64,000 nt of DNA from the IMG/VR virus record IMGVR_UViG_3300027631_002653, positions 1-64,000 of that record, one strand, 5' to 3'. Shown here piece after piece: positions 1-64,000 of the stretch. The translations under genes and the position numbers were made by a program. The notes below the pieces were generated by a model. It saw nothing but the letters and a program-made list of their open reading frames with translations. It had not been told where the DNA came from and made no database searches. Within the stretch, counting starts at the first letter, position 1. Each line of letters opens with the position of its first letter. This DNA comes from a virus.

Positions 1-554
1 GGAGATTAGCTAAAAAAGTTGAGCCAAAAATGCGTATCTTCGTTCCTGTAATCGTTCGCGGTGAAGAATCTGAAGGTGTTAAATTATGGCAGTTTGGTAA
101 AGAATTGTACATGGATTTCTTGAACCTTGCTGATAACGAAGACGTTGGAGATTTTACAGATGTATCTATCGGACGCGACATTACTTTAACGACTGTAGGT
201 CCTGAAGTAACTGGTACTAACTACAACAAAACTACAATTATGCCTAAAGTAAAGGAAACACCTTTAGCAGCAAGCAAAGATGAAGTTAATGCGTTGTTAG
301 AAAACCAACCTAACCCAATGGAAGTGTTTAAACGTTATTCGTTTGAAGACATGAAAGCTGCTTTACAAGAGTGGTTAACTCCAGAGGAACCAGAAGAAGG
401 TTCGATCATTGATGATGAAAAAGAAGAAGCAGCACCAATAACAACTGGTAAAGCTTATTCAATCAAAACACCTGCATCTGCTCAAGTAAGTAAAGCAGAT
501 AAGTTTGATGCATTATTCGAAGACGAAGAAGAAATTACAGGTTCACCTTTTTAA
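1..554 (+). CDS. Single-stranded DNA-binding protein (T4 gp32-like), 5'-truncated by the window
   Basis: Frame is open to the window start; VKLWQFGK, D-G-DITL and an acidic C-terminal tail ending in PF; lies upstream of the recA-like gene. Confidence 0.7.
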   Translation, partial: RLAKKVEPKMRIFVPVIVRGEESEGVKLWQFGKELYMDFLNLADNEDVGDFTDVSIGRDITLTTVGPEVTGTNYNKTTIMPKVKETPLAASKDEVNALLENQPNPMEVFKRYSFEDMKAALQEWLTPEEPEEGSIIDDEKEEAAPITTGKAYSIKTPASAQVSKADKFDALFEDEEEITGSPF

Positions 555-568
555 ACTAAAAAAACATT

Positions 569-1651
569 ATGGCTAAAACTAAAAAAAGCGAATCGCTGAC
601 GGCTGCTCTATCCTCTGAACTTAGATCAAACTTTGATTTGACTAAGTTTAAAGAGAAAAAAATGCTCAATTCAAATGTAAAATTTAAAGACCAAAGATGG
701 ATCCCTCTTAGTCCGGCATTTCAGGACGTAACATCCGTACCAGGTATTCCTATGGGCCATATTGTTCTACTTCGAGGTCATAGTGACACAGGTAAAACAA
801 CTGCAATGATTGAAGCAGCAGTGTCTGCTCAAAAAATGAAAGTTCTACCTGTGTTCATTATTACCGAAATGAAATGGAATTGGGAGCATGCTACTATGAT
901 GGGTTTGCAAGTAAACGAAATTGTAGATGAAACAACAGGCGAAGTCCTGAATTATGAAGGTAATTTTATCTATGTTGACCGTGAAACCTTGCACACTATT
1001 GAAGATGTAGCTGCTTTTATTCTTGATTTATTAGATGAACAGAAAAAAGGTAATTTACCTTACGATTTATTGTTCCTATGGGACTCAATCGGTTCGGTAC
1101 CTTGTGAATTATCAGTTCGTTCAAATAAAAACAATAATGAATGGAATGCAGGTGCAATGAGTACACAATTTGGTAACAATGTTAATCAAAAAATGACACT
1201 GTCACGTAAAGAGTCTTCACCCTACACTAATACATTAGTATGTGTTAATAAAGTTTGGACAGCAAAAGCAGAAGTACCTATGGGTCAACCAAAGTTGATG
1301 AATAAAGGTGGATTTGCTATGTGGTTTGATGCTACGTTTGTAGTAACATTTGGTAATATTTCAAATGCTGGTACATCTAAAATCAAAGCGATTAAAGATG
1401 GTAAGCAAGTTGAATTTGCTAAACGAACAAATCTCCAAATTGATAAAAACCACATTAATGGTGTTCAGTCAAGAGGTAAAATTATTATGACACCTCATGG
1501 ATTCATTACCGATAACGATAAGGAACTTAAAACCTATAAAGATGCACACGCCTCTGAATGGATGAAAATTCTTGGTGGTATGGATTTTGATATCTTTGAA
1601 GAAAATGATTCATTTGAATCAGAAAATATCTTCACACAGGAACCAGATTAA
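569..1651 (+). CDS. RecA/UvsX-like recombinase
   Basis: Walker A GHSDTGKT, Walker B LFLWDSIG, KGG and KNH motifs; replication context. Confidence 0.85.
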   Translation: MAKTKKSESLTAALSSELRSNFDLTKFKEKKMLNSNVKFKDQRWIPLSPAFQDVTSVPGIPMGHIVLLRGHSDTGKTTAMIEAAVSAQKMKVLPVFIITEMKWNWEHATMMGLQVNEIVDETTGEVLNYEGNFIYVDRETLHTIEDVAAFILDLLDEQKKGNLPYDLLFLWDSIGSVPCELSVRSNKNNNEWNAGAMSTQFGNNVNQKMTLSRKESSPYTNTLVCVNKVWTAKAEVPMGQPKLMNKGGFAMWFDATFVVTFGNISNAGTSKIKAIKDGKQVEFAKRTNLQIDKNHINGVQSRGKIIMTPHGFITDNDKELKTYKDAHASEWMKILGGMDFDIFEENDSFESENIFTQEPD

Positions 1652-1652
1652 T

Positions 1653-2690
1653 ATGAAGAAAAACGAATTATTTAAACTTCTTGACAGTGTAGTTGAGGAG
1701 AATGACACCGTATCCTCTAAAAAGTATGACCGAGTACTTTTAATAGATGGTTTAAATCTATTTTTTAGGAATTTTGCAATGATGAATATTGTAAATTCTC
1801 AAGGAGCGCATGTCGGAGGTTTAGGTGGTTTTATGCGTTCATTAGGATCTTTAATTAATCAAATCCAACCAACATCAGTTTTTGTAGTATTCGACGGAAT
1901 TGGTTCTTCCACTAACAGGAAGAACCTTCTCCCCGAGTATAAATCAGGTCGTAATTTGACCCGAATTACAAACTGGGAAGTATTTGAAGATTTAGAAGAC
2001 GAAGATGATGCTAAAATTAATCAAATCGTTCGTATTGCTCATTACCTAAAATGTTTACCTGTTAGGACTGTCGCAATTGACAAAGCTGAAGCAGACGATA
2101 TTATAGCGTATTATAGCGATATTCTTCCAAAGGCGCATGGTTCCAAGGTCTTTATTGTTTCATCGGATAAAGACTTTATACAACTGGTAAATGACGACGT
2201 TATTGTATATCGTCCAATCGAAAAAGAATACTATACTAAAGATACAGTTAAAGAAAAATTTGGTGTTCTAGCAGATAATTTTATTTTATACAAAATACTA
2301 CTTGGTGATAACTCAGATAAAGTAGCAGGTGTAAAAGGATTAGGTGAAAAAGGTTTATTAAAGAAATTCCCTGAATTAGCTATTGAAGTTTTAACATTAG
2401 ATGATATCTTTAGAATTGCAGAAGAAAAACATAAGGAACATGTTGTTTATGCTCGAGTTGCTTTTGAAAGAGAGCGATTAGAACAAAACTACAGAATTAT
2501 GAATCTTAAAAAACCATTATTAGATGATGGTGATAAAGAGTTTTTAACTGCTTTTGCAGAGTCTGATAACTTAGCTTTGAATAGCGAAGCTTTCTTACGA
2601 TTTTACCACGATGATGGATTAGGGCACTTGATTAAAAATGTAGAATTTTGGATTAAAGATACCTTTAAAGTACTAAACAGTTTTAAATAA
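1653..2690 (+). CDS. 5'-3' exonuclease / RNase H (PolI N-terminal-like, FEN family)
   Basis: LIDGLN, VFDG, EYKSGR, EADDII, SSDKDF, GDNSDKVAGVKGLG; start moved to ATG 1653. Confidence 0.9.
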   Translation: MKKNELFKLLDSVVEENDTVSSKKYDRVLLIDGLNLFFRNFAMMNIVNSQGAHVGGLGGFMRSLGSLINQIQPTSVFVVFDGIGSSTNRKNLLPEYKSGRNLTRITNWEVFEDLEDEDDAKINQIVRIAHYLKCLPVRTVAIDKAEADDIIAYYSDILPKAHGSKVFIVSSDKDFIQLVNDDVIVYRPIEKEYYTKDTVKEKFGVLADNFILYKILLGDNSDKVAGVKGLGEKGLLKKFPELAIEVLTLDDIFRIAEEKHKEHVVYARVAFERERLEQNYRIMNLKKPLLDDGDKEFLTAFAESDNLALNSEAFLRFYHDDGLGHLIKNVEFWIKDTFKVLNSFK

Positions 2691-2701
2691 ATAAGTTATA
2701 T

Positions 2702-4078
2702 ATGACATTAACCTCCTTGAATTCCTACGGAACAGGATTCCAAATTAAAGTATTATCTTCGCTTTTAACTCATAAAGAGTTTCTACTTAATATACATGAT
2801 GCACTGAGTGAAGAATATTTTGATAATAACGCCCACAAATGGATTATTAAAGAAATTTTAAAATATTACTCAAAATATCACACAACACCTACAATGGATG
2901 TGTTGAAAGTAGAGTTAAAGAAAATTGACAACGAAGTATTACAAATTTCAATTAAAGAACAATTACGTGAAGCATATAAATCTTCAGATGAAGATCTTAA
3001 ATATGTTGAAGAAGAATTTTCTAATTTTTGTAAAAACCAACAACTTAAAAGGGCATTATTAACTAGCGTAGATTTTTTAAATGCAGGAGATTATGATTCA
3101 ATTCGTTCATTAATTGATAACGCATTAAAATCGGGTCAAGACAAAAATGTAGGTCATGAATACAATAAAGAAGTTGAATCTCGTTATAGAGAAGATCATA
3201 GAATTGTAGTACCTTGTCCTTGGGAACCATTTAATCAATTACTTCAAGGTGGTTTAGGTAATGGTGATTTTGGATTAATATTTGGTAATCCTGGAGGTGG
3301 TAAATCTTGGATATTAGTTGCTTTAGGTGGTTATGCAGTTAAAATGGGTTACAATGTATTACATTATACCTTAGAATTAGGTGAAGATTATGTAGGTCGT
3401 CGTTATGATTCATTTTTTACAAATATTCCAGTAAATAGAATTACCGAACAAAAATACAGATCTAAAGTAGAAGAAGTTATTTTAGAATTACAAGGACAAT
3501 TGATTATTAAAGAATATTCTCCTGGAAAAGCATCAATGTCTACCATTGAATCACATATTAAAAAATGTATAGATCAAGATTTCAAACCAGATTTGATTAT
3601 TATTGATTATGTAGATCTTCTTCGCTCAAAAAGAACAAATCGTGAGCGTAAGGATGAAATAGATGATATTTATATTAGCACTAAAGCACTTGCTAGAGAA
3701 TTACAATTACCAGTTTGGTCTGTATCTCAAGTAAATCGCGCAGGTGCAAAAGATGATATTATTGAAGGTGATAAAGCCGCAGGATCATATGATAAAATGA
3801 TGGTCACTGATGTTGCTATATCCTTATCAAGAAAACGTCAGGATAAAGTAAACGGAACAGGTAGATTTCACATTATGAAAAATAGATATGGTATGGATGG
3901 GATGAGTTTTAATGTGAAAGCAGATACATCTACGGGTCACTTTGAAGTTTCTGAACGTATGGAGAATGATGAAGATGAAGGAACTACTTCAACAAGTACT
4001 TCACAACCTACTTTTAGTACAATTGATTCTATGGATAAAAAAGATCTTAGAAACAAATTTTTTGCCCTTAACTCTTAA
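2702..4078 (+). CDS. Replicative DnaB-like (gp41-like) helicase
   Basis: GNPGGGKS, YTLEL, IIIDYVDLL, SQVNR, KNRYG. Confidence 0.9.
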   Translation: MTLTSLNSYGTGFQIKVLSSLLTHKEFLLNIHDALSEEYFDNNAHKWIIKEILKYYSKYHTTPTMDVLKVELKKIDNEVLQISIKEQLREAYKSSDEDLKYVEEEFSNFCKNQQLKRALLTSVDFLNAGDYDSIRSLIDNALKSGQDKNVGHEYNKEVESRYREDHRIVVPCPWEPFNQLLQGGLGNGDFGLIFGNPGGGKSWILVALGGYAVKMGYNVLHYTLELGEDYVGRRYDSFFTNIPVNRITEQKYRSKVEEVILELQGQLIIKEYSPGKASMSTIESHIKKCIDQDFKPDLIIIDYVDLLRSKRTNRERKDEIDDIYISTKALARELQLPVWSVSQVNRAGAKDDIIEGDKAAGSYDKMMVTDVAISLSRKRQDKVNGTGRFHIMKNRYGMDGMSFNVKADTSTGHFEVSERMENDEDEGTTSTSTSQPTFSTIDSMDKKDLRNKFFALNS

Positions 4079-4087
4079 TAAAAAATT

Positions 4088-5071
4088 ATGAAAAGTAGTA
4101 TTATAAAACCTAGGTTAGTGTATAAACCTTTTGAGTATCCTGAAGCCTATGATTTTTGGCTTAAACAACAACAAGCACATTGGTTACACACTGAAGTGCC
4201 TATGATGAGTGATTTGAATGATTGGAAATCAAATCTAAATGAAACGGAAAAAAATATTATTGGCTCGATTTTAAAAGGTTTTGCTCAAACAGAAACTATT
4301 GTAAATGACTATTGGACTCAATTAGTTACAAAATGGTTCCGTAAACCGGAAGTTATTATGATGGCTACAACATTTGGTGCATTTGAAACAATCCATGCTG
4401 AAGCTTATTCATTATTAAACGAAACACTTGGCCTTGAAAACTTTGATGAATTCTTAGAAGATGAAGCAACAATGGCTAAAATTCAAACATTAATGGATGT
4501 AAGAGATCATCATGTTGATGAAAATAATCTTCACGAAATTGCAAAATCATTAGCTATATTCTCAGCATTTACAGAAGGTGTTAATTTGTTCTCTTCATTT
4601 GCAGTATTGTTAAGCTTTAAAATGCGTAATAAACTTAAAGGTGTTGGTCAAATCGTTGAATGGTCTATTAGAGACGAATCACTACACTCAGAAGCTGGAT
4701 GTTGGTTATTTAGAACATTATTACAGGAAAATCCAAAGTTAAAAACACAAGAACTTGAAGCTGCTATTAATGAAGCTGCTTTATTATCTCTTAAACTTGA
4801 GCTTGATTTTATTAAGAAAATTTATGAACTTGGTGACTTAGAAGGTTGTTCACAATATGATTTAGAAAACTTTATTAAAAATAGAGTTAATACCAAATTA
4901 GGTGATTTAGGTTATAAATCAATCATTTCAAATATTGATATGACAGCCGTAGAAAGAATGAAATGGTTTGATCATTTATCAGCCGGTAAACAACACACAG
5001 ATTTCTTTGCTAATAGAGTAACTAATTACTCTAAAGGACACATGAATTGGGATGAATCAGATATTTTTTAA
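4088..5071 (+). CDS. nrdB: Ribonucleotide reductase class Ia beta subunit
   Basis: ETIHAEAYS, EGVNLFSSF, RDESLH, HTDFF..RVTNY. Confidence 0.93.
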   Translation: MKSSIIKPRLVYKPFEYPEAYDFWLKQQQAHWLHTEVPMMSDLNDWKSNLNETEKNIIGSILKGFAQTETIVNDYWTQLVTKWFRKPEVIMMATTFGAFETIHAEAYSLLNETLGLENFDEFLEDEATMAKIQTLMDVRDHHVDENNLHEIAKSLAIFSAFTEGVNLFSSFAVLLSFKMRNKLKGVGQIVEWSIRDESLHSEAGCWLFRTLLQENPKLKTQELEAAINEAALLSLKLELDFIKKIYELGDLEGCSQYDLENFIKNRVNTKLGDLGYKSIISNIDMTAVERMKWFDHLSAGKQHTDFFANRVTNYSKGHMNWDESDIF

Positions 5072-5080
5072 AAATAAACA

Positions 5081-6793
5081 ATGGACAATAATTTAGTAGC
5101 AGATTACACACAATGGGAACGTGGTAAAGATTATCCTGAATTTTTTGATGAAGTAGCTTTATCAACAATATCAAAAGGATATTTAATACCAGGAGAAACT
5201 CCTAAAAAAGCATATAGAAGGGTCGCTCATGCTGTTGCAACGAGATTAAATCGACCTGACTTAGAAAATAAATTTTTTAAATATATTTGGAATGGATGGA
5301 TTGGACTTGCAAGCCCAGTACTCTCAAATACGGGGACAGACAGAGGATTACCGATTAGTTGCTTTGGCATCGATACTCCGGATTCAGTCAGAGGTATTGG
5401 CCTTACAAACGCAGAACTTATGCGCCTCACCTCGTATGGTGGAGGCGTTGGAATCTCCCTCTCAAGAATTAGAGGTCGAGGATCAAACATTACTGGAAAT
5501 GGTAAGTCAGAAGGAGTAGTTCCTTGGGCTAAAATTTATGACTCAACTATTATTGCAACTAATCAAGGTTCAGTACGTAGAGGTGCAGCTTCAGTAAACT
5601 TAGATATTAACCATGTTGATATTAAAGAATTTTTACAAATTCGCAGACCTAAAGGTGATCCTAATAGACAATGTCTAAACTTACACCAATGTGTAGTTGT
5701 AGATGATGCGTTTATGAAGCGATTGAATGATAGGGATAGCGAAGCCATGTCGTTATGGATGGAAATACTTAAATCACGTGTGGAAACGGGTGAACCATAT
5801 GTTATGTTTAAGGATAACGTCAATAAAGATAATCCTTTAGCATATAGAATGAATAACTTAGATGTTTCTATGACTAATATCTGTACTGAAATCACTTTAC
5901 ATACAGACGAGGAACATTCATTTATTTGTTGTTTAAGTTCATTAAATTTAGCTAAATATGATGAATGGAAAAACACAGATGTAATTGAAACTGCAGTTTA
6001 TTTCTTAGATGGTGTAATGGAAGAATTTATCGTTAAAACAAACGGTAAAGATTCAATGATTCGTTCTCATAGACATGCTAAAAAAGGTCGTGCATTAGGT
6101 TTAGGTGTAATGGGGTGGCATACGTTCTTACAACAAAAGAATCTACCATTTAATTCAATAGCTTCAACAGCATGGACACATACTATTTTTAGTGATATTA
6201 AAATGAAAGCTGAAGCAGCATCACGTCAATTAGCAGCTGAATATGGTGAACCATTTTGGTGTAAAGGTACAGGTATGAGAAATACACACTTGTTAGCTAT
6301 TGCCCCTACAGTATCAAATTCACGTTTAAATAACTGTTCAGCAGGTATTGAACCTCAACCAGCCAACGTTTATGTATTTAATGGTGCTAAAGGAACATTT
6401 ATTGTTAAAAATCCTGAATTGGAAACATTACTTAATAATAAAAATAAAAATTCAAATAAAGTTTGGGATCAAATTTTAGCAGATAATGGTTCAGTTGCTA
6501 ACTTACCTAGTGATGTATTGAGTGAAGATGAAAAAGAAGTATTCTTAACATTCCCAGAAATTAATCAGTTAGGTTTAGTACAACAAGCAGCAATTCGCCA
6601 ACGTTATATTGATCAAACTCAATCCTTGAACTTAGCATTTGATCCAACTGATTCACCAAAATGGATTAATCAGGTACATATAGAAGCTCATAAATTAGGA
6701 ATTAAAACACTATATTATCTCCGTACAGACTCAGTAATTAAAGGTGATTTAGGATCTAGAACATCTGAAGATTGCCAAGCCTGTGATGGATAA
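5081..6793 (+). CDS. nrdA: Ribonucleotide reductase class Ia alpha subunit (no ATP cone)
   Basis: PISCF, GGGVG, QGSVRRGA, TNICTE, AIAPT, TLYY, C-terminal CQAC. Confidence 0.93.
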   Translation: MDNNLVADYTQWERGKDYPEFFDEVALSTISKGYLIPGETPKKAYRRVAHAVATRLNRPDLENKFFKYIWNGWIGLASPVLSNTGTDRGLPISCFGIDTPDSVRGIGLTNAELMRLTSYGGGVGISLSRIRGRGSNITGNGKSEGVVPWAKIYDSTIIATNQGSVRRGAASVNLDINHVDIKEFLQIRRPKGDPNRQCLNLHQCVVVDDAFMKRLNDRDSEAMSLWMEILKSRVETGEPYVMFKDNVNKDNPLAYRMNNLDVSMTNICTEITLHTDEEHSFICCLSSLNLAKYDEWKNTDVIETAVYFLDGVMEEFIVKTNGKDSMIRSHRHAKKGRALGLGVMGWHTFLQQKNLPFNSIASTAWTHTIFSDIKMKAEAASRQLAAEYGEPFWCKGTGMRNTHLLAIAPTVSNSRLNNCSAGIEPQPANVYVFNGAKGTFIVKNPELETLLNNKNKNSNKVWDQILADNGSVANLPSDVLSEDEKEVFLTFPEINQLGLVQQAAIRQRYIDQTQSLNLAFDPTDSPKWINQVHIEAHKLGIKTLYYLRTDSVIKGDLGSRTSEDCQACDG

Positions 6794-6805
6794 AAATTAA
6801 AAATT

Positions 6806-7954
6806 ATGGAAAAAATTAAAGAACGAATATTCCCTTTAATAATAGCACTTTCCGCATTATCAGTTTCTGCTTCGGCCGCTTTCTATTCAGTTAGTGGCCT
6901 TAGTAAACTGTTTGCTGGTGCAAGTTTAGAGGTGATTATTATGGCTTCTTCACTTGAGGTAGCTAAATTAGTAATAGCATCTTTATTATACCAATATTGG
7001 GATAAATTAAATAATACATTAAAAGTTTATCTTACAATAGCTTGTACTGTATTAATTTTAATTACATCGATGGGTATTTATGGTTTCCTATCATCAGCAT
7101 ATCAAGAAACAGCAAACAAAGATGGTTTTGTAACCCAACAAGTTACTGCTTTAGAAACTAAAAAAAGTTTATACGAGCAAAATAGAGATAATATATTAAA
7201 AGAAAAACAATCTCTAGCTGAATTAAAAGGTACATTATCAAAAGGATCTACAACTCAATATACTGATAAAAAAGGTAATTTAGTAATTAGATCAAATAAT
7301 GCAACTATTAGAAATATTGAAGTAGCTAATAAATCAGATGAAAAATTATCTACTAAATTAGATGTAGTAAATGATTCTATTTTTAGTTTAGAAAATAAAA
7401 TCCTTGAAGTTAAAACTAAGGGTGATGCTGCTAGTGAATTAGGTCCACTTAAATATCTTTCAGAATTAACCGGTGTTGAAATGAATCGAATTATTAACTG
7501 GTTATTATTGATAATCATCTTTGTATTTGATCCATTAGCTATTGCTTTGGTAATCGCTGCTAACTTTGCTTTTACTCAATTACGTAAGATACCTAAACAT
7601 GATGAATTAACTGAGGAAGATAAAGAATGGTTAGAGGCTAATTTAGTTGAAGACGAAGAATCTAAACAAACAGGTACTCCATTAATGGTAGATCTTAAAA
7701 CAGGTAAATTTTACTACGAGGAACCAGAAGAAAATATATATGGTGAAGATAAAAATTTTCCACTTGATGAAACTGATAATAATAAAACTCTAAATAAACA
7801 TACAGAATCAATAGAAAATATGAGAAAAATTGTTGAATCATATGATAATCTACAAAACATTGCAGATTTTACTCAATATAATTATGCTAAAGATTCGTTA
7901 ATAAACGATATTGATAAACATAAAAAAGACGACGATACTATAACGTATTTTTAA
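6806..7954 (+). CDS. Membrane protein with coiled-coil region
   Basis: Three N-terminal hydrophobic segments, a coiled-coil-like middle, then IIFVFDPLAIAL hydrophobic segment and an acidic tail. Confidence 0.6.
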   Translation: MEKIKERIFPLIIALSALSVSASAAFYSVSGLSKLFAGASLEVIIMASSLEVAKLVIASLLYQYWDKLNNTLKVYLTIACTVLILITSMGIYGFLSSAYQETANKDGFVTQQVTALETKKSLYEQNRDNILKEKQSLAELKGTLSKGSTTQYTDKKGNLVIRSNNATIRNIEVANKSDEKLSTKLDVVNDSIFSLENKILEVKTKGDAASELGPLKYLSELTGVEMNRIINWLLLIIIFVFDPLAIALVIAANFAFTQLRKIPKHDELTEEDKEWLEANLVEDEESKQTGTPLMVDLKTGKFYYEEPEENIYGEDKNFPLDETDNNKTLNKHTESIENMRKIVESYDNLQNIADFTQYNYAKDSLINDIDKHKKDDDTITYF

Positions 7955-7967
7955 AAAAAAAGAGCGT

Positions 7968-8183
7968 TTAATAGCGCTCTTCTTTATTTTGTATTGATAT
8001 AGCTATAATTCTATTATATTCATCTAATGTTAATCTAGTTTTAGTAACTATTATAACATGGTCTTCATAAATTAGTGCTTGTCTAGTTGTTTTAGGAGTT
8101 TTACTTATTTTGTGTGATACAAAATTAGTTGAAGAACAAGCAGTTATAACTAATACAACCCCAATTAATAATATTTTTTTCAT
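7968..8183 (-). CDS. Small putative lipoprotein (the only convincing minus-strand gene)
   Basis: Signal peptide MKKILLIGVVLVITA-C with lipobox-like cysteine; fills a gap; ATATTTATA motif upstream on the minus strand. Confidence 0.6.
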   Translation of the reverse strand: MKKILLIGVVLVITACSSTNFVSHKISKTPKTTRQALIYEDHVIIVTKTRLTLDEYNRIIAISIQNKEERY

Positions 8184-8278
8184 TTTTGTTTTGGTTTTAG
8201 GGTTAAACTAATATTACGTGTATAAATATTAGTCATTTTAAAGTCATTTTAAATTTATAAAAGACGTCATATTAAAAA

Positions 8279-8308
8279 TTTGGCTTCTGCAAAAATTGTT
8301 CGTATATT
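8279..8308 (+). promoter_or_regulatory. TTGG-N19-TATATT promoter
   Basis: TTTGG 8279-8283 and TTCG-TATATT with TATATT at 8303; AATAAAGGTTATG start context downstream. Confidence 0.8.
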
Positions 8309-8333
8309 ACACGCATAATAAGAAATAAAGGTT

Positions 8334-8528
8334 ATGGAAACAAAAATAAGTTTAGTAATTCAAAGTATGTTAAATGATGCTATGATTGAAGTTAATCATC
8401 CAATGTTAATGGAAGAAGCTCAAGAACGTTTACGTTTTGTAAAGTATTTAATTCACTACTACCCAAACACTAATAAAAAAATTAATGTTGATGTAGTTTA
8501 CAACCAATGGAGAATAAATTTAACTTAA
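8334..8528 (+). CDS. Hypothetical protein
   Basis: ORF directly after the promoter. Confidence 0.6.
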   Translation: METKISLVIQSMLNDAMIEVNHPMLMEEAQERLRFVKYLIHYYPNTNKKINVDVVYNQWRINLT

Positions 8529-8529
8529 A

Positions 8530-8559
8530 TTTGGAGAATTAAAAAACATTTATTATATT
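8530..8559 (+). promoter_or_regulatory. TTGG-N19-TATATT promoter
   Basis: TTTGG 8530-8534, TATATT 8554. Confidence 0.65.
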
Positions 8560-8576
8560 CAAATAAAAATAAAATT

Positions 8577-8783
8577 ATGACACGAGAAGAATTCGAAAAC
8601 AAGCACCTTGATTTAGTTAATGATTTAATTCATTTAAATAATGAAATTGGAGAAACATGGGCATACCACCCAGAAAACTCAAATCGTATTGATCCAATTC
8701 ACTACCATGCTATTTTGGTAGAAAAAGCAAATCAATTAGAAGCAAAAATTGATGCCCTTGTAAAACAATATGGCTCAATATAG
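8577..8783 (+). CDS. Hypothetical protein
   Basis: ORF after the promoter. Confidence 0.6.
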   Translation: MTREEFENKHLDLVNDLIHLNNEIGETWAYHPENSNRIDPIHYHAILVEKANQLEAKIDALVKQYGSI

Positions 8784-9363
8784 TTTCATAAAAGAAGGTA
8801 ATATTAAACATAGTCGAGAGGTAGTTATGAAGCATATTAAAAAGCTTCAACCTCTTAACTATAATAAATTTATGTGGTGGCGTACACATACTGATAAAAT
8901 TGTACCACTTGGTAAACGAGCACCACTTAAAGAACGTATTTTAAATGGTGATTTTAATCCATCATCATATTTGTGGCAAGCACAATTTGCTTTATATACT
9001 GCTTTAGATAAACTTGATTTAACTAAACACGATCACCAATTACAAATAGAAATATTAGCTGTTGATCTTGCTCGTTATAAACGTTTAATGGAAGATTTTA
9101 GTAAAGAAGAACCATCACGCTTAGAAGCTTTATATGATGCTTTTACAACATCATTCCAGATTACACGTGAAGAATTAGAAGAAAGATTAATTCAATGGCC
9201 TGGTGATATTATGAGTTTCTATGAATCATGCTATATGTTTATGCGTACTACACCAGCTGAAAATAGAAAAAGCTTCCGTAATCGTCCTACTAAAGTAGTT
9301 CAAGTAGCACAACCCCAAATTAAGCGTAAAAGAGGTCGTCCTCGTAAAAATGAAATGTTTTAA
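8770..9363 (+). CDS. Hypothetical protein with C-terminal AT-hook
   Basis: Ends in KRKRGRPRK. Confidence 0.6.
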   Translation: MAQYSFIKEGNIKHSREVVMKHIKKLQPLNYNKFMWWRTHTDKIVPLGKRAPLKERILNGDFNPSSYLWQAQFALYTALDKLDLTKHDHQLQIEILAVDLARYKRLMEDFSKEEPSRLEALYDAFTTSFQITREELEERLIQWPGDIMSFYESCYMFMRTTPAENRKSFRNRPTKVVQVAQPQIKRKRGRPRKNEMF

Positions 9364-9365
9364 AA

Positions 9366-9515
9366 ATGGTAGAAATAATTAGGCATACTCTTGGGTTTTG
9401 TGGTGATACATGGCATCCAACTCTTTTTACAGTAATTGCTGGTGGGCTTGGATTTTTACCAAGTTTTAATTATATTTATTTCAAATATATTAAGCGTTAT
9501 GAAAAGAAAAATTAA
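9366..9515 (+). CDS. Small membrane peptide (49 aa, not in ORF track)
   Basis: MVEIIRHTLGFCGDTWHPTLFTVIAGGLGFLPSFNYIYF...; fills the gap between 9363 and 9499. Confidence 0.5.
   Translation: MVEIIRHTLGFCGDTWHPTLFTVIAGGLGFLPSFNYIYFKYIKRYEKKN
9448..9476 (+). promoter_or_regulatory. TTGG-N19-TATATT promoter heading the deazaguanine locus
   Basis: TTGG 9448-9451, TATATT 9471. Confidence 0.55.
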
Positions 9516-10296
9516 GGTTTCACACGAAGTTCCGTTTTGTTTATTAAATTATAGTAGAGAGTTTAACGATTATGATTATTGTTTACCTCATTTATTAGAT
9601 CAAAACGAAGAGTACAAAGCATATTTTATACAAGCAAAAGCAGAAGGTCGTTATATTGTAATGGACAATTCACTTCATGAATTGGGTACAGCATACGATA
9701 ATGAGCGTTTAATGTATTGGATAAACGTATTAGAGCCAAATGAATTTATGGTGCCTGATGTATGGGAAAATAAAGTAGCATCAATTGTAAACGCTCGAGC
9801 TTGGTCTAAATATGAACTACCAGAAGGTGTTACTAAAGTAGCAGTTGTTCAAGCAAAGTCATTTGCTGAATCATTAGAATGTACTCACATTTATAAAGAT
9901 TTAGGTTATAAAAAAATTGCATACTCGTATGGTGCTTCTTATTACAATAAAATTGTTGAACATCCAAATAAAAATTTAGGTAAAGCATTAGGTCGTATTA
10001 AAGTAATTACTGATTTGTATAAAAAAGGTATTTTAACACCTTATGATAGAGTACATTTATTAGGATGTCAAGTACCTCAGGAATTTGGTTGGTATCAAGG
10101 TATTGAATGTATCGAATCAATTGATACATCAAATCCAATTATGGCTGCTTTAGAAGGCGAAGCTTATAATTTTTATGGTTTAACTGATAAACCAAAAGCT
10201 AACATGAATGATTATCAAGATATTGCTACTGAAAATGTAGATTTAGATTTAGTTGATAATAATGTTGAAATGTTTAGACTTATTAATAATTTATAA
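9499..10296 (+). CDS. Divergent tRNA-guanine transglycosylase-fold (DpdA-like) protein
   Basis: TGT-like motif series MDNS, PDV, VVQA, RVHLLG, ESIDTS; adjacent to queC/D/E; start moved to ATG 9499. Confidence 0.7.
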   Translation: MKRKIKVSHEVPFCLLNYSREFNDYDYCLPHLLDQNEEYKAYFIQAKAEGRYIVMDNSLHELGTAYDNERLMYWINVLEPNEFMVPDVWENKVASIVNARAWSKYELPEGVTKVAVVQAKSFAESLECTHIYKDLGYKKIAYSYGASYYNKIVEHPNKNLGKALGRIKVITDLYKKGILTPYDRVHLLGCQVPQEFGWYQGIECIESIDTSNPIMAALEGEAYNFYGLTDKPKANMNDYQDIATENVDLDLVDNNVEMFRLINNL

Positions 10297-10299
10297 AAT

Positions 10300-10503
10300 A
10301 TGAATACACAAACTGAATATAAATCTTTATACGAGTATTTAGGTCATCCTGCAGGTTCAGACCTAGGAAAAAAAGTAGCAGAATCCGCTGCAGCTGAAAA
10401 GGTTAGAATTTCTGTAAAAGATGTTAAAAATTCTAAATATGAAGGAAAAATCATGGTTTATCCTGTAGATTGGTTAGATTATTACTTCTCTAATATAAAA
10501 TAA
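10300..10503 (+). CDS. Hypothetical protein
   Basis: Tightly packed ORF. Confidence 0.6.
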   Translation: MNTQTEYKSLYEYLGHPAGSDLGKKVAESAAAEKVRISVKDVKNSKYEGKIMVYPVDWLDYYFSNIK

Positions 10504-10504
10504 T

Positions 10505-10654
10505 ATGAAAACAGAAACAAAAAAATCACCGGATGTAAATCCAGCATTTGAAGAAATGCTTAGAAAAGAATTAGATAAAATTTGGGAAAATCGCTTTAAC
10601 ATAAGCTTGAGAAACCTAGAAATTTTACGTAGATTAGCTAACAAATTATATTAA
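10505..10654 (+). CDS. Hypothetical protein (49 aa, not in ORF track)
   Basis: MKTETKKSPDVNPAFEEMLRKELDKIW...; exactly fills the gap before queC. Confidence 0.55.
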   Translation: MKTETKKSPDVNPAFEEMLRKELDKIWENRFNISLRNLEILRRLANKLY

Positions 10655-10655
10655 T

Positions 10656-11483
10656 ATGAAAAAACAAGCAGTATTATCACTAAGTGGAGGTATGGATAGC
10701 TCTACTTTGCTGCTTCGTCTACTTGCCAATGGCTACGAAGTAACAGCATTATCCTTTGATTATGGTCAAAAACACAACGTTGAGCTTGAACGTGCTCAAT
10801 CATTAGTTGATTATTTAAATTCACAATGTACTGAAAATAATTGTTACGGTGGATGTAAAATTACTTATCAAGTAATTAAATTAGATGGTTTAGCCCAATT
10901 ATTAAATTCATCATTAGTATCAGGTGGTTCTGAAGTACCTGAAGGTCACTATGCTGAAGAAAATATGAAGGCAACTGTAGTTCCAAATCGCAATAAAATA
11001 TTTAGTTCAATTATTCAAGCAGTTGCCTTATCAGTTGCTGAACAAAAGAATACTGAATGTGCTATTGCAATGGGGATACATAGCGGTGACCACAGTGTTT
11101 ATCCTGACTGTAGACAAGAATTTAGAGACATTGATTACCAAGCATTTCTATCAGGTAATTGGGGTGGTGAAAAAGTAATTTATTATACTCCATATCTTGA
11201 TACTGATAAATTTGGTATTTTAGAAGATGGTGCATCATGTTGTGAATGTTTAGGTATTGATTTTGATGAAGTATATTCACGTACAAATACATCTTATAAA
11301 CCAATTAAAATTAATAGGAAATGGTATAGTGATTATAAATCTGCTTCGTCTGTTGAGCGTGTAGAAGCGTTTATTAAATTAGGTCGTCCTGATCCTGCAG
11401 AATATGCTGATGCAAATGGAATTGTAACATGGGAACACGTAGTAAATGAAGTAACTAAAGTATTAGAAAGTCATGGAAACTAA
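10656..11483 (+). CDS. queC: 7-cyano-7-deazaguanine synthase
   Basis: SGGMDS, FDYGQKH, VVPNRN, YPDCR. Confidence 0.92.
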   Translation: MKKQAVLSLSGGMDSSTLLLRLLANGYEVTALSFDYGQKHNVELERAQSLVDYLNSQCTENNCYGGCKITYQVIKLDGLAQLLNSSLVSGGSEVPEGHYAEENMKATVVPNRNKIFSSIIQAVALSVAEQKNTECAIAMGIHSGDHSVYPDCRQEFRDIDYQAFLSGNWGGEKVIYYTPYLDTDKFGILEDGASCCECLGIDFDEVYSRTNTSYKPIKINRKWYSDYKSASSVERVEAFIKLGRPDPAEYADANGIVTWEHVVNEVTKVLESHGN

Positions 11484-11694
11484 GAAAAAACAACCCAAAA
11501 TGAATGTGTGGCAAGAATCACATAAGGAAATTAATTTTGATAAACTTCCTGATCCAAAAAATCACCAACTAATTAGCTTTCTTAAATCAGCAGTTAGAAT
11601 TACAGGTTACCTTGCTTTACCTTTTGGTATTGGACTAGGGGTAACTATTTTAGTTATCAGTGAACTTATAGGAATTATAGAAGAATTAGTATAA
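11473..11694 (+). CDS. Small membrane protein
   Basis: Hydrophobic C-terminus ending ISELIGIIEELV. Confidence 0.6.
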   Translation: METKKKQPKMNVWQESHKEINFDKLPDPKNHQLISFLKSAVRITGYLALPFGIGLGVTILVISELIGIIEELV

Positions 11695-11900
11695 TGGCTA
11701 AACAAAGAAAAAAATATACACCATCAAACATGTATGTTGTAATTAACAAACATGGAGAAGTATTTATAGGATTACAACGAGGTTATCCTGTATATTCTTC
11801 TAATTGGGATGAAGCAAAACCATTAAATAAGGAAAGTACCACTTATTTAATAGAAGAAAAAGGTACTGAATTAATATCCGAAAACGAATTTTATAAATAA
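11694..11900 (+). CDS. Hypothetical protein
   Basis: Stop/start overlap with the previous gene. Confidence 0.55.
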   Translation: MAKQRKKYTPSNMYVVINKHGEVFIGLQRGYPVYSSNWDEAKPLNKESTTYLIEEKGTELISENEFYK

Positions 11901-11905
11901 AAACA

Positions 11906-12154
11906 ATGAAACAACTATTTTATTTCTCCGCAGGGTGGTGTGTACCATGCCAAACCTTAGGTCCTATTATGGATCAAGTATCAACCCAAATCCAAGTACA
12001 AAAATTTAATATTGATTATGAAGCTGATCTTATTACAAAATATGGAGTTAAAAGTATTCCTACTGTAGTACTCGTGGAAAATGGACAAGAAGTACGTAGA
12101 TTTACAGGTGTAAAAAGTTATAATGATATAATTAGATTTGTTAACAATGGGTAG
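11906..12154 (+). CDS. Thioredoxin
   Basis: WCVPC active site, SIPT cis-Pro loop. Confidence 0.88.
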   Translation: MKQLFYFSAGWCVPCQTLGPIMDQVSTQIQVQKFNIDYEADLITKYGVKSIPTVVLVENGQEVRRFTGVKSYNDIIRFVNNG

Positions 12155-12704
12155 TTTTAGATCAACAAAAATATTTGATGGATACAGTTGTGTATTTCGT
12201 CAATGGAAAGCTGAAGGAACACATTGTCAGTTTCTTCATGGTTATGGAGTATCCTTTAAAGTATGGTTCGAAGGTGAATTAGACGAACGTAATTGGGTAT
12301 GGGATTTTGGAGGTATGAAACGTGCCAAAGGTACTATTGATGGTATGAATCCTAAATTATGGATGGATAATATGTTTGACCATACTGTTATTATATCTGA
12401 AGATGATCCATACTTAGAAAATTTTAAGGAAATGTGGAAAGATGGAATTATCCAATTACGAGTAATACCAGCAACAGGAGCCGAACAGTTCGCAAAATAC
12501 ATTTACGAAAAATTAAATACCTTTATTCAAGAAGAAACTAACGGACGTGTAAAAATAGTTCAAGTTGAGTTTAGGGAACATGAAAAAAATACAGCATTTT
12601 ATAAAGAAGATGTTAAACCTTTAGATGTTCAAGCACAGTTATCTAAAAAAGATATGGAAAATTATTTAAATAATTATCGTTCAAATTCTAAATATGAATT
12701 CTAA
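12147..12704 (+). CDS. queD: 6-carboxy-5,6,7,8-tetrahydropterin synthase
   Basis: HCQFLHGY, WDFGGMK, FDHT, GAE, EHEKN; start moved to ATG 12147. Confidence 0.88.
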   Translation: MGSFRSTKIFDGYSCVFRQWKAEGTHCQFLHGYGVSFKVWFEGELDERNWVWDFGGMKRAKGTIDGMNPKLWMDNMFDHTVIISEDDPYLENFKEMWKDGIIQLRVIPATGAEQFAKYIYEKLNTFIQEETNGRVKIVQVEFREHEKNTAFYKEDVKPLDVQAQLSKKDMENYLNNYRSNSKYEF

Positions 12705-13495
12705 TGGAAAAAGAATATAAAAAACCAAGTCGCATTCTCGACTATAATAAAAAATTACCTTTGTTAGAAATCTACCCTTGCATTCAAAGTGAAGGTAGTA
12801 GACAAGGAAGACCAACAATTGCAGTTAGAACAACAGGTTGTACTCACAGATGTTGGTTTGGTGAAGGGGGATGGTGTGATTCTTGGTATACAAGTATTCA
12901 TCCTGAAAAAGGTATTTATACATTTAATGACATTATTAAGGCATATGATGAAAATCCTCATATTACAGAAATGATGTTAACTGGAGGTTCACCTACAATG
13001 CACCCAGATTTAGTAAACGAATTAACCCATTTTGCACATGAAAGAGGCATTTTTATCACTATCGAAACTGAAGGTAGTCATTTTGTTGAAACTGATTATC
13101 CTATCGGTCTTATATCTCTCAGCCCTAAGTTTAGCAATAGCGTTCCTATGGTTGGGGTTCTCACTCCAGCAGGTAAAGAGGTTGATCAAAAAATGGTTGA
13201 CCAACATAATAAATTACGTTTAAATAAAGAAGCAATCACTCAAACCTTAGCTTACCATTCAGATTATCATTACAAACCAGTTTGGGATGGTACTGAAGCA
13301 GGTTTAGCAGAAATTGAAGCCTTTAGGGTTGAAATGAATATCCCTAAAAATAAAACATGGTTAATGCCAGCAGGTGATACTCGTGAAACATTAATTTATA
13401 TGTATCCTATCTCAATTGAAAAATGCATGGAAGTAGGTTATAACTGGACTGGTAGAGATCACATTATTTCTTACGATACAAAGAGAGCAGTTTAA
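12704..13495 (+). CDS. queE: 7-carboxy-7-deazaguanine synthase (radical SAM)
   Basis: IQSEG, RTTGCTHRC...WCDS, LTGGSP, IETEG, SLSPK. Confidence 0.9.
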   Translation: MEKEYKKPSRILDYNKKLPLLEIYPCIQSEGSRQGRPTIAVRTTGCTHRCWFGEGGWCDSWYTSIHPEKGIYTFNDIIKAYDENPHITEMMLTGGSPTMHPDLVNELTHFAHERGIFITIETEGSHFVETDYPIGLISLSPKFSNSVPMVGVLTPAGKEVDQKMVDQHNKLRLNKEAITQTLAYHSDYHYKPVWDGTEAGLAEIEAFRVEMNIPKNKTWLMPAGDTRETLIYMYPISIEKCMEVGYNWTGRDHIISYDTKRAV

Positions 13496-13499
13496 AAAT

Positions 13500-14174
13500 A
13501 TGAAAGACGCGTTAAATCAATTCCCTTATACTTTTACAATTGATTATTCTAATGGATTAAAAGTAATTGTTTATGATAATTTAGATTCTGAAAATTCTTT
13601 TTTGTCAAGAGTTTATATTAAAAAAACAAAAAACCAAAACAAATTAAAATGGGCTCACAATAGTGCTGGAGGACATTGGATTGAGGAAGAATTTATTAAC
13701 AGTGAAGAATTTTATTTACCTTGGGGAGAACATAATATTAAAAGTGATCATTTTTATGTTTATTATTATAAAGGTTTTGCCCCTTATTATATTGAAATTA
13801 CTGATAATAAAACGCAAGAAATAGTTTATAAAGAAGCATTTGATACTCGTCATAAATTAGTTAATTTTACTTTACATAGTAATGATCCAAAAACAATTCA
13901 TACTTGGATGTGTGTTATTGAAAAGTTTAAAAAAGATAATGAATGTCAAATTTCAATTACAAATGATTATCTTAAAGAAAATCAAATGTATGATTTTGTG
14001 GATTGTTATTGGAGCATAGAAGAAAATTTCCAACGTTTTTATGCTGGATATAATATTGGAAGATTTGGAACTGAAAATACTCCTGATTTGTTTCAAAATC
14101 CTGATGGAATTCAAGGTAAAAATGATTTAGAAATTATTGAAGATATATTATATCATTATACTAAAAGTTTATGA
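13500..14174 (+). CDS. Hypothetical protein
   Basis: Long ORF inside the que cluster; weak resemblance to 46490-46939. Confidence 0.55.
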   Translation: MKDALNQFPYTFTIDYSNGLKVIVYDNLDSENSFLSRVYIKKTKNQNKLKWAHNSAGGHWIEEEFINSEEFYLPWGEHNIKSDHFYVYYYKGFAPYYIEITDNKTQEIVYKEAFDTRHKLVNFTLHSNDPKTIHTWMCVIEKFKKDNECQISITNDYLKENQMYDFVDCYWSIEENFQRFYAGYNIGRFGTENTPDLFQNPDGIQGKNDLEIIEDILYHYTKSL

Positions 14175-14827
14175 ACAATGTATTAATGATAATGAATGCT
14201 AGAAATCTATCAGCATTTAAAGAATGTGTTAATAAATTAAATATATCTAAAGTTTGGTTTAAAGGATATCGTGAATTTGAACTTAATGATGAAATAAATA
14301 AATTTATTCAAGAAACAAATTTTGATAATTATTTTATAGTTTCTGATGATTTAGTCATTAATAAAAAAGATTTTGAATTTCTTGAAGACCAATTAAATTA
14401 TTATCCTATAGTAACAGGTTGGGGTGTTTGGAGACAAAATTGGGATTGGACTACTATTCATTTACAAAATAAAATCCATACTTTTAATCAAGGTGATAAG
14501 TTACCTATATTTAAAAAACATTATAATATAGTTAAAACTTATGAGATTGACAGTATGCCTGATGTTATTGAAACTGCATTTACTGGATGGTTTTATACGG
14601 GTATTAGACGTGATATATGGTTAAAATACCCATATCAAACAATGTCAATTAAACCTTGGATGCCGGGAGCATCAACAGATGCTCATTGGTCAAAACGAAT
14701 TTTAAAGGATAATATTTATAAACAAATATGCTTTAAACAAGCTAGAGTATTACATTTATCTTATTCTGGTAAAGATTATGAAGATTTAGATTTTACCGAC
14801 AAACAAATAATCACCGACTTTATATGA
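14171..14827 (+). CDS. Putative GT-A fold glycosyltransferase-like protein
   Basis: YFIVSDDLV (DxD-like), FTGWFYTGIRRDIW, STD and C-terminal VLH. Confidence 0.45.
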   Translation: MNNVLMIMNARNLSAFKECVNKLNISKVWFKGYREFELNDEINKFIQETNFDNYFIVSDDLVINKKDFEFLEDQLNYYPIVTGWGVWRQNWDWTTIHLQNKIHTFNQGDKLPIFKKHYNIVKTYEIDSMPDVIETAFTGWFYTGIRRDIWLKYPYQTMSIKPWMPGASTDAHWSKRILKDNIYKQICFKQARVLHLSYSGKDYEDLDFTDKQIITDFI

Positions 14828-15423
14828 AAAAAATTATATTAATTTTAACATTGATACTAATTTCAGTATCAACATTTGCTCAAACATTAAATGATAGTAT
14901 TCATTGGAATACACCCTATTATACAATTGATTACTCAGAAAAACTTGAACAACCAAAAAATATTTGGTATACAGTAGTTTGTCCTCATGGAATGGCTTCT
15001 AGGGTTGGAATGGAATTTTATGGTGAAGAAGGTATTAAAACCTCAGATAGTAAAGATTATGAAGCTAATGAATGGGATAAAGGTCATATGGTTCCAGCAG
15101 CCTCTTTAAATTGTGATAGAAATATGTTATGGGAAACATTTAGTTATATGAATTGTGCTTTACAACAACAATCTCTTAATCGTGGTGTTTGGAAAAAACT
15201 TGAAATGCAAGAACGTGAATTTTCAAAAGTTAACAATAACGTAAAAGTTTATATTAAAGTAGAATTTGATGCTAATCCAAAACGTGTACCAGCTGGAGCA
15301 GCTATTCCTAAAGGATTTTATAAAGAAATAACAATTGATAAAAGAACTAAATTTTGTTACTATTTTCCAAATATTGCTCCTATAACAAGTGATTTGAACA
15401 CATTTAAATGTAATTGCAGATGA
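14824..15423 (+). CDS. DNA/RNA non-specific endonuclease with signal peptide
   Basis: WDKGHMVPA, LNRGVWKKLE, IPKGFYK; N-terminal signal peptide. Confidence 0.88.
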   Translation: MKKIILILTLILISVSTFAQTLNDSIHWNTPYYTIDYSEKLEQPKNIWYTVVCPHGMASRVGMEFYGEEGIKTSDSKDYEANEWDKGHMVPAASLNCDRNMLWETFSYMNCALQQQSLNRGVWKKLEMQEREFSKVNNNVKVYIKVEFDANPKRVPAGAAIPKGFYKEITIDKRTKFCYYFPNIAPITSDLNTFKCNCR

Positions 15424-15704
15424 ATAAACAACTATTAATTGAAGCTTTAGATAATAAAAAGGATGTAATATTCTTTTTTAATTCTACTAGCTGTAAATCA
15501 TGTTCTGAGGTTAAACCTTTAGTAGAACAATTTGCTAAAACAAAAAATAAATCATTATTTATGGATGTTGTAGAGGGAACTCCCGATTCTGAATATTTAG
15601 AAAAATTTTGTGGAATTGAATTTTACCCAACTTTAATCCTCCTAGAATCGTCAGGTGCGTTAAAACGTTATGTAGGTAAAAATCAAATCAAAAGTATTAT
15701 ATGA
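15420..15704 (+). CDS. Thioredoxin-like protein
   Basis: CKSC, FYPT. Confidence 0.7.
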   Translation: MNKQLLIEALDNKKDVIFFFNSTSCKSCSEVKPLVEQFAKTKNKSLFMDVVEGTPDSEYLEKFCGIEFYPTLILLESSGALKRYVGKNQIKSII

Positions 15705-16213
15705 AAAAACAAATTTTATTTACAGAAAGTGAAATAAAAAATAAAGTAGGTGAAATTGCTCATAATCTTAAAAAAAGAGAACATGATTTTCCTCCCGTAT
15801 TTATATGCGTTTTAAACGGCGCTTTTATGTTTTTTACGGACTTGGTGAAGCGTGTAGGTGAATGCGAAATAGACTTTATACGCGCGAAATCTTACACGGG
15901 TATCACGCAGACTAGCGTCTCAATTTCTAAATCAATTGAAATAGATATTGCTCGAAAAGACGTATACCTAGTAGATGATATCTATGATACTGGGGAAACA
16001 ATGAAAGCATTGATTCAACATTTAAATCTTAACAATCCAAAATCAATCACTCCAATCACATTATTTAAGCGTTGGAGCTCCCACAACTCCGACTTAATTT
16101 ATGGTTTTGAATTAAAAACCGAAACTTTTTTAGTTGGATATGGATTAGATAATGAAAAAGGTCTTCAAAGAAATCAAAAATATATAACAGGTATAGCAGA
16201 TGATGTAAATTAG
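15701..16213 (+). CDS. hpt: Purine (hypoxanthine/guanine-type) phosphoribosyltransferase
   Basis: VLNGAFMFFTDL, AKSY, LVDDIYDTGET, FLVGYGLD...RN. Confidence 0.85.
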   Translation: MKKQILFTESEIKNKVGEIAHNLKKREHDFPPVFICVLNGAFMFFTDLVKRVGECEIDFIRAKSYTGITQTSVSISKSIEIDIARKDVYLVDDIYDTGETMKALIQHLNLNNPKSITPITLFKRWSSHNSDLIYGFELKTETFLVGYGLDNEKGLQRNQKYITGIADDVN

Positions 16214-16224
16214 ATAACATATAC

Positions 16225-16253
16225 TTGGAATACCAAAAGAGGATTAGTATATT
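16225..16253 (+). promoter_or_regulatory. TTGG-N19-TATATT promoter upstream of folE-mazG-like-polB
   Basis: TTGG 16225-16228, TATATT 16248. Confidence 0.65.
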
Positions 16254-16273
16254 ACATTAAAATAAAAAGTTAT

Positions 16274-16969
16274 ATGGAAAATAAAAGACGAAAAAACCAC
16301 ACTGATTTAGAGTGTGTTCAAACAGGTTTCGCTAATGGAGTTGCACCTGGATTCCCACTTACTGAAAAAGAAAAGTGGTCAATGGTTGATGAAGCTGAAG
16401 AAGCATATGGTAAATTCCTAACAGCATTAGGTTGTGATTGGGAAAATGATCCAAATTCAATGGAAACACCTCGCCGTGTAGCTAAAGCTTATGTATTTGA
16501 TTTATGGGCTGGTCGTTATGATGCAATGTCTAATATCACTTCATTCCCTTCAGACGGATATGATGGTATTGTAATTGAAAGAAACATTCCAATTAATTCA
16601 ATGTGTTCGCATCACCACCAAACAATTGGAGGCGTAGTTCATATCGGTTATGTAGTAGGTAAAGATGGACACGTAATTGGATTATCTAAATTAAACCGAA
16701 TTGTAGAATTATTCGGTCGTAGAGGAGCAATTCAAGAACAACTAACATCTGCTATTCACAATGCTGTAAATAAAATTTGTGAAAAAAATAGAGGTGTAAT
16801 TGTTACTGTAGTAGCAACTCACAACTGTGTTTCATGTCGTGGTATTAAACACCAAGGAGCTTCAATGGTTACAACCAAAGCATCAGGTGTGTTTATGGAA
16901 AATGATAATCAAGCACGTAAAGAGTTTTTTGATAGTTTAAAAATTAACAATGGTGGTCACCAAATTTAA
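16274..16969 (+). CDS. folE: GTP cyclohydrolase I
   Basis: ETPRRVAK, SMCSHHH, GLSKLNR, IQEQLT, HNCVSCRG. Confidence 0.93.
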   Translation: MENKRRKNHTDLECVQTGFANGVAPGFPLTEKEKWSMVDEAEEAYGKFLTALGCDWENDPNSMETPRRVAKAYVFDLWAGRYDAMSNITSFPSDGYDGIVIERNIPINSMCSHHHQTIGGVVHIGYVVGKDGHVIGLSKLNRIVELFGRRGAIQEQLTSAIHNAVNKICEKNRGVIVTVVATHNCVSCRGIKHQGASMVTTKASGVFMENDNQARKEFFDSLKINNGGHQI

Positions 16970-16974
16970 TAGTT

Positions 16975-17460
16975 ATGAATAGTAAAGAAAATTACGTACC
17001 GTTTGTAAGCGAGGTTGAAGAGTTCAACACTTTAATGAATAAACCTAACAACTATGTACCCACAATTCCAGAAAATAAAGCTGAATGGGAATTTGTTTAC
17101 AACTTCATTCTCGAGGAACTTGAAGAATATAAACAAGCTTGCGAAAGTGGAAACATCGTTGAGGTTTTGGACGCTTTGTGTGACATTACTTATGTATCCC
17201 TTGGGAACGGTGCTATGCTTCATGGTCTTAAGGATAAAGTTTGGCCAGCGTATATGGAAGTACAGGCGTCAAACCTTTCAAAAGCTTGCTCTACACAAGA
17301 AGAGGCTGAAGAAACTGTACAACTTCGTTCCAAAGAACAAGGCGAACTTTGTCATTATGAACAAGTTGGTGATAAGTACATTGTATATCGTAGCCGAGAC
17401 CGAAAGGTAATGAAAAATGTAAATTATTTTAGACCGAATCTTAAACAATTCTTTGAATAA
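16975..17460 (+). CDS. MazG-like all-alpha NTP pyrophosphohydrolase
   Basis: EELEE...EVLDALCDITYV, EVQASNLSK. Confidence 0.8.
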   Translation: MNSKENYVPFVSEVEEFNTLMNKPNNYVPTIPENKAEWEFVYNFILEELEEYKQACESGNIVEVLDALCDITYVSLGNGAMLHGLKDKVWPAYMEVQASNLSKACSTQEEAEETVQLRSKEQGELCHYEQVGDKYIVYRSRDRKVMKNVNYFRPNLKQFFE

Positions 17461-20060
17461 TGTATCAATCTATCTATTATGATAGGGATACTTACGAATA
17501 CCATTTACGAGATGATGTAAAAGGTTGGAAGACATTTAAATATCAACCAACCCTTTACCAACTTGATCCAGATGGTGAATTTGAGACCCTAGATGGCCAA
17601 AACGTGTCCCCTATTAAAAAGATGGACAACTGGAAGGATCCTAAATATTTTGAAAAGGATGTTGATAAAGATACTCGTGTATTAGTTGACTTTTATTACG
17701 AATCTGATGAAACACCTTCATATCACAATTTAGTTTATCTGGATATTGAGTGTGAGATTGCAGGAGCACTTACACCTGAAAATATTAAAGATCCCAAAGG
17801 TAAAATTACATCTGTTGCTTTATACGATAACAATAGTAAAAAATATTATTGTTTAGTTTTAGATGAACAGAAACTAATGACTGAAGCTAAATCTGAAGGT
17901 AAAGAAGTTATTCCATATAAATCGGAAAAAGATTTATTAAATGGATTTCTCGATGTTTGGATTAAATTAGATCCAACTATTATTTCAGGGTGGAATAGTG
18001 AATTTTTTGATATACCTTATCTTTATTATCGTATTATTAAAGTATTAGGACAAGATTTAGCTAATTATTTATCTCCACTTCAAAAAGTTAAAACAAAAAT
18101 CGTTCAAACTAAAAATGGTTTAGCAGAACACGTAATTGTAGCTGGTCTTAATCATTTAGATTATATGAACTTATTTAAAAAGTTTATTACTAAACAAGAA
18201 TCAAGCTATGCATTAGGGAATATTGGAGAAAAATATGTTAAGTTAGGTAAAATAGAATATCAAGGTTCACTTGACAAATTATTTAGAGAAGATATAGACA
18301 AATTCATTGAATATAATATTCGAGATGTTGAAATTATTGTTGAATTAGAAAAATCACTTAAGTTTATTGAATTAACAGCAACAATTTGTCACCTGTGTCA
18401 TACACCTTATGAAACTATATATTATTCAACTGTATTAAATGAGGGAGCTATTTTAACTTACTTAAAACGTAAAGGTATAGTTTCACCTAATAAACCTACT
18501 ACATATAACCCCGGATTAAAAGAAATTAAGGAAGAATATGCTGGAGGTTATTTAAAAGACCCAATACCAGGTTTATATGAGTGGGTTATTGATTTAGACT
18601 TTACATCACTATATCCTAGTATTATCCGTTCATTAAATATGGGGATAGAAACATTAGTAGGTCGTGTTGTAAATAGAGATAAATTTGATAATCAATGGTC
18701 ATTAAGGGAACTTAAAAAAATGGACCCTAATAAGATTGTTGAAATTGAAAAGATTAATAAAAACCGCTCATTAGTTCGTTCTGAAGTTAAAGTAAAAGAT
18801 ATTGTTTCATTGATTGAAGAAGGTGATTTACTCATATCAGCTCCCGGTGTAATATTCCGTAAAGATAAATCAAGTGTTGTTTGTGAAATATTAGCTGACT
18901 GGTTTTCTAAACGCCAAGAATATAAGGTGTTAATGAAAAAAGCATATAAAGTCGATAATGACCCTATTATGGGTGAGTTTTATAATAAGCGTCAACACGC
19001 GTATAAGATTAAATTAAACGACGTTTACGGTGTATTTGCCATTAATGGTTGGAGATACACTGATGGACATAAATTTATTAGTAAAGCAATTACACTTACT
19101 GGACAAAGATTACTACAGGAAAGTATTAAAAATATGAATGCTTATCTAAATAAAGAGATGAATATTGATAAAGATTCAATTATTACAAGTGATACCGATA
19201 GTTTATTTATTCAATGTTCTAATTTATTATTACATAGACATCCAGATTTAGATTTAAATAATAAAGATGAAGTAATACCTAAAATATTAGAAATAGCTAC
19301 TGAATTACAAAACATGGCTAATAAATTTATAGGTGAATTTTGTCAAGAAGCATTTAACATTAAACCTGATGAACCACACTATTTTGAATTAAAACAAGAG
19401 GTTGTATTAGATAGAGGTTATTTTGCTGGTAAACGTAGATATGCTATTCATATTGTAAATAAGGAAGGTGTAACAACAGATGAGTTAGATATGAAAGGTC
19501 TAGATTTGATGAAATCAAATTTTCCCCCATTATTTAGAAAGTTTGGAGAACATATTTTAAATGAAGTTATGTTTGGTACTAAAAAATCATCTATTGATAA
19601 ACAAATACTTGAATTTAGAGAATCACTTAGAACAGTTGGTTGGGAACAAATTATGAAACCTACTGGATTAAAGAAAATGCAAGAATATATAGCATCAGGC
19701 CCAACAGCAGGTGAAATATTTTCTAAATTAGGTTTAAAATGTCCTATTAATACTAAAGCAGCTATCTATTACAATGATTTATTGCGTTTTAAAGGTTTAG
19801 ATAAAAAACATCCAACATTTCAAATAGGAGATAAAATGTACATTGGATACCTGAAGGAAAATCCGTATCGTATCGAAGTAATAGGATTTAATGGACATAG
19901 TGACCCACCTGAAATTATGAATTTTATAGAAAAATATATTGATAGGGATGGATTGTTTGATTCAGTATTAAAAAATAAATTAGAAGGTATTTATAGCGAT
20001 CTAGGTTGGGGTATGCCTATATTTAACAAAAAGATAAACAAATTTTTTACATTTGAATAA
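17460..20060 (+). CDS. DNA polymerase family B
   Basis: Exonuclease motifs DIEC, WNSEFFDIPY, YNIRD; polymerase motifs DFTSLYPSII, KIKLNDVYG, TSDTDS, KRRYA, KGLD. Confidence 0.95.
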   Translation: MYQSIYYDRDTYEYHLRDDVKGWKTFKYQPTLYQLDPDGEFETLDGQNVSPIKKMDNWKDPKYFEKDVDKDTRVLVDFYYESDETPSYHNLVYLDIECEIAGALTPENIKDPKGKITSVALYDNNSKKYYCLVLDEQKLMTEAKSEGKEVIPYKSEKDLLNGFLDVWIKLDPTIISGWNSEFFDIPYLYYRIIKVLGQDLANYLSPLQKVKTKIVQTKNGLAEHVIVAGLNHLDYMNLFKKFITKQESSYALGNIGEKYVKLGKIEYQGSLDKLFREDIDKFIEYNIRDVEIIVELEKSLKFIELTATICHLCHTPYETIYYSTVLNEGAILTYLKRKGIVSPNKPTTYNPGLKEIKEEYAGGYLKDPIPGLYEWVIDLDFTSLYPSIIRSLNMGIETLVGRVVNRDKFDNQWSLRELKKMDPNKIVEIEKINKNRSLVRSEVKVKDIVSLIEEGDLLISAPGVIFRKDKSSVVCEILADWFSKRQEYKVLMKKAYKVDNDPIMGEFYNKRQHAYKIKLNDVYGVFAINGWRYTDGHKFISKAITLTGQRLLQESIKNMNAYLNKEMNIDKDSIITSDTDSLFIQCSNLLLHRHPDLDLNNKDEVIPKILEIATELQNMANKFIGEFCQEAFNIKPDEPHYFELKQEVVLDRGYFAGKRRYAIHIVNKEGVTTDELDMKGLDLMKSNFPPLFRKFGEHILNEVMFGTKKSSIDKQILEFRESLRTVGWEQIMKPTGLKKMQEYIASGPTAGEIFSKLGLKCPINTKAAIYYNDLLRFKGLDKKHPTFQIGDKMYIGYLKENPYRIEVIGFNGHSDPPEIMNFIEKYIDRDGLFDSVLKNKLEGIYSDLGWGMPIFNKKINKFFTFE

Positions 20061-20063
20061 GTT

Positions 20064-20804
20064 ATGATAAACAAATTAGACCTAACATCAGTTATTTCAA
20101 AATATTACCTTAACGGGATGATTGAACCCGTTAAATGGGATATTAAAGATGAAACCTTAACAATTAAATTTAATGCTCCTACTAAGGATATGATTGGTAA
20201 AGTTGTATTTAAAGGTATGCCTCTTGAAGATTCAATAATTGCTATTAGTAATACTACTCAATTAAATAAACTAATCGGTATTACAAATGGTTATTTAGAA
20301 TTAAGTTATGTAAAAATAAACAAGTTTATTACTAAGTTAATTATAGCTGATAATCAATTTACTTTAAATTATGCTTTAGCTGATACTATGATTATTCCTA
20401 AAGCTGGTGAATTAAATGATGATACTGAGTGGAATATTGAAGCGCCTTTAGATAATGAAAGTATTAATGCTATTGTTAGAGCCAAATCAGCATTAGCTGA
20501 AAGTGAAACTGTAGTTATTAAACCATACGAAAACGCTGATGGTGAATTTCAAATTGAAATGCAGTTTGGTGGTAACGTAGAACATGCTAATAAAGTATCA
20601 TTTTATATACCACAAGCAACATCAAATAATATACCAGACGACTTTAAAGAACACTATAATTCAAATATGATTAAAGAAATCATGTATTGTAATAAAGATA
20701 TGGCCGGTGGTACTATTAAGATTAATTTAGACGGTATAATGGAACTTACATTTGAAAACGAAAATGTTAAAAGTACGTACTATGTCGTGTCAAAAGAGAT
20801 ATAG
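20064..20804 (+). CDS. Putative sliding clamp (gp45-like)
   Basis: 246 aa directly after the polymerase; two-repeat beta-rich pattern; clamp loader genes nearby. Confidence 0.65.
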   Translation: MINKLDLTSVISKYYLNGMIEPVKWDIKDETLTIKFNAPTKDMIGKVVFKGMPLEDSIIAISNTTQLNKLIGITNGYLELSYVKINKFITKLIIADNQFTLNYALADTMIIPKAGELNDDTEWNIEAPLDNESINAIVRAKSALAESETVVIKPYENADGEFQIEMQFGGNVEHANKVSFYIPQATSNNIPDDFKEHYNSNMIKEIMYCNKDMAGGTIKINLDGIMELTFENENVKSTYYVVSKEI

Positions 20805-20854
20805 TAGTATATGTATAACCGCACACAAAGTTATGAAGAAATAGAACCTTAGGG

Positions 20855-20883
20855 TTGGCTATATGAAGGAAATTTCGTATATT
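20855..20883 (+). promoter_or_regulatory. TTGG-N19-TATATT promoter
   Basis: TTGG 20855-20858, TTCG-TATATT-CACG with TATATT at 20878. Confidence 0.8.
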
Positions 20884-20907
20884 CACGTATAATAAAAAAT
20901 CAAAGTT

Positions 20908-21225
20908 ATGACAAAAGAAAAAGAAGAATCAACAATCACCACAATTCGCGATCCAAGAATCGAACCTTATTTTATTGGTAAGGACTCTCATTGTTACACA
21001 GTATACGAAACTATCACTCCTGATATACGTTATACTGAAGACAACAAACCAGGTAAAGAATATGTTAAGGCCTTAGGTCATTATGGTAACTTTGGTTCTT
21101 GTCTAAAAGTAATCGCTCGTAATAAAACAAATGACAAACAAAATTACGAGTCAATTACAGAATATCTTGAAACATACAAACAAACAGAAAAATTAATCAA
21201 CGAACTAATAAACACAGGAATCTAA
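20908..21225 (+). CDS. Hypothetical protein
   Basis: ORF after the promoter. Confidence 0.6.
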   Translation: MTKEKEESTITTIRDPRIEPYFIGKDSHCYTVYETITPDIRYTEDNKPGKEYVKALGHYGNFGSCLKVIARNKTNDKQNYESITEYLETYKQTEKLINELINTGI

Positions 21226-21227
21226 AC

Positions 21228-23137
<1,910 letters not shown>

Positions 23138-23153
23138 TTTTTAGATTAATTAA

Positions 23154-23354
23154 ATGAGAGACGCAGTAGACTTATTAGGAAAAACACTACTTATAGAAGA
23201 AATAAATTACATAATTGAAAAAATGTATTTTGTTCCCGGTGCAATATCTAAAGAACATTATTTGTACTTTAAATTACAAAAAGAAGATGGATGTTTTGTA
23301 AATTATTCCTATTATAGTCTACTGCCTTATATTAAAAAACAAATCAGGTTATGA
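23154..23354 (+). CDS. Hypothetical protein
   Basis: Packed ORF. Confidence 0.5.
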   Translation: MRDAVDLLGKTLLIEEINYIIEKMYFVPGAISKEHYLYFKLQKEDGCFVNYSYYSLLPYIKKQIRL

Positions 23355-23602
23355 AAAAAGAAGTAGAAAAAAATATTAAAATTGCTGATAGAGTTCCTCC
23401 TGGAGACAGGTGGCAAGTAACGGGGGTTAAAGAAATTCAACCCTCACTTACTGATGCTTTAAATGCTTATTATGTTTCATCAACTGTAAAACCTCAAGCA
23501 TTTAGGCTTGAACCCTTAAAAGGAATGTTGTATATTATCACAACGGAGGAGGTAGAAGTACTTCAACCAAAACCCAAAACATTTAATTTATACGGAGAGT
23601 AA
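23351..23602 (+). CDS. Hypothetical protein
   Basis: Packed ORF. Confidence 0.55.
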   Translation: MKKEVEKNIKIADRVPPGDRWQVTGVKEIQPSLTDALNAYYVSSTVKPQAFRLEPLKGMLYIITTEEVEVLQPKPKTFNLYGE

Positions 23603-24534
23603 TGAGTAGAAAAGAACATACATTATGGGTTGAACTCTATAGACCTAAAGTATTAGAAGATTATGTCGGTAACGAAAATATTAAAAAAACAATCCAACAA
23701 TATCTAAACCAAAATGATATTCAAAATTTTATTTTCTATGGTCCAGCTGGAACTGGTAAAACTACTCTTGCTAAGCTCATTATTGGTAATCTTGATTGTG
23801 ATTATATCTATATTAACGCTTCCGATGAGCGTGGTATTGAGACTATTAGAGATAAGGTACAAGGTTTCGCGTCTACTGCTTCTTTTAAGCCGCTCAAAGT
23901 TATCATCTTGGATGAGGCTGATTTCCTTACTATACAAGCTCAAGCGTCGCTCCGAAATATAATTGAAACATTTTCACGTACTACAAGATTTATTTTAACT
24001 TGTAATTATGTTGAACGTATTATCGATCCTCTCCAATCACGTTGTCAGGTACTTAAGATTGTTCCACCTTCAAAAATAGATGTAGCAAAACACATAGCTG
24101 GTATTTTAGAGAAAGAAAATGCTGAGTATGATATTAATGATTTAAAATCAGTTGTAAATCAATTTTATCCTGACCTTCGTAAGATACTTAATACATTACA
24201 ATTAAGTAACCATGATGGTAAAATTACAATGGATAAATCATTACTTGTATCTAATAGCTACATGACTCAGGTTGTAAAAGAATTACAAGCAAAATCACCC
24301 AATTGGAGAACAATTAGACAAATTATTGCTGATGCTAATGTAAATGATTTTGAAGAACTGTATAGATACCTGTATGATAATGCAAGTGATTATGCTTCTG
24401 GCAATGAGGGTATGGTTGCAATTTACATTAATGAATACACGTATCAATCGAATTTTAGAATTGATAAAGAAATAAATTGTATGGCTTTAATTAGCCGATT
24501 AATTGAATTAGCAAAACCACAATTAATAAAATAA
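23602..24534 (+). CDS. Clamp loader ATPase subunit (RFC small / gp44-like)
   Basis: WVELYRP, GPAGTGKTT, INASDERG, LDEAD, LQSRC. Confidence 0.93.
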   Translation: MSRKEHTLWVELYRPKVLEDYVGNENIKKTIQQYLNQNDIQNFIFYGPAGTGKTTLAKLIIGNLDCDYIYINASDERGIETIRDKVQGFASTASFKPLKVIILDEADFLTIQAQASLRNIIETFSRTTRFILTCNYVERIIDPLQSRCQVLKIVPPSKIDVAKHIAGILEKENAEYDINDLKSVVNQFYPDLRKILNTLQLSNHDGKITMDKSLLVSNSYMTQVVKELQAKSPNWRTIRQIIADANVNDFEELYRYLYDNASDYASGNEGMVAIYINEYTYQSNFRIDKEINCMALISRLIELAKPQLIK

Positions 24535-24537
24535 AAT

Positions 24538-24750
24538 ATGAAACATTTCACATTTTATCTTTTAACTTGGATATCTCAAAATTTATCTGTACCGTTCTGG
24601 ATGGTAGGACATGTTCATTTAACTATGAATGTGTATCAAGACATACATGAAATCCTTATGTCATTTGGTATGAATATTATAGTAGCAATTGGATTTTATT
24701 TAGATTATAAAAAATATAAAAATGAACAAACAACAACAACAAAGTCTTAA
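24538..24750 (+). CDS. Small membrane protein
   Basis: Two hydrophobic segments. Confidence 0.5.
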   Translation: MKHFTFYLLTWISQNLSVPFWMVGHVHLTMNVYQDIHEILMSFGMNIIVAIGFYLDYKKYKNEQTTTTKS

Positions 24751-24967
24751 TATTGATATTAAGAACACAACCCCAGTATTATCTCCTGATGGAAATGCTG
24801 TATTTCAAGAAGGTGTAATTTTACGAAAAGTATCTCGTTTTGTAACAGGAACATCTGAAGATGGAATTATTCCAGTACCATGTTTTTTTGATGTGATTAC
24901 TGGTAAACCATTATTAGAAATGCTTCCTAAAGAATTAAGAGATGAGTTCAGCGATGACAATATTTAA
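24722..24967 (+). CDS. Hypothetical protein
   Basis: ILRKVSRFVTGT..D.IIPVP pattern; lies between clamp loader genes. Confidence 0.6.
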   Translation: MNKQQQQSLNIDIKNTTPVLSPDGNAVFQEGVILRKVSRFVTGTSEDGIIPVPCFFDVITGKPLLEMLPKELRDEFSDDNI

Positions 24968-25376
24968 TTGGCTAGAACAAATCACTTACGAAAAAAAAGA
25001 TTGGAAGAGTTTTACAGAAGATCAGCAATCTTCGTTTAATTCTTACATGGTTCATAGATTTTTGAGTATGTATGAGGGATATATTGATATAACAAATGTT
25101 GTACAAAAATTCCCTTATACTGAAAAAGAAACCATCTATAACACATACAAGTCTATGATACCAAAAAAGAAAATGTTTTTAAAATACATTAAAACTACTC
25201 GTAAAAAAACATCTGATTCATTACTAGTTCATATTGCTGATTACTTTACGTGTGGGCTTGGAGAAGCAGAAGAATTTACATATATTTTACGAAAAGAAGG
25301 TGTACATCATATTCTTTCACAACGTGGTATTGAAGAAAAAGAAATTAAAAAGTTATTAAAAGATTTAGTTATATGA
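24954..25376 (+). CDS. Putative clamp loader small subunit (gp62-like)
   Basis: MTIFNWL..IT, FNSYMVHRFLS, IPKKKMFLKYIK; position next to gp44-like gene. Confidence 0.6.
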   Translation: MTIFNWLEQITYEKKDWKSFTEDQQSSFNSYMVHRFLSMYEGYIDITNVVQKFPYTEKETIYNTYKSMIPKKKMFLKYIKTTRKKTSDSLLVHIADYFTCGLGEAEEFTYILRKEGVHHILSQRGIEEKEIKKLLKDLVI

Positions 25377-25783
25377 CAAAAAACTCAGAAATATGGGGAG
25401 GTGTAACATTCAACTCTCAACCTTCTTTAAACCTAACAGGAACTAAAAAAGCAGTTGTTGATTTTGAAAATACTTATCCAACACTAGCAGAAGCTTGGAA
25501 AGTAACTCAACAAGAACAATATGAGTTGTTTGCTGAAAAAATGATGGATTATGGTTTATCTAATATTTCATTAGGTACTAATCTTGAAGAAGCAGAAGAT
25601 ATTAATTTATCATTAACTGGTATTTGGCTTCGTTGTAATGATAAAATCAATCGTTTAAAAAATATGTTAAAACGTAAAGGTCATAATTATGTTCAAAATG
25701 AACCAATGATTGATAGCTTTATAGATATTTCTAACTATGGCATCATTGCTCAGTTAGTGATGAAAGGTAAATGGAAAAAATAA
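25373..25783 (+). CDS. DUF1599 / nucleotide-modification-associated all-alpha domain protein
   Basis: LFAEKMMDYG, RCNDKINRL, EPMIDSFIDISNYGII. Confidence 0.65.
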   Translation: MTKNSEIWGGVTFNSQPSLNLTGTKKAVVDFENTYPTLAEAWKVTQQEQYELFAEKMMDYGLSNISLGTNLEEAEDINLSLTGIWLRCNDKINRLKNMLKRKGHNYVQNEPMIDSFIDISNYGIIAQLVMKGKWKK

Positions 25784-25786
25784 GAT

Positions 25787-26317
25787 ATGCCAACTAGTTT
25801 ACACCTCCACAAAGACGCAATTTTCGAACATATTCGTACTGTTGTTTTAGAATATTTACCTAAACGTTATAAAATTTTAGATGTAGGTCCAGGCATTGGA
25901 ATTTACGGAAGCAACTTACAAGATTTAAATATTGATGCTGTTGAAATCCATGAACCATATATTGAACAATATAAAATTAAAAGATACTATAAAAATGTAT
26001 TTGTAGGAAATATTTTAGAATTTAACTATGATGATTATGATTATATTATTATTGGAGATGTTTTAGAACATATCCATGTTGAAGCAGCTCAAAAATTAAT
26101 TAAAGATATTACCTTAAAAGGTATTAAATGTTTAGTAGCAGTTCCATTTAATTGTCCTCAAGATGCTGTAGATGGAGTAGAATCTGAAATCCACCACCAA
26201 CCAGATCTAACCCCTAGAATAATGAGATCAAGATATCCAGAATTAGAAGTATATTTAAGTACTAATATGACTGATGGATATGCCTACTACACAAATTACC
26301 TTAAATGGATTAAATAA
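25787..26317 (+). CDS. Class I SAM-dependent methyltransferase
   Basis: ILDVGPGIG, DAVEI, GDVLEH. Confidence 0.8.
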   Translation: MPTSLHLHKDAIFEHIRTVVLEYLPKRYKILDVGPGIGIYGSNLQDLNIDAVEIHEPYIEQYKIKRYYKNVFVGNILEFNYDDYDYIIIGDVLEHIHVEAAQKLIKDITLKGIKCLVAVPFNCPQDAVDGVESEIHHQPDLTPRIMRSRYPELEVYLSTNMTDGYAYYTNYLKWIK

Positions 26318-26323
26318 AAAGTT

Positions 26324-27277
26324 TTGAGTAGAAAGAAAAAAATACCACAAATAGTAAAACAAATACAGAAACAACCACTACGAGAATTAAATTATGCTTT
26401 TGAAAAAGCAATATCTTATAGTCAATTTTCAGTATTTGCTCATTGTCCTCGTAAATGGAGTTTACAGTATAGGGACGGTCACTACACGTCAGAATCATCG
26501 ATTCATATGACATTTGGTACAGCGATGCATGAAACTTTACAGCATTATATAACAACTATATACAACGTTAGTGGCGCTGAAGCTGACCGCATTGACCTAG
26601 AAGAATATTTTTATGATAAATTGGGTGAAATTTATAGAAAAGATCTTAAATCAAATAAAAATGTCCATTTTACAAATCCAGAAGAATTAAATGAGTTTTA
26701 CGAGGATGGACTTGAAATAATTAGGTATATTAAGAAAAAACGTAATGGTTATTTTAGTAAACGAGGATGGCATTTAATTGGGTGTGAAATACCTCTTATG
26801 GTTAATCCAAACCCTCAATACTCAAATATTTTATATAAAGGATATTTAGACTTAGTATTATATCACGAAGCTACTAATAAATTTAAAATATTTGATATTA
26901 AAACATCTACTAGAGGATGGGGTGATAAAGAGAAAAAAGATGAAATTAAACAATATCAACTTATACTCTATAAAAAATTCTTTGCCCAACAGTTTAACGT
27001 TCCTATTGACGATATTGAAATTGAATTCTTTATTGTTAAACGTAAAGTCTGGGAACAATCCGAATTTCCAATATCTAGAATTCAAGAATTTAGACCAGTA
27101 TCTGGTAAAGTTAAATTAAATAAAGCATATACAGCAATAAATGATTTTGTTGGTATAGCATTTAATCCAAACGGAACACATAATACTAAAATACATTTAC
27201 CAAATCCATCCGTACATAATTGTAAATTTTGCCCTTTTAAAGATAATAAAGAGTTGTGTGATAAGGGGTTACTTTAA
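26324..27277 (+). CDS. PD-(D/E)XK nuclease (RecB/Cas4-like)
   Basis: SYSQ..CP, FGTAMH, GYLD, DIKTS, QLILY, CKFCPF. Confidence 0.85.
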   Translation: MSRKKKIPQIVKQIQKQPLRELNYAFEKAISYSQFSVFAHCPRKWSLQYRDGHYTSESSIHMTFGTAMHETLQHYITTIYNVSGAEADRIDLEEYFYDKLGEIYRKDLKSNKNVHFTNPEELNEFYEDGLEIIRYIKKKRNGYFSKRGWHLIGCEIPLMVNPNPQYSNILYKGYLDLVLYHEATNKFKIFDIKTSTRGWGDKEKKDEIKQYQLILYKKFFAQQFNVPIDDIEIEFFIVKRKVWEQSEFPISRIQEFRPVSGKVKLNKAYTAINDFVGIAFNPNGTHNTKIHLPNPSVHNCKFCPFKDNKELCDKGLL

Positions 27278-27288
27278 GGAATCTACAT

Positions 27289-27297
27289 ATATTTATA
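27289..27297 (+). promoter_or_regulatory. ATATTTATA motif (candidate second promoter class)
   Basis: Intergenic, about 25 nt upstream of ATG 27322; recurs at other operon heads. Confidence 0.45.
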
Positions 27298-27321
27298 TAT
27301 ATAAAAATAATAATAAAAGCT

Positions 27322-27513
27322 ATGGAAAAAAAAGATATGACGTTAACAAGCGTAAAAGTAAAAAGCGACTTGTTTGACAACTTTAAAATTGCTTGTGTAA
27401 AATACAAATTTTCACTACAAAAACTTGCCGACCGTACAATCCATTTGTACCTTACCGATGATGATTTTAGAAAAAAAGTACATAACCACAACAATTTAGA
27501 CATTAAAGAATAA
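27322..27513 (+). CDS. Small ribbon-helix-helix-like DNA-binding protein
   Basis: LTSVKV beta strand followed by two helices. Confidence 0.5.
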   Translation: MEKKDMTLTSVKVKSDLFDNFKIACVKYKFSLQKLADRTIHLYLTDDDFRKKVHNHNNLDIKE

Positions 27514-27534
27514 ATAAACAACCAAATTAGTTAT

Positions 27535-28980
27535 ATGAATAATAGTTTTAAATATCTGCCAAAAGAGCAGCGTAAAAAAATTCTACTCATCTGTGATGAC
27601 ATCAGAGTCCATTCAGGGGTAGCAACAGTAGGAAGAGAAATAGTAATTCAAACCTCTCAACATTTTAATTGGGTTAATATTGGTGGAGCTATTAAACATC
27701 CCGAAGAAGGTAAACGTTTAGATTTATCTCAATCAACCAACGAAGCAATAGGAATAACAGATTCCTCTGTTACAATGTATCCTGTAAATGATTATGGTAA
27801 TCCTGATATTTTAAGGAATCTTATCAAATTTGAAAAACCAGATGCGATTATGTTAATTACAGATCCTCGTTATTTCCTTTGGTTATTTGCTATGGAAAAT
27901 GAAATTCGTAAATCAATTCCAATTACTTATTTAAATATTTGGGATGATTATCCAGCACCTTTATATAATAAACCTTATTATGAAGCTTGTGATTTATTGA
28001 TGGGGATTTCTAAACAAACTGTAAACATTAATAAACTGGTATTAGACGATAAATCTAATAGTAGAATTGTTAAATATGTTCCTCATGGATTAAATGATAA
28101 AAATATATTTCCTATTGATTCTAATCATGAAAAATGGAGCGAACTTCAGGAATTTAAAAAACAATTATTTAAGGGTAAACAATATGAATTTGTTTTATTA
28201 TTTAACTCAAGAAATATTAGACGTAAACAAATTCCAGATACAATGTTAGCTTATAGGTATTTTATTGATCAATTACCAATTGAACAAGCTAAAAAATGTT
28301 GTTTATTACTTCATACAGAATTAGTAACTGAACACGGAACTGATCTTCCAGCAGTACAAGAATTATTATTAAATGGTGAGCAATATAATGTTGTTTTTAC
28401 AAATCAAGTATTTAATAATTATCAGATGAATTTATTATATAATAGTACTGATTGTCAAATTCAATTAACATCAAATGAAGGGTGGGGATTAAGTTTAACT
28501 GAAGCTATGTTAGTAGGTAATCCAATTATTGCTAACGTAACAGGTGGTATGCAAGATCAAATGCGTTTTGAATTTGAAGATGGTACTTGGATTGATTTTG
28601 ATGCTGATTTCCCTTCAAATCATAGAGGTACAATTAAAAAGCACGGTGAGTGGGCCTTCCCCGTTTACCCAACCTCCCGCTCAATTGTAGGTTCCCCTCC
28701 AACACCTTATATTTACGATGATAGATGCGAATCAGAAGATGCAGCTGAACAAATTATGGCTGTTTATTCTTTAAGTAAAGAAGAACGTAAAGCTAAAGGT
28801 TTAAAAGGTAGAGAATGGGCATTAAGTGATGAAGCTGGATTTACAGGAGAACATCAAGGTAAAAGAGTTATTGAGGCATTTGATGAATTATTTGCTACTT
28901 GGAAACCAAGAGAAAAATTTGAATTAATTGATGTTAATGAAGTAAAAGATAGAGTTATAAACCATAAATTATTATATTAA
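27535..28980 (+). CDS. GT-B (GT4-like) glycosyltransferase
   Basis: HSGVA, VPHG, RNIRRKQ, NEGWGLSLTEAM. Confidence 0.85.
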   Translation: MNNSFKYLPKEQRKKILLICDDIRVHSGVATVGREIVIQTSQHFNWVNIGGAIKHPEEGKRLDLSQSTNEAIGITDSSVTMYPVNDYGNPDILRNLIKFEKPDAIMLITDPRYFLWLFAMENEIRKSIPITYLNIWDDYPAPLYNKPYYEACDLLMGISKQTVNINKLVLDDKSNSRIVKYVPHGLNDKNIFPIDSNHEKWSELQEFKKQLFKGKQYEFVLLFNSRNIRRKQIPDTMLAYRYFIDQLPIEQAKKCCLLLHTELVTEHGTDLPAVQELLLNGEQYNVVFTNQVFNNYQMNLLYNSTDCQIQLTSNEGWGLSLTEAMLVGNPIIANVTGGMQDQMRFEFEDGTWIDFDADFPSNHRGTIKKHGEWAFPVYPTSRSIVGSPPTPYIYDDRCESEDAAEQIMAVYSLSKEERKAKGLKGREWALSDEAGFTGEHQGKRVIEAFDELFATWKPREKFELIDVNEVKDRVINHKLLY

Positions 28981-28981
28981 G

Positions 28982-30274
28982 ATGAAACCATTATTTGTTA
29001 TAAGTTCACCATTTGATACGTACTCTGGATATGGTGCTAGAAGTCGTGATTTAATTAAAGCCATTATTGAAACAGATAAATATAACGTTAGGCTTATGTC
29101 TCAACGTTGGGGAAATACACCCTTTGGATTTTGTGACGATAATCCTGAATGGAAATTTTTGATTGATTTAACCCTAATTAATAATCAACTTACACAACAA
29201 CCAGATATTTGGGCTCAAGTAACTGTACCTAATGAATTTCAACCAGTAGGAAAATATAATATTGGTTTTACAGCTGGTATTGAAAGTACATTATGTGCCG
29301 CTGAATGGATTGAAGGTTGTAATAGAATGGATTTAAATATTGTTTCATCTGAACATTCTAAAAAAGTATTTAAAGAGTCTAAATACGAGAAAAGAAATAA
29401 ACAAACAAACGATATTGAAGGAATGGTTGAATTAACTAAACCAATGGAAGTATTATTTGAAGGTGCTAACACAGATATCTATAAAGTAATTAATACACCT
29501 TGTTCATTAGATATTAAAATTAAAGAAGATTTTGCTTATTTATTTGTAGGTCATTGGATGCCAGGTGATTTAGGTGAAGATAGAAAAAATGTAGGTTTAT
29601 TAGTTAAAGCGTTTTATGAAACATTTAAAAATAAAACTAAAAAACCAGCATTAATTTTAAAAACATCTCAAGTAGGTTCATCTTATATTGATAGAGACGA
29701 AATTTTAAAGAAAATTAAACAAATTCGTAAAACAGTCAATTCAGATAATCTTCCCAAAATTTATCTTTTACATGGTGAATTTACAGATATTGAAATGAAT
29801 GAAATTTATAATCATTCTAAAGTAAAAGCAATGGTTAATTTAACTAAAGGTGAAGGTTTTGGTCGTCCATTACTTGAATTCAGTTTAATTAAAAAACCAA
29901 TTATAACAACAGGATGGAGTGGACATATAGATTTCTTAAATCAAGAATTCACAAATTTAATTAAAGGTCAATTAACTAATGTTCATCCAAGTACAGCTAA
30001 TCAATTTTTATTAACTGAATCACAATGGTTTTCACCTGATCATGGTCAAGTAGGTTTTTATTTAAAAGATGTATTTGAAAATTATAAAAAATATACTGAG
30101 GGGGCTAAACGTCAAGCATTTAAAAGCAAAAGCGAGTTTAGTTGGGATAAAATGAAAGATAAAATAAGCGAAATTTTAATTACAAATATTCCAAATTTCC
30201 CAACTCAAGTAGAATTAAAACTACCTCAATTAAAAAAAGTAGAATTACCTAAATTACAAAAAATAAATGGATAA
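28982..30274 (+). CDS. GT-B (GT4-like) glycosyltransferase
   Basis: SGYG, DRKN, GEGFGRPLLEF, WSGHIDF. Confidence 0.85.
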   Translation: MKPLFVISSPFDTYSGYGARSRDLIKAIIETDKYNVRLMSQRWGNTPFGFCDDNPEWKFLIDLTLINNQLTQQPDIWAQVTVPNEFQPVGKYNIGFTAGIESTLCAAEWIEGCNRMDLNIVSSEHSKKVFKESKYEKRNKQTNDIEGMVELTKPMEVLFEGANTDIYKVINTPCSLDIKIKEDFAYLFVGHWMPGDLGEDRKNVGLLVKAFYETFKNKTKKPALILKTSQVGSSYIDRDEILKKIKQIRKTVNSDNLPKIYLLHGEFTDIEMNEIYNHSKVKAMVNLTKGEGFGRPLLEFSLIKKPIITTGWSGHIDFLNQEFTNLIKGQLTNVHPSTANQFLLTESQWFSPDHGQVGFYLKDVFENYKKYTEGAKRQAFKSKSEFSWDKMKDKISEILITNIPNFPTQVELKLPQLKKVELPKLQKING

Positions 30275-30722
30275 ATTAACTAATTGCCCTTGTTGTGGCT
30301 CGGATGCTTGTTTCGTAGATGAAACTACTCCTGACATTTTAACTTACTTTTGTTATGGATGTGGTTTTCAGACCAATTCATTGATGAAAGAAGGAGAAGA
30401 ATTTTATGAACAACAAATTTTAATGTTACCTGAACTTTATAAAGATTTACTTAATAAAGATGATGATGGGACTGTTTGGATGCCTTCAACAATCAATTTA
30501 CCTCAACAAGGTATGGTTTTTGCTAATGGTCCTTCTAAAGATGATTGGGGTTGGGCTGCTGTAAAAGCTGTTCCTGTTAAGGAAGAAGAAAAAGAAAAAT
30601 ATCCAATTCCAAATCAAAAAGGTAAATTTTATGAGTGGAGAATGGATATGACTACATTAAAAATGTTTGTTAAGCGTGACTATATGGAAGCACTTTCATA
30701 CATTGGTGTGTTACCTGAGTAA
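30267..30722 (+). CDS. Zn-ribbon protein
   Basis: CPCC and CYGCG. Confidence 0.55.
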   Translation: MDKLTNCPCCGSDACFVDETTPDILTYFCYGCGFQTNSLMKEGEEFYEQQILMLPELYKDLLNKDDDGTVWMPSTINLPQQGMVFANGPSKDDWGWAAVKAVPVKEEEKEKYPIPNQKGKFYEWRMDMTTLKMFVKRDYMEALSYIGVLPE

Positions 30723-30723
30723 T

Positions 30724-31341
30724 ATGAAGATAAGCTATGCAATAACAGTTTGTAATGAATTGAAGGAGATTAAACGTTTAGTTGATTTCCTTCTTTCTAA
30801 CAAACGTAAAGAAGATGAGATAGTGATCCTATTCGATCAGAGTAAGGGCACTCAAGAAGTAATAACCTATCTTGATACAATTAAAACAGAAGGATGTTTA
30901 GTAAGTAACCGCTTTGAAGGACATTTTGCAAAATGGAAGAATTTATTAACAACACACTGTACAGGAGATTATATCTTCCAAATAGATGCTGATGAGCTTC
31001 CACATATTAATCTAATTCAAAACCTACCATCCTTATTAGAAGCAAATCCCACAGTTGATATGTTAAGAGTACCTAGAGTAAATACTGTAGAAGGTTTAAC
31101 TGAAAAACATATTAAAAAGTGGGGTTGGAATGTAAACGAGAAAGGATGGGTAAACTGGGCTGATGGGCAGATGCGAATTTACAGAAATACTCCAAGTATT
31201 AAATGGGTTAATAAAGTACACGAAGTATTAGAGGGATATAAAACCCATGGTATGTTACCTCTTGAAGAAGAATGGGCATTATATCACCCAAAAACAATAG
31301 AAAAACAAGAAAAACAAAACAATTATTATAACACATTATGA
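30724..31341 (+). CDS. GT2 glycosyltransferase
   Basis: ISYAITVCNE, IFQIDADE, VHE; start moved to ATG 30724. Confidence 0.85.
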   Translation: MKISYAITVCNELKEIKRLVDFLLSNKRKEDEIVILFDQSKGTQEVITYLDTIKTEGCLVSNRFEGHFAKWKNLLTTHCTGDYIFQIDADELPHINLIQNLPSLLEANPTVDMLRVPRVNTVEGLTEKHIKKWGWNVNEKGWVNWADGQMRIYRNTPSIKWVNKVHEVLEGYKTHGMLPLEEEWALYHPKTIEKQEKQNNYYNTL

Positions 31342-32327
31342 AAATATTAATTACAGGAGTAGCAGGATTAATAGGTAGCCGATTAGCAGATTGGATTACA
31401 GCAAATCATCCAGAACATGAAATTATTGGTATTGACAATTTAAGTGGTGGATATAAAAATAATATTAATTCTTATGTAAAATTTTACGAAATTGATTGTA
31501 AAGATAAAGGTATTAAAGATATTTTTGAAACCCATAAACCAGATTATGTTTATCATTTTGCTGCTTATGCTGCTGAAGGTTTATCACCCTTTATTAGAAC
31601 ATATAATTACCAAAACAATTTAGAAGCGACCGCAAACATTGTAAATGAGTGTATTAAACACGATGTTAAACGTCTAGTATTCACATCAACAATGGCTGTG
31701 TATGGTCATGGTACTCCACCATTTGATGAATCACATACGCCTGCTCCAATTGATCCTTATGGAATTGCTAAGTATGCTTGTGAAATGGATATTAAAGTAG
31801 CTGGTGAACAACATGGTTTAGATTGGTGTATTATTCGTCCTCATAATGTTTATGGTAATAAACAAAATATTTGGGACAAATATCGTAACGTATTAGGTAT
31901 TTGGATGAATCAATATATGAATGATTTACCAATGTCTATTTTTGGAGATGGAGAACAAAAACGAGCATTTAGTTTTATCGATGATTGTTTAGAACCACTT
32001 TGGAAAGCAGCAGTAGATAAAAAAGCATCAAAAGAAATTATTAATTTAGGTTCTAGTGTGTTTTATACTATTAATGAAGCTAATTCTGTATTAAGAGAAG
32101 TAATTGGTGATGGAACTTATATCCATAAAGAAGGTAGACATGAAGTAAAAGATGCTCACCCAACATGGGCTAAATCAGTTGTGTTGTTAGATTATAAAGA
32201 TACAACAACATTACATGATGGTTTAGAAATAATGTGGCAGTGGGCTAAAAATCAACCAAAGAGAGAACAATTTATTTGGGATAACTATGAGATTGAAAAA
32301 GGAATTTATACATTCTGGAAAAAGTAA
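31338..32327 (+). CDS. NAD-dependent sugar epimerase/dehydratase
   Basis: TGVAGLIG, YGIAK (YxxxK), RPHNVYG. Confidence 0.9.
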   Translation: MKILITGVAGLIGSRLADWITANHPEHEIIGIDNLSGGYKNNINSYVKFYEIDCKDKGIKDIFETHKPDYVYHFAAYAAEGLSPFIRTYNYQNNLEATANIVNECIKHDVKRLVFTSTMAVYGHGTPPFDESHTPAPIDPYGIAKYACEMDIKVAGEQHGLDWCIIRPHNVYGNKQNIWDKYRNVLGIWMNQYMNDLPMSIFGDGEQKRAFSFIDDCLEPLWKAAVDKKASKEIINLGSSVFYTINEANSVLREVIGDGTYIHKEGRHEVKDAHPTWAKSVVLLDYKDTTTLHDGLEIMWQWAKNQPKREQFIWDNYEIEKGIYTFWKK

Positions 32328-32329
32328 AA

Positions 32330-33130
32330 ATGAAATTAAAAGATTTAATTAATAAAAGTTATTATGTTGCTAATGGGTATGTAGACTCAATTGAGAGTTT
32401 GAATATGTTAGAAAAATATATAACTCATAATTTAAATGTTTTAAAAGAATTTAAAGGTGTAATTATAGCTACTACTTATAAAGAACAAGATCCTAAATTA
32501 ATAGAAACAAATAAAATACTTTGGCAACATTATGTTCCTAATAGTATTTTAATTGATATAAAAGAAAATAGAGGACATAGTTTTGGAATAGCAGATAGTG
32601 AAAATGCTTTAATTGATTATTGTAAAGAAAATGATATTGATTGGATTTGTAAATCATCAAATGATGTTATTTTTCAAGAAATAATTTTAGATAAAGAAAT
32701 TAACAATGCTGACTTTTATTATTTAGAAGGAATTGGAATTAGTGGGATGAAACCATACGATTATGATTTTGATAGAATTAAAAACGAATATTTTTATCCT
32801 CAAACCAATTTTTACTTTATAAATGTTTCTAAAATTGATTATCTATATGATAAAGATTATGTAAATGAGACATATAAACAAATTCAACAACTAGAAAATT
32901 ACAATGGAAAAATTTGGGAATATATTGAAGGATGGACTTGTGAAGATTTTTTAAAAAATTGTGTTAATAGAAATAATCTAATTAAAGAACACATAGTCCC
33001 AGATGAAAAATATACTTTATTATTACACATTGTGAAAGATAATAATATTCAAGATTCAAGTTTTAAAAACATTATGATAGAAGGTATATGCCATCTACAA
33101 TGGCCTAATGAACCTATATTTAATATATAA
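32330..33130 (+). CDS. Hypothetical protein, possibly glycosyltransferase-like
   Basis: Within the glycan island; ENRGH, KSSNDV. Confidence 0.45.
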   Translation: MKLKDLINKSYYVANGYVDSIESLNMLEKYITHNLNVLKEFKGVIIATTYKEQDPKLIETNKILWQHYVPNSILIDIKENRGHSFGIADSENALIDYCKENDIDWICKSSNDVIFQEIILDKEINNADFYYLEGIGISGMKPYDYDFDRIKNEYFYPQTNFYFINVSKIDYLYDKDYVNETYKQIQQLENYNGKIWEYIEGWTCEDFLKNCVNRNNLIKEHIVPDEKYTLLLHIVKDNNIQDSSFKNIMIEGICHLQWPNEPIFNI

Positions 33131-33136
33131 TATAAT

Positions 33137-33727
33137 ATGAAAATAATACAAATAGGAGCTAATAATGGTAAAGATGAAGTATTTGATTTAATTAGTCAAA
33201 ATAGATTTAATATAGAATTAGCAGTATTAATTGAACCTATACCTTTTATTATTGATGATTTAAAAAATCAATATAAAGATTTAGATAATGTGTCTATAGA
33301 AAGTATAGCTATAAATGATGATCCTAATTCAACACATTTAACTTTATATTATATTGAAAATAGCAATTATGAGGTAAGTTCTTTTAATAAAGAACATGTT
33401 ATAAAACATAAACCTGAAGATGAAACAAATGAAATAAAATCATTAGATATCCCATGTATGACCTTTAATAACATTATGGAAAAATATAGTGTAATAGATT
33501 TAGATTATCTGTTTATTGATACTGAAGGATTAGATACTTACATTATTAATTCAATTGATTTTAGTAAATACAATATAAAAAATATTATATTTGAAACGAT
33601 ACATGCTGATGGTCCTTTTACTACTGGAAAAAATGCTGAAAAAACAAAAGAATATTTAATTAATATGGGCTATATGTTTAAATATAGTGAAGATGGATGG
33701 GACATAATGGCAATAAAAATAAAATGA
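33137..33727 (+). CDS. FkbM-family methyltransferase
   Basis: QIGANNG, LIEP, IDTEGLD, IIFE. Confidence 0.85.
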   Translation: MKIIQIGANNGKDEVFDLISQNRFNIELAVLIEPIPFIIDDLKNQYKDLDNVSIESIAINDDPNSTHLTLYYIENSNYEVSSFNKEHVIKHKPEDETNEIKSLDIPCMTFNNIMEKYSVIDLDYLFIDTEGLDTYIINSIDFSKYNIKNIIFETIHADGPFTTGKNAEKTKEYLINMGYMFKYSEDGWDIMAIKIK

Positions 33728-34965
33728 AAATAATATACAGAATATCAGACGCAGGATATAGTAAAGTAAAACCAGAATATGTAAACAATGAAGCTTGTTT
33801 AAAAAATGCTTTAGAAGTATTTCCATGGAGTGAATATGATTGGTCTATTATAGCCGATAACATTTCAGAAGAAACAAATAATATGATTCAAAAATATATT
33901 CCTAGAAATTATATTAATTATGTTTCTGTAGGTCATGGAGCAGGTACTTTTAATTTAGCTTTAGATGAAGCATTACAATATAAGGATGACGAAATAGTTT
34001 ATTTTATTGAAAATGATTATTTACATTTACAAGGTTCACCTAAAATATTAGAAGAAGGATTTGATTTAGGAGCTTCATTTGTATCTCTATATGATCATCC
34101 CGATAAGTATAAAGATCCTTCTACAGGAGGTAATCCATATTGTGAAGGTGGAGCTGAAGATACTAGAGTATATCTTTCAGAATCATCTCACTGGAAGATT
34201 ACAAATTCAACAACTATGACTTTTGCTGCTAAAGTATCAACATTAAAAAAAGTAGAATCAACTTTAAGAAAACATACCGATACTAAGCATCCAAATGATT
34301 TTCAAATGTTTATTGAATTAAGACAAAATAATGAATTATTAATCACTCCAATCCCCGGATATTCAACACACGGAGAAACAGCTTGGTTATCACCTCTAAT
34401 AAATTGGAATAATATCCCAGGCAAATCATTAAATGACATTTATAAAAAATGGTCTTATATTGATGGTCATGGTGATAAAGGAACAGCTCATACTTATATC
34501 CCTGAATATGAAAGATTATTAAGTCCTTACAGATATAAAAAACCTAATTTCTTAGAAATTGGAGTTGCTTATGGTGAATCTTTAGAAATGTGGTATGAAT
34601 ATTTTCAAGGAGTTAAAATTCACGGAATAGATATTTGGGACAAAGAAATAGGTCCTTATTTAAAAGATAAAAGATTTAATATTAATATAGTAGATGCTAC
34701 TAAAAAAGAAGTATTAAATTGTTTAGAGGATACTACTTTTGATATTATTATTGATGATGGAAGCCATCGTTTTGAAGACCAAGTAGCAACTTTTAATATT
34801 TTAAAAGATAAAATGAATGCTGGGGGTATTTTTATTATTGAAGATGTAGATTGTTTAGATGAAAAACGAGATGAATTTATTAAGTTACATTCAAATTGTG
34901 AAATTATTGATAATAGATCTCTTTTAAAAAGATATGATGATGTTTTAATTGTTTATAGATTTTAA
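33724..34965 (+). CDS. Glycosyltransferase-like / sugar O-methyltransferase fusion
   Basis: N-terminal YFIENDYLH; C-terminal DKGTAHTY, LEIGV, DIIIDDGSH, IIED. Confidence 0.7.
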   Translation: MKIIYRISDAGYSKVKPEYVNNEACLKNALEVFPWSEYDWSIIADNISEETNNMIQKYIPRNYINYVSVGHGAGTFNLALDEALQYKDDEIVYFIENDYLHLQGSPKILEEGFDLGASFVSLYDHPDKYKDPSTGGNPYCEGGAEDTRVYLSESSHWKITNSTTMTFAAKVSTLKKVESTLRKHTDTKHPNDFQMFIELRQNNELLITPIPGYSTHGETAWLSPLINWNNIPGKSLNDIYKKWSYIDGHGDKGTAHTYIPEYERLLSPYRYKKPNFLEIGVAYGESLEMWYEYFQGVKIHGIDIWDKEIGPYLKDKRFNINIVDATKKEVLNCLEDTTFDIIIDDGSHRFEDQVATFNILKDKMNAGGIFIIEDVDCLDEKRDEFIKLHSNCEIIDNRSLLKRYDDVLIVYRF

Positions 34966-34969
34966 TAAT

Positions 34970-35767
34970 ATGATAAGTTTAATTATACCAACATACAGAA
35001 ACCCTGATTATTTAGATATTTGTCTAAAATCAGCTATTGAAAATCAAGTCAATAATAATGAAATTATTGTAGCCGTAGACGGTTTCATTGATGAAAGTCA
35101 ACACGTATTAGACAAATATAAACAGCATATTAGTGTATTAGATTTGGGTGTTAACCAAGGTATGCAAACAGCTCTTAATTTAGCTGTTATGAATGCTAAT
35201 AATGAAACTCTTGTTATCATAAATGATGATAATGTATTGTGTAAAGATTGGGATATTATTATTGAAAATCAATCAGTAAATAGAACAGGTTCTGTATTCA
35301 CTATTAACCAAATAGAACCTACAGGCCCAGGTATATTTAATTTTCATGTTAAAGATTTAGGTAAAACTCCTAAAGAATTTAAATATGAAGAATTTTTAGA
35401 ATATGAACAAACTGTTAGAGATGGTAAATTAACTTTAGATGGGGGTATTTTTCCATTTGTTATATCTAAAAAAGACTATATGATTGTTGGAGGTTTTGAT
35501 ACAATTTATCAATCACCTTTTATATGTGATTGGGACTTTTTCCTTAAATTAGATTTAAATGGTGTACAATTTTACAGAGCAAATAATCTTAATTTTTACC
35601 ATTTTGGAAGCGCAGCAACTAAAAATGGTAAAGAAGGAGATAAATTTAAACAAACAGAATCACCAGCTGCTCAAACATTTATTTATAAATGGGGTATGTT
35701 ACCTCAATTATTTGAAAACAATAGTCATAGGCCTAAAGGTCAAAATATAAAAGGAATTGATTTTTAA
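34970..35767 (+). CDS. GT2 glycosyltransferase
   Basis: ISLIIPTY, INDDNV, VGGFD, DWDF, FYHFG. Confidence 0.85.
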   Translation: MISLIIPTYRNPDYLDICLKSAIENQVNNNEIIVAVDGFIDESQHVLDKYKQHISVLDLGVNQGMQTALNLAVMNANNETLVIINDDNVLCKDWDIIIENQSVNRTGSVFTINQIEPTGPGIFNFHVKDLGKTPKEFKYEEFLEYEQTVRDGKLTLDGGIFPFVISKKDYMIVGGFDTIYQSPFICDWDFFLKLDLNGVQFYRANNLNFYHFGSAATKNGKEGDKFKQTESPAAQTFIYKWGMLPQLFENNSHRPKGQNIKGIDF

Positions 35768-35814
35768 CTAGGATTTATAATAATTATTTCATACATTAAT
35801 AAAAAAAAAATAAA

Positions 35815-35973
35815 ATGGTATGTGGATTTTATAATAAAGGAGATAAAAAACAAGAGATAATTAGTCGCACTGTTACTTTATCTAGATTACAAGCGGCTAA
35901 ATCCTTTGCTGAACGCAAGCAGTTGCCTCTTAAATCATTTTTAAAAATATACGCTGTTAAAACAATACTATGA
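35815..35973 (+). CDS. Hypothetical protein (52 aa, not in ORF track)
   Basis: MVCGFYNKGDK...AAKSFAERKQL; follows a degenerate promoter (TAGG 35769, TACATT 35792) and overlaps the next ATG. Confidence 0.55.
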   Translation: MVCGFYNKGDKKQEIISRTVTLSRLQAAKSFAERKQLPLKSFLKIYAVKTIL

Positions 35974-36350
35974 TACCCTTTGGTAAGCATTTAAATGTAA
36001 AATCACGTACTAAAGACCCAACTGATAAAGATTTATTTATGGAAGTTGTGGGATTAGTAGATGAATGTTGGATTCGTTCTAACGTTATTGAAAATGAATT
36101 TGGTTTAGGTGTATCAGATTATGAAGAACCATTTTATTTAGTCATTGAAAATTTAATTTATATGCACTATGGAGAATGGAAAGGTGATATTATGTTATGG
36201 TGGTTATTTGAACGATTTGATGGAGATGGAAGTGTACTTCCAATTAATCTAAACGATCATGCTAAGGAAATCGAAGAAGAAGTATTTATTGAAACAGTAG
36301 AAGAACTGTGGGAATTTATTAAAAAAATAGAATCAAAATCAAAGTTATGA
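35970..36350 (+). CDS. Hypothetical protein
   Basis: Packed ORF. Confidence 0.6.
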   Translation: MIPFGKHLNVKSRTKDPTDKDLFMEVVGLVDECWIRSNVIENEFGLGVSDYEEPFYLVIENLIYMHYGEWKGDIMLWWLFERFDGDGSVLPINLNDHAKEIEEEVFIETVEELWEFIKKIESKSKL

Positions 36351-36658
36351 ATGTAAGATATTGTAAAGGATGTGGTGAACAAATTCACCCAAAACGATTA
36401 GAAATTATTCCAAATGCTATAACATGTGTTCCGTGTTCAACAGTACAGAAAAAAGGAGCAGTAACATTATTAAAAGGAGAAGGAGACCATACTTGGATTG
36501 AAACTATATTTTTAGAACATGATGAGTATCAACAATATATGGCTGCTGAAAATAAAATGAGAAAAATTGCCATAAGTGCTCCTAAAACAGAATATAATGG
36601 AGATGAAGATTCACATGATAATCTACCATCACCAAGTGATGTTAAAATTGAAGACTAA
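36347..36658 (+). CDS. DksA/TraR C4 zinc-finger protein
   Basis: CKGCGEQIHPKRLEIIP...CVPC. Confidence 0.8.
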   Translation: MNVRYCKGCGEQIHPKRLEIIPNAITCVPCSTVQKKGAVTLLKGEGDHTWIETIFLEHDEYQQYMAAENKMRKIAISAPKTEYNGDEDSHDNLPSPSDVKIED

Positions 36659-37299
36659 TGCCTAAAGCTAAACCATTATCTAAAGAAATGGTAGTAGCAG
36701 CTATGAATAAGACTAAGTCTAACAAAGCCGCTGCCCGATATTTAAATGTTTCTTATATTCATTTTAAGAAATGGGCTAAACTTTACCAAGATGCCGATAC
36801 AGGTCAAATATTATTTGATAAACATAAAAACCAATCAGGTAAAGGTATCCCTAAATTTTTAAGTAATGGTAATCCTAGAAAAGATTTTGCATTATTAGAT
36901 TTAATTGAAGGTAGAATCGACCCATCTTCATTTAATCCAGCAAAAATAAAATACCGTTTAATTCAAGAAGGTTACTTACAGGAAGAATGTTCTATTTGTA
37001 GTTTTAATGAAAGACGAGTATTAGATTACAAGATGCCTCTTATTTTAAATTTTAAAGACGGTAATAAACAACATTATAGATTAGAGAATTTAGAAATGTT
37101 ATGTTATAATCATTATTTTCTACAAATTGGAGACATATTTACCGACAAACAGCTGGGTGGTCTAGAAGATCATGTAAGCAAAAACGAATCAAAAGTTGAT
37201 TGGGAAGTTGATGACTATACTCAACAACGTTTGAAAGAATTAGGTTTATATGATTCAAAACCGGTTGATAATGGGTTAGATTTAATATCAAGAATATGA
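36658..37299 (+). CDS. HTH plus degenerate HNH-like domain protein
   Basis: SNKAAARYLNVSY helix-turn-helix; CSIC...LNFKDGN...LENLEMLCYN. Confidence 0.6.
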   Translation: MPKAKPLSKEMVVAAMNKTKSNKAAARYLNVSYIHFKKWAKLYQDADTGQILFDKHKNQSGKGIPKFLSNGNPRKDFALLDLIEGRIDPSSFNPAKIKYRLIQEGYLQEECSICSFNERRVLDYKMPLILNFKDGNKQHYRLENLEMLCYNHYFLQIGDIFTDKQLGGLEDHVSKNESKVDWEVDDYTQQRLKELGLYDSKPVDNGLDLISRI

Positions 37300-37484
37300 A
37301 ACCAAAACGAATCCCTTTACTCAAAAAGGGTAAAAACAAAAAGCACGATAAGTTAGTTAATGACTACGATGCTCAAAAATCAAAACATCTTGAAAATTTT
37401 ACTACTAAAATGTTAGAAAAAGACGAAAAAAATAGTAGATTAAAAGGTAAAGAAATCAACACTAAATTTTTAGATTTATTTTAA
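37296..37484 (+). CDS. Hypothetical basic protein
   Basis: Packed ORF. Confidence 0.5.
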   Translation: MKPKRIPLLKKGKNKKHDKLVNDYDAQKSKHLENFTTKMLEKDEKNSRLKGKEINTKFLDLF

Positions 37485-37485
37485 T

Positions 37486-37791
37486 ATGGGAGCAATAGAA
37501 ATAACAGTTAATAACACTGAAGAATTTCAGGAGTTAGTAGATAATAAGGATTTTAGAATATCTCAAGCAGTAGTTGAGGGTATATTAAGTAATGTTAATT
37601 CAAAGAAAAAATACGTACACGTTTTATCTATAACATGTTTAGAAGAAGGTGAAATATTGGATATTACTGTTGAACGCAAGCATTTTGTTGAAACACTAGA
37701 GGAAAATTTACCATACTATATTAAAGAAGAACTATATGAAAAATGTGCTGAAATTACTAAAGTCATAGAGTCGTTAAAAATAGTAAAATAA
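37486..37791 (+). CDS. Hypothetical protein
   Basis: Packed ORF; C-terminal EELYEKCAEI (UVR-like). Confidence 0.55.
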   Translation: MGAIEITVNNTEEFQELVDNKDFRISQAVVEGILSNVNSKKKYVHVLSITCLEEGEILDITVERKHFVETLEENLPYYIKEELYEKCAEITKVIESLKIVK

Positions 37792-37792
37792 A

Positions 37793-37822
37793 TTTGGATA
37801 CCTGAATTATTGTTCGTATATT
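37793..37822 (+). promoter_or_regulatory. TTGG-N19-TATATT promoter
   Basis: TTTGG 37793-37797, TATATT 37817. Confidence 0.8.
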
Positions 37823-37840
37823 TACGTAAATAAAAAAATT

Positions 37841-38404
37841 ATGTTTTATAAATACGACCCAAACAAATTACAATTTGTTAAAACCAAATTAGCCCACAAG
37901 ATTGCTCTAGGAACAGTTATTGTGGTATCACTTATTTCGTTTAGTGCTGGACGTTTACTTAGAATTAAAGCATTAGATGAACGAGAAAGAGAATTGTTGG
38001 TAGTAAATTTAGCTGCTGAAAAAAACAAGTTCACTCAAGAAAAATTTGTCGATGAACTTAAACGATTAAATGTAAAATTCCCTCACATTGTAATGGCCCA
38101 ATCAATTATTGAAACTGGACATTGGACAAGTAATGTATTTAAAGAAAACCACAACTTGTTTGGAATGAAACAAGCAACAGTTCGAATTAATACAGCTAAC
38201 GGTACTCAAAATGGTCATGCTTATTATGATGATTGGTACCAATCTATTTATGACTATGCCTTCTACCAGTGTAGATATTTAGGTGGAATTAGTACTGAAG
38301 AGGATTATTATGCTTATTTAAGTCAAAATTATGCTGAAGCTGGAAATTATGTTCAGGTACTTAAAAGTGTAGTTGAAAAAGAGAAACTTAAAGATTTATT
38401 TTGA
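37841..38404 (+). CDS. Membrane-anchored glucosaminidase (GH73-like peptidoglycan hydrolase)
   Basis: N-terminal hydrophobic segment; AQSIIETG, NLFGMK, NYAE. Confidence 0.8.
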   Translation: MFYKYDPNKLQFVKTKLAHKIALGTVIVVSLISFSAGRLLRIKALDERERELLVVNLAAEKNKFTQEKFVDELKRLNVKFPHIVMAQSIIETGHWTSNVFKENHNLFGMKQATVRINTANGTQNGHAYYDDWYQSIYDYAFYQCRYLGGISTEEDYYAYLSQNYAEAGNYVQVLKSVVEKEKLKDLF

Positions 38405-38437
38405 TATGTATTAGGGTATAAAAACTCTAATCATCTA

Positions 38438-38578
38438 ATGGCAAAAACTAAAACACAATCCACAGTATCTAAAAAAGAAAAAGTTACAATTACAAGACCA
38501 GGAGTTCATGCTAAAACAAAAACTTCTAAAGCTAAAAATGCAACTAATTATAAAAAACCTAACGTAGGACAAGGATAA
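38438..38578 (+). CDS. Small highly basic protein (46 aa, not in ORF track)
   Basis: MAKTKTQSTVSKKEKVTITRPGVHAKTKTSKAKNATNYKKPNVGQG; ATATGTAT upstream. Confidence 0.65.
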   Translation: MAKTKTQSTVSKKEKVTITRPGVHAKTKTSKAKNATNYKKPNVGQG

Positions 38579-38599
38579 CAATTAAAAATAAATTAAGTT

Positions 38600-38728
38600 A
38601 TGAGTAAAACAAGCAACCACCAAAGAGTGAAAACTCTTAAACTTTGGATCGTTGATCGTAAAATTAAACCTAAAAAGAAAAACCAACCAGATGGGTTGAA
38701 GTATATTTTAGGTGAAGATAGAGACTAA
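38600..38728 (+). CDS. Small basic protein (42 aa, not in ORF track)
   Basis: AAGTTATG start context; MSKTSNHQRVKTLKLW... Confidence 0.5.
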   Translation: MSKTSNHQRVKTLKLWIVDRKIKPKKKNQPDGLKYILGEDRD

Positions 38729-38909
38729 ATTGAGCACATTATCATTTTTTGATTCAATCCCAGATAATGTTCTAGCTAATATAGCTATGAATGATTGGGA
38801 ATCATTAAAAAGACTTTGTATTGCTCTAACTTTAGACATTCAATTAATAAAAGAAGAAATAGAAAACGAAGGTTATGAAAATCGTAGTGATAGGGGAAAC
38901 ATGTGTTGA
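38712..38909 (+). CDS. Hypothetical protein
   Basis: Packed ORF with GTG start. Confidence 0.45.
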   Translation: MKIETKLSTLSFFDSIPDNVLANIAMNDWESLKRLCIALTLDIQLIKEEIENEGYENRSDRGNMC

Positions 38910-39609
38910 TAAATTTGTTTATAGTTCTATAAATAGATTATCACCCGAAGCACCAGTACCAATATTAAATCCAACTCAAATAACAGAAAATCCTGGAATG
39001 GCAGGGAATGTTGTTGCTAATATTAAAGCACTACAACCAGATAGTATTATTTCTCTTATAACTCAACTTGAACATATTACAAAAACACGTTATGTTGATA
39101 TTAAAACAAATCATATGTTTATTAGAGTTGATGAAGGTGAAGAATACATTTCAGACCTACAATGGACTCCAAAAATGGATGTTTTATTAGCTGAAGCAGA
39201 TATTGTTATTGTAAGTGATTATAATAAAGGATTTTTAAATAATTCTCATCTTAAAGCCATATCTAAAAAATCTAAATTATCTATTTTAGATAGTAAACGT
39301 AAATTGAGTAACGAAATTATTAAAGACTTTTCATTTATTAAATTAAACGAAACAGAATATAAAAATAATTTGGGTATAAATCATTCTGGTTTAATTGTAA
39401 CTTTAGGAGATAAAGGAGCATCATACCAAGATAAAATAATACCACAAAATAATCCTCAACAAACAATAGATGTTTCAGGAGCAGGTGATACATTTGTAGC
39501 AGCATTTGCTTTAGATTATTATTCTTGTTTAAACGTTGTTGAGGCAATAGATTATGCTAACCAAATGGCCTCTAATGTAGTAAATAAAAGAGGAGTAGCA
39601 ACACCTTAA
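38875..39609 (+). CDS. PfkB-family kinase, HldE/RfaE heptose-7-phosphate kinase-like
   Basis: RLSPEAPVP, GMAGNV, SDYNKG, DVSGAGDTF. Confidence 0.85.
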   Translation: MKIVVIGETCVDKFVYSSINRLSPEAPVPILNPTQITENPGMAGNVVANIKALQPDSIISLITQLEHITKTRYVDIKTNHMFIRVDEGEEYISDLQWTPKMDVLLAEADIVIVSDYNKGFLNNSHLKAISKKSKLSILDSKRKLSNEIIKDFSFIKLNETEYKNNLGINHSGLIVTLGDKGASYQDKIIPQNNPQQTIDVSGAGDTFVAAFALDYYSCLNVVEAIDYANQMASNVVNKRGVATP

Positions 39610-39615
39610 AAAATA

Positions 39616-39645
39616 TTTGGTTATCTGAAATCTTGTTCGTATATT
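39616..39645 (+). promoter_or_regulatory. TTGG-N19-TATATT promoter
   Basis: TTTGG 39616-39620, TATATT 39640. Confidence 0.8.
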
Positions 39646-39668
39646 ACACATATAAAGAAATAAAGGTT

Positions 39669-40124
39669 ATGGCACTCTGGAAATTTAGTAATTTAAATAA
39701 GTATGGTAATTGGAGGCATCGCATTATTGCTTTGCCTGATGGTAAACCATTTTCACACGGTCCTGGTTTTGGATCGTCAGTTGGTGTAAGTCGTTTTAGA
39801 TATACACATGAGCATAGATATCCACCTGCATTATTTATTTCACCTAAAGATGGACAAAAATATATTATACCTGGATGGCAAAAAGTACTTACCGAAACCA
39901 CATTAAATGATATTGAGTGGATTAAACCTGAAGTTAAGGTAATAAAATCTAAAGATACTCCAATATTAACATCAGAGTACAAGTTCGAATCAAAAAGTGA
40001 CCCAGGTAGTTTTTATGCTGTTCAAGTAATAGGCAATAAAATAAAATGTAATTGTCCAGGAGTATGGCGTTCAAAAGATCGTCGTTGTAAACACATCAAA
40101 GAAGTTGAAAAAACAATCCAATGA
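39669..40124 (+). CDS. SWIM zinc-finger protein
   Basis: CNCPG...CKH; start moved to ATG 39669. Confidence 0.7.
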   Translation: MALWKFSNLNKYGNWRHRIIALPDGKPFSHGPGFGSSVGVSRFRYTHEHRYPPALFISPKDGQKYIIPGWQKVLTETTLNDIEWIKPEVKVIKSKDTPILTSEYKFESKSDPGSFYAVQVIGNKIKCNCPGVWRSKDRRCKHIKEVEKTIQ

Positions 40125-40576
40125 AATATACTTACGGAAAAGATGATTTGAAAGTATGGTTGATGGAAAATCTAGACACATTGTTAGAACGTCAAACTTT
40201 CCAAGCATTAATTGTAGAAGTAAAAGTAGCAAGTGATGCTAATAATACTTTTGTAAATCGTATAGGCCACGATGAAGTTGGTGAAAGAGGTAGAATTGAA
40301 ACTAAATTTACTAATTATATTATGCCTTCTGGAGAATTACGACTTAATAGTGCAGGTGAAAATAAACGTGAAGGGTTTGATTTTATGCGTATCATTGATG
40401 GTATAAATGAGCGTATTTTTGAAATACCTCATGATGTTTATTATGAACGTGGGAAATTTTATGGAAACGAATTTAAATGGAGTGCTTCATATAATACAAC
40501 AGATAAACTTCAAACCGGAAATACCCAACTATTACTTAATCACGAAATAACCCAATTAGAAAATGATAACAAATAA
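40121..40576 (+). CDS. Hypothetical protein
   Basis: Packed ORF; D...IETK is a possible PD-(D/E)XK-like motif. Confidence 0.5.
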   Translation: MKYTYGKDDLKVWLMENLDTLLERQTFQALIVEVKVASDANNTFVNRIGHDEVGERGRIETKFTNYIMPSGELRLNSAGENKREGFDFMRIIDGINERIFEIPHDVYYERGKFYGNEFKWSASYNTTDKLQTGNTQLLLNHEITQLENDNK

Positions 40577-40781
40577 ACGTCCTCAAAAAACTAAAATCGA
40601 AATTGATTTAACTGGTCCTGATGGTAATGCTTTTGCTTTATTAGGTATTGCTAAGAATTTATGTCATAAAACAGGTATTGAATGGGAACCTGTTAAAAAC
40701 GAAATGACAAGTGGTGATTATGAAAATCTACTCCAAGTAATGGATAGACATTTTGGTAATCTAATAGTAATGTACAGGTAA
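40563..40781 (+). CDS. Small phage hypothetical protein
   Basis: IDLTGPDGNAFALLG...MTSGDY. Confidence 0.65.
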   Translation: MITNKRPQKTKIEIDLTGPDGNAFALLGIAKNLCHKTGIEWEPVKNEMTSGDYENLLQVMDRHFGNLIVMYR

Positions 40782-40811
40782 TTTGGCTTTGTCAGATCTT
40801 GTTCGTATATT
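40782..40811 (+). promoter_or_regulatory. TTGG-N19-TATATT promoter
   Basis: TTTGG 40782-40786, TATATT 40806. Confidence 0.8.
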
Positions 40812-40834
40812 GACGATATAAAAAAATAAAGGTT

Positions 40835-41263
40835 ATGGAAATAAAAACAGAACGTAGAGGTAGACCAGCAGAAGTAATTGCGGTGCTTAAAGAAAAATGG
40901 GAAGAAACTTATTATGAAGTACCATCTAAACCTGAATTAGGGTGGAAAATGATTTGGTATTATGATAGAAGTAAGAACAGTAATGGTCCTTATAAAACAG
41001 AAATGACTTACCCTAAAAATCACAAACCCGAGAAAGTTAAAGCCGATAAAGGTAAAGCATATAATAGTCAACCTGTAGTAATGGTATTTAAAACATCAAA
41101 TCGTTTAAATGCTAAAACTAAAATTAAAGTTTGGAATAATGAAAATGTTGATTATATATTATCAGCACCAACACTACCGGGTGTACCAGAAACAGCAATT
41201 ATAGTAGAATTAGGTGTTGGTGAAGGTTTTATTGAATCTTACCGCAATAAATACTCTCTTTAA
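40835..41263 (+). CDS. Hypothetical protein with N-terminal RRGRP
   Basis: ORF after the promoter. Confidence 0.6.
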   Translation: MEIKTERRGRPAEVIAVLKEKWEETYYEVPSKPELGWKMIWYYDRSKNSNGPYKTEMTYPKNHKPEKVKADKGKAYNSQPVVMVFKTSNRLNAKTKIKVWNNENVDYILSAPTLPGVPETAIIVELGVGEGFIESYRNKYSL

Positions 41264-41264
41264 C

Positions 41265-41280
41265 ATATTTATTACATATA
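41265..41280 (+). promoter_or_regulatory. ATATTTATTACATATA motif
   Basis: Identical 16-mer at 44630-44645; both lie just after a stop codon and before an operon head. Confidence 0.55.
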
Positions 41281-41295
41281 ATTAAACATTAAAAA

Positions 41296-42030
41296 ATGGG
41301 AACAAGAGCTCTTATAGGATACTTAGATACAAATGGTGATACTAAGCTTACTAGTACGTATAATCATTACGATGGTTATCCTTCAAACTTAGGTAAAGGT
41401 TTAGAAAATTTTTATGATAGTGATGCTAAAGCAGAAGAAATTGCTAATGTAGGATACATTAGTTATTTAGATCCTGAAACAGGTGAAATCGAAGCAGCAA
41501 ATAAACAAAAACCAACAATAACCCCACTACCCGATAATTTTAATGAAGCTATGATGGAAATCGCTGCAGAAATTGATAGTTTTAGTGGTGATTATGGTTA
41601 TATTTGGGATAATGAAAATGAGGAATGGATTACTGTTAAAAACGAAGGTATCAGAAGTATGGCTGAGGATTTAGAAATGAATTTAGCTCATTTAAAAGAT
41701 AAATTTGCTATGATGCCTGAACGTCCTGATCAAACAAGATCACATTTTGTAGATAATGACGAGGCAGATGAAGATGCTAGAATGAATGAAGTAACTATAA
41801 AAGAAGAAAATACTATTAGTAAAGCTAAAAAAGCACTTAAGGATAAAATGAATCTAGATGTTTATATTAAATCATTAGAAAATGATATCCGTTTAAATGG
41901 TGAAGAAAACTATAAAGATTATTCAATAGAAGATTTTATTGAAGATTATGATAATTACACCCAAAATAAAACAGAATTAGACGAAGCATTTGTACGTCAA
42001 ATGAAATATAAAGCAGGTATTATTAAATAA
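41296..42030 (+). CDS. Acidic hypothetical protein (candidate virion internal protein)
   Basis: MGTRALIG...YNHYDGYP; C-terminal LDEAFVRQMKYKAGIIK. Confidence 0.6.
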   Translation: MGTRALIGYLDTNGDTKLTSTYNHYDGYPSNLGKGLENFYDSDAKAEEIANVGYISYLDPETGEIEAANKQKPTITPLPDNFNEAMMEIAAEIDSFSGDYGYIWDNENEEWITVKNEGIRSMAEDLEMNLAHLKDKFAMMPERPDQTRSHFVDNDEADEDARMNEVTIKEENTISKAKKALKDKMNLDVYIKSLENDIRLNGEENYKDYSIEDFIEDYDNYTQNKTELDEAFVRQMKYKAGIIK

Positions 42031-42035
42031 ATAAA

Positions 42036-42710
42036 ATGAAAAAACAAATTTTAAGCGAAGAATTTCGCAAAATGCAAAAATTAGCAGGTATTATTACTGA
42101 AAGCGAATACAAAAAATTAACAGAAAATCAAGCTTCTGATTTAATAAATGATGGAGTAGTATTATATGTTTCTGATGATTCTAAATTAGCACCTGGATTT
42201 ATTAAGTCTAAAAACCTAGGATTTATAGTATATAATGTAGCTATAAAAGATACTTCAAAATCAATTTTATCTATAACTGGTACTTTATCTAAAAACCCAA
42301 AAGTAGTTCAAATATTTAATGATAATTATGGAATAATTGATATAAATTATATTTCAACCTTTTTAACTAATCCAAAAAATTGGAATCCTATTACTAGTGA
42401 AGATGAATTAAATAACTTTATGTCAAAGCATAGTAAAATATATTTAATTAATCATAACGGTGATTCATCTGAATTAAAAGAATCATTAAATGAAGCATTT
42501 AATCCATTTTTAGATACCGAAGAAGGTGGATATATGAGAGAATACATTGATGATGTTGTTGAAGATAGTATGGGTGAACCAGAATCATTATTTCTTGATT
42601 ATCGACCTGATTTTGATATGGCTTTTAATTTAGCACTAACTAAACTTAAAGAGGATCATCCTGAATTAGATTTTGAGGCAATTAAAGCTAATAAAGAATC
42701 TTTCTTTTAA
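42036..42710 (+). CDS. Hypothetical protein (candidate virion internal protein)
   Basis: N-terminal LSEEFRKMQKLAGIITE; several L/I-x-E sites. Confidence 0.6.
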   Translation: MKKQILSEEFRKMQKLAGIITESEYKKLTENQASDLINDGVVLYVSDDSKLAPGFIKSKNLGFIVYNVAIKDTSKSILSITGTLSKNPKVVQIFNDNYGIIDINYISTFLTNPKNWNPITSEDELNNFMSKHSKIYLINHNGDSSELKESLNEAFNPFLDTEEGGYMREYIDDVVEDSMGEPESLFLDYRPDFDMAFNLALTKLKEDHPELDFEAIKANKESFF

Positions 42711-42730
42711 TAATTAAATAAAATAAAATA

Positions 42731-43054
42731 ATGAGAAAAGCAGATAACTTTAACGCTAGTGAGTGGTTAGTAGAAAATAAAATCACTTTCCAATCTCGTT
42801 TAAACGAAGATTTAACAGACGAAATAGCAGCATTACCTAATCACCACACAGCAGAAAATACAGAAGACGCTACGTTAGTAGTTGGTAAATATGCTGTTGT
42901 TCACTATGATGAAAGTGATGAAGGAGGTGAAGATATGTATGTAGTATGGGACAATACTGTTAACCAAGACGAAATTGGTTCATATGATGATGAACCCGAA
43001 TTCGAATCAACTGACCCAGCTGAAGTAGCTATTTGGTTAAAACAAAACGCATAA
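42731..43054 (+). CDS. Acidic hypothetical protein
   Basis: FNASEWLVENK...LNE. Confidence 0.6.
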   Translation: MRKADNFNASEWLVENKITFQSRLNEDLTDEIAALPNHHTAENTEDATLVVGKYAVVHYDESDEGGEDMYVVWDNTVNQDEIGSYDDEPEFESTDPAEVAIWLKQNA

Positions 43055-43080
43055 TTTAGAACTATTCTAAATGAACAACA
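43054..43080 (+). repeat. Palindromic element copy 1: ATTTAGAA-CTA-TTCTAAAT-GAACAACA
   Basis: Perfect 8-bp inverted repeat; homologous to 59504 and 61158. Confidence 0.75.
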
Positions 43081-43112
43081 GGGGTGGCTTTGCCACCCCT
43101 TTTTCGTATATT
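43080..43112 (+). terminator. Intrinsic terminator overlapping a promoter
   Basis: AGGGGTGGC-TTT-GCCACCCCT followed by TTTT; TGG 43085-43087 lies 19 nt before TATATT 43107. Confidence 0.75.
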
Positions 43113-43118
43113 TACGGT

Positions 43119-43259
43119 ATGATGAAAGACGAAAGAAAATTAGACGGTTTGAGTGTTAGGCACGTAGCTCAAATAGTACGCCGTAAAATGATTACACGTA
43201 CTAAACCATCAAGTAAAAACTATTCTCGCAAAAATTTAAAAAAAGATTTGGAGAACTGA
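43119..43259 (+). CDS. Small basic protein, possibly leaderless
   Basis: MMKDERKLDG...RRKMITRTKPSSKNYSRK; ATG 12 nt after the start of TATATT. Confidence 0.55.
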   Translation: MMKDERKLDGLSVRHVAQIVRRKMITRTKPSSKNYSRKNLKKDLEN

Positions 43260-43276
43260 GGGATTGTTCGTATATT
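43247..43276 (+). promoter_or_regulatory. TTGG-N19-TATATT promoter
   Basis: TTTGG 43247-43251, TATATT 43271. Confidence 0.8.
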
Positions 43277-43324
43277 CACGCATAATAAGGAATTAAATAA
43301 ATTAATAATATAAAAATAAAGGTT

Positions 43325-43672
43325 ATGAACAAACAAGTTAAGTTTGAAAAAGAAAATGGAGATCTGATTAGATCAGTTGCCCATTTATTAGGTTTAAAAG
43401 GTATCGAAGTGGAAAGAGATCACACTGATGGTATGCCTACAGTAGCAGGTGCCCATATTATGGGTGAAGAAGGAATTTATTTCCGAGTAAATCAGATGGG
43501 AAACTTCAATTCCCAAGAAGTTGAAAACATTAAACGAGCTCTTGATATTCGTATTGATGGTTATGAAGTTAAATTACTTAATATTGGTGATTTTGAAATG
43601 GATGATGACCGTTACTGGTATCCATCAATTGCCTTTACATTTATAAAAGATAATCAAAACGTACTTAATTAA
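43325..43672 (+). CDS. Hypothetical protein
   Basis: AATAAAGGTTATG start context. Confidence 0.6.
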   Translation: MNKQVKFEKENGDLIRSVAHLLGLKGIEVERDHTDGMPTVAGAHIMGEEGIYFRVNQMGNFNSQEVENIKRALDIRIDGYEVKLLNIGDFEMDDDRYWYPSIAFTFIKDNQNVLN

Positions 43673-43691
43673 TTAAACCTAAAAAATAGTT

Positions 43692-43919
43692 ATGAAACAT
43701 TTAGATCTAGATACATCAATCAAAAATTATTGGAGAAAAGCTAATGAAGCTTTAAAAGCTAAAAACATGGATGAAGCAAATGACTTGCTTGATTATTGTT
43801 TAGTTATTTTAGGGACAGCTACCTTGAAAGGTAAGGTTGAACTAGGAGGTGTACGTGTTGACCTATGGAAAGAACGTGTTTGGTATTCAATAGAAAATAA
43901 CGGATTTTTACCTGAATAA
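43692..43919 (+). CDS. Hypothetical protein
   Basis: Packed ORF. Confidence 0.55.
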   Translation: MKHLDLDTSIKNYWRKANEALKAKNMDEANDLLDYCLVILGTATLKGKVELGGVRVDLWKERVWYSIENNGFLPE

Positions 43920-43920
43920 T

Positions 43921-44055
43921 ATGAACCCAGAAACTAAAGAAATATTGTATATAGAACTCCAAGAGATTCTTATACTAATGGAAGACATGGATAATAACAT
44001 GGCTATTATTAAACTTGAAGATTTAATCAATAAAATCCAATACAACCAACTATGA
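43921..44055 (+). CDS. Hypothetical protein (44 aa, not in ORF track)
   Basis: MNPETKEILYIELQEIL...; exactly fills the gap, ATGA overlap with next gene. Confidence 0.55.
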   Translation: MNPETKEILYIELQEILILMEDMDNNMAIIKLEDLINKIQYNQL

Positions 44056-44318
44056 AATTTCTTGAACTAACCGGTTACGGAAATAAAATCATTCACTTTA
44101 TTAATGTTAAAGCTATTGCAGAGATTAGTTTTGAAAAATCATACACACATGTTGTACTTAATAATAGTACCTCAGTAAATGTAATTGAAGGTAAAGAAGA
44201 AATTGAAAAAATGTTTTATCATCTTGAAAGTGTTATTATTAATAAAGATATAGCTGATTATACACACGATGATGATTTTTGGGATGATGCAACTTATGAT
44301 GATGATTTACCATTTTAA
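44052..44318 (+). CDS. Hypothetical protein with SSB-like DDDLPF tail
   Basis: C-terminal YDDDLPF. Confidence 0.55.
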   Translation: MKFLELTGYGNKIIHFINVKAIAEISFEKSYTHVVLNNSTSVNVIEGKEEIEKMFYHLESVIINKDIADYTHDDDFWDDATYDDDLPF

Positions 44319-44321
44319 GAT

Positions 44322-44621
44322 ATGGCAGAGAAAAAAGGATTTACAGGCAAATTACATTATGACTTTCCTACACAAAAGTGTCTTGAAGTTAAATTACCTA
44401 ATGGAAAATGGTATAGGGCTACAGCTAATGAGTTTAGAAGTTATGATACAGAACGTAGGTTTGGTGTAGGTGAAAACACAGAACCATATGATGGTGTAGT
44501 TTATTATTATGGTACTAATAAAGTAGCACCTAAAGAAAACACATGTAAAATAATTTACCACCCACAGCACCCAAGACGCGAAATAGTATTAAGACCTCAC
44601 GAAAGACATTTACTAGATTAA
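44322..44621 (+). CDS. Hypothetical protein
   Basis: WYRATANEFRSY. Confidence 0.55.
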   Translation: MAEKKGFTGKLHYDFPTQKCLEVKLPNGKWYRATANEFRSYDTERRFGVGENTEPYDGVVYYYGTNKVAPKENTCKIIYHPQHPRREIVLRPHERHLLD

Positions 44622-44674
44622 ATTTAATAATATTTATTACATATATTGTTGCATAAAAATATAGATTACAAATA

Positions 44675-46321
44675 ATGAAGTTAACAAACGAATCAAACTC
44701 CAAAATTTTAGGTATTATAGGCGGACAACATTCTTGTGGTATTGCCTATATTGAAAACAACGAAATTAAAGTCGTATTAGAAGAAGAACGACTTATTAGA
44801 CAAAAACCTTACCTTGATTTAGAAGGTGATTTCTTTAGATTCCCCCTACAATCATTACAAGAATTAATTAATAGGTATAATGTTGATTTGTCTCAAGTTG
44901 ACTATTTTACTAGTTTTCTTAAGTACGATGTTGTAAAACAAATCCTTAAACAAACTGTTGATTTTGATTTACCTGAAAATAAATTTATTAAAACAGAGCA
45001 CCATGAAACCCATTGTGCTTTAGCTTATTATTTATCTAATTTTCAAGATGATACTTTAGTAGTAGCAATTGATGGAAGTGGTGAACACCACTCAGCTAAA
45101 TATTATGTTGGTACTAATGGTAATATGGAATATATTGATGGTATTGAACTTAATAGAAAATCATTAGGTTTATTTTATGCCGCAATAACCGAGTTAATTG
45201 GTTTTAAACGTTTAAAAGACGAAGGTAAAACAGTTGGAATGGCAGGACATGGTAATTTTTGGAAAGAAGTATATGATGCTTTTGATAAATCTATTACAGT
45301 CACAGATATTAAAACTGATTTAGCTGAATTTAATGACCCACATGATTTAGCTGGTGGTTCTATTTTTAAAGAAGTAATGACTAATTTTTTTGATGTTGTT
45401 GGTAGTAAAGTTTGGAAACCAGCAATTAAAGATGTAGCATTAGCAGGTCAATTAGTATTAGAAGAAAAAACACTACAAATTTTAAATAACTTAAGAAAAC
45501 GTTACCCACATATTCGTAAAATAGCATTAGCTGGAGGTATTTTTGCTAATGTTAGAATGAATAAACGTATTAATGAATTAGAGTGGGTTGATGAAATTTT
45601 TATTGCACCACCAATGGGCGATGAAGGATTAGCATTAGGTTCAGCATTAATTGTATTTAAACAATTACACCCTGAATTTAAACCAGTCCGTTTAGATAAT
45701 GTATTTTTTGGAACAGAATATAATGAAGAAGAAATTAATAACGCAGCCCGAGAAATCTTGGGAACTTATAACTATATACCTCTTAACATTGATTTTATCA
45801 CTAGTCTTTTAAATAATCAAAAGATTGTAGGATTATTTCAAGGTAAATTTGAACATGGACCTCGTGCTTTAGGTAATAGAACAATTATGTGTGATGCAAC
45901 ACATCCGGACACATATGATGTAATTAATGGTAGATTAAAACGAAATGATTTTATGCCATTTGCCCCAGCTGTATTAGATGAAGATGCTGATATATTATTT
46001 GAAGTAAGTAAATCAAGATATGCTGCTGAATTTATGACATTATGTTTTAACACTAGAGATGAATGGAAAGATAAACTACCAACAGTTGTCCACCCAGTAG
46101 ATAAAACAGCTCGTGTACAAATAGTAACTGAAAATTCAAATCCATTGTTTTATAAGATTTTAAAATCATATAAAGAAAAAACAGGTATTGGGTGTTTAGT
46201 AAATACTTCATTTAATGTTCATAATGAACCTATAGTAAATAGACCCGTAGAAGCATTTGTACATTTAAAAAATAATATTATAGATTATTTAGTAACTCCT
46301 TATGGAATTTATTCAAAATGA
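44675..46321 (+). CDS. Carbamoyltransferase (NodU/CmcH family)
   Basis: EEERLIRQK, HHETH, IDGSGE, EGKTVGMA, LAGGIFANV, EHGPRALGNR, FMPFAP, NTSFNVH. Confidence 0.92.
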   Translation: MKLTNESNSKILGIIGGQHSCGIAYIENNEIKVVLEEERLIRQKPYLDLEGDFFRFPLQSLQELINRYNVDLSQVDYFTSFLKYDVVKQILKQTVDFDLPENKFIKTEHHETHCALAYYLSNFQDDTLVVAIDGSGEHHSAKYYVGTNGNMEYIDGIELNRKSLGLFYAAITELIGFKRLKDEGKTVGMAGHGNFWKEVYDAFDKSITVTDIKTDLAEFNDPHDLAGGSIFKEVMTNFFDVVGSKVWKPAIKDVALAGQLVLEEKTLQILNNLRKRYPHIRKIALAGGIFANVRMNKRINELEWVDEIFIAPPMGDEGLALGSALIVFKQLHPEFKPVRLDNVFFGTEYNEEEINNAAREILGTYNYIPLNIDFITSLLNNQKIVGLFQGKFEHGPRALGNRTIMCDATHPDTYDVINGRLKRNDFMPFAPAVLDEDADILFEVSKSRYAAEFMTLCFNTRDEWKDKLPTVVHPVDKTARVQIVTENSNPLFYKILKSYKEKTGIGCLVNTSFNVHNEPIVNRPVEAFVHLKNNIIDYLVTPYGIYSK

Positions 46322-46512
46322 GTAATGAAGAACACTTAGAAGAAATTTTATATAAAGCTCATAAAAAGGGGTTTTATGAAGAATTATTTCATGTAGCAAA
46401 TCAAATCCAAAAGCAAAACCCTAAAATTGGATTATATGAAAAAATTGATTTAGCTTATACACAAATAAAAACAGAAAGATTAAAAAATAATGAAAATACA
46501 TCTCAACATTGA
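46318..46512 (+). CDS. Hypothetical protein
   Basis: EEILYKAHKKG; packed ORF. Confidence 0.55.
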   Translation: MSNEEHLEEILYKAHKKGFYEELFHVANQIQKQNPKIGLYEKIDLAYTQIKTERLKNNENTSQH

Positions 46513-46939
46513 TTGTGAAGCTAATATTATATTTAATAATGACGCTAAAGTAATTTTAAAAGGTCATGAATCATATTTAACCAAATGGTTTTTTGATGAT
46601 GAATTTGTAGGTGAAATGAATCTAAGTGGAGGACAATGGGGTGCTTATCCTATTAAAGTTGGTAATTGGAAAATAGAATTACATAGAGATGATAAGATTT
46701 ATAAATATGAATTGAACTTAGAAAATAGAAATGTTTTATTTATATATAATTTCCAATACCTTAAAGGTAAACTACCAGATATAAATGAAATGGTTAGTTA
46801 TATAAGTGAATTGAAAGATAAATACAAATTAATCCCATATGTTTATTTTAAAGATAGTGAAAAGTTTGTTTTACCTTTTAAAACTTTAAAAATGAATGAA
46901 AATGGAGATTTTGTCTTAATTATAGAAAAAAATGGATAA
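46490..46939 (+). CDS. Hypothetical protein
   Basis: Packed ORF. Confidence 0.55.
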   Translation: MKIHLNIDCEANIIFNNDAKVILKGHESYLTKWFFDDEFVGEMNLSGGQWGAYPIKVGNWKIELHRDDKIYKYELNLENRNVLFIYNFQYLKGKLPDINEMVSYISELKDKYKLIPYVYFKDSEKFVLPFKTLKMNENGDFVLIIEKNG

Positions 46940-47594
46940 TCTTATTAAAATATATAATGGTGCTATTAGCCCTGAAATGTGTCAATTTATTATTGATAAA
47001 TTTGAATATTCTCAAAATAAAGTAGACGGAATGTCGGGTGGTGGTATAAGAAAACATATCAAAGCATCTACTGATTTAATGATACATGATGAAGCTGGTA
47101 AAGATGATGATTGGAATTACATTTACAATTATTTGATGGAAAATTTATTACACTATTTAGTAGATTATCTTGAAGTAAATGATTTTCCTATTTTATCTCA
47201 AAATTATTCAAGTAAATCAAGTGTTGTTAGAACTGCTCAAACATGTTTTATGAGTGGTAATAACGGTACACCTCATATTCAAATGCAACGTTATATTGGT
47301 GGTGAAGGTTATTACGCATGGCATCACGAAAATGAAGGTGGTAACACATCAAAACGCGAATTATTTTATATCTATTACCTAAATACTCTAACAACTGGTG
47401 GAACAGAATTTAAATACAACCCCCAAATTATCTACCCAGAATCAGGTAAATTAATTTTCTCACCAGCTTATTGGACTCATAAACATAGAGGTAATGCTCC
47501 AGGAGATGGTAATACAAAATATATTATTACGGGTTGGATTGAAAGTCAAAAAAATAATATAGGTGAAGAATTTGAACAAGATTATTTTATATGA
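46932..47594 (+). CDS. 2OG-Fe(II) oxygenase
   Basis: YYAWHHE, YYLN, GGTEF, THKHRG, KYIITGW. Confidence 0.88.
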   Translation: MDNLIKIYNGAISPEMCQFIIDKFEYSQNKVDGMSGGGIRKHIKASTDLMIHDEAGKDDDWNYIYNYLMENLLHYLVDYLEVNDFPILSQNYSSKSSVVRTAQTCFMSGNNGTPHIQMQRYIGGEGYYAWHHENEGGNTSKRELFYIYYLNTLTTGGTEFKYNPQIIYPESGKLIFSPAYWTHKHRGNAPGDGNTKYIITGWIESQKNNIGEEFEQDYFI

Positions 47595-48541
47595 ATATAG
47601 ACATACAATTTAATCCAAATGATATTACTATTTGGAATTATGAACCCAATGATATTAAGTTAAAAGGCGTTTATATTGATATAGAAACTAATTTAATAAC
47701 TCACATTAATACATTATATATTCCTCCAAGTAATGGTTTTATAAGTATTCCTTTATCAAATTATTATTTTCAATATTGTAAAGGTTTTAAAGTAGAATTA
47801 TATAATGGTGATGAATTAGTTTTAAGTAAATCTCACATTTATACTAATACTTTAAATAGTAGATTTTATTTCCACAGAAACGATTTTGCTCAAAATTATG
47901 GTTCATGGATGAGTTTAATACATGAACGTGAATATGAAAATAAAATATTTATAAGCCCAAATGATATTGTATATGACTTAGGAGCTAATATTGGGGCATT
48001 TACTAAATGGGCAACGTTATTTAATCCAAATTCCATTTATAGTTTTGAACCTACCCCCTCTTTATATAGTGATTTATTAAAAACATTTGAACATAATTCT
48101 AATGTTCATATTTTTGATTTAGCTATAACAGATCAAAACAAATCTATTAATTTCTATGAACTTACAGAAAATACAGGTAACTCATTAGTTGAAATACCTA
48201 AAGAAAATAGAATTGGGGATATATTTAAAGGAATAACTCAAGTACAAGGTATTAATTTAGAAGAATACGTTATAAAAAATATGTTACCATTACCTACATT
48301 ATTAAAAGTAGATATTGAAGGTAGTGAATATGATTTTTTTGAAAACACAAGTGATGCTTTCTTTTCAAATACAAACCAAATAATAGTAGAATTTCATCAT
48401 AACATTGAAGGTACTTCTAAGTTAGATAAAATACAATATATTATAAAAAGATTTTTAAATTTAGGTTATAAAATACAAGTTAAAGAAGGTGATTCAATTG
48501 ATAACGATATGTTTACAATTCTTCTAACTAAATTTGGTTAA
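47591..48541 (+). CDS. FkbM-family methyltransferase with N-terminal extension
   Basis: DLGANIGAF, SFEP, KVDIEGSE, VEFH. Confidence 0.88.
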   Translation: MNIDIQFNPNDITIWNYEPNDIKLKGVYIDIETNLITHINTLYIPPSNGFISIPLSNYYFQYCKGFKVELYNGDELVLSKSHIYTNTLNSRFYFHRNDFAQNYGSWMSLIHEREYENKIFISPNDIVYDLGANIGAFTKWATLFNPNSIYSFEPTPSLYSDLLKTFEHNSNVHIFDLAITDQNKSINFYELTENTGNSLVEIPKENRIGDIFKGITQVQGINLEEYVIKNMLPLPTLLKVDIEGSEYDFFENTSDAFFSNTNQIIVEFHHNIEGTSKLDKIQYIIKRFLNLGYKIQVKEGDSIDNDMFTILLTKFG

Positions 48542-48562
48542 TTAAAAAATTATTCGTATATT
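48533..48562 (+). promoter_or_regulatory. TTGG-N19-TATATT promoter
   Basis: TTTGG 48533-48537, TATATT 48557. Confidence 0.75.
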
Positions 48563-48578
48563 ACAACAAATAAAAAAC

Positions 48579-49187
48579 ATGAGTTACATAGGTAAAGAAT
48601 TTCCGTTAGTACATCTCAAAACAGTAAATTATGTTGATGAACGTATCTACATTATTGATGAAGCTAGAAAACAAGGTAAAAAACTATTGTTATTTTGGTA
48701 CCCAAAAGATTTTACATTTGTTTGTCCAACCGAACTACATGCTTTTCAAGCAGCACTACCCGAATTTGAAGCTCGTAATACAATTGTAATTGGGGCAAGT
48801 TGTGATTCGGTTGAAGTACACCAAGCATGGTTACGTACACCAAAAGATAAAGGTGGTATTGAAGGTGTTACATATCCAATTTTAGCAGATACAACTCGAA
48901 TACTAGCAGAATCATTAGATATTTTAGATTATAATGGTTGGGATAGTAAAGATGGTGATAACGTAACTTATAGAGCAACTTATTTGATTGATGAAGAGGG
49001 TATAGTGTTTCATGAAAGCGTGAACCATATGTCGCTAGGTCGTGACATAAATGAGTATTTGCGTTTAATAGACGCTTATACACACGTACAAAACGTAGGT
49101 GAAGTGTGTCCGGCCAATTGGAAAAATGGGGCACAAGCAATAAAAGCAGATATAGATAGTTTAAGTGATTATTTAAAAAATATTTAA
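48579..49187 (+). CDS. ahpC: Peroxiredoxin (AhpC-type, 2-Cys)
   Basis: YPKDFTFVCPTE, GEVCPANW. Confidence 0.92.
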   Translation: MSYIGKEFPLVHLKTVNYVDERIYIIDEARKQGKKLLLFWYPKDFTFVCPTELHAFQAALPEFEARNTIVIGASCDSVEVHQAWLRTPKDKGGIEGVTYPILADTTRILAESLDILDYNGWDSKDGDNVTYRATYLIDEEGIVFHESVNHMSLGRDINEYLRLIDAYTHVQNVGEVCPANWKNGAQAIKADIDSLSDYLKNI

Positions 49188-49234
49188 AGCTTGCATAACT
49201 ATACCATACCATTTAATCCGTATATACAATAAAA

Positions 49235-49528
49235 ATGAGACTAAATAGAGAACAAAAACGCGAACAAGCCGTAATTGATTTAATAAATCAAATGTTTATT
49301 ATTGCCGGCCATCAAGTTACGTACGATGATATTAAAGACCGTAAAGATGCTTGGTATTCGGAATGGGAAATGACAGTTCAACAAGCCGAGGAATGGAAAA
49401 AATGGGGAATTGCTTATTTACGTAAGAATCTAAAACTAAATAAAGCATTAGCCGAGCGTGAAATGCTGTGGGTTAATTTACAATGGGGACTAAAATATAG
49501 TAATTGGGAAGAATACCATGAAAAATAA
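49235..49528 (+). CDS. Hypothetical protein
   Basis: ORF. Confidence 0.55.
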   Translation: MRLNREQKREQAVIDLINQMFIIAGHQVTYDDIKDRKDAWYSEWEMTVQQAEEWKKWGIAYLRKNLKLNKALAEREMLWVNLQWGLKYSNWEEYHEK

Positions 49529-49718
49529 AAACGAAATGTTGTTATCAAAATCACACTACCACGAGATGGTAGATAGATTACACGTGATAACATGCATGAT
49601 TGATACTCATTTATTGCAACATCCAGTAGCAAAACTGGATAAAAATATAAGTGGTAACATTGAAAAAGCAGTTGAGTTGTTGTGTGAGGCATATCAACAG
49701 GCAGGTTCAAAATTATAA
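49518..49718 (+). CDS. Hypothetical protein
   Basis: HYHEMVDR...LLQHPV. Confidence 0.55.
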   Translation: MKNKNEMLLSKSHYHEMVDRLHVITCMIDTHLLQHPVAKLDKNISGNIEKAVELLCEAYQQAGSKL

Positions 49719-49932
49719 TAATTAATAAATTGATTTAGTGAAAAATAAGGTTAAATTTACAGGTACAACAATGGGAGCGGAGGAATTCGTTGAATATTGG
49801 AATAAGCATTACCCACAAAATGAAAAATCTAAGAAAATTTTACGGAAAAATACCAATCGAGGTAAAGACAGTGATTAGTATTTTGGGGATTGGTGTGGGT
49901 GAATTGATATTGGACTATTTAATAAAGAATAT

Positions 49933-50193
49933 ATGGCTATAAAACCACAAGCAATTAGAAAAGGAGTTATCGTTAAATTCGATAACATAGAGGTTGATAA
50001 ACAAAATATTATCACGGCAAGTGAGACTTGGTCTCTAAACCATGAAATATTGTTTAGGAAACTTTTACAACAAGGTGGTATAGTTAAGATTAATGGAGTA
50101 AAGGTTGAGGTAATTCCCTCTATGAAAGTAGTTAATTCACAAGGTAATCCTGAAGTGAAAGGACCATTAATTGACCCCTTAGCTAGATTTTAA
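49933..50193 (+). CDS. Hypothetical protein
   Basis: Packed ORF. Confidence 0.55.
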   Translation: MAIKPQAIRKGVIVKFDNIEVDKQNIITASETWSLNHEILFRKLLQQGGIVKINGVKVEVIPSMKVVNSQGNPEVKGPLIDPLARF

Positions 50194-50762
50194 TGAATAA
50201 TTTAATAATAATATCACATCCTAATAAAAATAGTTTTTGTTATAATGGTATTATGAAAACCATTAAAAGGACTTTGGAACAAAATAAAGAAGAAGTTTGG
50301 GTAATTGATTTGTATGCAGAAAATAAAACATTTGTGTTTGAATCTGATAAAATTAAAGAATATAAAAAACTTATCACTTGGAGTGATAGAATTTATATAA
50401 TATCTCCTGTTTGGTGGTTTAGAACTACTCCAGCTTTGGAATCATTTTTTGATCAAATTTTTACCCCAGGATTTGCATATAATTTTATACCTTTAACAAA
50501 ACTTTATGGTTATCCTAAACCTCTATTAAAGTCTAAAAAAGTAAGAACATACCTTACACATGGAGCACCAAGAATACCAGTTTTATTATTATATTTAAAT
50601 TCAGTAAAACTAAGATTAGTGATGGGGGTTTATTCATTTGTATTTGGTTGGTTTAAAACTAAAACATCTCAATTTTGGAGTGTACCTTTTGTTTCCCAAG
50701 AAAAAAGACAATCATATTTAACAAGTATTAAAAGAGATATTAAAAAAGATTTAAACTTATGA
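50193..50762 (+). CDS. Flavodoxin-like NAD(P)H oxidoreductase
   Basis: SHPNKNSF, DLY, SPVWW, FFDQIFTPGFAY, THGAP. Confidence 0.85.
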   Translation: MNNLIIISHPNKNSFCYNGIMKTIKRTLEQNKEEVWVIDLYAENKTFVFESDKIKEYKKLITWSDRIYIISPVWWFRTTPALESFFDQIFTPGFAYNFIPLTKLYGYPKPLLKSKKVRTYLTHGAPRIPVLLLYLNSVKLRLVMGVYSFVFGWFKTKTSQFWSVPFVSQEKRQSYLTSIKRDIKKDLNL

Positions 50763-51052
50763 CATACGAAAGATTTTTAAAAATAATTACAGAGATAGAA
50801 AAGCAAGATAAGATAGTGTCTGCTCTCTATGATTTGAAAGTAGATTTAATAGATTGGACTGATCCTTATGGAAGTATTATAGGTGAATTAATAAAAGAGA
50901 TTTATGGGGAAGAAGGGTATGACTGGTTTTCTTGGTACTGTTATGAAAGAGACTTTGGAAGCAAAGAAGTAGGGGCTTGGGATGAAAATAAAAATCCAAT
51001 CTGTTACAGTCACGAATCACTTTGGGAGTATTTAGAAAAAATTCCTAAATAA
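50759..51052 (+). CDS. Hypothetical protein
   Basis: DWFSWYCYERDFG...LWEYL. Confidence 0.55.
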   Translation: MTYERFLKIITEIEKQDKIVSALYDLKVDLIDWTDPYGSIIGELIKEIYGEEGYDWFSWYCYERDFGSKEVGAWDENKNPICYSHESLWEYLEKIPK

Positions 51053-51108
51053 TTAATTTTTAATATTAAAGTAATATAATAATTATACAATTTATTATTT
51101 ATAAATGA

Positions 51109-51792
51109 ATGAAAACACTTATTATTTCAGACCTTCACATAGGGTCTAAAGGTTGTAAAACAGATGAGATTTTAGAATTATTAAAAGACGAGTCATTTGA
51201 ACGTTATATTTTAGTAGGAGATATAATTGATGGTTGGTTATTTACTAAATATAAAAAATTTTCTTATCAACATACAAGAGTAATTCGTCGTTTTCTTAAA
51301 TTATCTAAAGATAAGGAAATTATTTGGATTTCAGGTAACCACGATGAATTTTTACGTAAATATTCTCCGGTTGAATTAGGTAATATTAAAGTAGTAGATG
51401 AATTTATTGAAAATGGCGTTTGGTATTGTCATGGAGACAAATACGATGGTATTATTAAGATGCATTGGTTAGGTATGTTAGGTTCAGTTGGTTATGATTT
51501 AGCTATTGTGATTGACAGATTTTTAAAGCGTTTTAATAAAAAAACTAGTTTATCTAAATTTTTAAAGGATAATGTTAAAGCCGCTGTTTCGTTTTTAGTT
51601 GATTTTGAAAATGAAATGGTTCGTCAAGCTAAAAAACGTAAATGTCACACTGTAGTTTGTGGTCATATTCATACTCCAAATTTTAAAAATATTGATGGTG
51701 TTTATTATATAAATTGTGGTGATTGGGTAGAAAATTGTACACATGTTATATTAGAAAATAATGACTTTGAACTATGGTATCAAAACAATTAA
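51109..51792 (+). CDS. PlcP-like metallophosphoesterase (LpxH family)
   Basis: ISDLHIG, GDIIDGW, GNHDEFLR, HGDKYD, WLGMLGSVGYD, SLSKFLKDNVKAAVSF..FE, CGHIH, NCGDWVE. Confidence 0.8.
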   Translation: MKTLIISDLHIGSKGCKTDEILELLKDESFERYILVGDIIDGWLFTKYKKFSYQHTRVIRRFLKLSKDKEIIWISGNHDEFLRKYSPVELGNIKVVDEFIENGVWYCHGDKYDGIIKMHWLGMLGSVGYDLAIVIDRFLKRFNKKTSLSKFLKDNVKAAVSFLVDFENEMVRQAKKRKCHTVVCGHIHTPNFKNIDGVYYINCGDWVENCTHVILENNDFELWYQNN

Positions 51793-52490
51793 CAATCGTA
51801 ATTCCAACTTATAATGAGGGTAAATACATTGCTCGAACATTATATGCTATTGCTGCTCAATCAGGAACACATAAAGTAAAAATTATAATAGCGGATGCTA
51901 AATCAACTGATAATACTAGAACATTAGCTGAGGTGAATGGATTTGAATTAGGATTAAATTTAAAAGTTATAGATGGAGGTTTACCTGCTGTAGGTAGGAA
52001 TGCTGGAGCTAAATTAGCAACTACACCTTATATTTTATTTTTAGATGCTGATGTAACATTTACTCACAAATATGCTATTAAGGAAGCGTTTAGTGAAATG
52101 ATAAATGGTAAATATGAAATGTTAGGAACAACACCGGTTTATAAGGGTGAGTTCGACATTAGAGCATCCATTATGTTCGGTCTAAACAAGTATGTAACGT
52201 GGTTACTATCTAAAACCGAACCATTTGCCATAGGTGGATTTACAATGGTTAGTAGACGAATATTTAATTCTTTGGGTGGTTATGATGAGAAAGCAACACA
52301 AAGTGAGGATTGGTTACTAAGTAAAAAAATAAAACCTAATAAATTCAAATTAATACCAGAATTAATCACTCAGGACAACAGGCGATTTAAGCGTTATGGT
52401 TATTTTAGTATGATAAAATTGTTATATAATAATTGGAAGAATCGTAACAATACTCAATATTTTTACGAGGATCAAGGTTACTGGAATTAA
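51774..52490 (+). CDS. GT2 glycosyltransferase
   Basis: IVIPTYNE, DAKSTDNT, GRNAGA, FLDAD, GGYDE, EDW, RRF. Confidence 0.88.
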   Translation: MVSKQLTIVIPTYNEGKYIARTLYAIAAQSGTHKVKIIIADAKSTDNTRTLAEVNGFELGLNLKVIDGGLPAVGRNAGAKLATTPYILFLDADVTFTHKYAIKEAFSEMINGKYEMLGTTPVYKGEFDIRASIMFGLNKYVTWLLSKTEPFAIGGFTMVSRRIFNSLGGYDEKATQSEDWLLSKKIKPNKFKLIPELITQDNRRFKRYGYFSMIKLLYNNWKNRNNTQYFYEDQGYWN

Positions 52491-52506
52491 TTAATATTTA
52501 TAATAA

Positions 52507-52890
52507 ATGGCATACTCAGATAAAGTAATCGATCATTACACCAACCCAAGAAACATTGGCACTTTGGATAAATCAGACCCACGTGTTGGAACGGGATTGG
52601 TAGGTGCTCCGGAATGTGGAGATGTGATGCGTTTACAAATTATGGTTGAGGATGGTATTATTAAAGATGCTAAATTTAAAACATTTGGTTGTGGTTCTGC
52701 CATTGCCTCAAGTTCATTAACTACGGAATGGATAAAAGGTAAATCATTAGAACAAGCATTAACTATTGATAACATGGATATTGTTGAGGAGTTAGCATTA
52801 CCACCAGTTAAAATACATTGCTCAGTATTAGCAGAAGATGCTATTAAGAAAGCCATTGAGGATTATAAGAATAAACATCTAAATGGATAG
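52507..52890 (+). CDS. iscU: Fe-S cluster scaffold IscU
   Basis: YSDKVIDHY, GAPECGD, FGCGSAIAS, LPPVKIHCS. Confidence 0.95.
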   Translation: MAYSDKVIDHYTNPRNIGTLDKSDPRVGTGLVGAPECGDVMRLQIMVEDGIIKDAKFKTFGCGSAIASSSLTTEWIKGKSLEQALTIDNMDIVEELALPPVKIHCSVLAEDAIKKAIEDYKNKHLNG

Positions 52891-53170
52891 AGCAACACTT
52901 GAACGATTGGATGATGATGATTGGTATATCTTAAAACGAAAACCACTCCCATTATCAGCAGAAACTCTACTTAAATTAGGTAGGTGCTGCGGGAATAAAT
53001 GCTTAAATTGTCCATACAAACCAAAACATACCATAGGAAATGAAAATATTCACTTTGACCACGAAAGCCAAATCACAATTAGACAAACTAATGGTGGAGG
53101 AACAATGCACCGAAGATCATTTTTTAAGAGTATCAGTAAAAGGTGGAGGTTGCTCTGGTCTAACTTATGA
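52883..53170 (+). CDS. Cys-rich small protein (DUF5522-like)
   Basis: LLKLGRCCGNKCLNCPY. Confidence 0.55.
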   Translation: MDRATLERLDDDDWYILKRKPLPLSAETLLKLGRCCGNKCLNCPYKPKHTIGNENIHFDHESQITIRQTNGGGTMHRRSFFKSISKRWRLLWSNL

Positions 53171-53372
53171 TTTAGACTTTGATGATACGATAGTTCCTTT
53201 TGATGAAATATCAGAAGATCAAGGTTTAAAATTAGTTATTGATAAAAGGTCCCTATTATATTTATTAGGAACCGAACTTGATTTTACAGACGGTCTAAAT
53301 GGTAAAGGATTCTTATTCACTAATCCAAACGCAAGTAGAACTTGTGGTTGTGGTGAGAGTTTTGGAATATAA
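53040..53372 (+). CDS. iscA: A-type Fe-S carrier IscA/HesB
   Basis: GGGCSG, GFLFTNPNA..TCGCGESF. Confidence 0.92.
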   Translation: MKIFTLTTKAKSQLDKLMVEEQCTEDHFLRVSVKGGGCSGLTYDLDFDDTIVPFDEISEDQGLKLVIDKRSLLYLLGTELDFTDGLNGKGFLFTNPNASRTCGCGESFGI

Positions 53373-53383
53373 TATATAATAGA

Positions 53384-53803
53384 TTGAAAACAACTTATCA
53401 AACTAAATTTTCATTATTCTTTGCAGATGGTAAGCGACTTACCTATGGAAATTGCTTGATTGCTTGTATTGCCTCTATTTTGGACCAACCAATTGATGAA
53501 GTACCTAATGTTTATACATTTTATGGTTTAGATGATAAGGAAGATAAGGTTACTGAAAATCATCTGTGGTTTAAGACAATGAATATTTGGCTTAATTTAA
53601 AACATAAAAAACAATTAATTAAACATGATTTAACTGAACCTACAGAACAAGAATATGTTGTTATGAGAGGCTTATCTAAACGTGGTAATCCACATTGTTG
53701 TATTTATATTAATGATGAAAATGGTTTATTATTGCCTTATTTTGACCCTCATCCAACATCACAGTTTCTATTTGAGGAACAATATTATTATACTATAGAG
53801 TAA
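53384..53803 (+). CDS. Hypothetical protein
   Basis: GNCLIACIASIL...HCC...FDPHP; TTG start. Confidence 0.55.
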   Translation: MKTTYQTKFSLFFADGKRLTYGNCLIACIASILDQPIDEVPNVYTFYGLDDKEDKVTENHLWFKTMNIWLNLKHKKQLIKHDLTEPTEQEYVVMRGLSKRGNPHCCIYINDENGLLLPYFDPHPTSQFLFEEQYYYTIE

Positions 53804-53809
53804 AAAGTT

Positions 53810-54070
53810 ATGATATTAAATGAAGTTATTTGGCACAACGGAAACGCCTATAAAATTATTAGAAAAATTAAACAGCATCAAGTTTCACCTAAAGGTATTT
53901 TAAATAAAGAAATACTTGCTGAGTGGAGAGATTATGTTGGAGCCGATCACGTTTTACAACAACACGATGAATTCTGGTTGTGTGAAACAATTCCAGAAGC
54001 AATACTTATAGAAGATGAAATTCAAAATTTGGTGGAAGAATCTGTGGTATCACATGAAGAAAATACATAA
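53810..54070 (+). CDS. Hypothetical protein
   Basis: AAAAGTTATG start context. Confidence 0.55.
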   Translation: MILNEVIWHNGNAYKIIRKIKQHQVSPKGILNKEILAEWRDYVGADHVLQQHDEFWLCETIPEAILIEDEIQNLVEESVVSHEENT

Positions 54071-54102
54071 TTTAGGTTATGGTAGTAGGTTTTAAAAATA
54101 AA

Positions 54103-55218
54103 ATGAAACGTATATTAATGCTGTTAATGCTTTTGGTCTCCTTAGCATCAGCGAACGCAAAATGTGATTGGAGCTCACTAAAACTCCAACAATGGAATGA
54201 ACGTAATTACTATAAATGGTATGTAAGTGGAAAAGTATTAGATGACACTTGTGTTGATTGGATGTTTATGGTTTACGATTTTCAAACCAAAAAGACTGAT
54301 ACTTTAAATGATAATAGAGGTTTAGTTGAGGTTTTATTTAATAAAAAAGGCAAATACAAAATGTATTTGAAGGTATGGAACAAATGTTTAAAATGTGATA
54401 CAACTTTATATCGTGAGGTAAACATCGTTCAATTTCCAGGTGCTTCAGTATCCAGCACTATAAACGCTTTAAATTGTAAAAACTATAAGTTTGAGTTGAG
54501 TTATATTAAAGGTTTTTCAGTAAAAGACACTTGTATGGATTATTACTTGATGTTTTATTCAGGACCTTGGATGGCTAAAATGACTCAAAGTGAGTGGGAT
54601 AATTTGACTGATTATCAAATTGGGATGGAGTATGATTTTCCAGATGCTGATTATTTAGGTTATACTGAAACACGAGTTGTAGATTATACTTTTAAGAACG
54701 CTGGTCGTGTATTAATGATTGCTCAATGGTGGAACAAATGTATTGCCCAAGACACATTCATGTTTAGGAAGTTAGATGTTTGTAAAACAACTACAAAACC
54801 TAGATGTAATTGGTCTAAACTTGGATTTGGATATAATAACAAATGTAATACTTATGTTTTTGAATTAGGTTCACTTGATACTTGTATTAGTTATACAACT
54901 TACATCTATAATTTAAAAACCGGTAGATGGGTTGATACGTTTAGAACAAGAATTTTTACTAAAACATTTGCCGATACAGGTAAGTATAAAATATATGTTA
55001 TAGCTAAAAATAAATGTGGTGGGTGTGATACTGCTTATTATAATTGGATACGGGTTGAATGTCAACAAACATCAGGTATTAATGAAGTTATTAAAAGTGA
55101 ACCTAAGTTAATTAGTATGTATGATATGTTAGGTCGTCCCGTTCATAATGCTCGTGAAAATGAAATTACTATTTATTTATATAGTGATGGTTCAACACGC
55201 AAAGTAATTAAAAAATAA
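54103..55218 (+). CDS. Secreted Cys-rich repeat protein with T9SS-like C-terminal domain
   Basis: Signal peptide MKRILMLLMLLVSLASANA; three PKD-like repeats; C-terminus SGINE...YDMLGR...IYLYSDGSTRKVIKK. Confidence 0.65.
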   Translation: MKRILMLLMLLVSLASANAKCDWSSLKLQQWNERNYYKWYVSGKVLDDTCVDWMFMVYDFQTKKTDTLNDNRGLVEVLFNKKGKYKMYLKVWNKCLKCDTTLYREVNIVQFPGASVSSTINALNCKNYKFELSYIKGFSVKDTCMDYYLMFYSGPWMAKMTQSEWDNLTDYQIGMEYDFPDADYLGYTETRVVDYTFKNAGRVLMIAQWWNKCIAQDTFMFRKLDVCKTTTKPRCNWSKLGFGYNNKCNTYVFELGSLDTCISYTTYIYNLKTGRWVDTFRTRIFTKTFADTGKYKIYVIAKNKCGGCDTAYYNWIRVECQQTSGINEVIKSEPKLISMYDMLGRPVHNARENEITIYLYSDGSTRKVIKK

Positions 55219-55237
55219 TTTAAAAATAATTCATGAG

Positions 55238-55270
55238 AGGGTTGGCTTAGCCAACCCTTTTTTGTATATT
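55238..55270 (+). terminator. Intrinsic terminator overlapping a promoter
   Basis: AGGGTTGGC-TTA-GCCAACCCT followed by TTTTT; TTGG 55242-55245 lies 19 nt before TATATT 55265. Confidence 0.78.
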
Positions 55271-55287
55271 CACGTATAATAAAGGTT

Positions 55288-57870
55288 ATGAAACAAATTA
55301 TAAATCAAGAAAAATTAACACACGGTTTATTTAAAATTATTTATTCTGATGGTTCTATGGAATATCGATCTGTAGAATATACTTATGAATATCCCCAATT
55401 TACCAAAAATGAAAAATTAGGTCTTTTATTACTTAAATCAGGTATTACTGGTGGGTATTTTACATCTGGGGAATTTCTTAGATCAAAAAAACGAGATAAT
55501 CCAGGAATTAAGTTTATAAGATGGGAATTTGATAATATACCTAATAATTGGGATAGTATTACTGCTCGTAAATATCAAAATTTAAAAGATAAATTATTTA
55601 AAAATTATATGGAACCTTATAGGATTAAATATAATAATCATATTGGTGAAGAATTTTATGAGTCTGATAATAATTGTAATCTTAATGAATTAATTAATAA
55701 TACTTGGGATAAAGCCCGTAAAGAAGCACATGATATAATAGTTGGTGCTATTATAGATAAAAAATCATCTCCAGGTATGTCTTATCGTCCTGGACAAGAA
55801 CAACAAACTGATACTTTATATAAAAATCTAATTAATAAGTTATTTACTGAGGGAGAATTACCTCCGGGATTAGGTAAAACTCCTATTTTTTATTTTTTAG
55901 GTAAAAAACTTGATAATAATTCTAATTTTAACTCTCGTGTTAAATTATATGTTACTGATACTGTAAAAAACACAACTGAATTGGTTTGGAAAATGTATAA
56001 TTATAATTTAATAGACAAAAAAGTTCTTCCTAATATAGTTGTTGTTAATTCTGAAGAACCTAATAATAATAAAATTATGAAAAGTGGGGCTCGTGTAATT
56101 CCAGCAATGAATGGAGAAAATCCATCATTAATTAATTTATTAAAAGAAATTGTAAGTAATAATGAAGAATATAATTTATTCACAACTTATTATAGTTTGG
56201 GTGAATTACTTAAAGCTATTAATGATTTTGATGATTTTCCTTTAATGCCTCTTTTTAGAGACGAAGCCCATGTATCAACTGAAAAAAATATTGATCATCC
56301 ATTTAATGCTTTTTTAGTATATAAACATTTATTTTGGGGTGGAGTTGGTTTAACAGGATCAGCAATTCGTCGTCCTTCAAATTCTAATAATTTAAATATT
56401 TTTTATAATGGTGATCAAGGAGGTAATTTAGATTTAATTGTTACCGAATCTGAAGCACGTGCTCAGGGTTTAATTGCTGAACAAAAATTATTATTAATTC
56501 CTGTTCCTCCTAGTAGTGAAGAATTAAAACGAGCCATCCGTAATAGAAGTAAAGTTCGTCTTAGATTAGGTGTAAGTAAAATTAATGGGAGAGAAGTTGT
56601 TATTCGAACTAGAGCTTCAATGTTATTAGTTAAACGTGGTTTAGAAGAAGCTATTAAAGTAGGTAAACACCATATTCATATTCCAACAACATCACGTGCT
56701 ATTACTAGAAAAATGGTTCAAGCTATTAAACTCATGAAAGAATGTGGGATTATTCCTTCTAAATATCGTGTATTTGAAGCTCTTCTTAAAGATGGGGATA
56801 AAACATTAGAAGAATGGAATAATGAAGATTTTGCTATTGTTGTTGGGACTAGATGGATGAATAGAGGAACAGATACTGTTAAATGTGATTGTCAAATTTA
56901 TACTTATGTCCCTACTTCAGAAGCAATTGCTATTCAATTAAAAGGTCGTGGCCATAGAACACATGATTCTAAAGATTATTTTTTGATGGTAATTTGTGAA
57001 TTTGAAGGTGAACTTAGAGCTAATCCTTTATTTATAATAGCTGAACGTGAACTTAATGGTGGTGGATATGCTATTGTTGGAAATGATCCAATTCAACAAG
57101 ATCTTAATCTTAATCCAGACGCACCATTTGTACCCGAAGAGCCATTTGAAAATGAAAATATAGAAGATTTAAGTGGAAGAACAAATCCTACCGTAGATGC
57201 CTTAGACAATAATGAAATTGTTTTATTACAAGGTGAAGGTAGTGATCCTGAAATGTTTTTGGAATATAGAGATTTAACAGAGGCTATAACTACTGATACT
57301 TATACAGATGAATATGGTAATGATTTATTTAGTAGAATGGCTGCTGCTAAAGATTTAAATTATGATATAGTTGCTAAAAAAGCTTTGGAATTTGAATCTC
57401 GTGAAGTTTTTAGAGATAATGCTAGAAGTGAGTATAATTGGGCTATGAATAGATTGGTTTTAGAGCAAGTATGTAATCATATGGATGTCCTTAGAATTTC
57501 AATTTGGAGCTTTCAATTGTTACTAGATAAAGGTAAACTTCAAAAACATAAAAATATTTCCCAATTTATTCTTAATGGTAATTCAAGTAAATTTTATTCT
57601 CTTTCTGATGAAGATAAGGAAAAAGTAAAGAATTATTATGGAGATCAAAAAAATAAACCAGTAGATATGTTGGATGAATTGACTAGAGATTATATAAGAA
57701 CCTTTCCTTCAGCAAAAGCAGCAGCTAAATTTATAGAAAAAGAATCCAGCAGCTCAGAAATTAACAATTGTTGTAATAAAAAAGTTATGAAAAATGGTAA
57801 AATTAAAGAATCTTTTGGAGGATATGGATGGAGAAGATCAGAAATAAATTTTAAATTAGATGTAAAATAA
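55288..57870 (+). CDS. SF2 helicase fused to a putative N-terminal nuclease and C-terminal NUMOD1-like domain
   Basis: RPGQ, PPGLGKT, TTYYSL, DEAH, LTGS, RGTD, QLKGRGHR; C-terminal TFPSAKAAAK...INNCC...GGYGWR. Confidence 0.72.
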   Translation: MKQIINQEKLTHGLFKIIYSDGSMEYRSVEYTYEYPQFTKNEKLGLLLLKSGITGGYFTSGEFLRSKKRDNPGIKFIRWEFDNIPNNWDSITARKYQNLKDKLFKNYMEPYRIKYNNHIGEEFYESDNNCNLNELINNTWDKARKEAHDIIVGAIIDKKSSPGMSYRPGQEQQTDTLYKNLINKLFTEGELPPGLGKTPIFYFLGKKLDNNSNFNSRVKLYVTDTVKNTTELVWKMYNYNLIDKKVLPNIVVVNSEEPNNNKIMKSGARVIPAMNGENPSLINLLKEIVSNNEEYNLFTTYYSLGELLKAINDFDDFPLMPLFRDEAHVSTEKNIDHPFNAFLVYKHLFWGGVGLTGSAIRRPSNSNNLNIFYNGDQGGNLDLIVTESEARAQGLIAEQKLLLIPVPPSSEELKRAIRNRSKVRLRLGVSKINGREVVIRTRASMLLVKRGLEEAIKVGKHHIHIPTTSRAITRKMVQAIKLMKECGIIPSKYRVFEALLKDGDKTLEEWNNEDFAIVVGTRWMNRGTDTVKCDCQIYTYVPTSEAIAIQLKGRGHRTHDSKDYFLMVICEFEGELRANPLFIIAERELNGGGYAIVGNDPIQQDLNLNPDAPFVPEEPFENENIEDLSGRTNPTVDALDNNEIVLLQGEGSDPEMFLEYRDLTEAITTDTYTDEYGNDLFSRMAAAKDLNYDIVAKKALEFESREVFRDNARSEYNWAMNRLVLEQVCNHMDVLRISIWSFQLLLDKGKLQKHKNISQFILNGNSSKFYSLSDEDKEKVKNYYGDQKNKPVDMLDELTRDYIRTFPSAKAAAKFIEKESSSSEINNCCNKKVMKNGKIKESFGGYGWRRSEINFKLDVK

Positions 57871-57871
57871 A

Positions 57872-57901
57872 TTTGGCTTCCTGAAAGATTGTTCGTATAT
57901 T
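57872..57901 (+). promoter_or_regulatory. TTGG-N19-TATATT promoter
   Basis: TTTGG 57872-57876, TATATT 57896; near-identical to the 61441 copy. Confidence 0.8.
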
Positions 57902-57907
57902 CACGGT

Positions 57908-58117
57908 ATGGAAATAAAGGTTATAATAAACAAAGAATTAGTTTTAAAAGCAGTAGGATTATTTTACATGACTATTGAAATGGACAACATGGATTCACAA
58001 GATGAGCGATATGCTGGTTTGTATGAAATGGAATGTAAACTATTTGATTTAATGGCTAAGATGGAATCAGAGGAACTTCAGGTGTATAAAGAATTAATTA
58101 ATCACGGATTAAAATAA
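57908..58117 (+). CDS. Hypothetical protein, possibly leaderless
   Basis: ATG 12 nt after the start of TATATT. Confidence 0.5.
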   Translation: MEIKVIINKELVLKAVGLFYMTIEMDNMDSQDERYAGLYEMECKLFDLMAKMESEELQVYKELINHGLK

Positions 58118-58126
58118 ATAAAATTT

Positions 58127-58321
58127 ATGGCAGATAATAAAAATACATCAAACGGAATTGGATTAGGTACAATCCTATGTTTAATCTTTTTAACACTTAA
58201 ACTAGGTGGTTGGGGTGTAGTAGCAACATGGTCATGGTGGTGGGTATTTAGTCCAATTTGGATTCCAATAGCATTTATAGTAATTATTGTTTTAATAGTA
58301 GGTATAATTCATAATATATGA
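58127..58321 (+). CDS. Small membrane protein
   Basis: FLTLKL...WSWWWVFSPIWIP. Confidence 0.7.
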   Translation: MADNKNTSNGIGLGTILCLIFLTLKLGGWGVVATWSWWWVFSPIWIPIAFIVIIVLIVGIIHNI

Positions 58322-59013
58322 TAATTACTTTTATAAGCGATACCCATACTAAACATCGCCACGTAGAAGATGATTTACCAGGTGGTGATTTATTAATCCA
58401 CGCTGGTGATATCATGAACTCAGGTTATGATGAAAATGATGTATGGGAATTTCTAGATTGGTTCGATAAACAAGAAAAATATAAAGGACACGTTTTTATT
58501 GCTGGTAATCATGACAGGTATTTTGAAAATAAACCTGATGAAACTAAAAATATATTACGTGAATATCCTTATATAACATATCTACAAGATAACTCATTAC
58601 TTTATACTAATGAAGAAACTAATGATGCTTGTTCAATTTATGGTTCACCTTGGCAACCAACATTTCACAACTGGGCATTTAATTTACCTCGTAATGGTGA
58701 AGAATTACTAAATAAATGGAATGATATTCCAGAAGATATTGATATTCTAATTACACACGGACCACCTTGGGGTCATTTAGATGTTACCCCATATGGTAAC
58801 TTAAATGTAGGGTGTGAGGTATTACGTGAGCGTATAGAAGTTATTAAACCAAAAATTCATGTGTTTGGACACGTTCATAGTGGTTATGGTTATAAGTTTC
58901 ATAACGGAACACATTTCGTTAATGCTTCGGTTTTAAATGAACGTTATAATTATAAAAATAAACCAATTACAATTGATTGGAATGTTGAACATAATACAAT
59001 AAAATTTATATGA
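58318..59013 (+). CDS. Metallophosphoesterase
   Basis: ISDTH, HAGD, AGNHD, THGPP, FGHVH. Confidence 0.9.
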   Translation: MIITFISDTHTKHRHVEDDLPGGDLLIHAGDIMNSGYDENDVWEFLDWFDKQEKYKGHVFIAGNHDRYFENKPDETKNILREYPYITYLQDNSLLYTNEETNDACSIYGSPWQPTFHNWAFNLPRNGEELLNKWNDIPEDIDILITHGPPWGHLDVTPYGNLNVGCEVLRERIEVIKPKIHVFGHVHSGYGYKFHNGTHFVNASVLNERYNYKNKPITIDWNVEHNTIKFI

Positions 59014-59504
59014 AAAAGATTTGGAGTGAGGTAAAATGGTTTTTTAGACAATTAAACCGTTCATTTGCGTATTTTAAACACGCTTGGGGTGGTTATGATT
59101 GGGATTATAGTTATTCAATTGGTATGTTTCAATACAGTCTAGAACGTTTAGCTACTAACCTAGATTCAAACTCAGCATATGGTACAGATGCTAAAAATAA
59201 AGCATCACGTTGTAAAATGATTGCTGAATTAATGGGACGAGTTAATAAAGACTATTATGCTATGAAATATGCTGAAGTATTAGAAAACATGTATGGTAAG
59301 TGTGAATTGGTGAGTAAGGAAATAGGTGATGGTAACTACCAGTTTGTTGGTTGGAAATGGGAAAAAGCGGTTGATGATAAACACAACGATGATATTAATG
59401 ATCTTAGTAGGGAACTAATGAAATGGGGCGAGGAAAAGCAAAAACGTGCTGAGATACTACTATGGAAATTAGTAGCACATAATATTAAATATTTTTGGGA
59501 TTAA
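59010..59504 (+). CDS. Hypothetical protein
   Basis: DWDY...YFWD. Confidence 0.6.
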   Translation: MKKIWSEVKWFFRQLNRSFAYFKHAWGGYDWDYSYSIGMFQYSLERLATNLDSNSAYGTDAKNKASRCKMIAELMGRVNKDYYAMKYAEVLENMYGKCELVSKEIGDGNYQFVGWKWEKAVDDKHNDDINDLSRELMKWGEEKQKRAEILLWKLVAHNIKYFWD

Positions 59505-59530
59505 TTTGGAATCATTCCAAATGAACAATA
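59504..59530 (+). repeat. Palindromic element copy 2: ATTTGGAA-TCA-TTCCAAAT-GAACAATA
   Basis: Perfect 8-bp inverted repeat directly before the promoter at 59533. Confidence 0.75.
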
Positions 59531-59532
59531 AA

Positions 59533-59562
59533 TTTGGCTATATGAAATATCATTCGTATATT
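59533..59562 (+). promoter_or_regulatory. TTGG-N19-TATATT promoter
   Basis: TTTGG 59533-59537, TATATT 59557. Confidence 0.8.
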
Positions 59563-59584
59563 CACATATAAAGAAATAAAAGTT

Positions 59585-59854
59585 ATGACATTCAAAGAAC
59601 TAAATTTTAAGGACACAAAATCCAACAATGGTATTCATGCTATTGTTAAATTTGAAAACAACTATGGAGCATCAGTTGTTAAGCATGATCATTCATATGG
59701 TGGTAAGGATGGATTATATGAATTAGCAGTAACTCAATATGATGAGAATGGAGATTGGGATATTTGTTATGATACTCCAATCACAGATGATGTATTAGGT
59801 TATTTAACCGAAGATAATGTAACAGATTATCTAAAACAAATTAAACAGTTATGA
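59585..59854 (+). CDS. Phage hypothetical protein
   Basis: FENNYGASVV..HSYGGKDGLYELAV. Confidence 0.65.
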   Translation: MTFKELNFKDTKSNNGIHAIVKFENNYGASVVKHDHSYGGKDGLYELAVTQYDENGDWDICYDTPITDDVLGYLTEDNVTDYLKQIKQL

Positions 59855-60543
59855 GCAAAATAAATAAAAATAGTAAATTTTACATCCCACCAACGTTTAA
59901 ACAACGTATGGAGAATCTTAAATATTCAATCCTATTTTGGAGAGGACGTAGTAAGGGTATGATTTACACTCGTAATATTGAATTAGATGATTTCCGTTAC
60001 ATATTCTTTCCTAAAGGATTTGAAAAGTATGGATATTTAGGAACACAAATATGGGATGAAGGAGGTGTTTATTTTAATGCTCTTTATCCATTAGTATTAG
60101 CTATGGACTATGAAGCTAAGCCTAAATTCTGCCCAAGGTGGTTTTTACGCTTCTTACATGTGTTTGGTAGTGATAAATCAATTGTAAGAGTCCGTAATTG
60201 GACTTTGCATGACTTACTACGTAATCTAACTAAAGGTATTGCCTTTGTAGATTGGAAGACTAAGTGGCATGATTATGATTTACGTATTTCAATTCATGCA
60301 CCTAAGCACTTACAGAACCTAGCTGATGATATAGAACACGGATTTTATTCTAGAGGTGCACAAGAAGAGTTAGTTGAACAAATTTTAGCAATAGATCCTA
60401 ATGCTTGTATTATTTGGGGTAGTGTTGAAAGATTTAATAAACAATTAGAGAAACTAGAAGCCGAAAAAGAAAATCGAGATAAGCAATTAGATTTCCTTAC
60501 TCAACAAGCTCAAGAATTAAACTTAGGGGATAAAAATGCCTGA
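59851..60543 (+). CDS. Hypothetical protein
   Basis: Packed ORF. Confidence 0.55.
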   Translation: MSKINKNSKFYIPPTFKQRMENLKYSILFWRGRSKGMIYTRNIELDDFRYIFFPKGFEKYGYLGTQIWDEGGVYFNALYPLVLAMDYEAKPKFCPRWFLRFLHVFGSDKSIVRVRNWTLHDLLRNLTKGIAFVDWKTKWHDYDLRISIHAPKHLQNLADDIEHGFYSRGAQEELVEQILAIDPNACIIWGSVERFNKQLEKLEAEKENRDKQLDFLTQQAQELNLGDKNA

Positions 60544-61045
60544 GTATCTTAAAACAGCATTTATAAAAGACCTAGAATCACAGGTTATGATGGGTAAACT
60601 TTCATACACCAGAATGCTTGAATTAATACAGGAAGAAGTAATAAAAAATTATAATAAGATGATAACCGGAGTACAGCCTAAAATACTATTAACTCAAGAT
60701 GAGAATGGTAATCTAAAAATGGATGATGAAATGGGTAAACTATTTTTTGACGATCCTAATGCTAATATGAACTATAAACTAGTTCGTGAAAGAGATGGTT
60801 TAACAAAGTATGGACGAGAAATGGGGTGGATTGAATTTCATGAAAATGGTACATTTAAAGAAAAACATGATGAACCAGCTATTGGTAGGTCATGTATGTT
60901 AGATCCACACCGATTTAGTTTTACTTGGTTAACTACATCAGTTACTAAAATTGTAGAACAACGAGACGATTATATTAAATTCAACACTAATAATAGTGTA
61001 TATGAATTATTTAAATTAAATAAACAAAATGAAGATACAATTTAA
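60536..61045 (+). CDS. Hypothetical protein
   Basis: FTWLTTSVT...FNTNNSVY. Confidence 0.55.
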   Translation: MPEYLKTAFIKDLESQVMMGKLSYTRMLELIQEEVIKNYNKMITGVQPKILLTQDENGNLKMDDEMGKLFFDDPNANMNYKLVRERDGLTKYGREMGWIEFHENGTFKEKHDEPAIGRSCMLDPHRFSFTWLTTSVTKIVEQRDDYIKFNTNNSVYELFKLNKQNEDTI

Positions 61046-61169
61046 TAATATTGCTTACCAATTTTATTTAGTACCCACTATTAAGGTAACTGATGATAAA
61101 TTTTTATTTGGTTATTATGGTATTGAGTTTATTTGGTTAAAGTGGGGTATTGAGATTATTTGGAATTAA
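61029..61169 (+). CDS. Small hydrophobic protein (46 aa, not in ORF track)
   Basis: MKIQFNNIAYQFYLVPTIK...FIWLKWGIEIIWN. Confidence 0.5.
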   Translation: MKIQFNNIAYQFYLVPTIKVTDDKFLFGYYGIEFIWLKWGIEIIWN

Positions 61170-61184
61170 TCCAAATGAACAATA
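61158..61184 (+). repeat. Palindromic element copy 3: ATTTGGAA-TTA-ATCCAAAT-GAACAATA
   Basis: 7/8-bp inverted repeat overlapping a stop codon, upstream of the promoter at 61198. Confidence 0.7.
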
Positions 61185-61197
61185 ATTAACCTAATAC

Positions 61198-61226
61198 TTG
61201 GGTATGTAAATAATTGTTCGTATATT
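61198..61226 (+). promoter_or_regulatory. TTGG-N19-TATATT promoter
   Basis: TTGG 61198-61201, TATATT 61221. Confidence 0.75.
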
Positions 61227-61240
61227 AAATTAAATAAAAA

Positions 61241-61435
61241 ATGACACTATTAGAATTAAAAATGTGGCTTGATGAAATTCCAGCTGAACAGCTTACTTAT
61301 GATTTAGTAGCTATGATTATAGATGATGAAGAATCAACTCAATATAAATTATTTACTCCTATATTAGGAATGAATGAAGATAATGAAATTGACGGTACAT
61401 TAATTTTTATATTAGATAAAGATTTTTCTTGGTAA
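61241..61435 (+). CDS. Hypothetical protein
   Basis: ORF after the promoter. Confidence 0.55.
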   Translation: MTLLELKMWLDEIPAEQLTYDLVAMIIDDEESTQYKLFTPILGMNEDNEIDGTLIFILDKDFSW

Positions 61436-61440
61436 AAAAA

Positions 61441-61470
61441 TTTGGCTTCCTGAAGGATTGTTCGTATATT
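61441..61470 (+). promoter_or_regulatory. TTGG-N19-TATATT promoter
   Basis: TTTGG 61441-61445, TATATT 61465. Confidence 0.8.
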
Positions 61471-61491
61471 GACGACATAGAAATAAAGGTT

Positions 61492-61764
61492 ATGGAAAAA
61501 ATAAAAATAAACTCAAATTACAAATTCACTTTCGACACTGATGTTGAACTTAGAAGAGCCCAATCATCAGGCCACATTGAATCATATGATATGGTTCGTA
61601 TCTGTATTAAAAGATTAGATAATGGAAACCAAGTTGATTTTCCAATCAAATCTAGAGAAGATTATTTTGATCAAGTTGCTAGTTTGAATGAAAGATCTAA
61701 CGAGTATGATATGGTAGAAATTTACCAAGATACTCATTCATATAATATATACGATTATATTTAA
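61492..61764 (+). CDS. Hypothetical protein
   Basis: Start moved to ATG 61492 (AATAAAGGTTATG). Confidence 0.55.
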   Translation: MEKIKINSNYKFTFDTDVELRRAQSSGHIESYDMVRICIKRLDNGNQVDFPIKSREDYFDQVASLNERSNEYDMVEIYQDTHSYNIYDYI

Positions 61765-61776
61765 TAAATAAAGGTT

Positions 61777-62595
61777 ATGAAAAAATTCAATAAAATCAGT
61801 AGAGAAAAATGGAACCAATTGAAACGTATTGCCGACATGTATGAGGTAGTAGGTTATCAAGGGGGTAAGAATGTTAATTATGATGAAGTAAAAGTTTGGT
61901 GTAGAGATAAGTGGGATAACATTAGATATAGTCACGTAGTAATTAATCAAAACTGGTATTAATAAAAAAATAAAAACATGGCATTTGAAAACGTAGTATT
62001 TTGGAAAGATGGTTTCGACGAGGGTGAAGCAAAAGGTGGTATTTTTGTTCGTTCATTTGATTTGAAAAAATTTCTTGAAAAGGTAGAAGAAGATGGTACC
62101 GAAGTTGTAGGTATTAAATTTGAAGATAACAATATGGAAATAATTACTAAGGTACAATAATGGCTGCTGATAGTAATCATTATGGAGATGTATTTAAGTG
62201 GATACTAAAAGTTATTGATTCATGCGATAAGTATCCTCAAATATTTACAGCCCATAAACTAGTAGATATTTTTTGTAGTATGAAATATCCTTCATTAGAA
62301 TGGTATGAAAAATCAAACATGGATAGGGACGTAATTAGTGCTGTTCATGATAAACAACGCCAACTATTAAATAAATATTACGACAATGGATTTACAAGAG
62401 CTTGAAAAAATGATTAATACTTACCTTAATGACATTGAGTCATTTGGTGAAGAAGATGAATATAATGGTGCCAAAGAAGTATTGATTGATTTCCTACTAT
62501 ACTACCAGACTATGGAAGACAATATTGATGATAATTTAGATACATGGAATGAAGCACCATATAGTGATTATGAAGATAGTAATAACGAAGATTAA
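61777..62595 (+). other. Run of four small hypothetical CDS (61777-61962, 61978-62160, 62160-62405, 62386-62595)
   Basis: Tightly packed same-strand ORFs. Confidence 0.55.
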
Positions 62596-62606
62596 AAATA
62601 AAGACA

Positions 62607-62861
62607 ATGAGTTATATAATAGGAAGTAGATGCATAGATGTAAAAGATCGCAGCTGTATAGATGCGTGTCCAGTAGATTGTATCTATGAAAATATCCAGC
62701 AAATGCTTATTAACCCAGAGGAATGTATTGATTGTGGAGCATGTATACCTGCTTGTCCTGTAGATGCTATTTGGGATAGTGAAGACATGGCAATACAAAT
62801 GGGTGAAGAAGCTTCAATTCACATTAACTATAGTCACTTTGGATTAAAATATAAAGGATAA
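62607..62861 (+). CDS. Dicluster (7Fe FdxA-type) ferredoxin
   Basis: CIDVKDRSCIDACPVDCI and CIDCGACIPACP. Confidence 0.9.
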   Translation: MSYIIGSRCIDVKDRSCIDACPVDCIYENIQQMLINPEECIDCGACIPACPVDAIWDSEDMAIQMGEEASIHINYSHFGLKYKG

Positions 62862-62867
62862 AAAATT

Positions 62868-63499
62868 ATGAACAGAAAAATAGTAAAAGCAGTTACAATC
62901 ACAAGCTGGTTGATTTTAATCCTATACATTGTATTACCATTCACTGGTGTGGTTACACGTGATTGGGGAAACATATCAATATGGACAGCATTAAGCATCA
63001 TATGGACAACCATATGGGTTGATGATTTAGATAAAATTAAAAAAGATAAAATTCAAGAACAACACGATAAAACAAAAGCAGGATTATGACTAGTTTAACA
63101 CTCGCACTACTAATACTTGTAGTAATTTCAAACACGTTTATGGCTCTAATGTATTATGAGCTATATCCACTTACAATTCGTTCAATTAAATGGTTATTGT
63201 TTATACCTCCGTTGGCGTGGATACCTGTAATCATTTCAATAGTAAGAAACGCAATCGAATCAATTAAATATAATTTAGAAAAATAAGTTATGACAAAGGA
63301 AGAATTTTTACAACAGGTAAGTGATTGGTATGACAATTCAGATAAACATTATGATGATTTTTTAATTAATTTTGAAAAAGATAAAGATGAACTTATTAAT
63401 ATATTATCTGTAGAAGTTAAACATATGGCTAGGTTATTTGAACCTAAAACTAAAGAAGAGTGGATGCAAGACATGTTAACACCATTTAAAGCAAAATAA
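62868..63499 (+). other. Three small CDS (62868-63089 and 63086-63286 membrane proteins; 63290-63499 hypothetical)
   Basis: Packed ORFs; the first two have hydrophobic segments. Confidence 0.55.
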
Positions 63500-63500
63500 A

Positions 63501-63530
63501 TTTGGTTTCCTAAAATAGGGTTCGTATATT
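63501..63530 (+). promoter_or_regulatory. TTGG-N19-TATATT promoter
   Basis: TTTGG 63501-63505, TATATT 63525. Confidence 0.8.
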
Positions 63531-63553
63531 GACGACATAAAGAAATAAAAGTT

Positions 63554-63967
63554 ATGAACACAGAAAACTTAAACACACAGGAATTAGAAACACTAAGAAC
63601 CTTGCTTAACAAAATGGCAGGTGAACCTCAAACTAAAATTTACATTGATCCAGTCAATAAAATGATTGATAACATTATGGATGAATTTAATTTTGCTAGA
63701 GTTCAAAATGCAATGGATCATTTGAATTGGAAGTGGGTTGGTGAATATGTTACTATTGAAATGTTGAGAGAAGAAGCACGTCGATTACTTCAAGGTGCTA
63801 TGTTTGCTAGATTACATGAATATAAAGATGAACATTGGGAACTAGGTATTCATCATTGTACAGGTGGATTTGAAGCAACAGCATTCTGTAATGAATCAAA
63901 AACTAAAATTACAGGGTTGGAATTAAAATTTATATTAAATAGTTGGGATGAATCAATAGAAGATTAA
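63554..63967 (+). CDS. Hypothetical protein
   Basis: IMDEFNFARVQNAMDHLNWKW...TGGFEA. Confidence 0.6.
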   Translation: MNTENLNTQELETLRTLLNKMAGEPQTKIYIDPVNKMIDNIMDEFNFARVQNAMDHLNWKWVGEYVTIEMLREEARRLLQGAMFARLHEYKDEHWELGIHHCTGGFEATAFCNESKTKITGLELKFILNSWDESIED

Positions 63968-64000
63968 TATGAGTCCACATCAAAAAGCAGCATACGAGAT

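Follow-up and report, generated by a model that had tools for sequence, protein, structure and literature searches.

A putative DpdA3-type 7-deazaguanine DNA-hypermodification module in an uncultured marine myophage, a relative of Flavobacterium phage immuto

The locus described here may well be a module of the DpdA3 type for hypermodifying DNA with a 7-deazaguanine, carried by an uncultured marine myophage that is kin of Flavobacterium phage immuto. We give this reading a probability of about 0.5, a single joint figure covering the identity of the module, the base swap by DpdA3, the helper role of a phosphoribosyltransferase (PRTase) and the roles of the MazG-like enzyme and PolB. The analysed DNA, hereafter the window, is a stretch of 64,000 nucleotides (IMG/VR record IMGVR_UViG_3300027631_002653, positions 1 to 64,000), and its relevant genes are listed in Table 1. 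Gene sets of the DpdA3 type for replacing G by 7-deazaguanine in phage DNA have already been described, and the present one is nothing new in kind. The same gene order was found in more than 100 IMG/VR loci, and on this basis the arrangement is not a matter of chance. All the genes named in a first-pass annotation of this DNA were recovered, by Pfam or, for the TGT-fold ORF, by AlphaFold and Foldseek. The nrdB-nrdA pair is syntenic in related loci, within a conserved replication/nucleotide block upstream of the module, and is context only for the 7-deazaguanine genes.

Table 1 Predicted features of the module and its upstream context
Position	Strand	Feature	Predicted product	Evidence or remark
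4088-5071	+	nrdB	Class I ribonucleotide reductase	Pfam Ribonuc_red_sm E 3e-65
5081-6793	+	nrdA	Class I ribonucleotide reductase	Pfam Ribonuc_red_lgC E 1e-102
8770-9363	+		Conserved 197-aa protein, no known family	C-terminal AT-hook RGRPRK
9499-10296	+	dpdA3	Minimal TGT-fold (TIM-barrel) 7-deazaguanine transglycosylase, 265 aa	phrog_19058 E 7e-41
10300-10503	+		Small ORF, 67 aa, 3' of dpdA3	Orthologues in 39 loci
10656-11483	+	queC	preQ0 synthase-type	Pfam QueC E 3e-36
11906-12154	+		Thioredoxin-like protein, WCVPC motif	Motif read from translation; between queC and queD
12138-12704	+	queD	CPH4 synthase, PTPS fold	Pfam PTPS E 1e-15; phrog_2389 E 2e-39
12704-13495	+	queE	CDG synthase, radical SAM	Pfam Radical_SAM E 3e-7; phrog_2076 E 5e-45
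13500-14174	+		Accessory ORF, function unassigned	Inserted between queE and PRTase
14171-14827	+		Accessory ORF, function unassigned	Inserted between queE and PRTase
14824-15423	+		Non-specific DNA/RNA endonuclease, N-terminal signal-like segment	Pfam Endonuclease_NS E 8e-21
15414-15704	+		Thioredoxin	Pfam Thioredoxin E 1e-8
15701-16213	+		Hpt-type 6-oxopurine PRTase	Pfam Pribosyltran E 9e-21; directly upstream of folE
16274-16969	+	folE	GTP cyclohydrolase I, first pathway step	Pfam GTP_cyclohydroI E 3e-43
16975-17460	+		MazG-like all-alpha NTP pyrophosphohydrolase	Pfam PRA-PH E 3e-8; phrog_671 E 2e-25
17460-20060	+		PolB, family B replicative DNA polymerase	Pfam DNA_pol_B E 2e-33, exonuclease domain E 9e-21

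The dpdA3 ORF gave no Pfam match. The AlphaFold (AF2) model of its product (pLDDT 97.7) matched bacterial TGT and DpdA 7ui4 in Foldseek, at probability 1.0, and M4SLA5 of phage phiST with a TM of 0.83, so that the TGT fold proposed in the first-pass annotation was correct. The protein is ~35% identical to both CP220 gp056 and the immuto_2-6A "DNA guanine transglycosylase". Its invariant D209 lies within SIDTSNP, aligned to SIDSTTP of DpdA 7ui4, and by homology the DpdA catalytic Asp motif is retained in it. Among the DpdA subfamilies, the ORF is placed by these similarities in DpdA3 as defined by Hutinet/Cui 2023.

Two small neighbours accompany dpdA3. The 197-aa protein, which matched nothing in Pfam, PHROG or NCBIfam, carries RGRP inside its last 40 residues in 50 of 55 orthologues. 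It usually adjoins dpdA3 directly, on either side depending on the locus, and is a candidate DNA-binding companion of DpdA3. The family of the 67-aa ORF ends in D[DE]LPF in 28 of 40 sequences (the longer orthologues), an ending presumably similar to the C-terminal tip of SSB in bacteria; the window copy is without this tail.

By homology, FolE, QueD, QueE and QueC form a pathway that leads from GTP to a free 7-deazaguanine base. The window QueC scored 115.8 bits against TIGR00364 (cut-off 150.3), covering profile positions 1-171 of 201, and is 66% identical to the immuto_2-6A QueC. Both copies keep SGGMDS, YGQKH..E, VPNRN and YPDC and miss CxxCxxC, and judged by this alignment the window queC is a variant without the C-terminal Zn-binding cysteine motif. 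The absence of queF, queA and queG noted earlier for the window was borne out by a profile search over the whole 75-kb contig (only ~46% of a genome), which gave zero matches to the three families; QueF was also missing in all five near-complete relatives (completeness 92-100%). Since QueC is so close to that of immuto and QueF was not found, the base made is most likely preQ0.

The thioredoxin-like protein between queC and queD is conserved, with orthologues in most related loci. The two accessory ORFs matched nothing in Pfam or PHROG searches, the first giving a weak hit to heptosyltransferase TIGR04414 (E 5e-6, far under the cut-off), and orthologues of the pair occur in few relatives, only loci L006-L008 and L012. 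The endonuclease and the thioredoxin that follows it are variable inserts whose presence and position differ among loci.

In the mechanism that we favour, DpdA3 would exchange guanine for the 7-deazaguanine base. The Hpt-type PRTase would be an optional helper, converting expelled guanine, which competes for re-insertion, to GMP; this would refill the GTP pool used by FolE and drive the exchange to completion, with host Hpt or Gpt substituting in relatives devoid of a phage PRTase. The MazG-like enzyme, whose translation is coupled to that of PolB, would clean the dNTP pool for the polymerase, and PolB would simply be the replicase of this lineage.

The coupling had been noticed in the first-pass annotation and was confirmed: the MazG-like stop and the polB start overlap by one base in TAATG (17458-17462). 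The MazG-like protein has invariant EELEE and D..D motifs and a conserved C-terminal extension containing Cys/His. Its identity is 72-96% over thousands of metagenomic copies and 78% with the NTP-PPase of immuto_2-6A. In a comparison of the three proteins, identity was 72-89% for MazG-like, against 52-76% for DpdA3 and 38-91% for PolB. The best structural match of its model (pLDDT 85.8) was the dUTP-specific DR2231 (Foldseek E 7e-3, probability 1; VIA Z 8.6 over 124 residues), at ~20% sequence identity, a level from which substrate specificity cannot be fixed. A trimeric-type dUTPase (PF00692) was found in none of the five near-complete relatives, and for this reason dUTP is the most likely substrate. 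The depletion of dGTP, proposed earlier, lost ground with these results, yet dGTP stays among the candidate substrates. In the window's clade, immuto and phiST, three separate lineages, the MazG-like gene adjoins FolE, and this neighbourhood, together with the conservation, exceeds the needs of a generic dUTPase and counts against such a role. As for PolB, its closest cultured match was that of Microcystis phage Mel-JY01 (36% identity). The replicases of DpdA3 phages are PolB, PolA or DnaE, which indicates that the system has no polymerase of its own, and the suggestion of an adapted PolB was not upheld.

We hold the chances to be about even that DpdA3 works on DNA, either at the replication fork or shortly behind it, as in the published view. 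The AT-hook protein beside DpdA3 fits a DNA-level enzyme. To our knowledge, complete base replacement otherwise occurs only in pre-replicative systems (T4 hmC, SPO1 hmU, S-2L dZ, PBS1 dU), and this counts against the DNA-level reading. All three tested DpdA3 phages had every G replaced and their authors propose post-replicative insertion, but action on DNA was never demonstrated for any DpdA3, the protein having been inactive in the authors' DNA assays in E. coli, and an ADG nucleoside was reported from infected cells (PMC10516641).

The complete replacement of G, the inactivity in E. coli and the ADG nucleoside speak for a different course, in which DpdA3 would swap the base on a free deoxynucleotide or deoxynucleoside before replication and the PRTase would not be the entry; we judge it rather unlikely. 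Here the MazG-like enzyme (or the CP220 HD hydrolase) would turn dGTP into dGMP or deoxyguanosine, removing the canonical precursor and supplying the substrate. A small P-loop kinase of the AAA_28 type and host kinases would rebuild the triphosphate, any polymerase would incorporate it, and the PRTase would recycle the released guanine. 7-Deaza-dGTP analogues are good polymerase substrates, which counts for such a route, as does a MazG-like gene that is universal, highly conserved and PolB-coupled. What keeps the nucleotide-level swap alive is the company of DpdA3 elsewhere: the order is HD+AAA_33 protein, DpdA3, AAA_28 kinase in CP220 and DpdA3, DpdN, AAA_28 kinase, QueF in all immuto-type loci seen, the two AAA_28 kinases being homologous (32% identity, E 3e-19), and in phiST an AAA_18 P-loop protein lies immediately upstream of DpdA3. 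An AAA_28 protein is also encoded in all five near-complete relatives of the window phage, but in this clade tens of kb separate its gene from DpdA3, the context being uninformative, and it was not found on the window's contig. AAA_28 homologues moreover occur in 89 Streptomyces phage records, none of them among the DpdA3 matches. The dUTPase nature of DR2231, the absence of any PRA-PH or MazG family match in the CP220 genome and the putative DNA-binding companion of DpdA3 weigh against the nucleotide-level swap as well, and we know of no TGT-fold enzyme that acts on mononucleotides. Should replacement be pre-replicative, it would more likely proceed through DpdA3 than through the PRTase.

Entry through the PRTase was the route of the first-pass annotation: the enzyme would join preQ0 and PRPP into a ribonucleotide, kinases and NrdAB would yield the deoxy-diphosphate, the MazG-like enzyme would destroy dGTP and an adapted PolB would incorporate d-preQ0TP. 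We consider this very improbable. In its favour is TubE, which makes CDG ribonucleotide from CDG and PRPP and is a purine-type PRTase encoded in a cluster with homologues of FolE, QueD and QueE (PMC6112128); this precedent for a 7-deazaguanine substrate stands, whereas the window enzyme turned out to be dispensable and, by alignment, keeps canonical guanine/hypoxanthine motifs. It matched the HGXPRT 4qri (PDB; E 5e-25) with PRPP and purine motifs aligned; its score against TIGR01203 (112.5 bits, cut-off 150) is under the NCBI Hpt equivalog cut-off, so that an altered specificity is possible. NrdAB is nearby. Of 73 distinct QueE-to-MazG intervals, 65 (89%) contain a PRTase (Hpt type 14, Gpt type 51), and no more than 150 bp separate it from FolE in 54 of 59. 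The expected association of the PRTase and MazG-like genes with que genes was thus observed, que genes being present in 36/36 MazG-anchored loci, and none was found in relatives lacking que genes. However, the PRTase is missing in three of the five near-complete relatives, which retain DpdA3, que genes, MazG and PolB, and was not found in the genome of CP220, a phage replacing 100% of G. A Gpt-type enzyme takes the same position in relatives of the window phage, and what the interchanging Hpt and Gpt families have in common is 6-oxopurine salvage. In VpKK5-like and Baskent_P4_1-like phages, which carry a longer, TGT-annotated transglycosylase of the DpdA1 type, FolE has a fused Gpt-like domain whose PRGG, DDIIDSG and FPWE motifs are intact. 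All aligned copies (the window Hpt-type and four Gpt-type PRTases) keep the Asp of DDxxD(T/S)G, the residue that in HGPRTs acts on N7, an atom absent from 7-deazapurines. The PRTase route would also leave the universally present DpdA3 with no role, and it finds no polymerase family specific to DpdA3 phages. With its guanine-type catalytic motifs intact, guanine recycling is the better reading of the PRTase, which is most likely a frequent, dispensable helper.

Among known systems, the logic invoked in the first-pass annotation is that of the Z-genome of cyanophage S-2L, where a MazG-type enzyme, a dNTP hydrolase and nucleotide-level synthesis (PurZ, MazZ, DatZ) reportedly lead to complete replacement. 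The window differs in having no PurZ-like nucleotide synthase and a MazG-like protein closest in structure to a dUTPase. The DpdA1-type Queuovirinae (Vibrio phage VpKK5 and relatives; the 9g and CAjan group) share FolE, QueD, QueE, QueC, a TGT-fold transglycosylase by the polymerase and a PRTase linked to FolE, which in these phages is Gpt-like and N-terminally fused, but their transglycosylase is longer (307 aa) with no match to the DpdA3 profile, and the cluster is without a MazG-like gene. Hutinet 2019 reportedly describes replacement in the Queuovirinae-like DpdA1 group as partial and DNA-level. As cited in PMC10516641, their replacement is partial, with the DNA level shown for CAjan and 9g.

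The tubercidin and toyocamycin clusters, likened to the phage ones by PRTase family and gene neighbourhood, pair a PF00156 PRTase (TubE/ToyH) with GTP cyclohydrolase I, QueD and QueE homologues (PMC6112128), but are without a transglycosylase and yield free nucleoside antibiotics (10.64898/2026.04.15.718813). Cellulophaga phage phiST, whose dDG system comprises FolE, QueD, QueE, DpdL and DpdA3, has the founding DpdA3, a Gpt-type PRTase and the order FolE, MazG-type NTP-PPase, DpdA3, polymerase. It differs in having the decarboxylase DpdL in place of QueC, a MazG of family PF03819, a DnaE-type polymerase and a PRTase ~17 kb away from the cluster. Campylobacter phage CP220 (Firehammervirus), with 100% dADG as cited in PMC10516641, shares a DpdA3 homologue, que genes and a T4-like PolB replicase; it has neither PRTase nor MazG match, its DpdA3 is flanked by the HD+AAA_33 protein and the kinase, and its QueC homologue has been proposed to take the pathway no further than ADG. 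Immuto has QueF, DpdN and the AAA_28 kinase by DpdA3 and makes formyl-preQ1 (NAR 2023, PMC10516641), its PRTase is Gpt-type and its polymerase PolA, and the DpdA3 proteins are only ~35% identical. In contrast, the two phages agree closely in QueD (73% identity), QueE and QueC (66% each), FolE (64%) and the MazG-like enzyme, and both encode a PRTase beside FolE and GroES/GroEL.

The window is a low-GC (~30%) phage fragment whose annotated ORFs all lie on the plus strand, and its 75-kb source record is 46% complete according to CheckV. Pfam and PHROG scans recovered every gene named in the first-pass annotation (see table), including all four enzyme families of the preQ0 pathway (FolE, QueD, QueE and QueC). 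The reported overlap of the MazG-like stop with the PolB start (TAATG) was likewise found, and QueF, QueA and QueG gave zero matches across the contig, in keeping with their noted absence. We have compared the locus with two sets of IMG/VR loci, one anchored on DpdA3 (80 loci) and the other on the MazG-like gene (77 loci). The recurring order was RecA-like, FEN, DnaB, NrdB and NrdA, followed after an interval by the AT-hook protein, DpdA3, the small ORF and QueC, and after another by Trx, QueD, QueE, a variably present PRTase, FolE, MazG-like and PolB. Megablast gave no cultured-phage match to the locus, and a sequence search of sequencing runs returned Illumina-derived contigs only, with neither raw nor native long reads; their sources were metagenomes and metatranscriptomes of marine, freshwater and riverine origin.

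Features of the deazaguanine locus and its upstream region in the window
Feature	Coordinates	Strand	Evidence or remark
NrdB + NrdA	4088-6793	+	Pfam/PHROG scans
Conserved AT-hook protein	8770-9363	+	C-terminal RGRPRK, family unassigned
dpdA3	9499-10296	+	phrog_19058, E 7e-41
Small ORF after dpdA3	10300-10503	+	67 aa
QueC	10656-11483	+	Pfam/PHROG scans
Thioredoxins	11906-12154, 15414-15704	+	
QueD	12138-12704	+	Pfam/PHROG scans
QueE	12704-13495	+	Pfam/PHROG scans
Accessory ORF pair, overlapping	13500-14827	+	between queE and PRTase
Endonuclease_NS, non-specific DNA/RNA endonuclease	14824-15423	+	E 8e-21
Purine PRTase	15701-16213	+	PF00156, E 9e-21
FolE	16274-16969	+	Pfam/PHROG scans
MazG-like PRA-PH protein	16975-17460	+	PF01503, 34.3 bits
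PolB	17460-20060	+	Pfam/PHROG scans

Several further genes were observed within or beyond the cluster. Four other loci (L006-L008 and L012), and only these, share the accessory ORFs. The first ORF faintly resembles the autotransporter heptosyltransferase TIGR04414 (E 5e-6), and the pair might provide further base decoration or be unrelated morons. The endonuclease has a hydrophobic signal-like N-terminus and lies inside the que cluster here, and upstream of dpdA3 in other loci. The phage also encodes a peroxiredoxin (48579-49187) and, in 52507-53372, an IscU/NifU scaffold (E 6e-52) with an adjoining ORF whose translation, through its GGGCSG motif, is reminiscent of an IscA-like protein. The Fe-S scaffold, the peroxiredoxin and the two thioredoxins could possibly support the 4Fe-4S radical-SAM enzyme QueE and the RNR. 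The regions 27535-35767 and 44675-46321 include a sugar-modification block with methyltransferases, an NAD-dependent epimerase/dehydratase and a pair of GT1 glycosyltransferases; further along come a carbamoyltransferase and, at 46932-47594, a 2OG-Fe(II) oxygenase. GroES and GroEL (21228-23137) are phage-encoded, likewise in the Flavobacterium phage immuto_2-6A (61% GroEL identity).

The ORF first described as TGT-fold belongs to DpdA3, a subfamily established by Hutinet, Cui and co-workers (PMC10516641), based on its fold, its homology to the founding members and its catalytic Asp motif. It had no Pfam match. The AlphaFold (AF2) model, built from an alignment of 99 diverse homologues, had a pLDDT of 97.7 and matched bacterial TGT (TIM-barrel fold; Foldseek probability 1, TMq 0.62-0.68), the DNA preQ0 insertase DpdA (7ui4; probability 1.0) and, among viral models, M4SLA5 of the Cellulophaga phage phiST (TM 0.83). 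By tblastn it showed ~35% identity to the proteins of the Campylobacter phage CP220 (E 2e-35) and of immuto (E 8e-45), both of which the family profile recovered with E 1e-84 to 1e-110. The segment HLLGc..PqEF..siDTSnP aligned to HLLGIARPESF..SIDSTTP in 7ui4, with the Asp of SIDTSNP corresponding to that of SIDSTTP, and D209 was invariant in the 99 sequences. DpdA3 has been found in the three phages known to replace all guanine, namely CP220 (dADG), phiST (dDG) and immuto_2-6A (fdPreQ1) (PMC10516641). In metagenomes, DpdA3 formed 3202 clusters at 90% identity and 1286 at 50%. The only fusion partners seen were homing-endonuclease modules and DpdN-type formyltransferases, which are uninformative on the substrate level. 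Two metagenomic gene calls (P0125 and P0160) were joined to GIY-YIG/NUMOD homing-endonuclease modules, which suggests that mobile endonucleases insert at dpdA3; two others (P0171 and P0179) were genuine fusions of DpdA3 with a DpdN-type formyltransferase.

The window QueC shares 66% identity with its immuto counterpart, and the alignment contained all four signatures (SGGxDS, YxQxHxxE, VPxRN and YPDC) given for PF06508 cluster 1 (PMC13329287). Its TIGR00364 score was 115.8 bits, under the 150.3-bit equivalog cut-off, and the C-terminal Zn-binding CxxCxxC present in the QueC of the DpdA1-type phage VpKK5 is missing from the window and immuto proteins. The C-terminus of these two is different from and longer than the canonical one. 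Since immuto needs preQ0 for fdPreQ1 (formyl-preQ1) despite the loss of this motif, QueC function is probably retained without it. QueF was absent from the five near-complete relatives of the window phage (G001-G005) as well as from the contig. Given an immuto-like QueC, the need of immuto to make preQ0, and the absence of QueF, the expected base is preQ0.

As to whether DpdA3 acts on DNA or on free nucleotides, its authors propose post-replicative insertion, the only published proposal for how DpdA3 phages reach 100% G replacement, although by their own account the E. coli tests of DpdA3 failed (PMC10516641). We favor action at the DNA level, with a probability of roughly one half, based on the catalytic motif common to DpdA3 and DpdA, the adjoining AT-hook protein and the small ORF whose longer homologues end in D[DE]LPF. 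The AT-hook RGRP was present at the C-terminus in 50 of 55 orthologues of the adjoining protein. The gene usually lies upstream of dpdA3, and just downstream in three loci (L018, L022 and L028), so that the adjacency survives rearrangement. The AT-hook protein is a possible DNA-targeting partner of DpdA3. Their predicted complex scored 0.04 (mark 0.32), which is no evidence either way, and a protein atlas search with the AT-hook protein gave sub-threshold leads only. The D[DE]LPF ending occurred in 28 of 40 sequences of the small-ORF family, in its longer members (e.g., L032:10841-11098), and the 67-aa window copy is without this tail, which we take to resemble the C-terminal tip of bacterial SSB. 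Net charge and pI were rejected as a proxy for DNA binding because they did not discriminate: the pI was 5.1 for VpKK5 DpdA1, which acts on DNA, and had a median of 5.6 for DpdA3.

A rather unlikely, though not negligible, alternative is that DpdA3 is a nucleotide-level transglycosylase swapping guanine for 7-deazaguanine on free dGMP, dG or dGTP. The substrate would then come from dGTP stripped by a pyrophosphatase or an HD hydrolase, small P-loop kinases would rebuild the triphosphate, the PRTase would close a loop from guanine through GTP to deazaguanine, and complete replacement would be pre-replicative. The completeness of replacement, the failed DNA assays and the ADG nucleoside reported in infected cells (PMC10516641) would fit such a swap, and so would the gene neighborhoods. 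CP220 has the order HD+AAA_33, DpdA3, AAA_28 kinase (L002:10937-13430), with the HD domain and the AAA_33 kinase fused in one protein; this nucleotide-metabolism-centered neighborhood would suit a pool-level route. Every immuto-type locus has the order DpdA3, DpdN, AAA_28, QueF; in phiST an AAA_18 P-loop protein adjoins DpdA3. An AAA_28 protein was also found in all five near-complete window relatives; however, it lies far from DpdA3 there, its context is uninformative, and AAA_28 homologues occur in many Streptomyces phages too. In these relatives (loci L088-L092), the NadR-kinase-like AAA_28 protein has 176-184 aa and is far from the que cluster, where its neighbors are genes for a cupin, an oxidoreductase or a terminase; the 75-kb fragment of the window phage lacks it.

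The MazG-like enzyme, which the first-pass annotation proposed to deplete dGTP, scored above the PF01503 cut-off of 21.3 bits, and its acidic metal-binding residues (E47, E48, E51, D66 and D70) were invariant. Identity across loci was 72-89% for this protein, compared with 52-76% for DpdA3 and 38-91% for PolB, and reached 78% against the immuto enzyme. Its metagenomic homologues formed 6863 clusters at 90% identity, the best 120 of which were all at least 84% identical. The co-occurrence with que genes put forward for testing was observed in 36/36 loci that were anchored on MazG and extended 8 kb or more upstream, a count that overstates independence because the loci are syntenic kin. With this same reservation about kinship, we have rejected the idea of a generic phage gene unrelated to que, the close subfamily never being found without que genes. 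In phiST, a MazG-type gene also follows FolE; CP220 had no PRA-PH/MazG family match. By sequence, the MazG-like protein had no match in the PDB. Its model (pLDDT 85.8) had as best solved relative DR2231 of Deinococcus, a MazG-like dUTP pyrophosphatase (Foldseek E 7e-3, probability 1; VIA Z 8.6 over 124 residues), with only ~20% identity. No PF00692 trimeric dUTPase was found in the five near-complete relatives (0/5). With DR2231 as the nearest structure and no trimeric dUTPase in these relatives, the economical reading is that the MazG-like protein would serve as a phage dUTPase beside the polymerase. At this low identity, however, dUTP is only a putative substrate, and a dGTP-directed activity is conceivable.

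The window PRTase matched the HGXPRT 4qri (E 5e-25). It belongs to the type I fold family, with conserved PRPP loop and 6-oxopurine-binding motifs, and alignment to 4qri and to the Hpt 4rqa showed conservation of VDDIYDTGET, the SY loop, the Lys and FLVGYGLD. The TIGR01203 score was 112.5 bits, under the equivalog cut-off of 150; the protein is a divergent member, filed as Hpt-type rather than proven Hpt. Most relatives have in the same position a Gpt-type PRTase (immuto26A_60 type), matched by structures of XGPRT and archaeal GpT. The co-occurrence with que genes put forward for testing held in 65 of the 73 distinct QueE-to-MazG intervals, with a PRTase of Gpt type in 51 and of Hpt type in 14; the other eight had none. 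The PRTase was at most 150 bp from FolE in 54 of 59 cases. Many Gpt-type matches in cultured phages were in carriers of deazaguanine genes, e.g., immuto, phiST and its kin, and PA5oct, which is reported to carry a deazaguanine system (PMC7824862). A Gpt-like domain also forms the N-terminal part of the "GTP cyclohydrolase" in Vibrio phages resembling VpKK5 and in phages of Stenotrophomonas, Pseudomonas and Sphingomonas. These fusion genes (~300 aa), such as L084:6998-7900 (Vibrio phage VpKK5) and L085:6971-7864 (Pseudomonas phage Baskent_P4_1), have intact PRGG, DDIIDSG and FPWE motifs and sit in phages with the longer DpdA1-type transglycosylase. In DpdA1-type phages, they thereby link purine salvage with the synthesis of deazaguanine in Rosetta-stone fashion. 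In the papers searched, we found no description of this fusion, and neither mention nor explanation of a PRTase beside FolE.

No PF00156 gene was found in three of the five relatives (92-100% complete), which retain DpdA3, the que genes, MazG and PolB, and a PRTase is likewise absent from CP220, with its 100% G replacement. These absences and the DpdA1-type fusion indicate that the PRTase associates with FolE and deazaguanine synthesis generally, and not with complete replacement. Most likely, the PRTase recycles the guanine expelled by DpdA3: the two interchangeable families share only 6-oxopurine salvage, the N7-directed Asp is kept, and the gene is dispensable where a host enzyme could substitute. 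Guanine released by DpdA3 would compete for re-insertion, and the PRTase would return it via GMP to the GTP pool used by FolE. A TubE-like deazaguanine PRTase has a precedent in TubE itself (PMC6112128) but is unlikely here. A rule applied to TubE/ToyH clusters is that they have no nucleic-acid transglycosylase (10.64898/2026.04.15.718813); the window cluster has DpdA3. The earlier proposal that the PRTase makes the preQ0 nucleotide for a pre-replicative route is very improbable, given its dispensability and its guanine-type motifs.

The polymerase family varies among DpdA3 phages, being PolB in the window clade and CP220, PolA in immuto and DnaE in phiST. Thus, DpdA3 phages have no dedicated polymerase, contrary to the suggestion of a PolB adapted to base replacement. 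Polymerases generally accept 7-deaza-dGTP analogues well, so a dedicated enzyme would be unneeded. Overall, the genes of the first-pass annotation were borne out by the Pfam/PHROG scans and its interpretation only in part, the que co-occurrence holding and the PRTase route and adapted PolB being poorly supported.

The DpdA3 module has already been described, and the window does not bring a system of a new kind. The locus matters for the guanine-type PRTase, found with FolE in most phages of this sort and even as one protein with it in those of DpdA1 type, for the very conserved MazG-like protein tied to the cluster and the polymerase, and for the P-loop kinases and HD hydrolase that flank DpdA3 elsewhere. 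Given the abundance in marine metagenomes (~3200 DpdA3 and ~6900 MazG-like clusters at 90% identity), marine phage DNA may often be fully G-modified, with consequences for restriction and CRISPR evasion and for sequencing bias. Compared with pre-replicative systems of the T4 hmC and S-2L dZ type, DpdA3 phages differ in having no dedicated or co-evolving polymerase. For the enzymes that, in such systems, destroy the canonical dNTP and make the modified nucleotide, they have candidates, with putative substrates, in the MazG-like protein, the CP220 HD protein, and DpdA3 together with the P-loop kinases.
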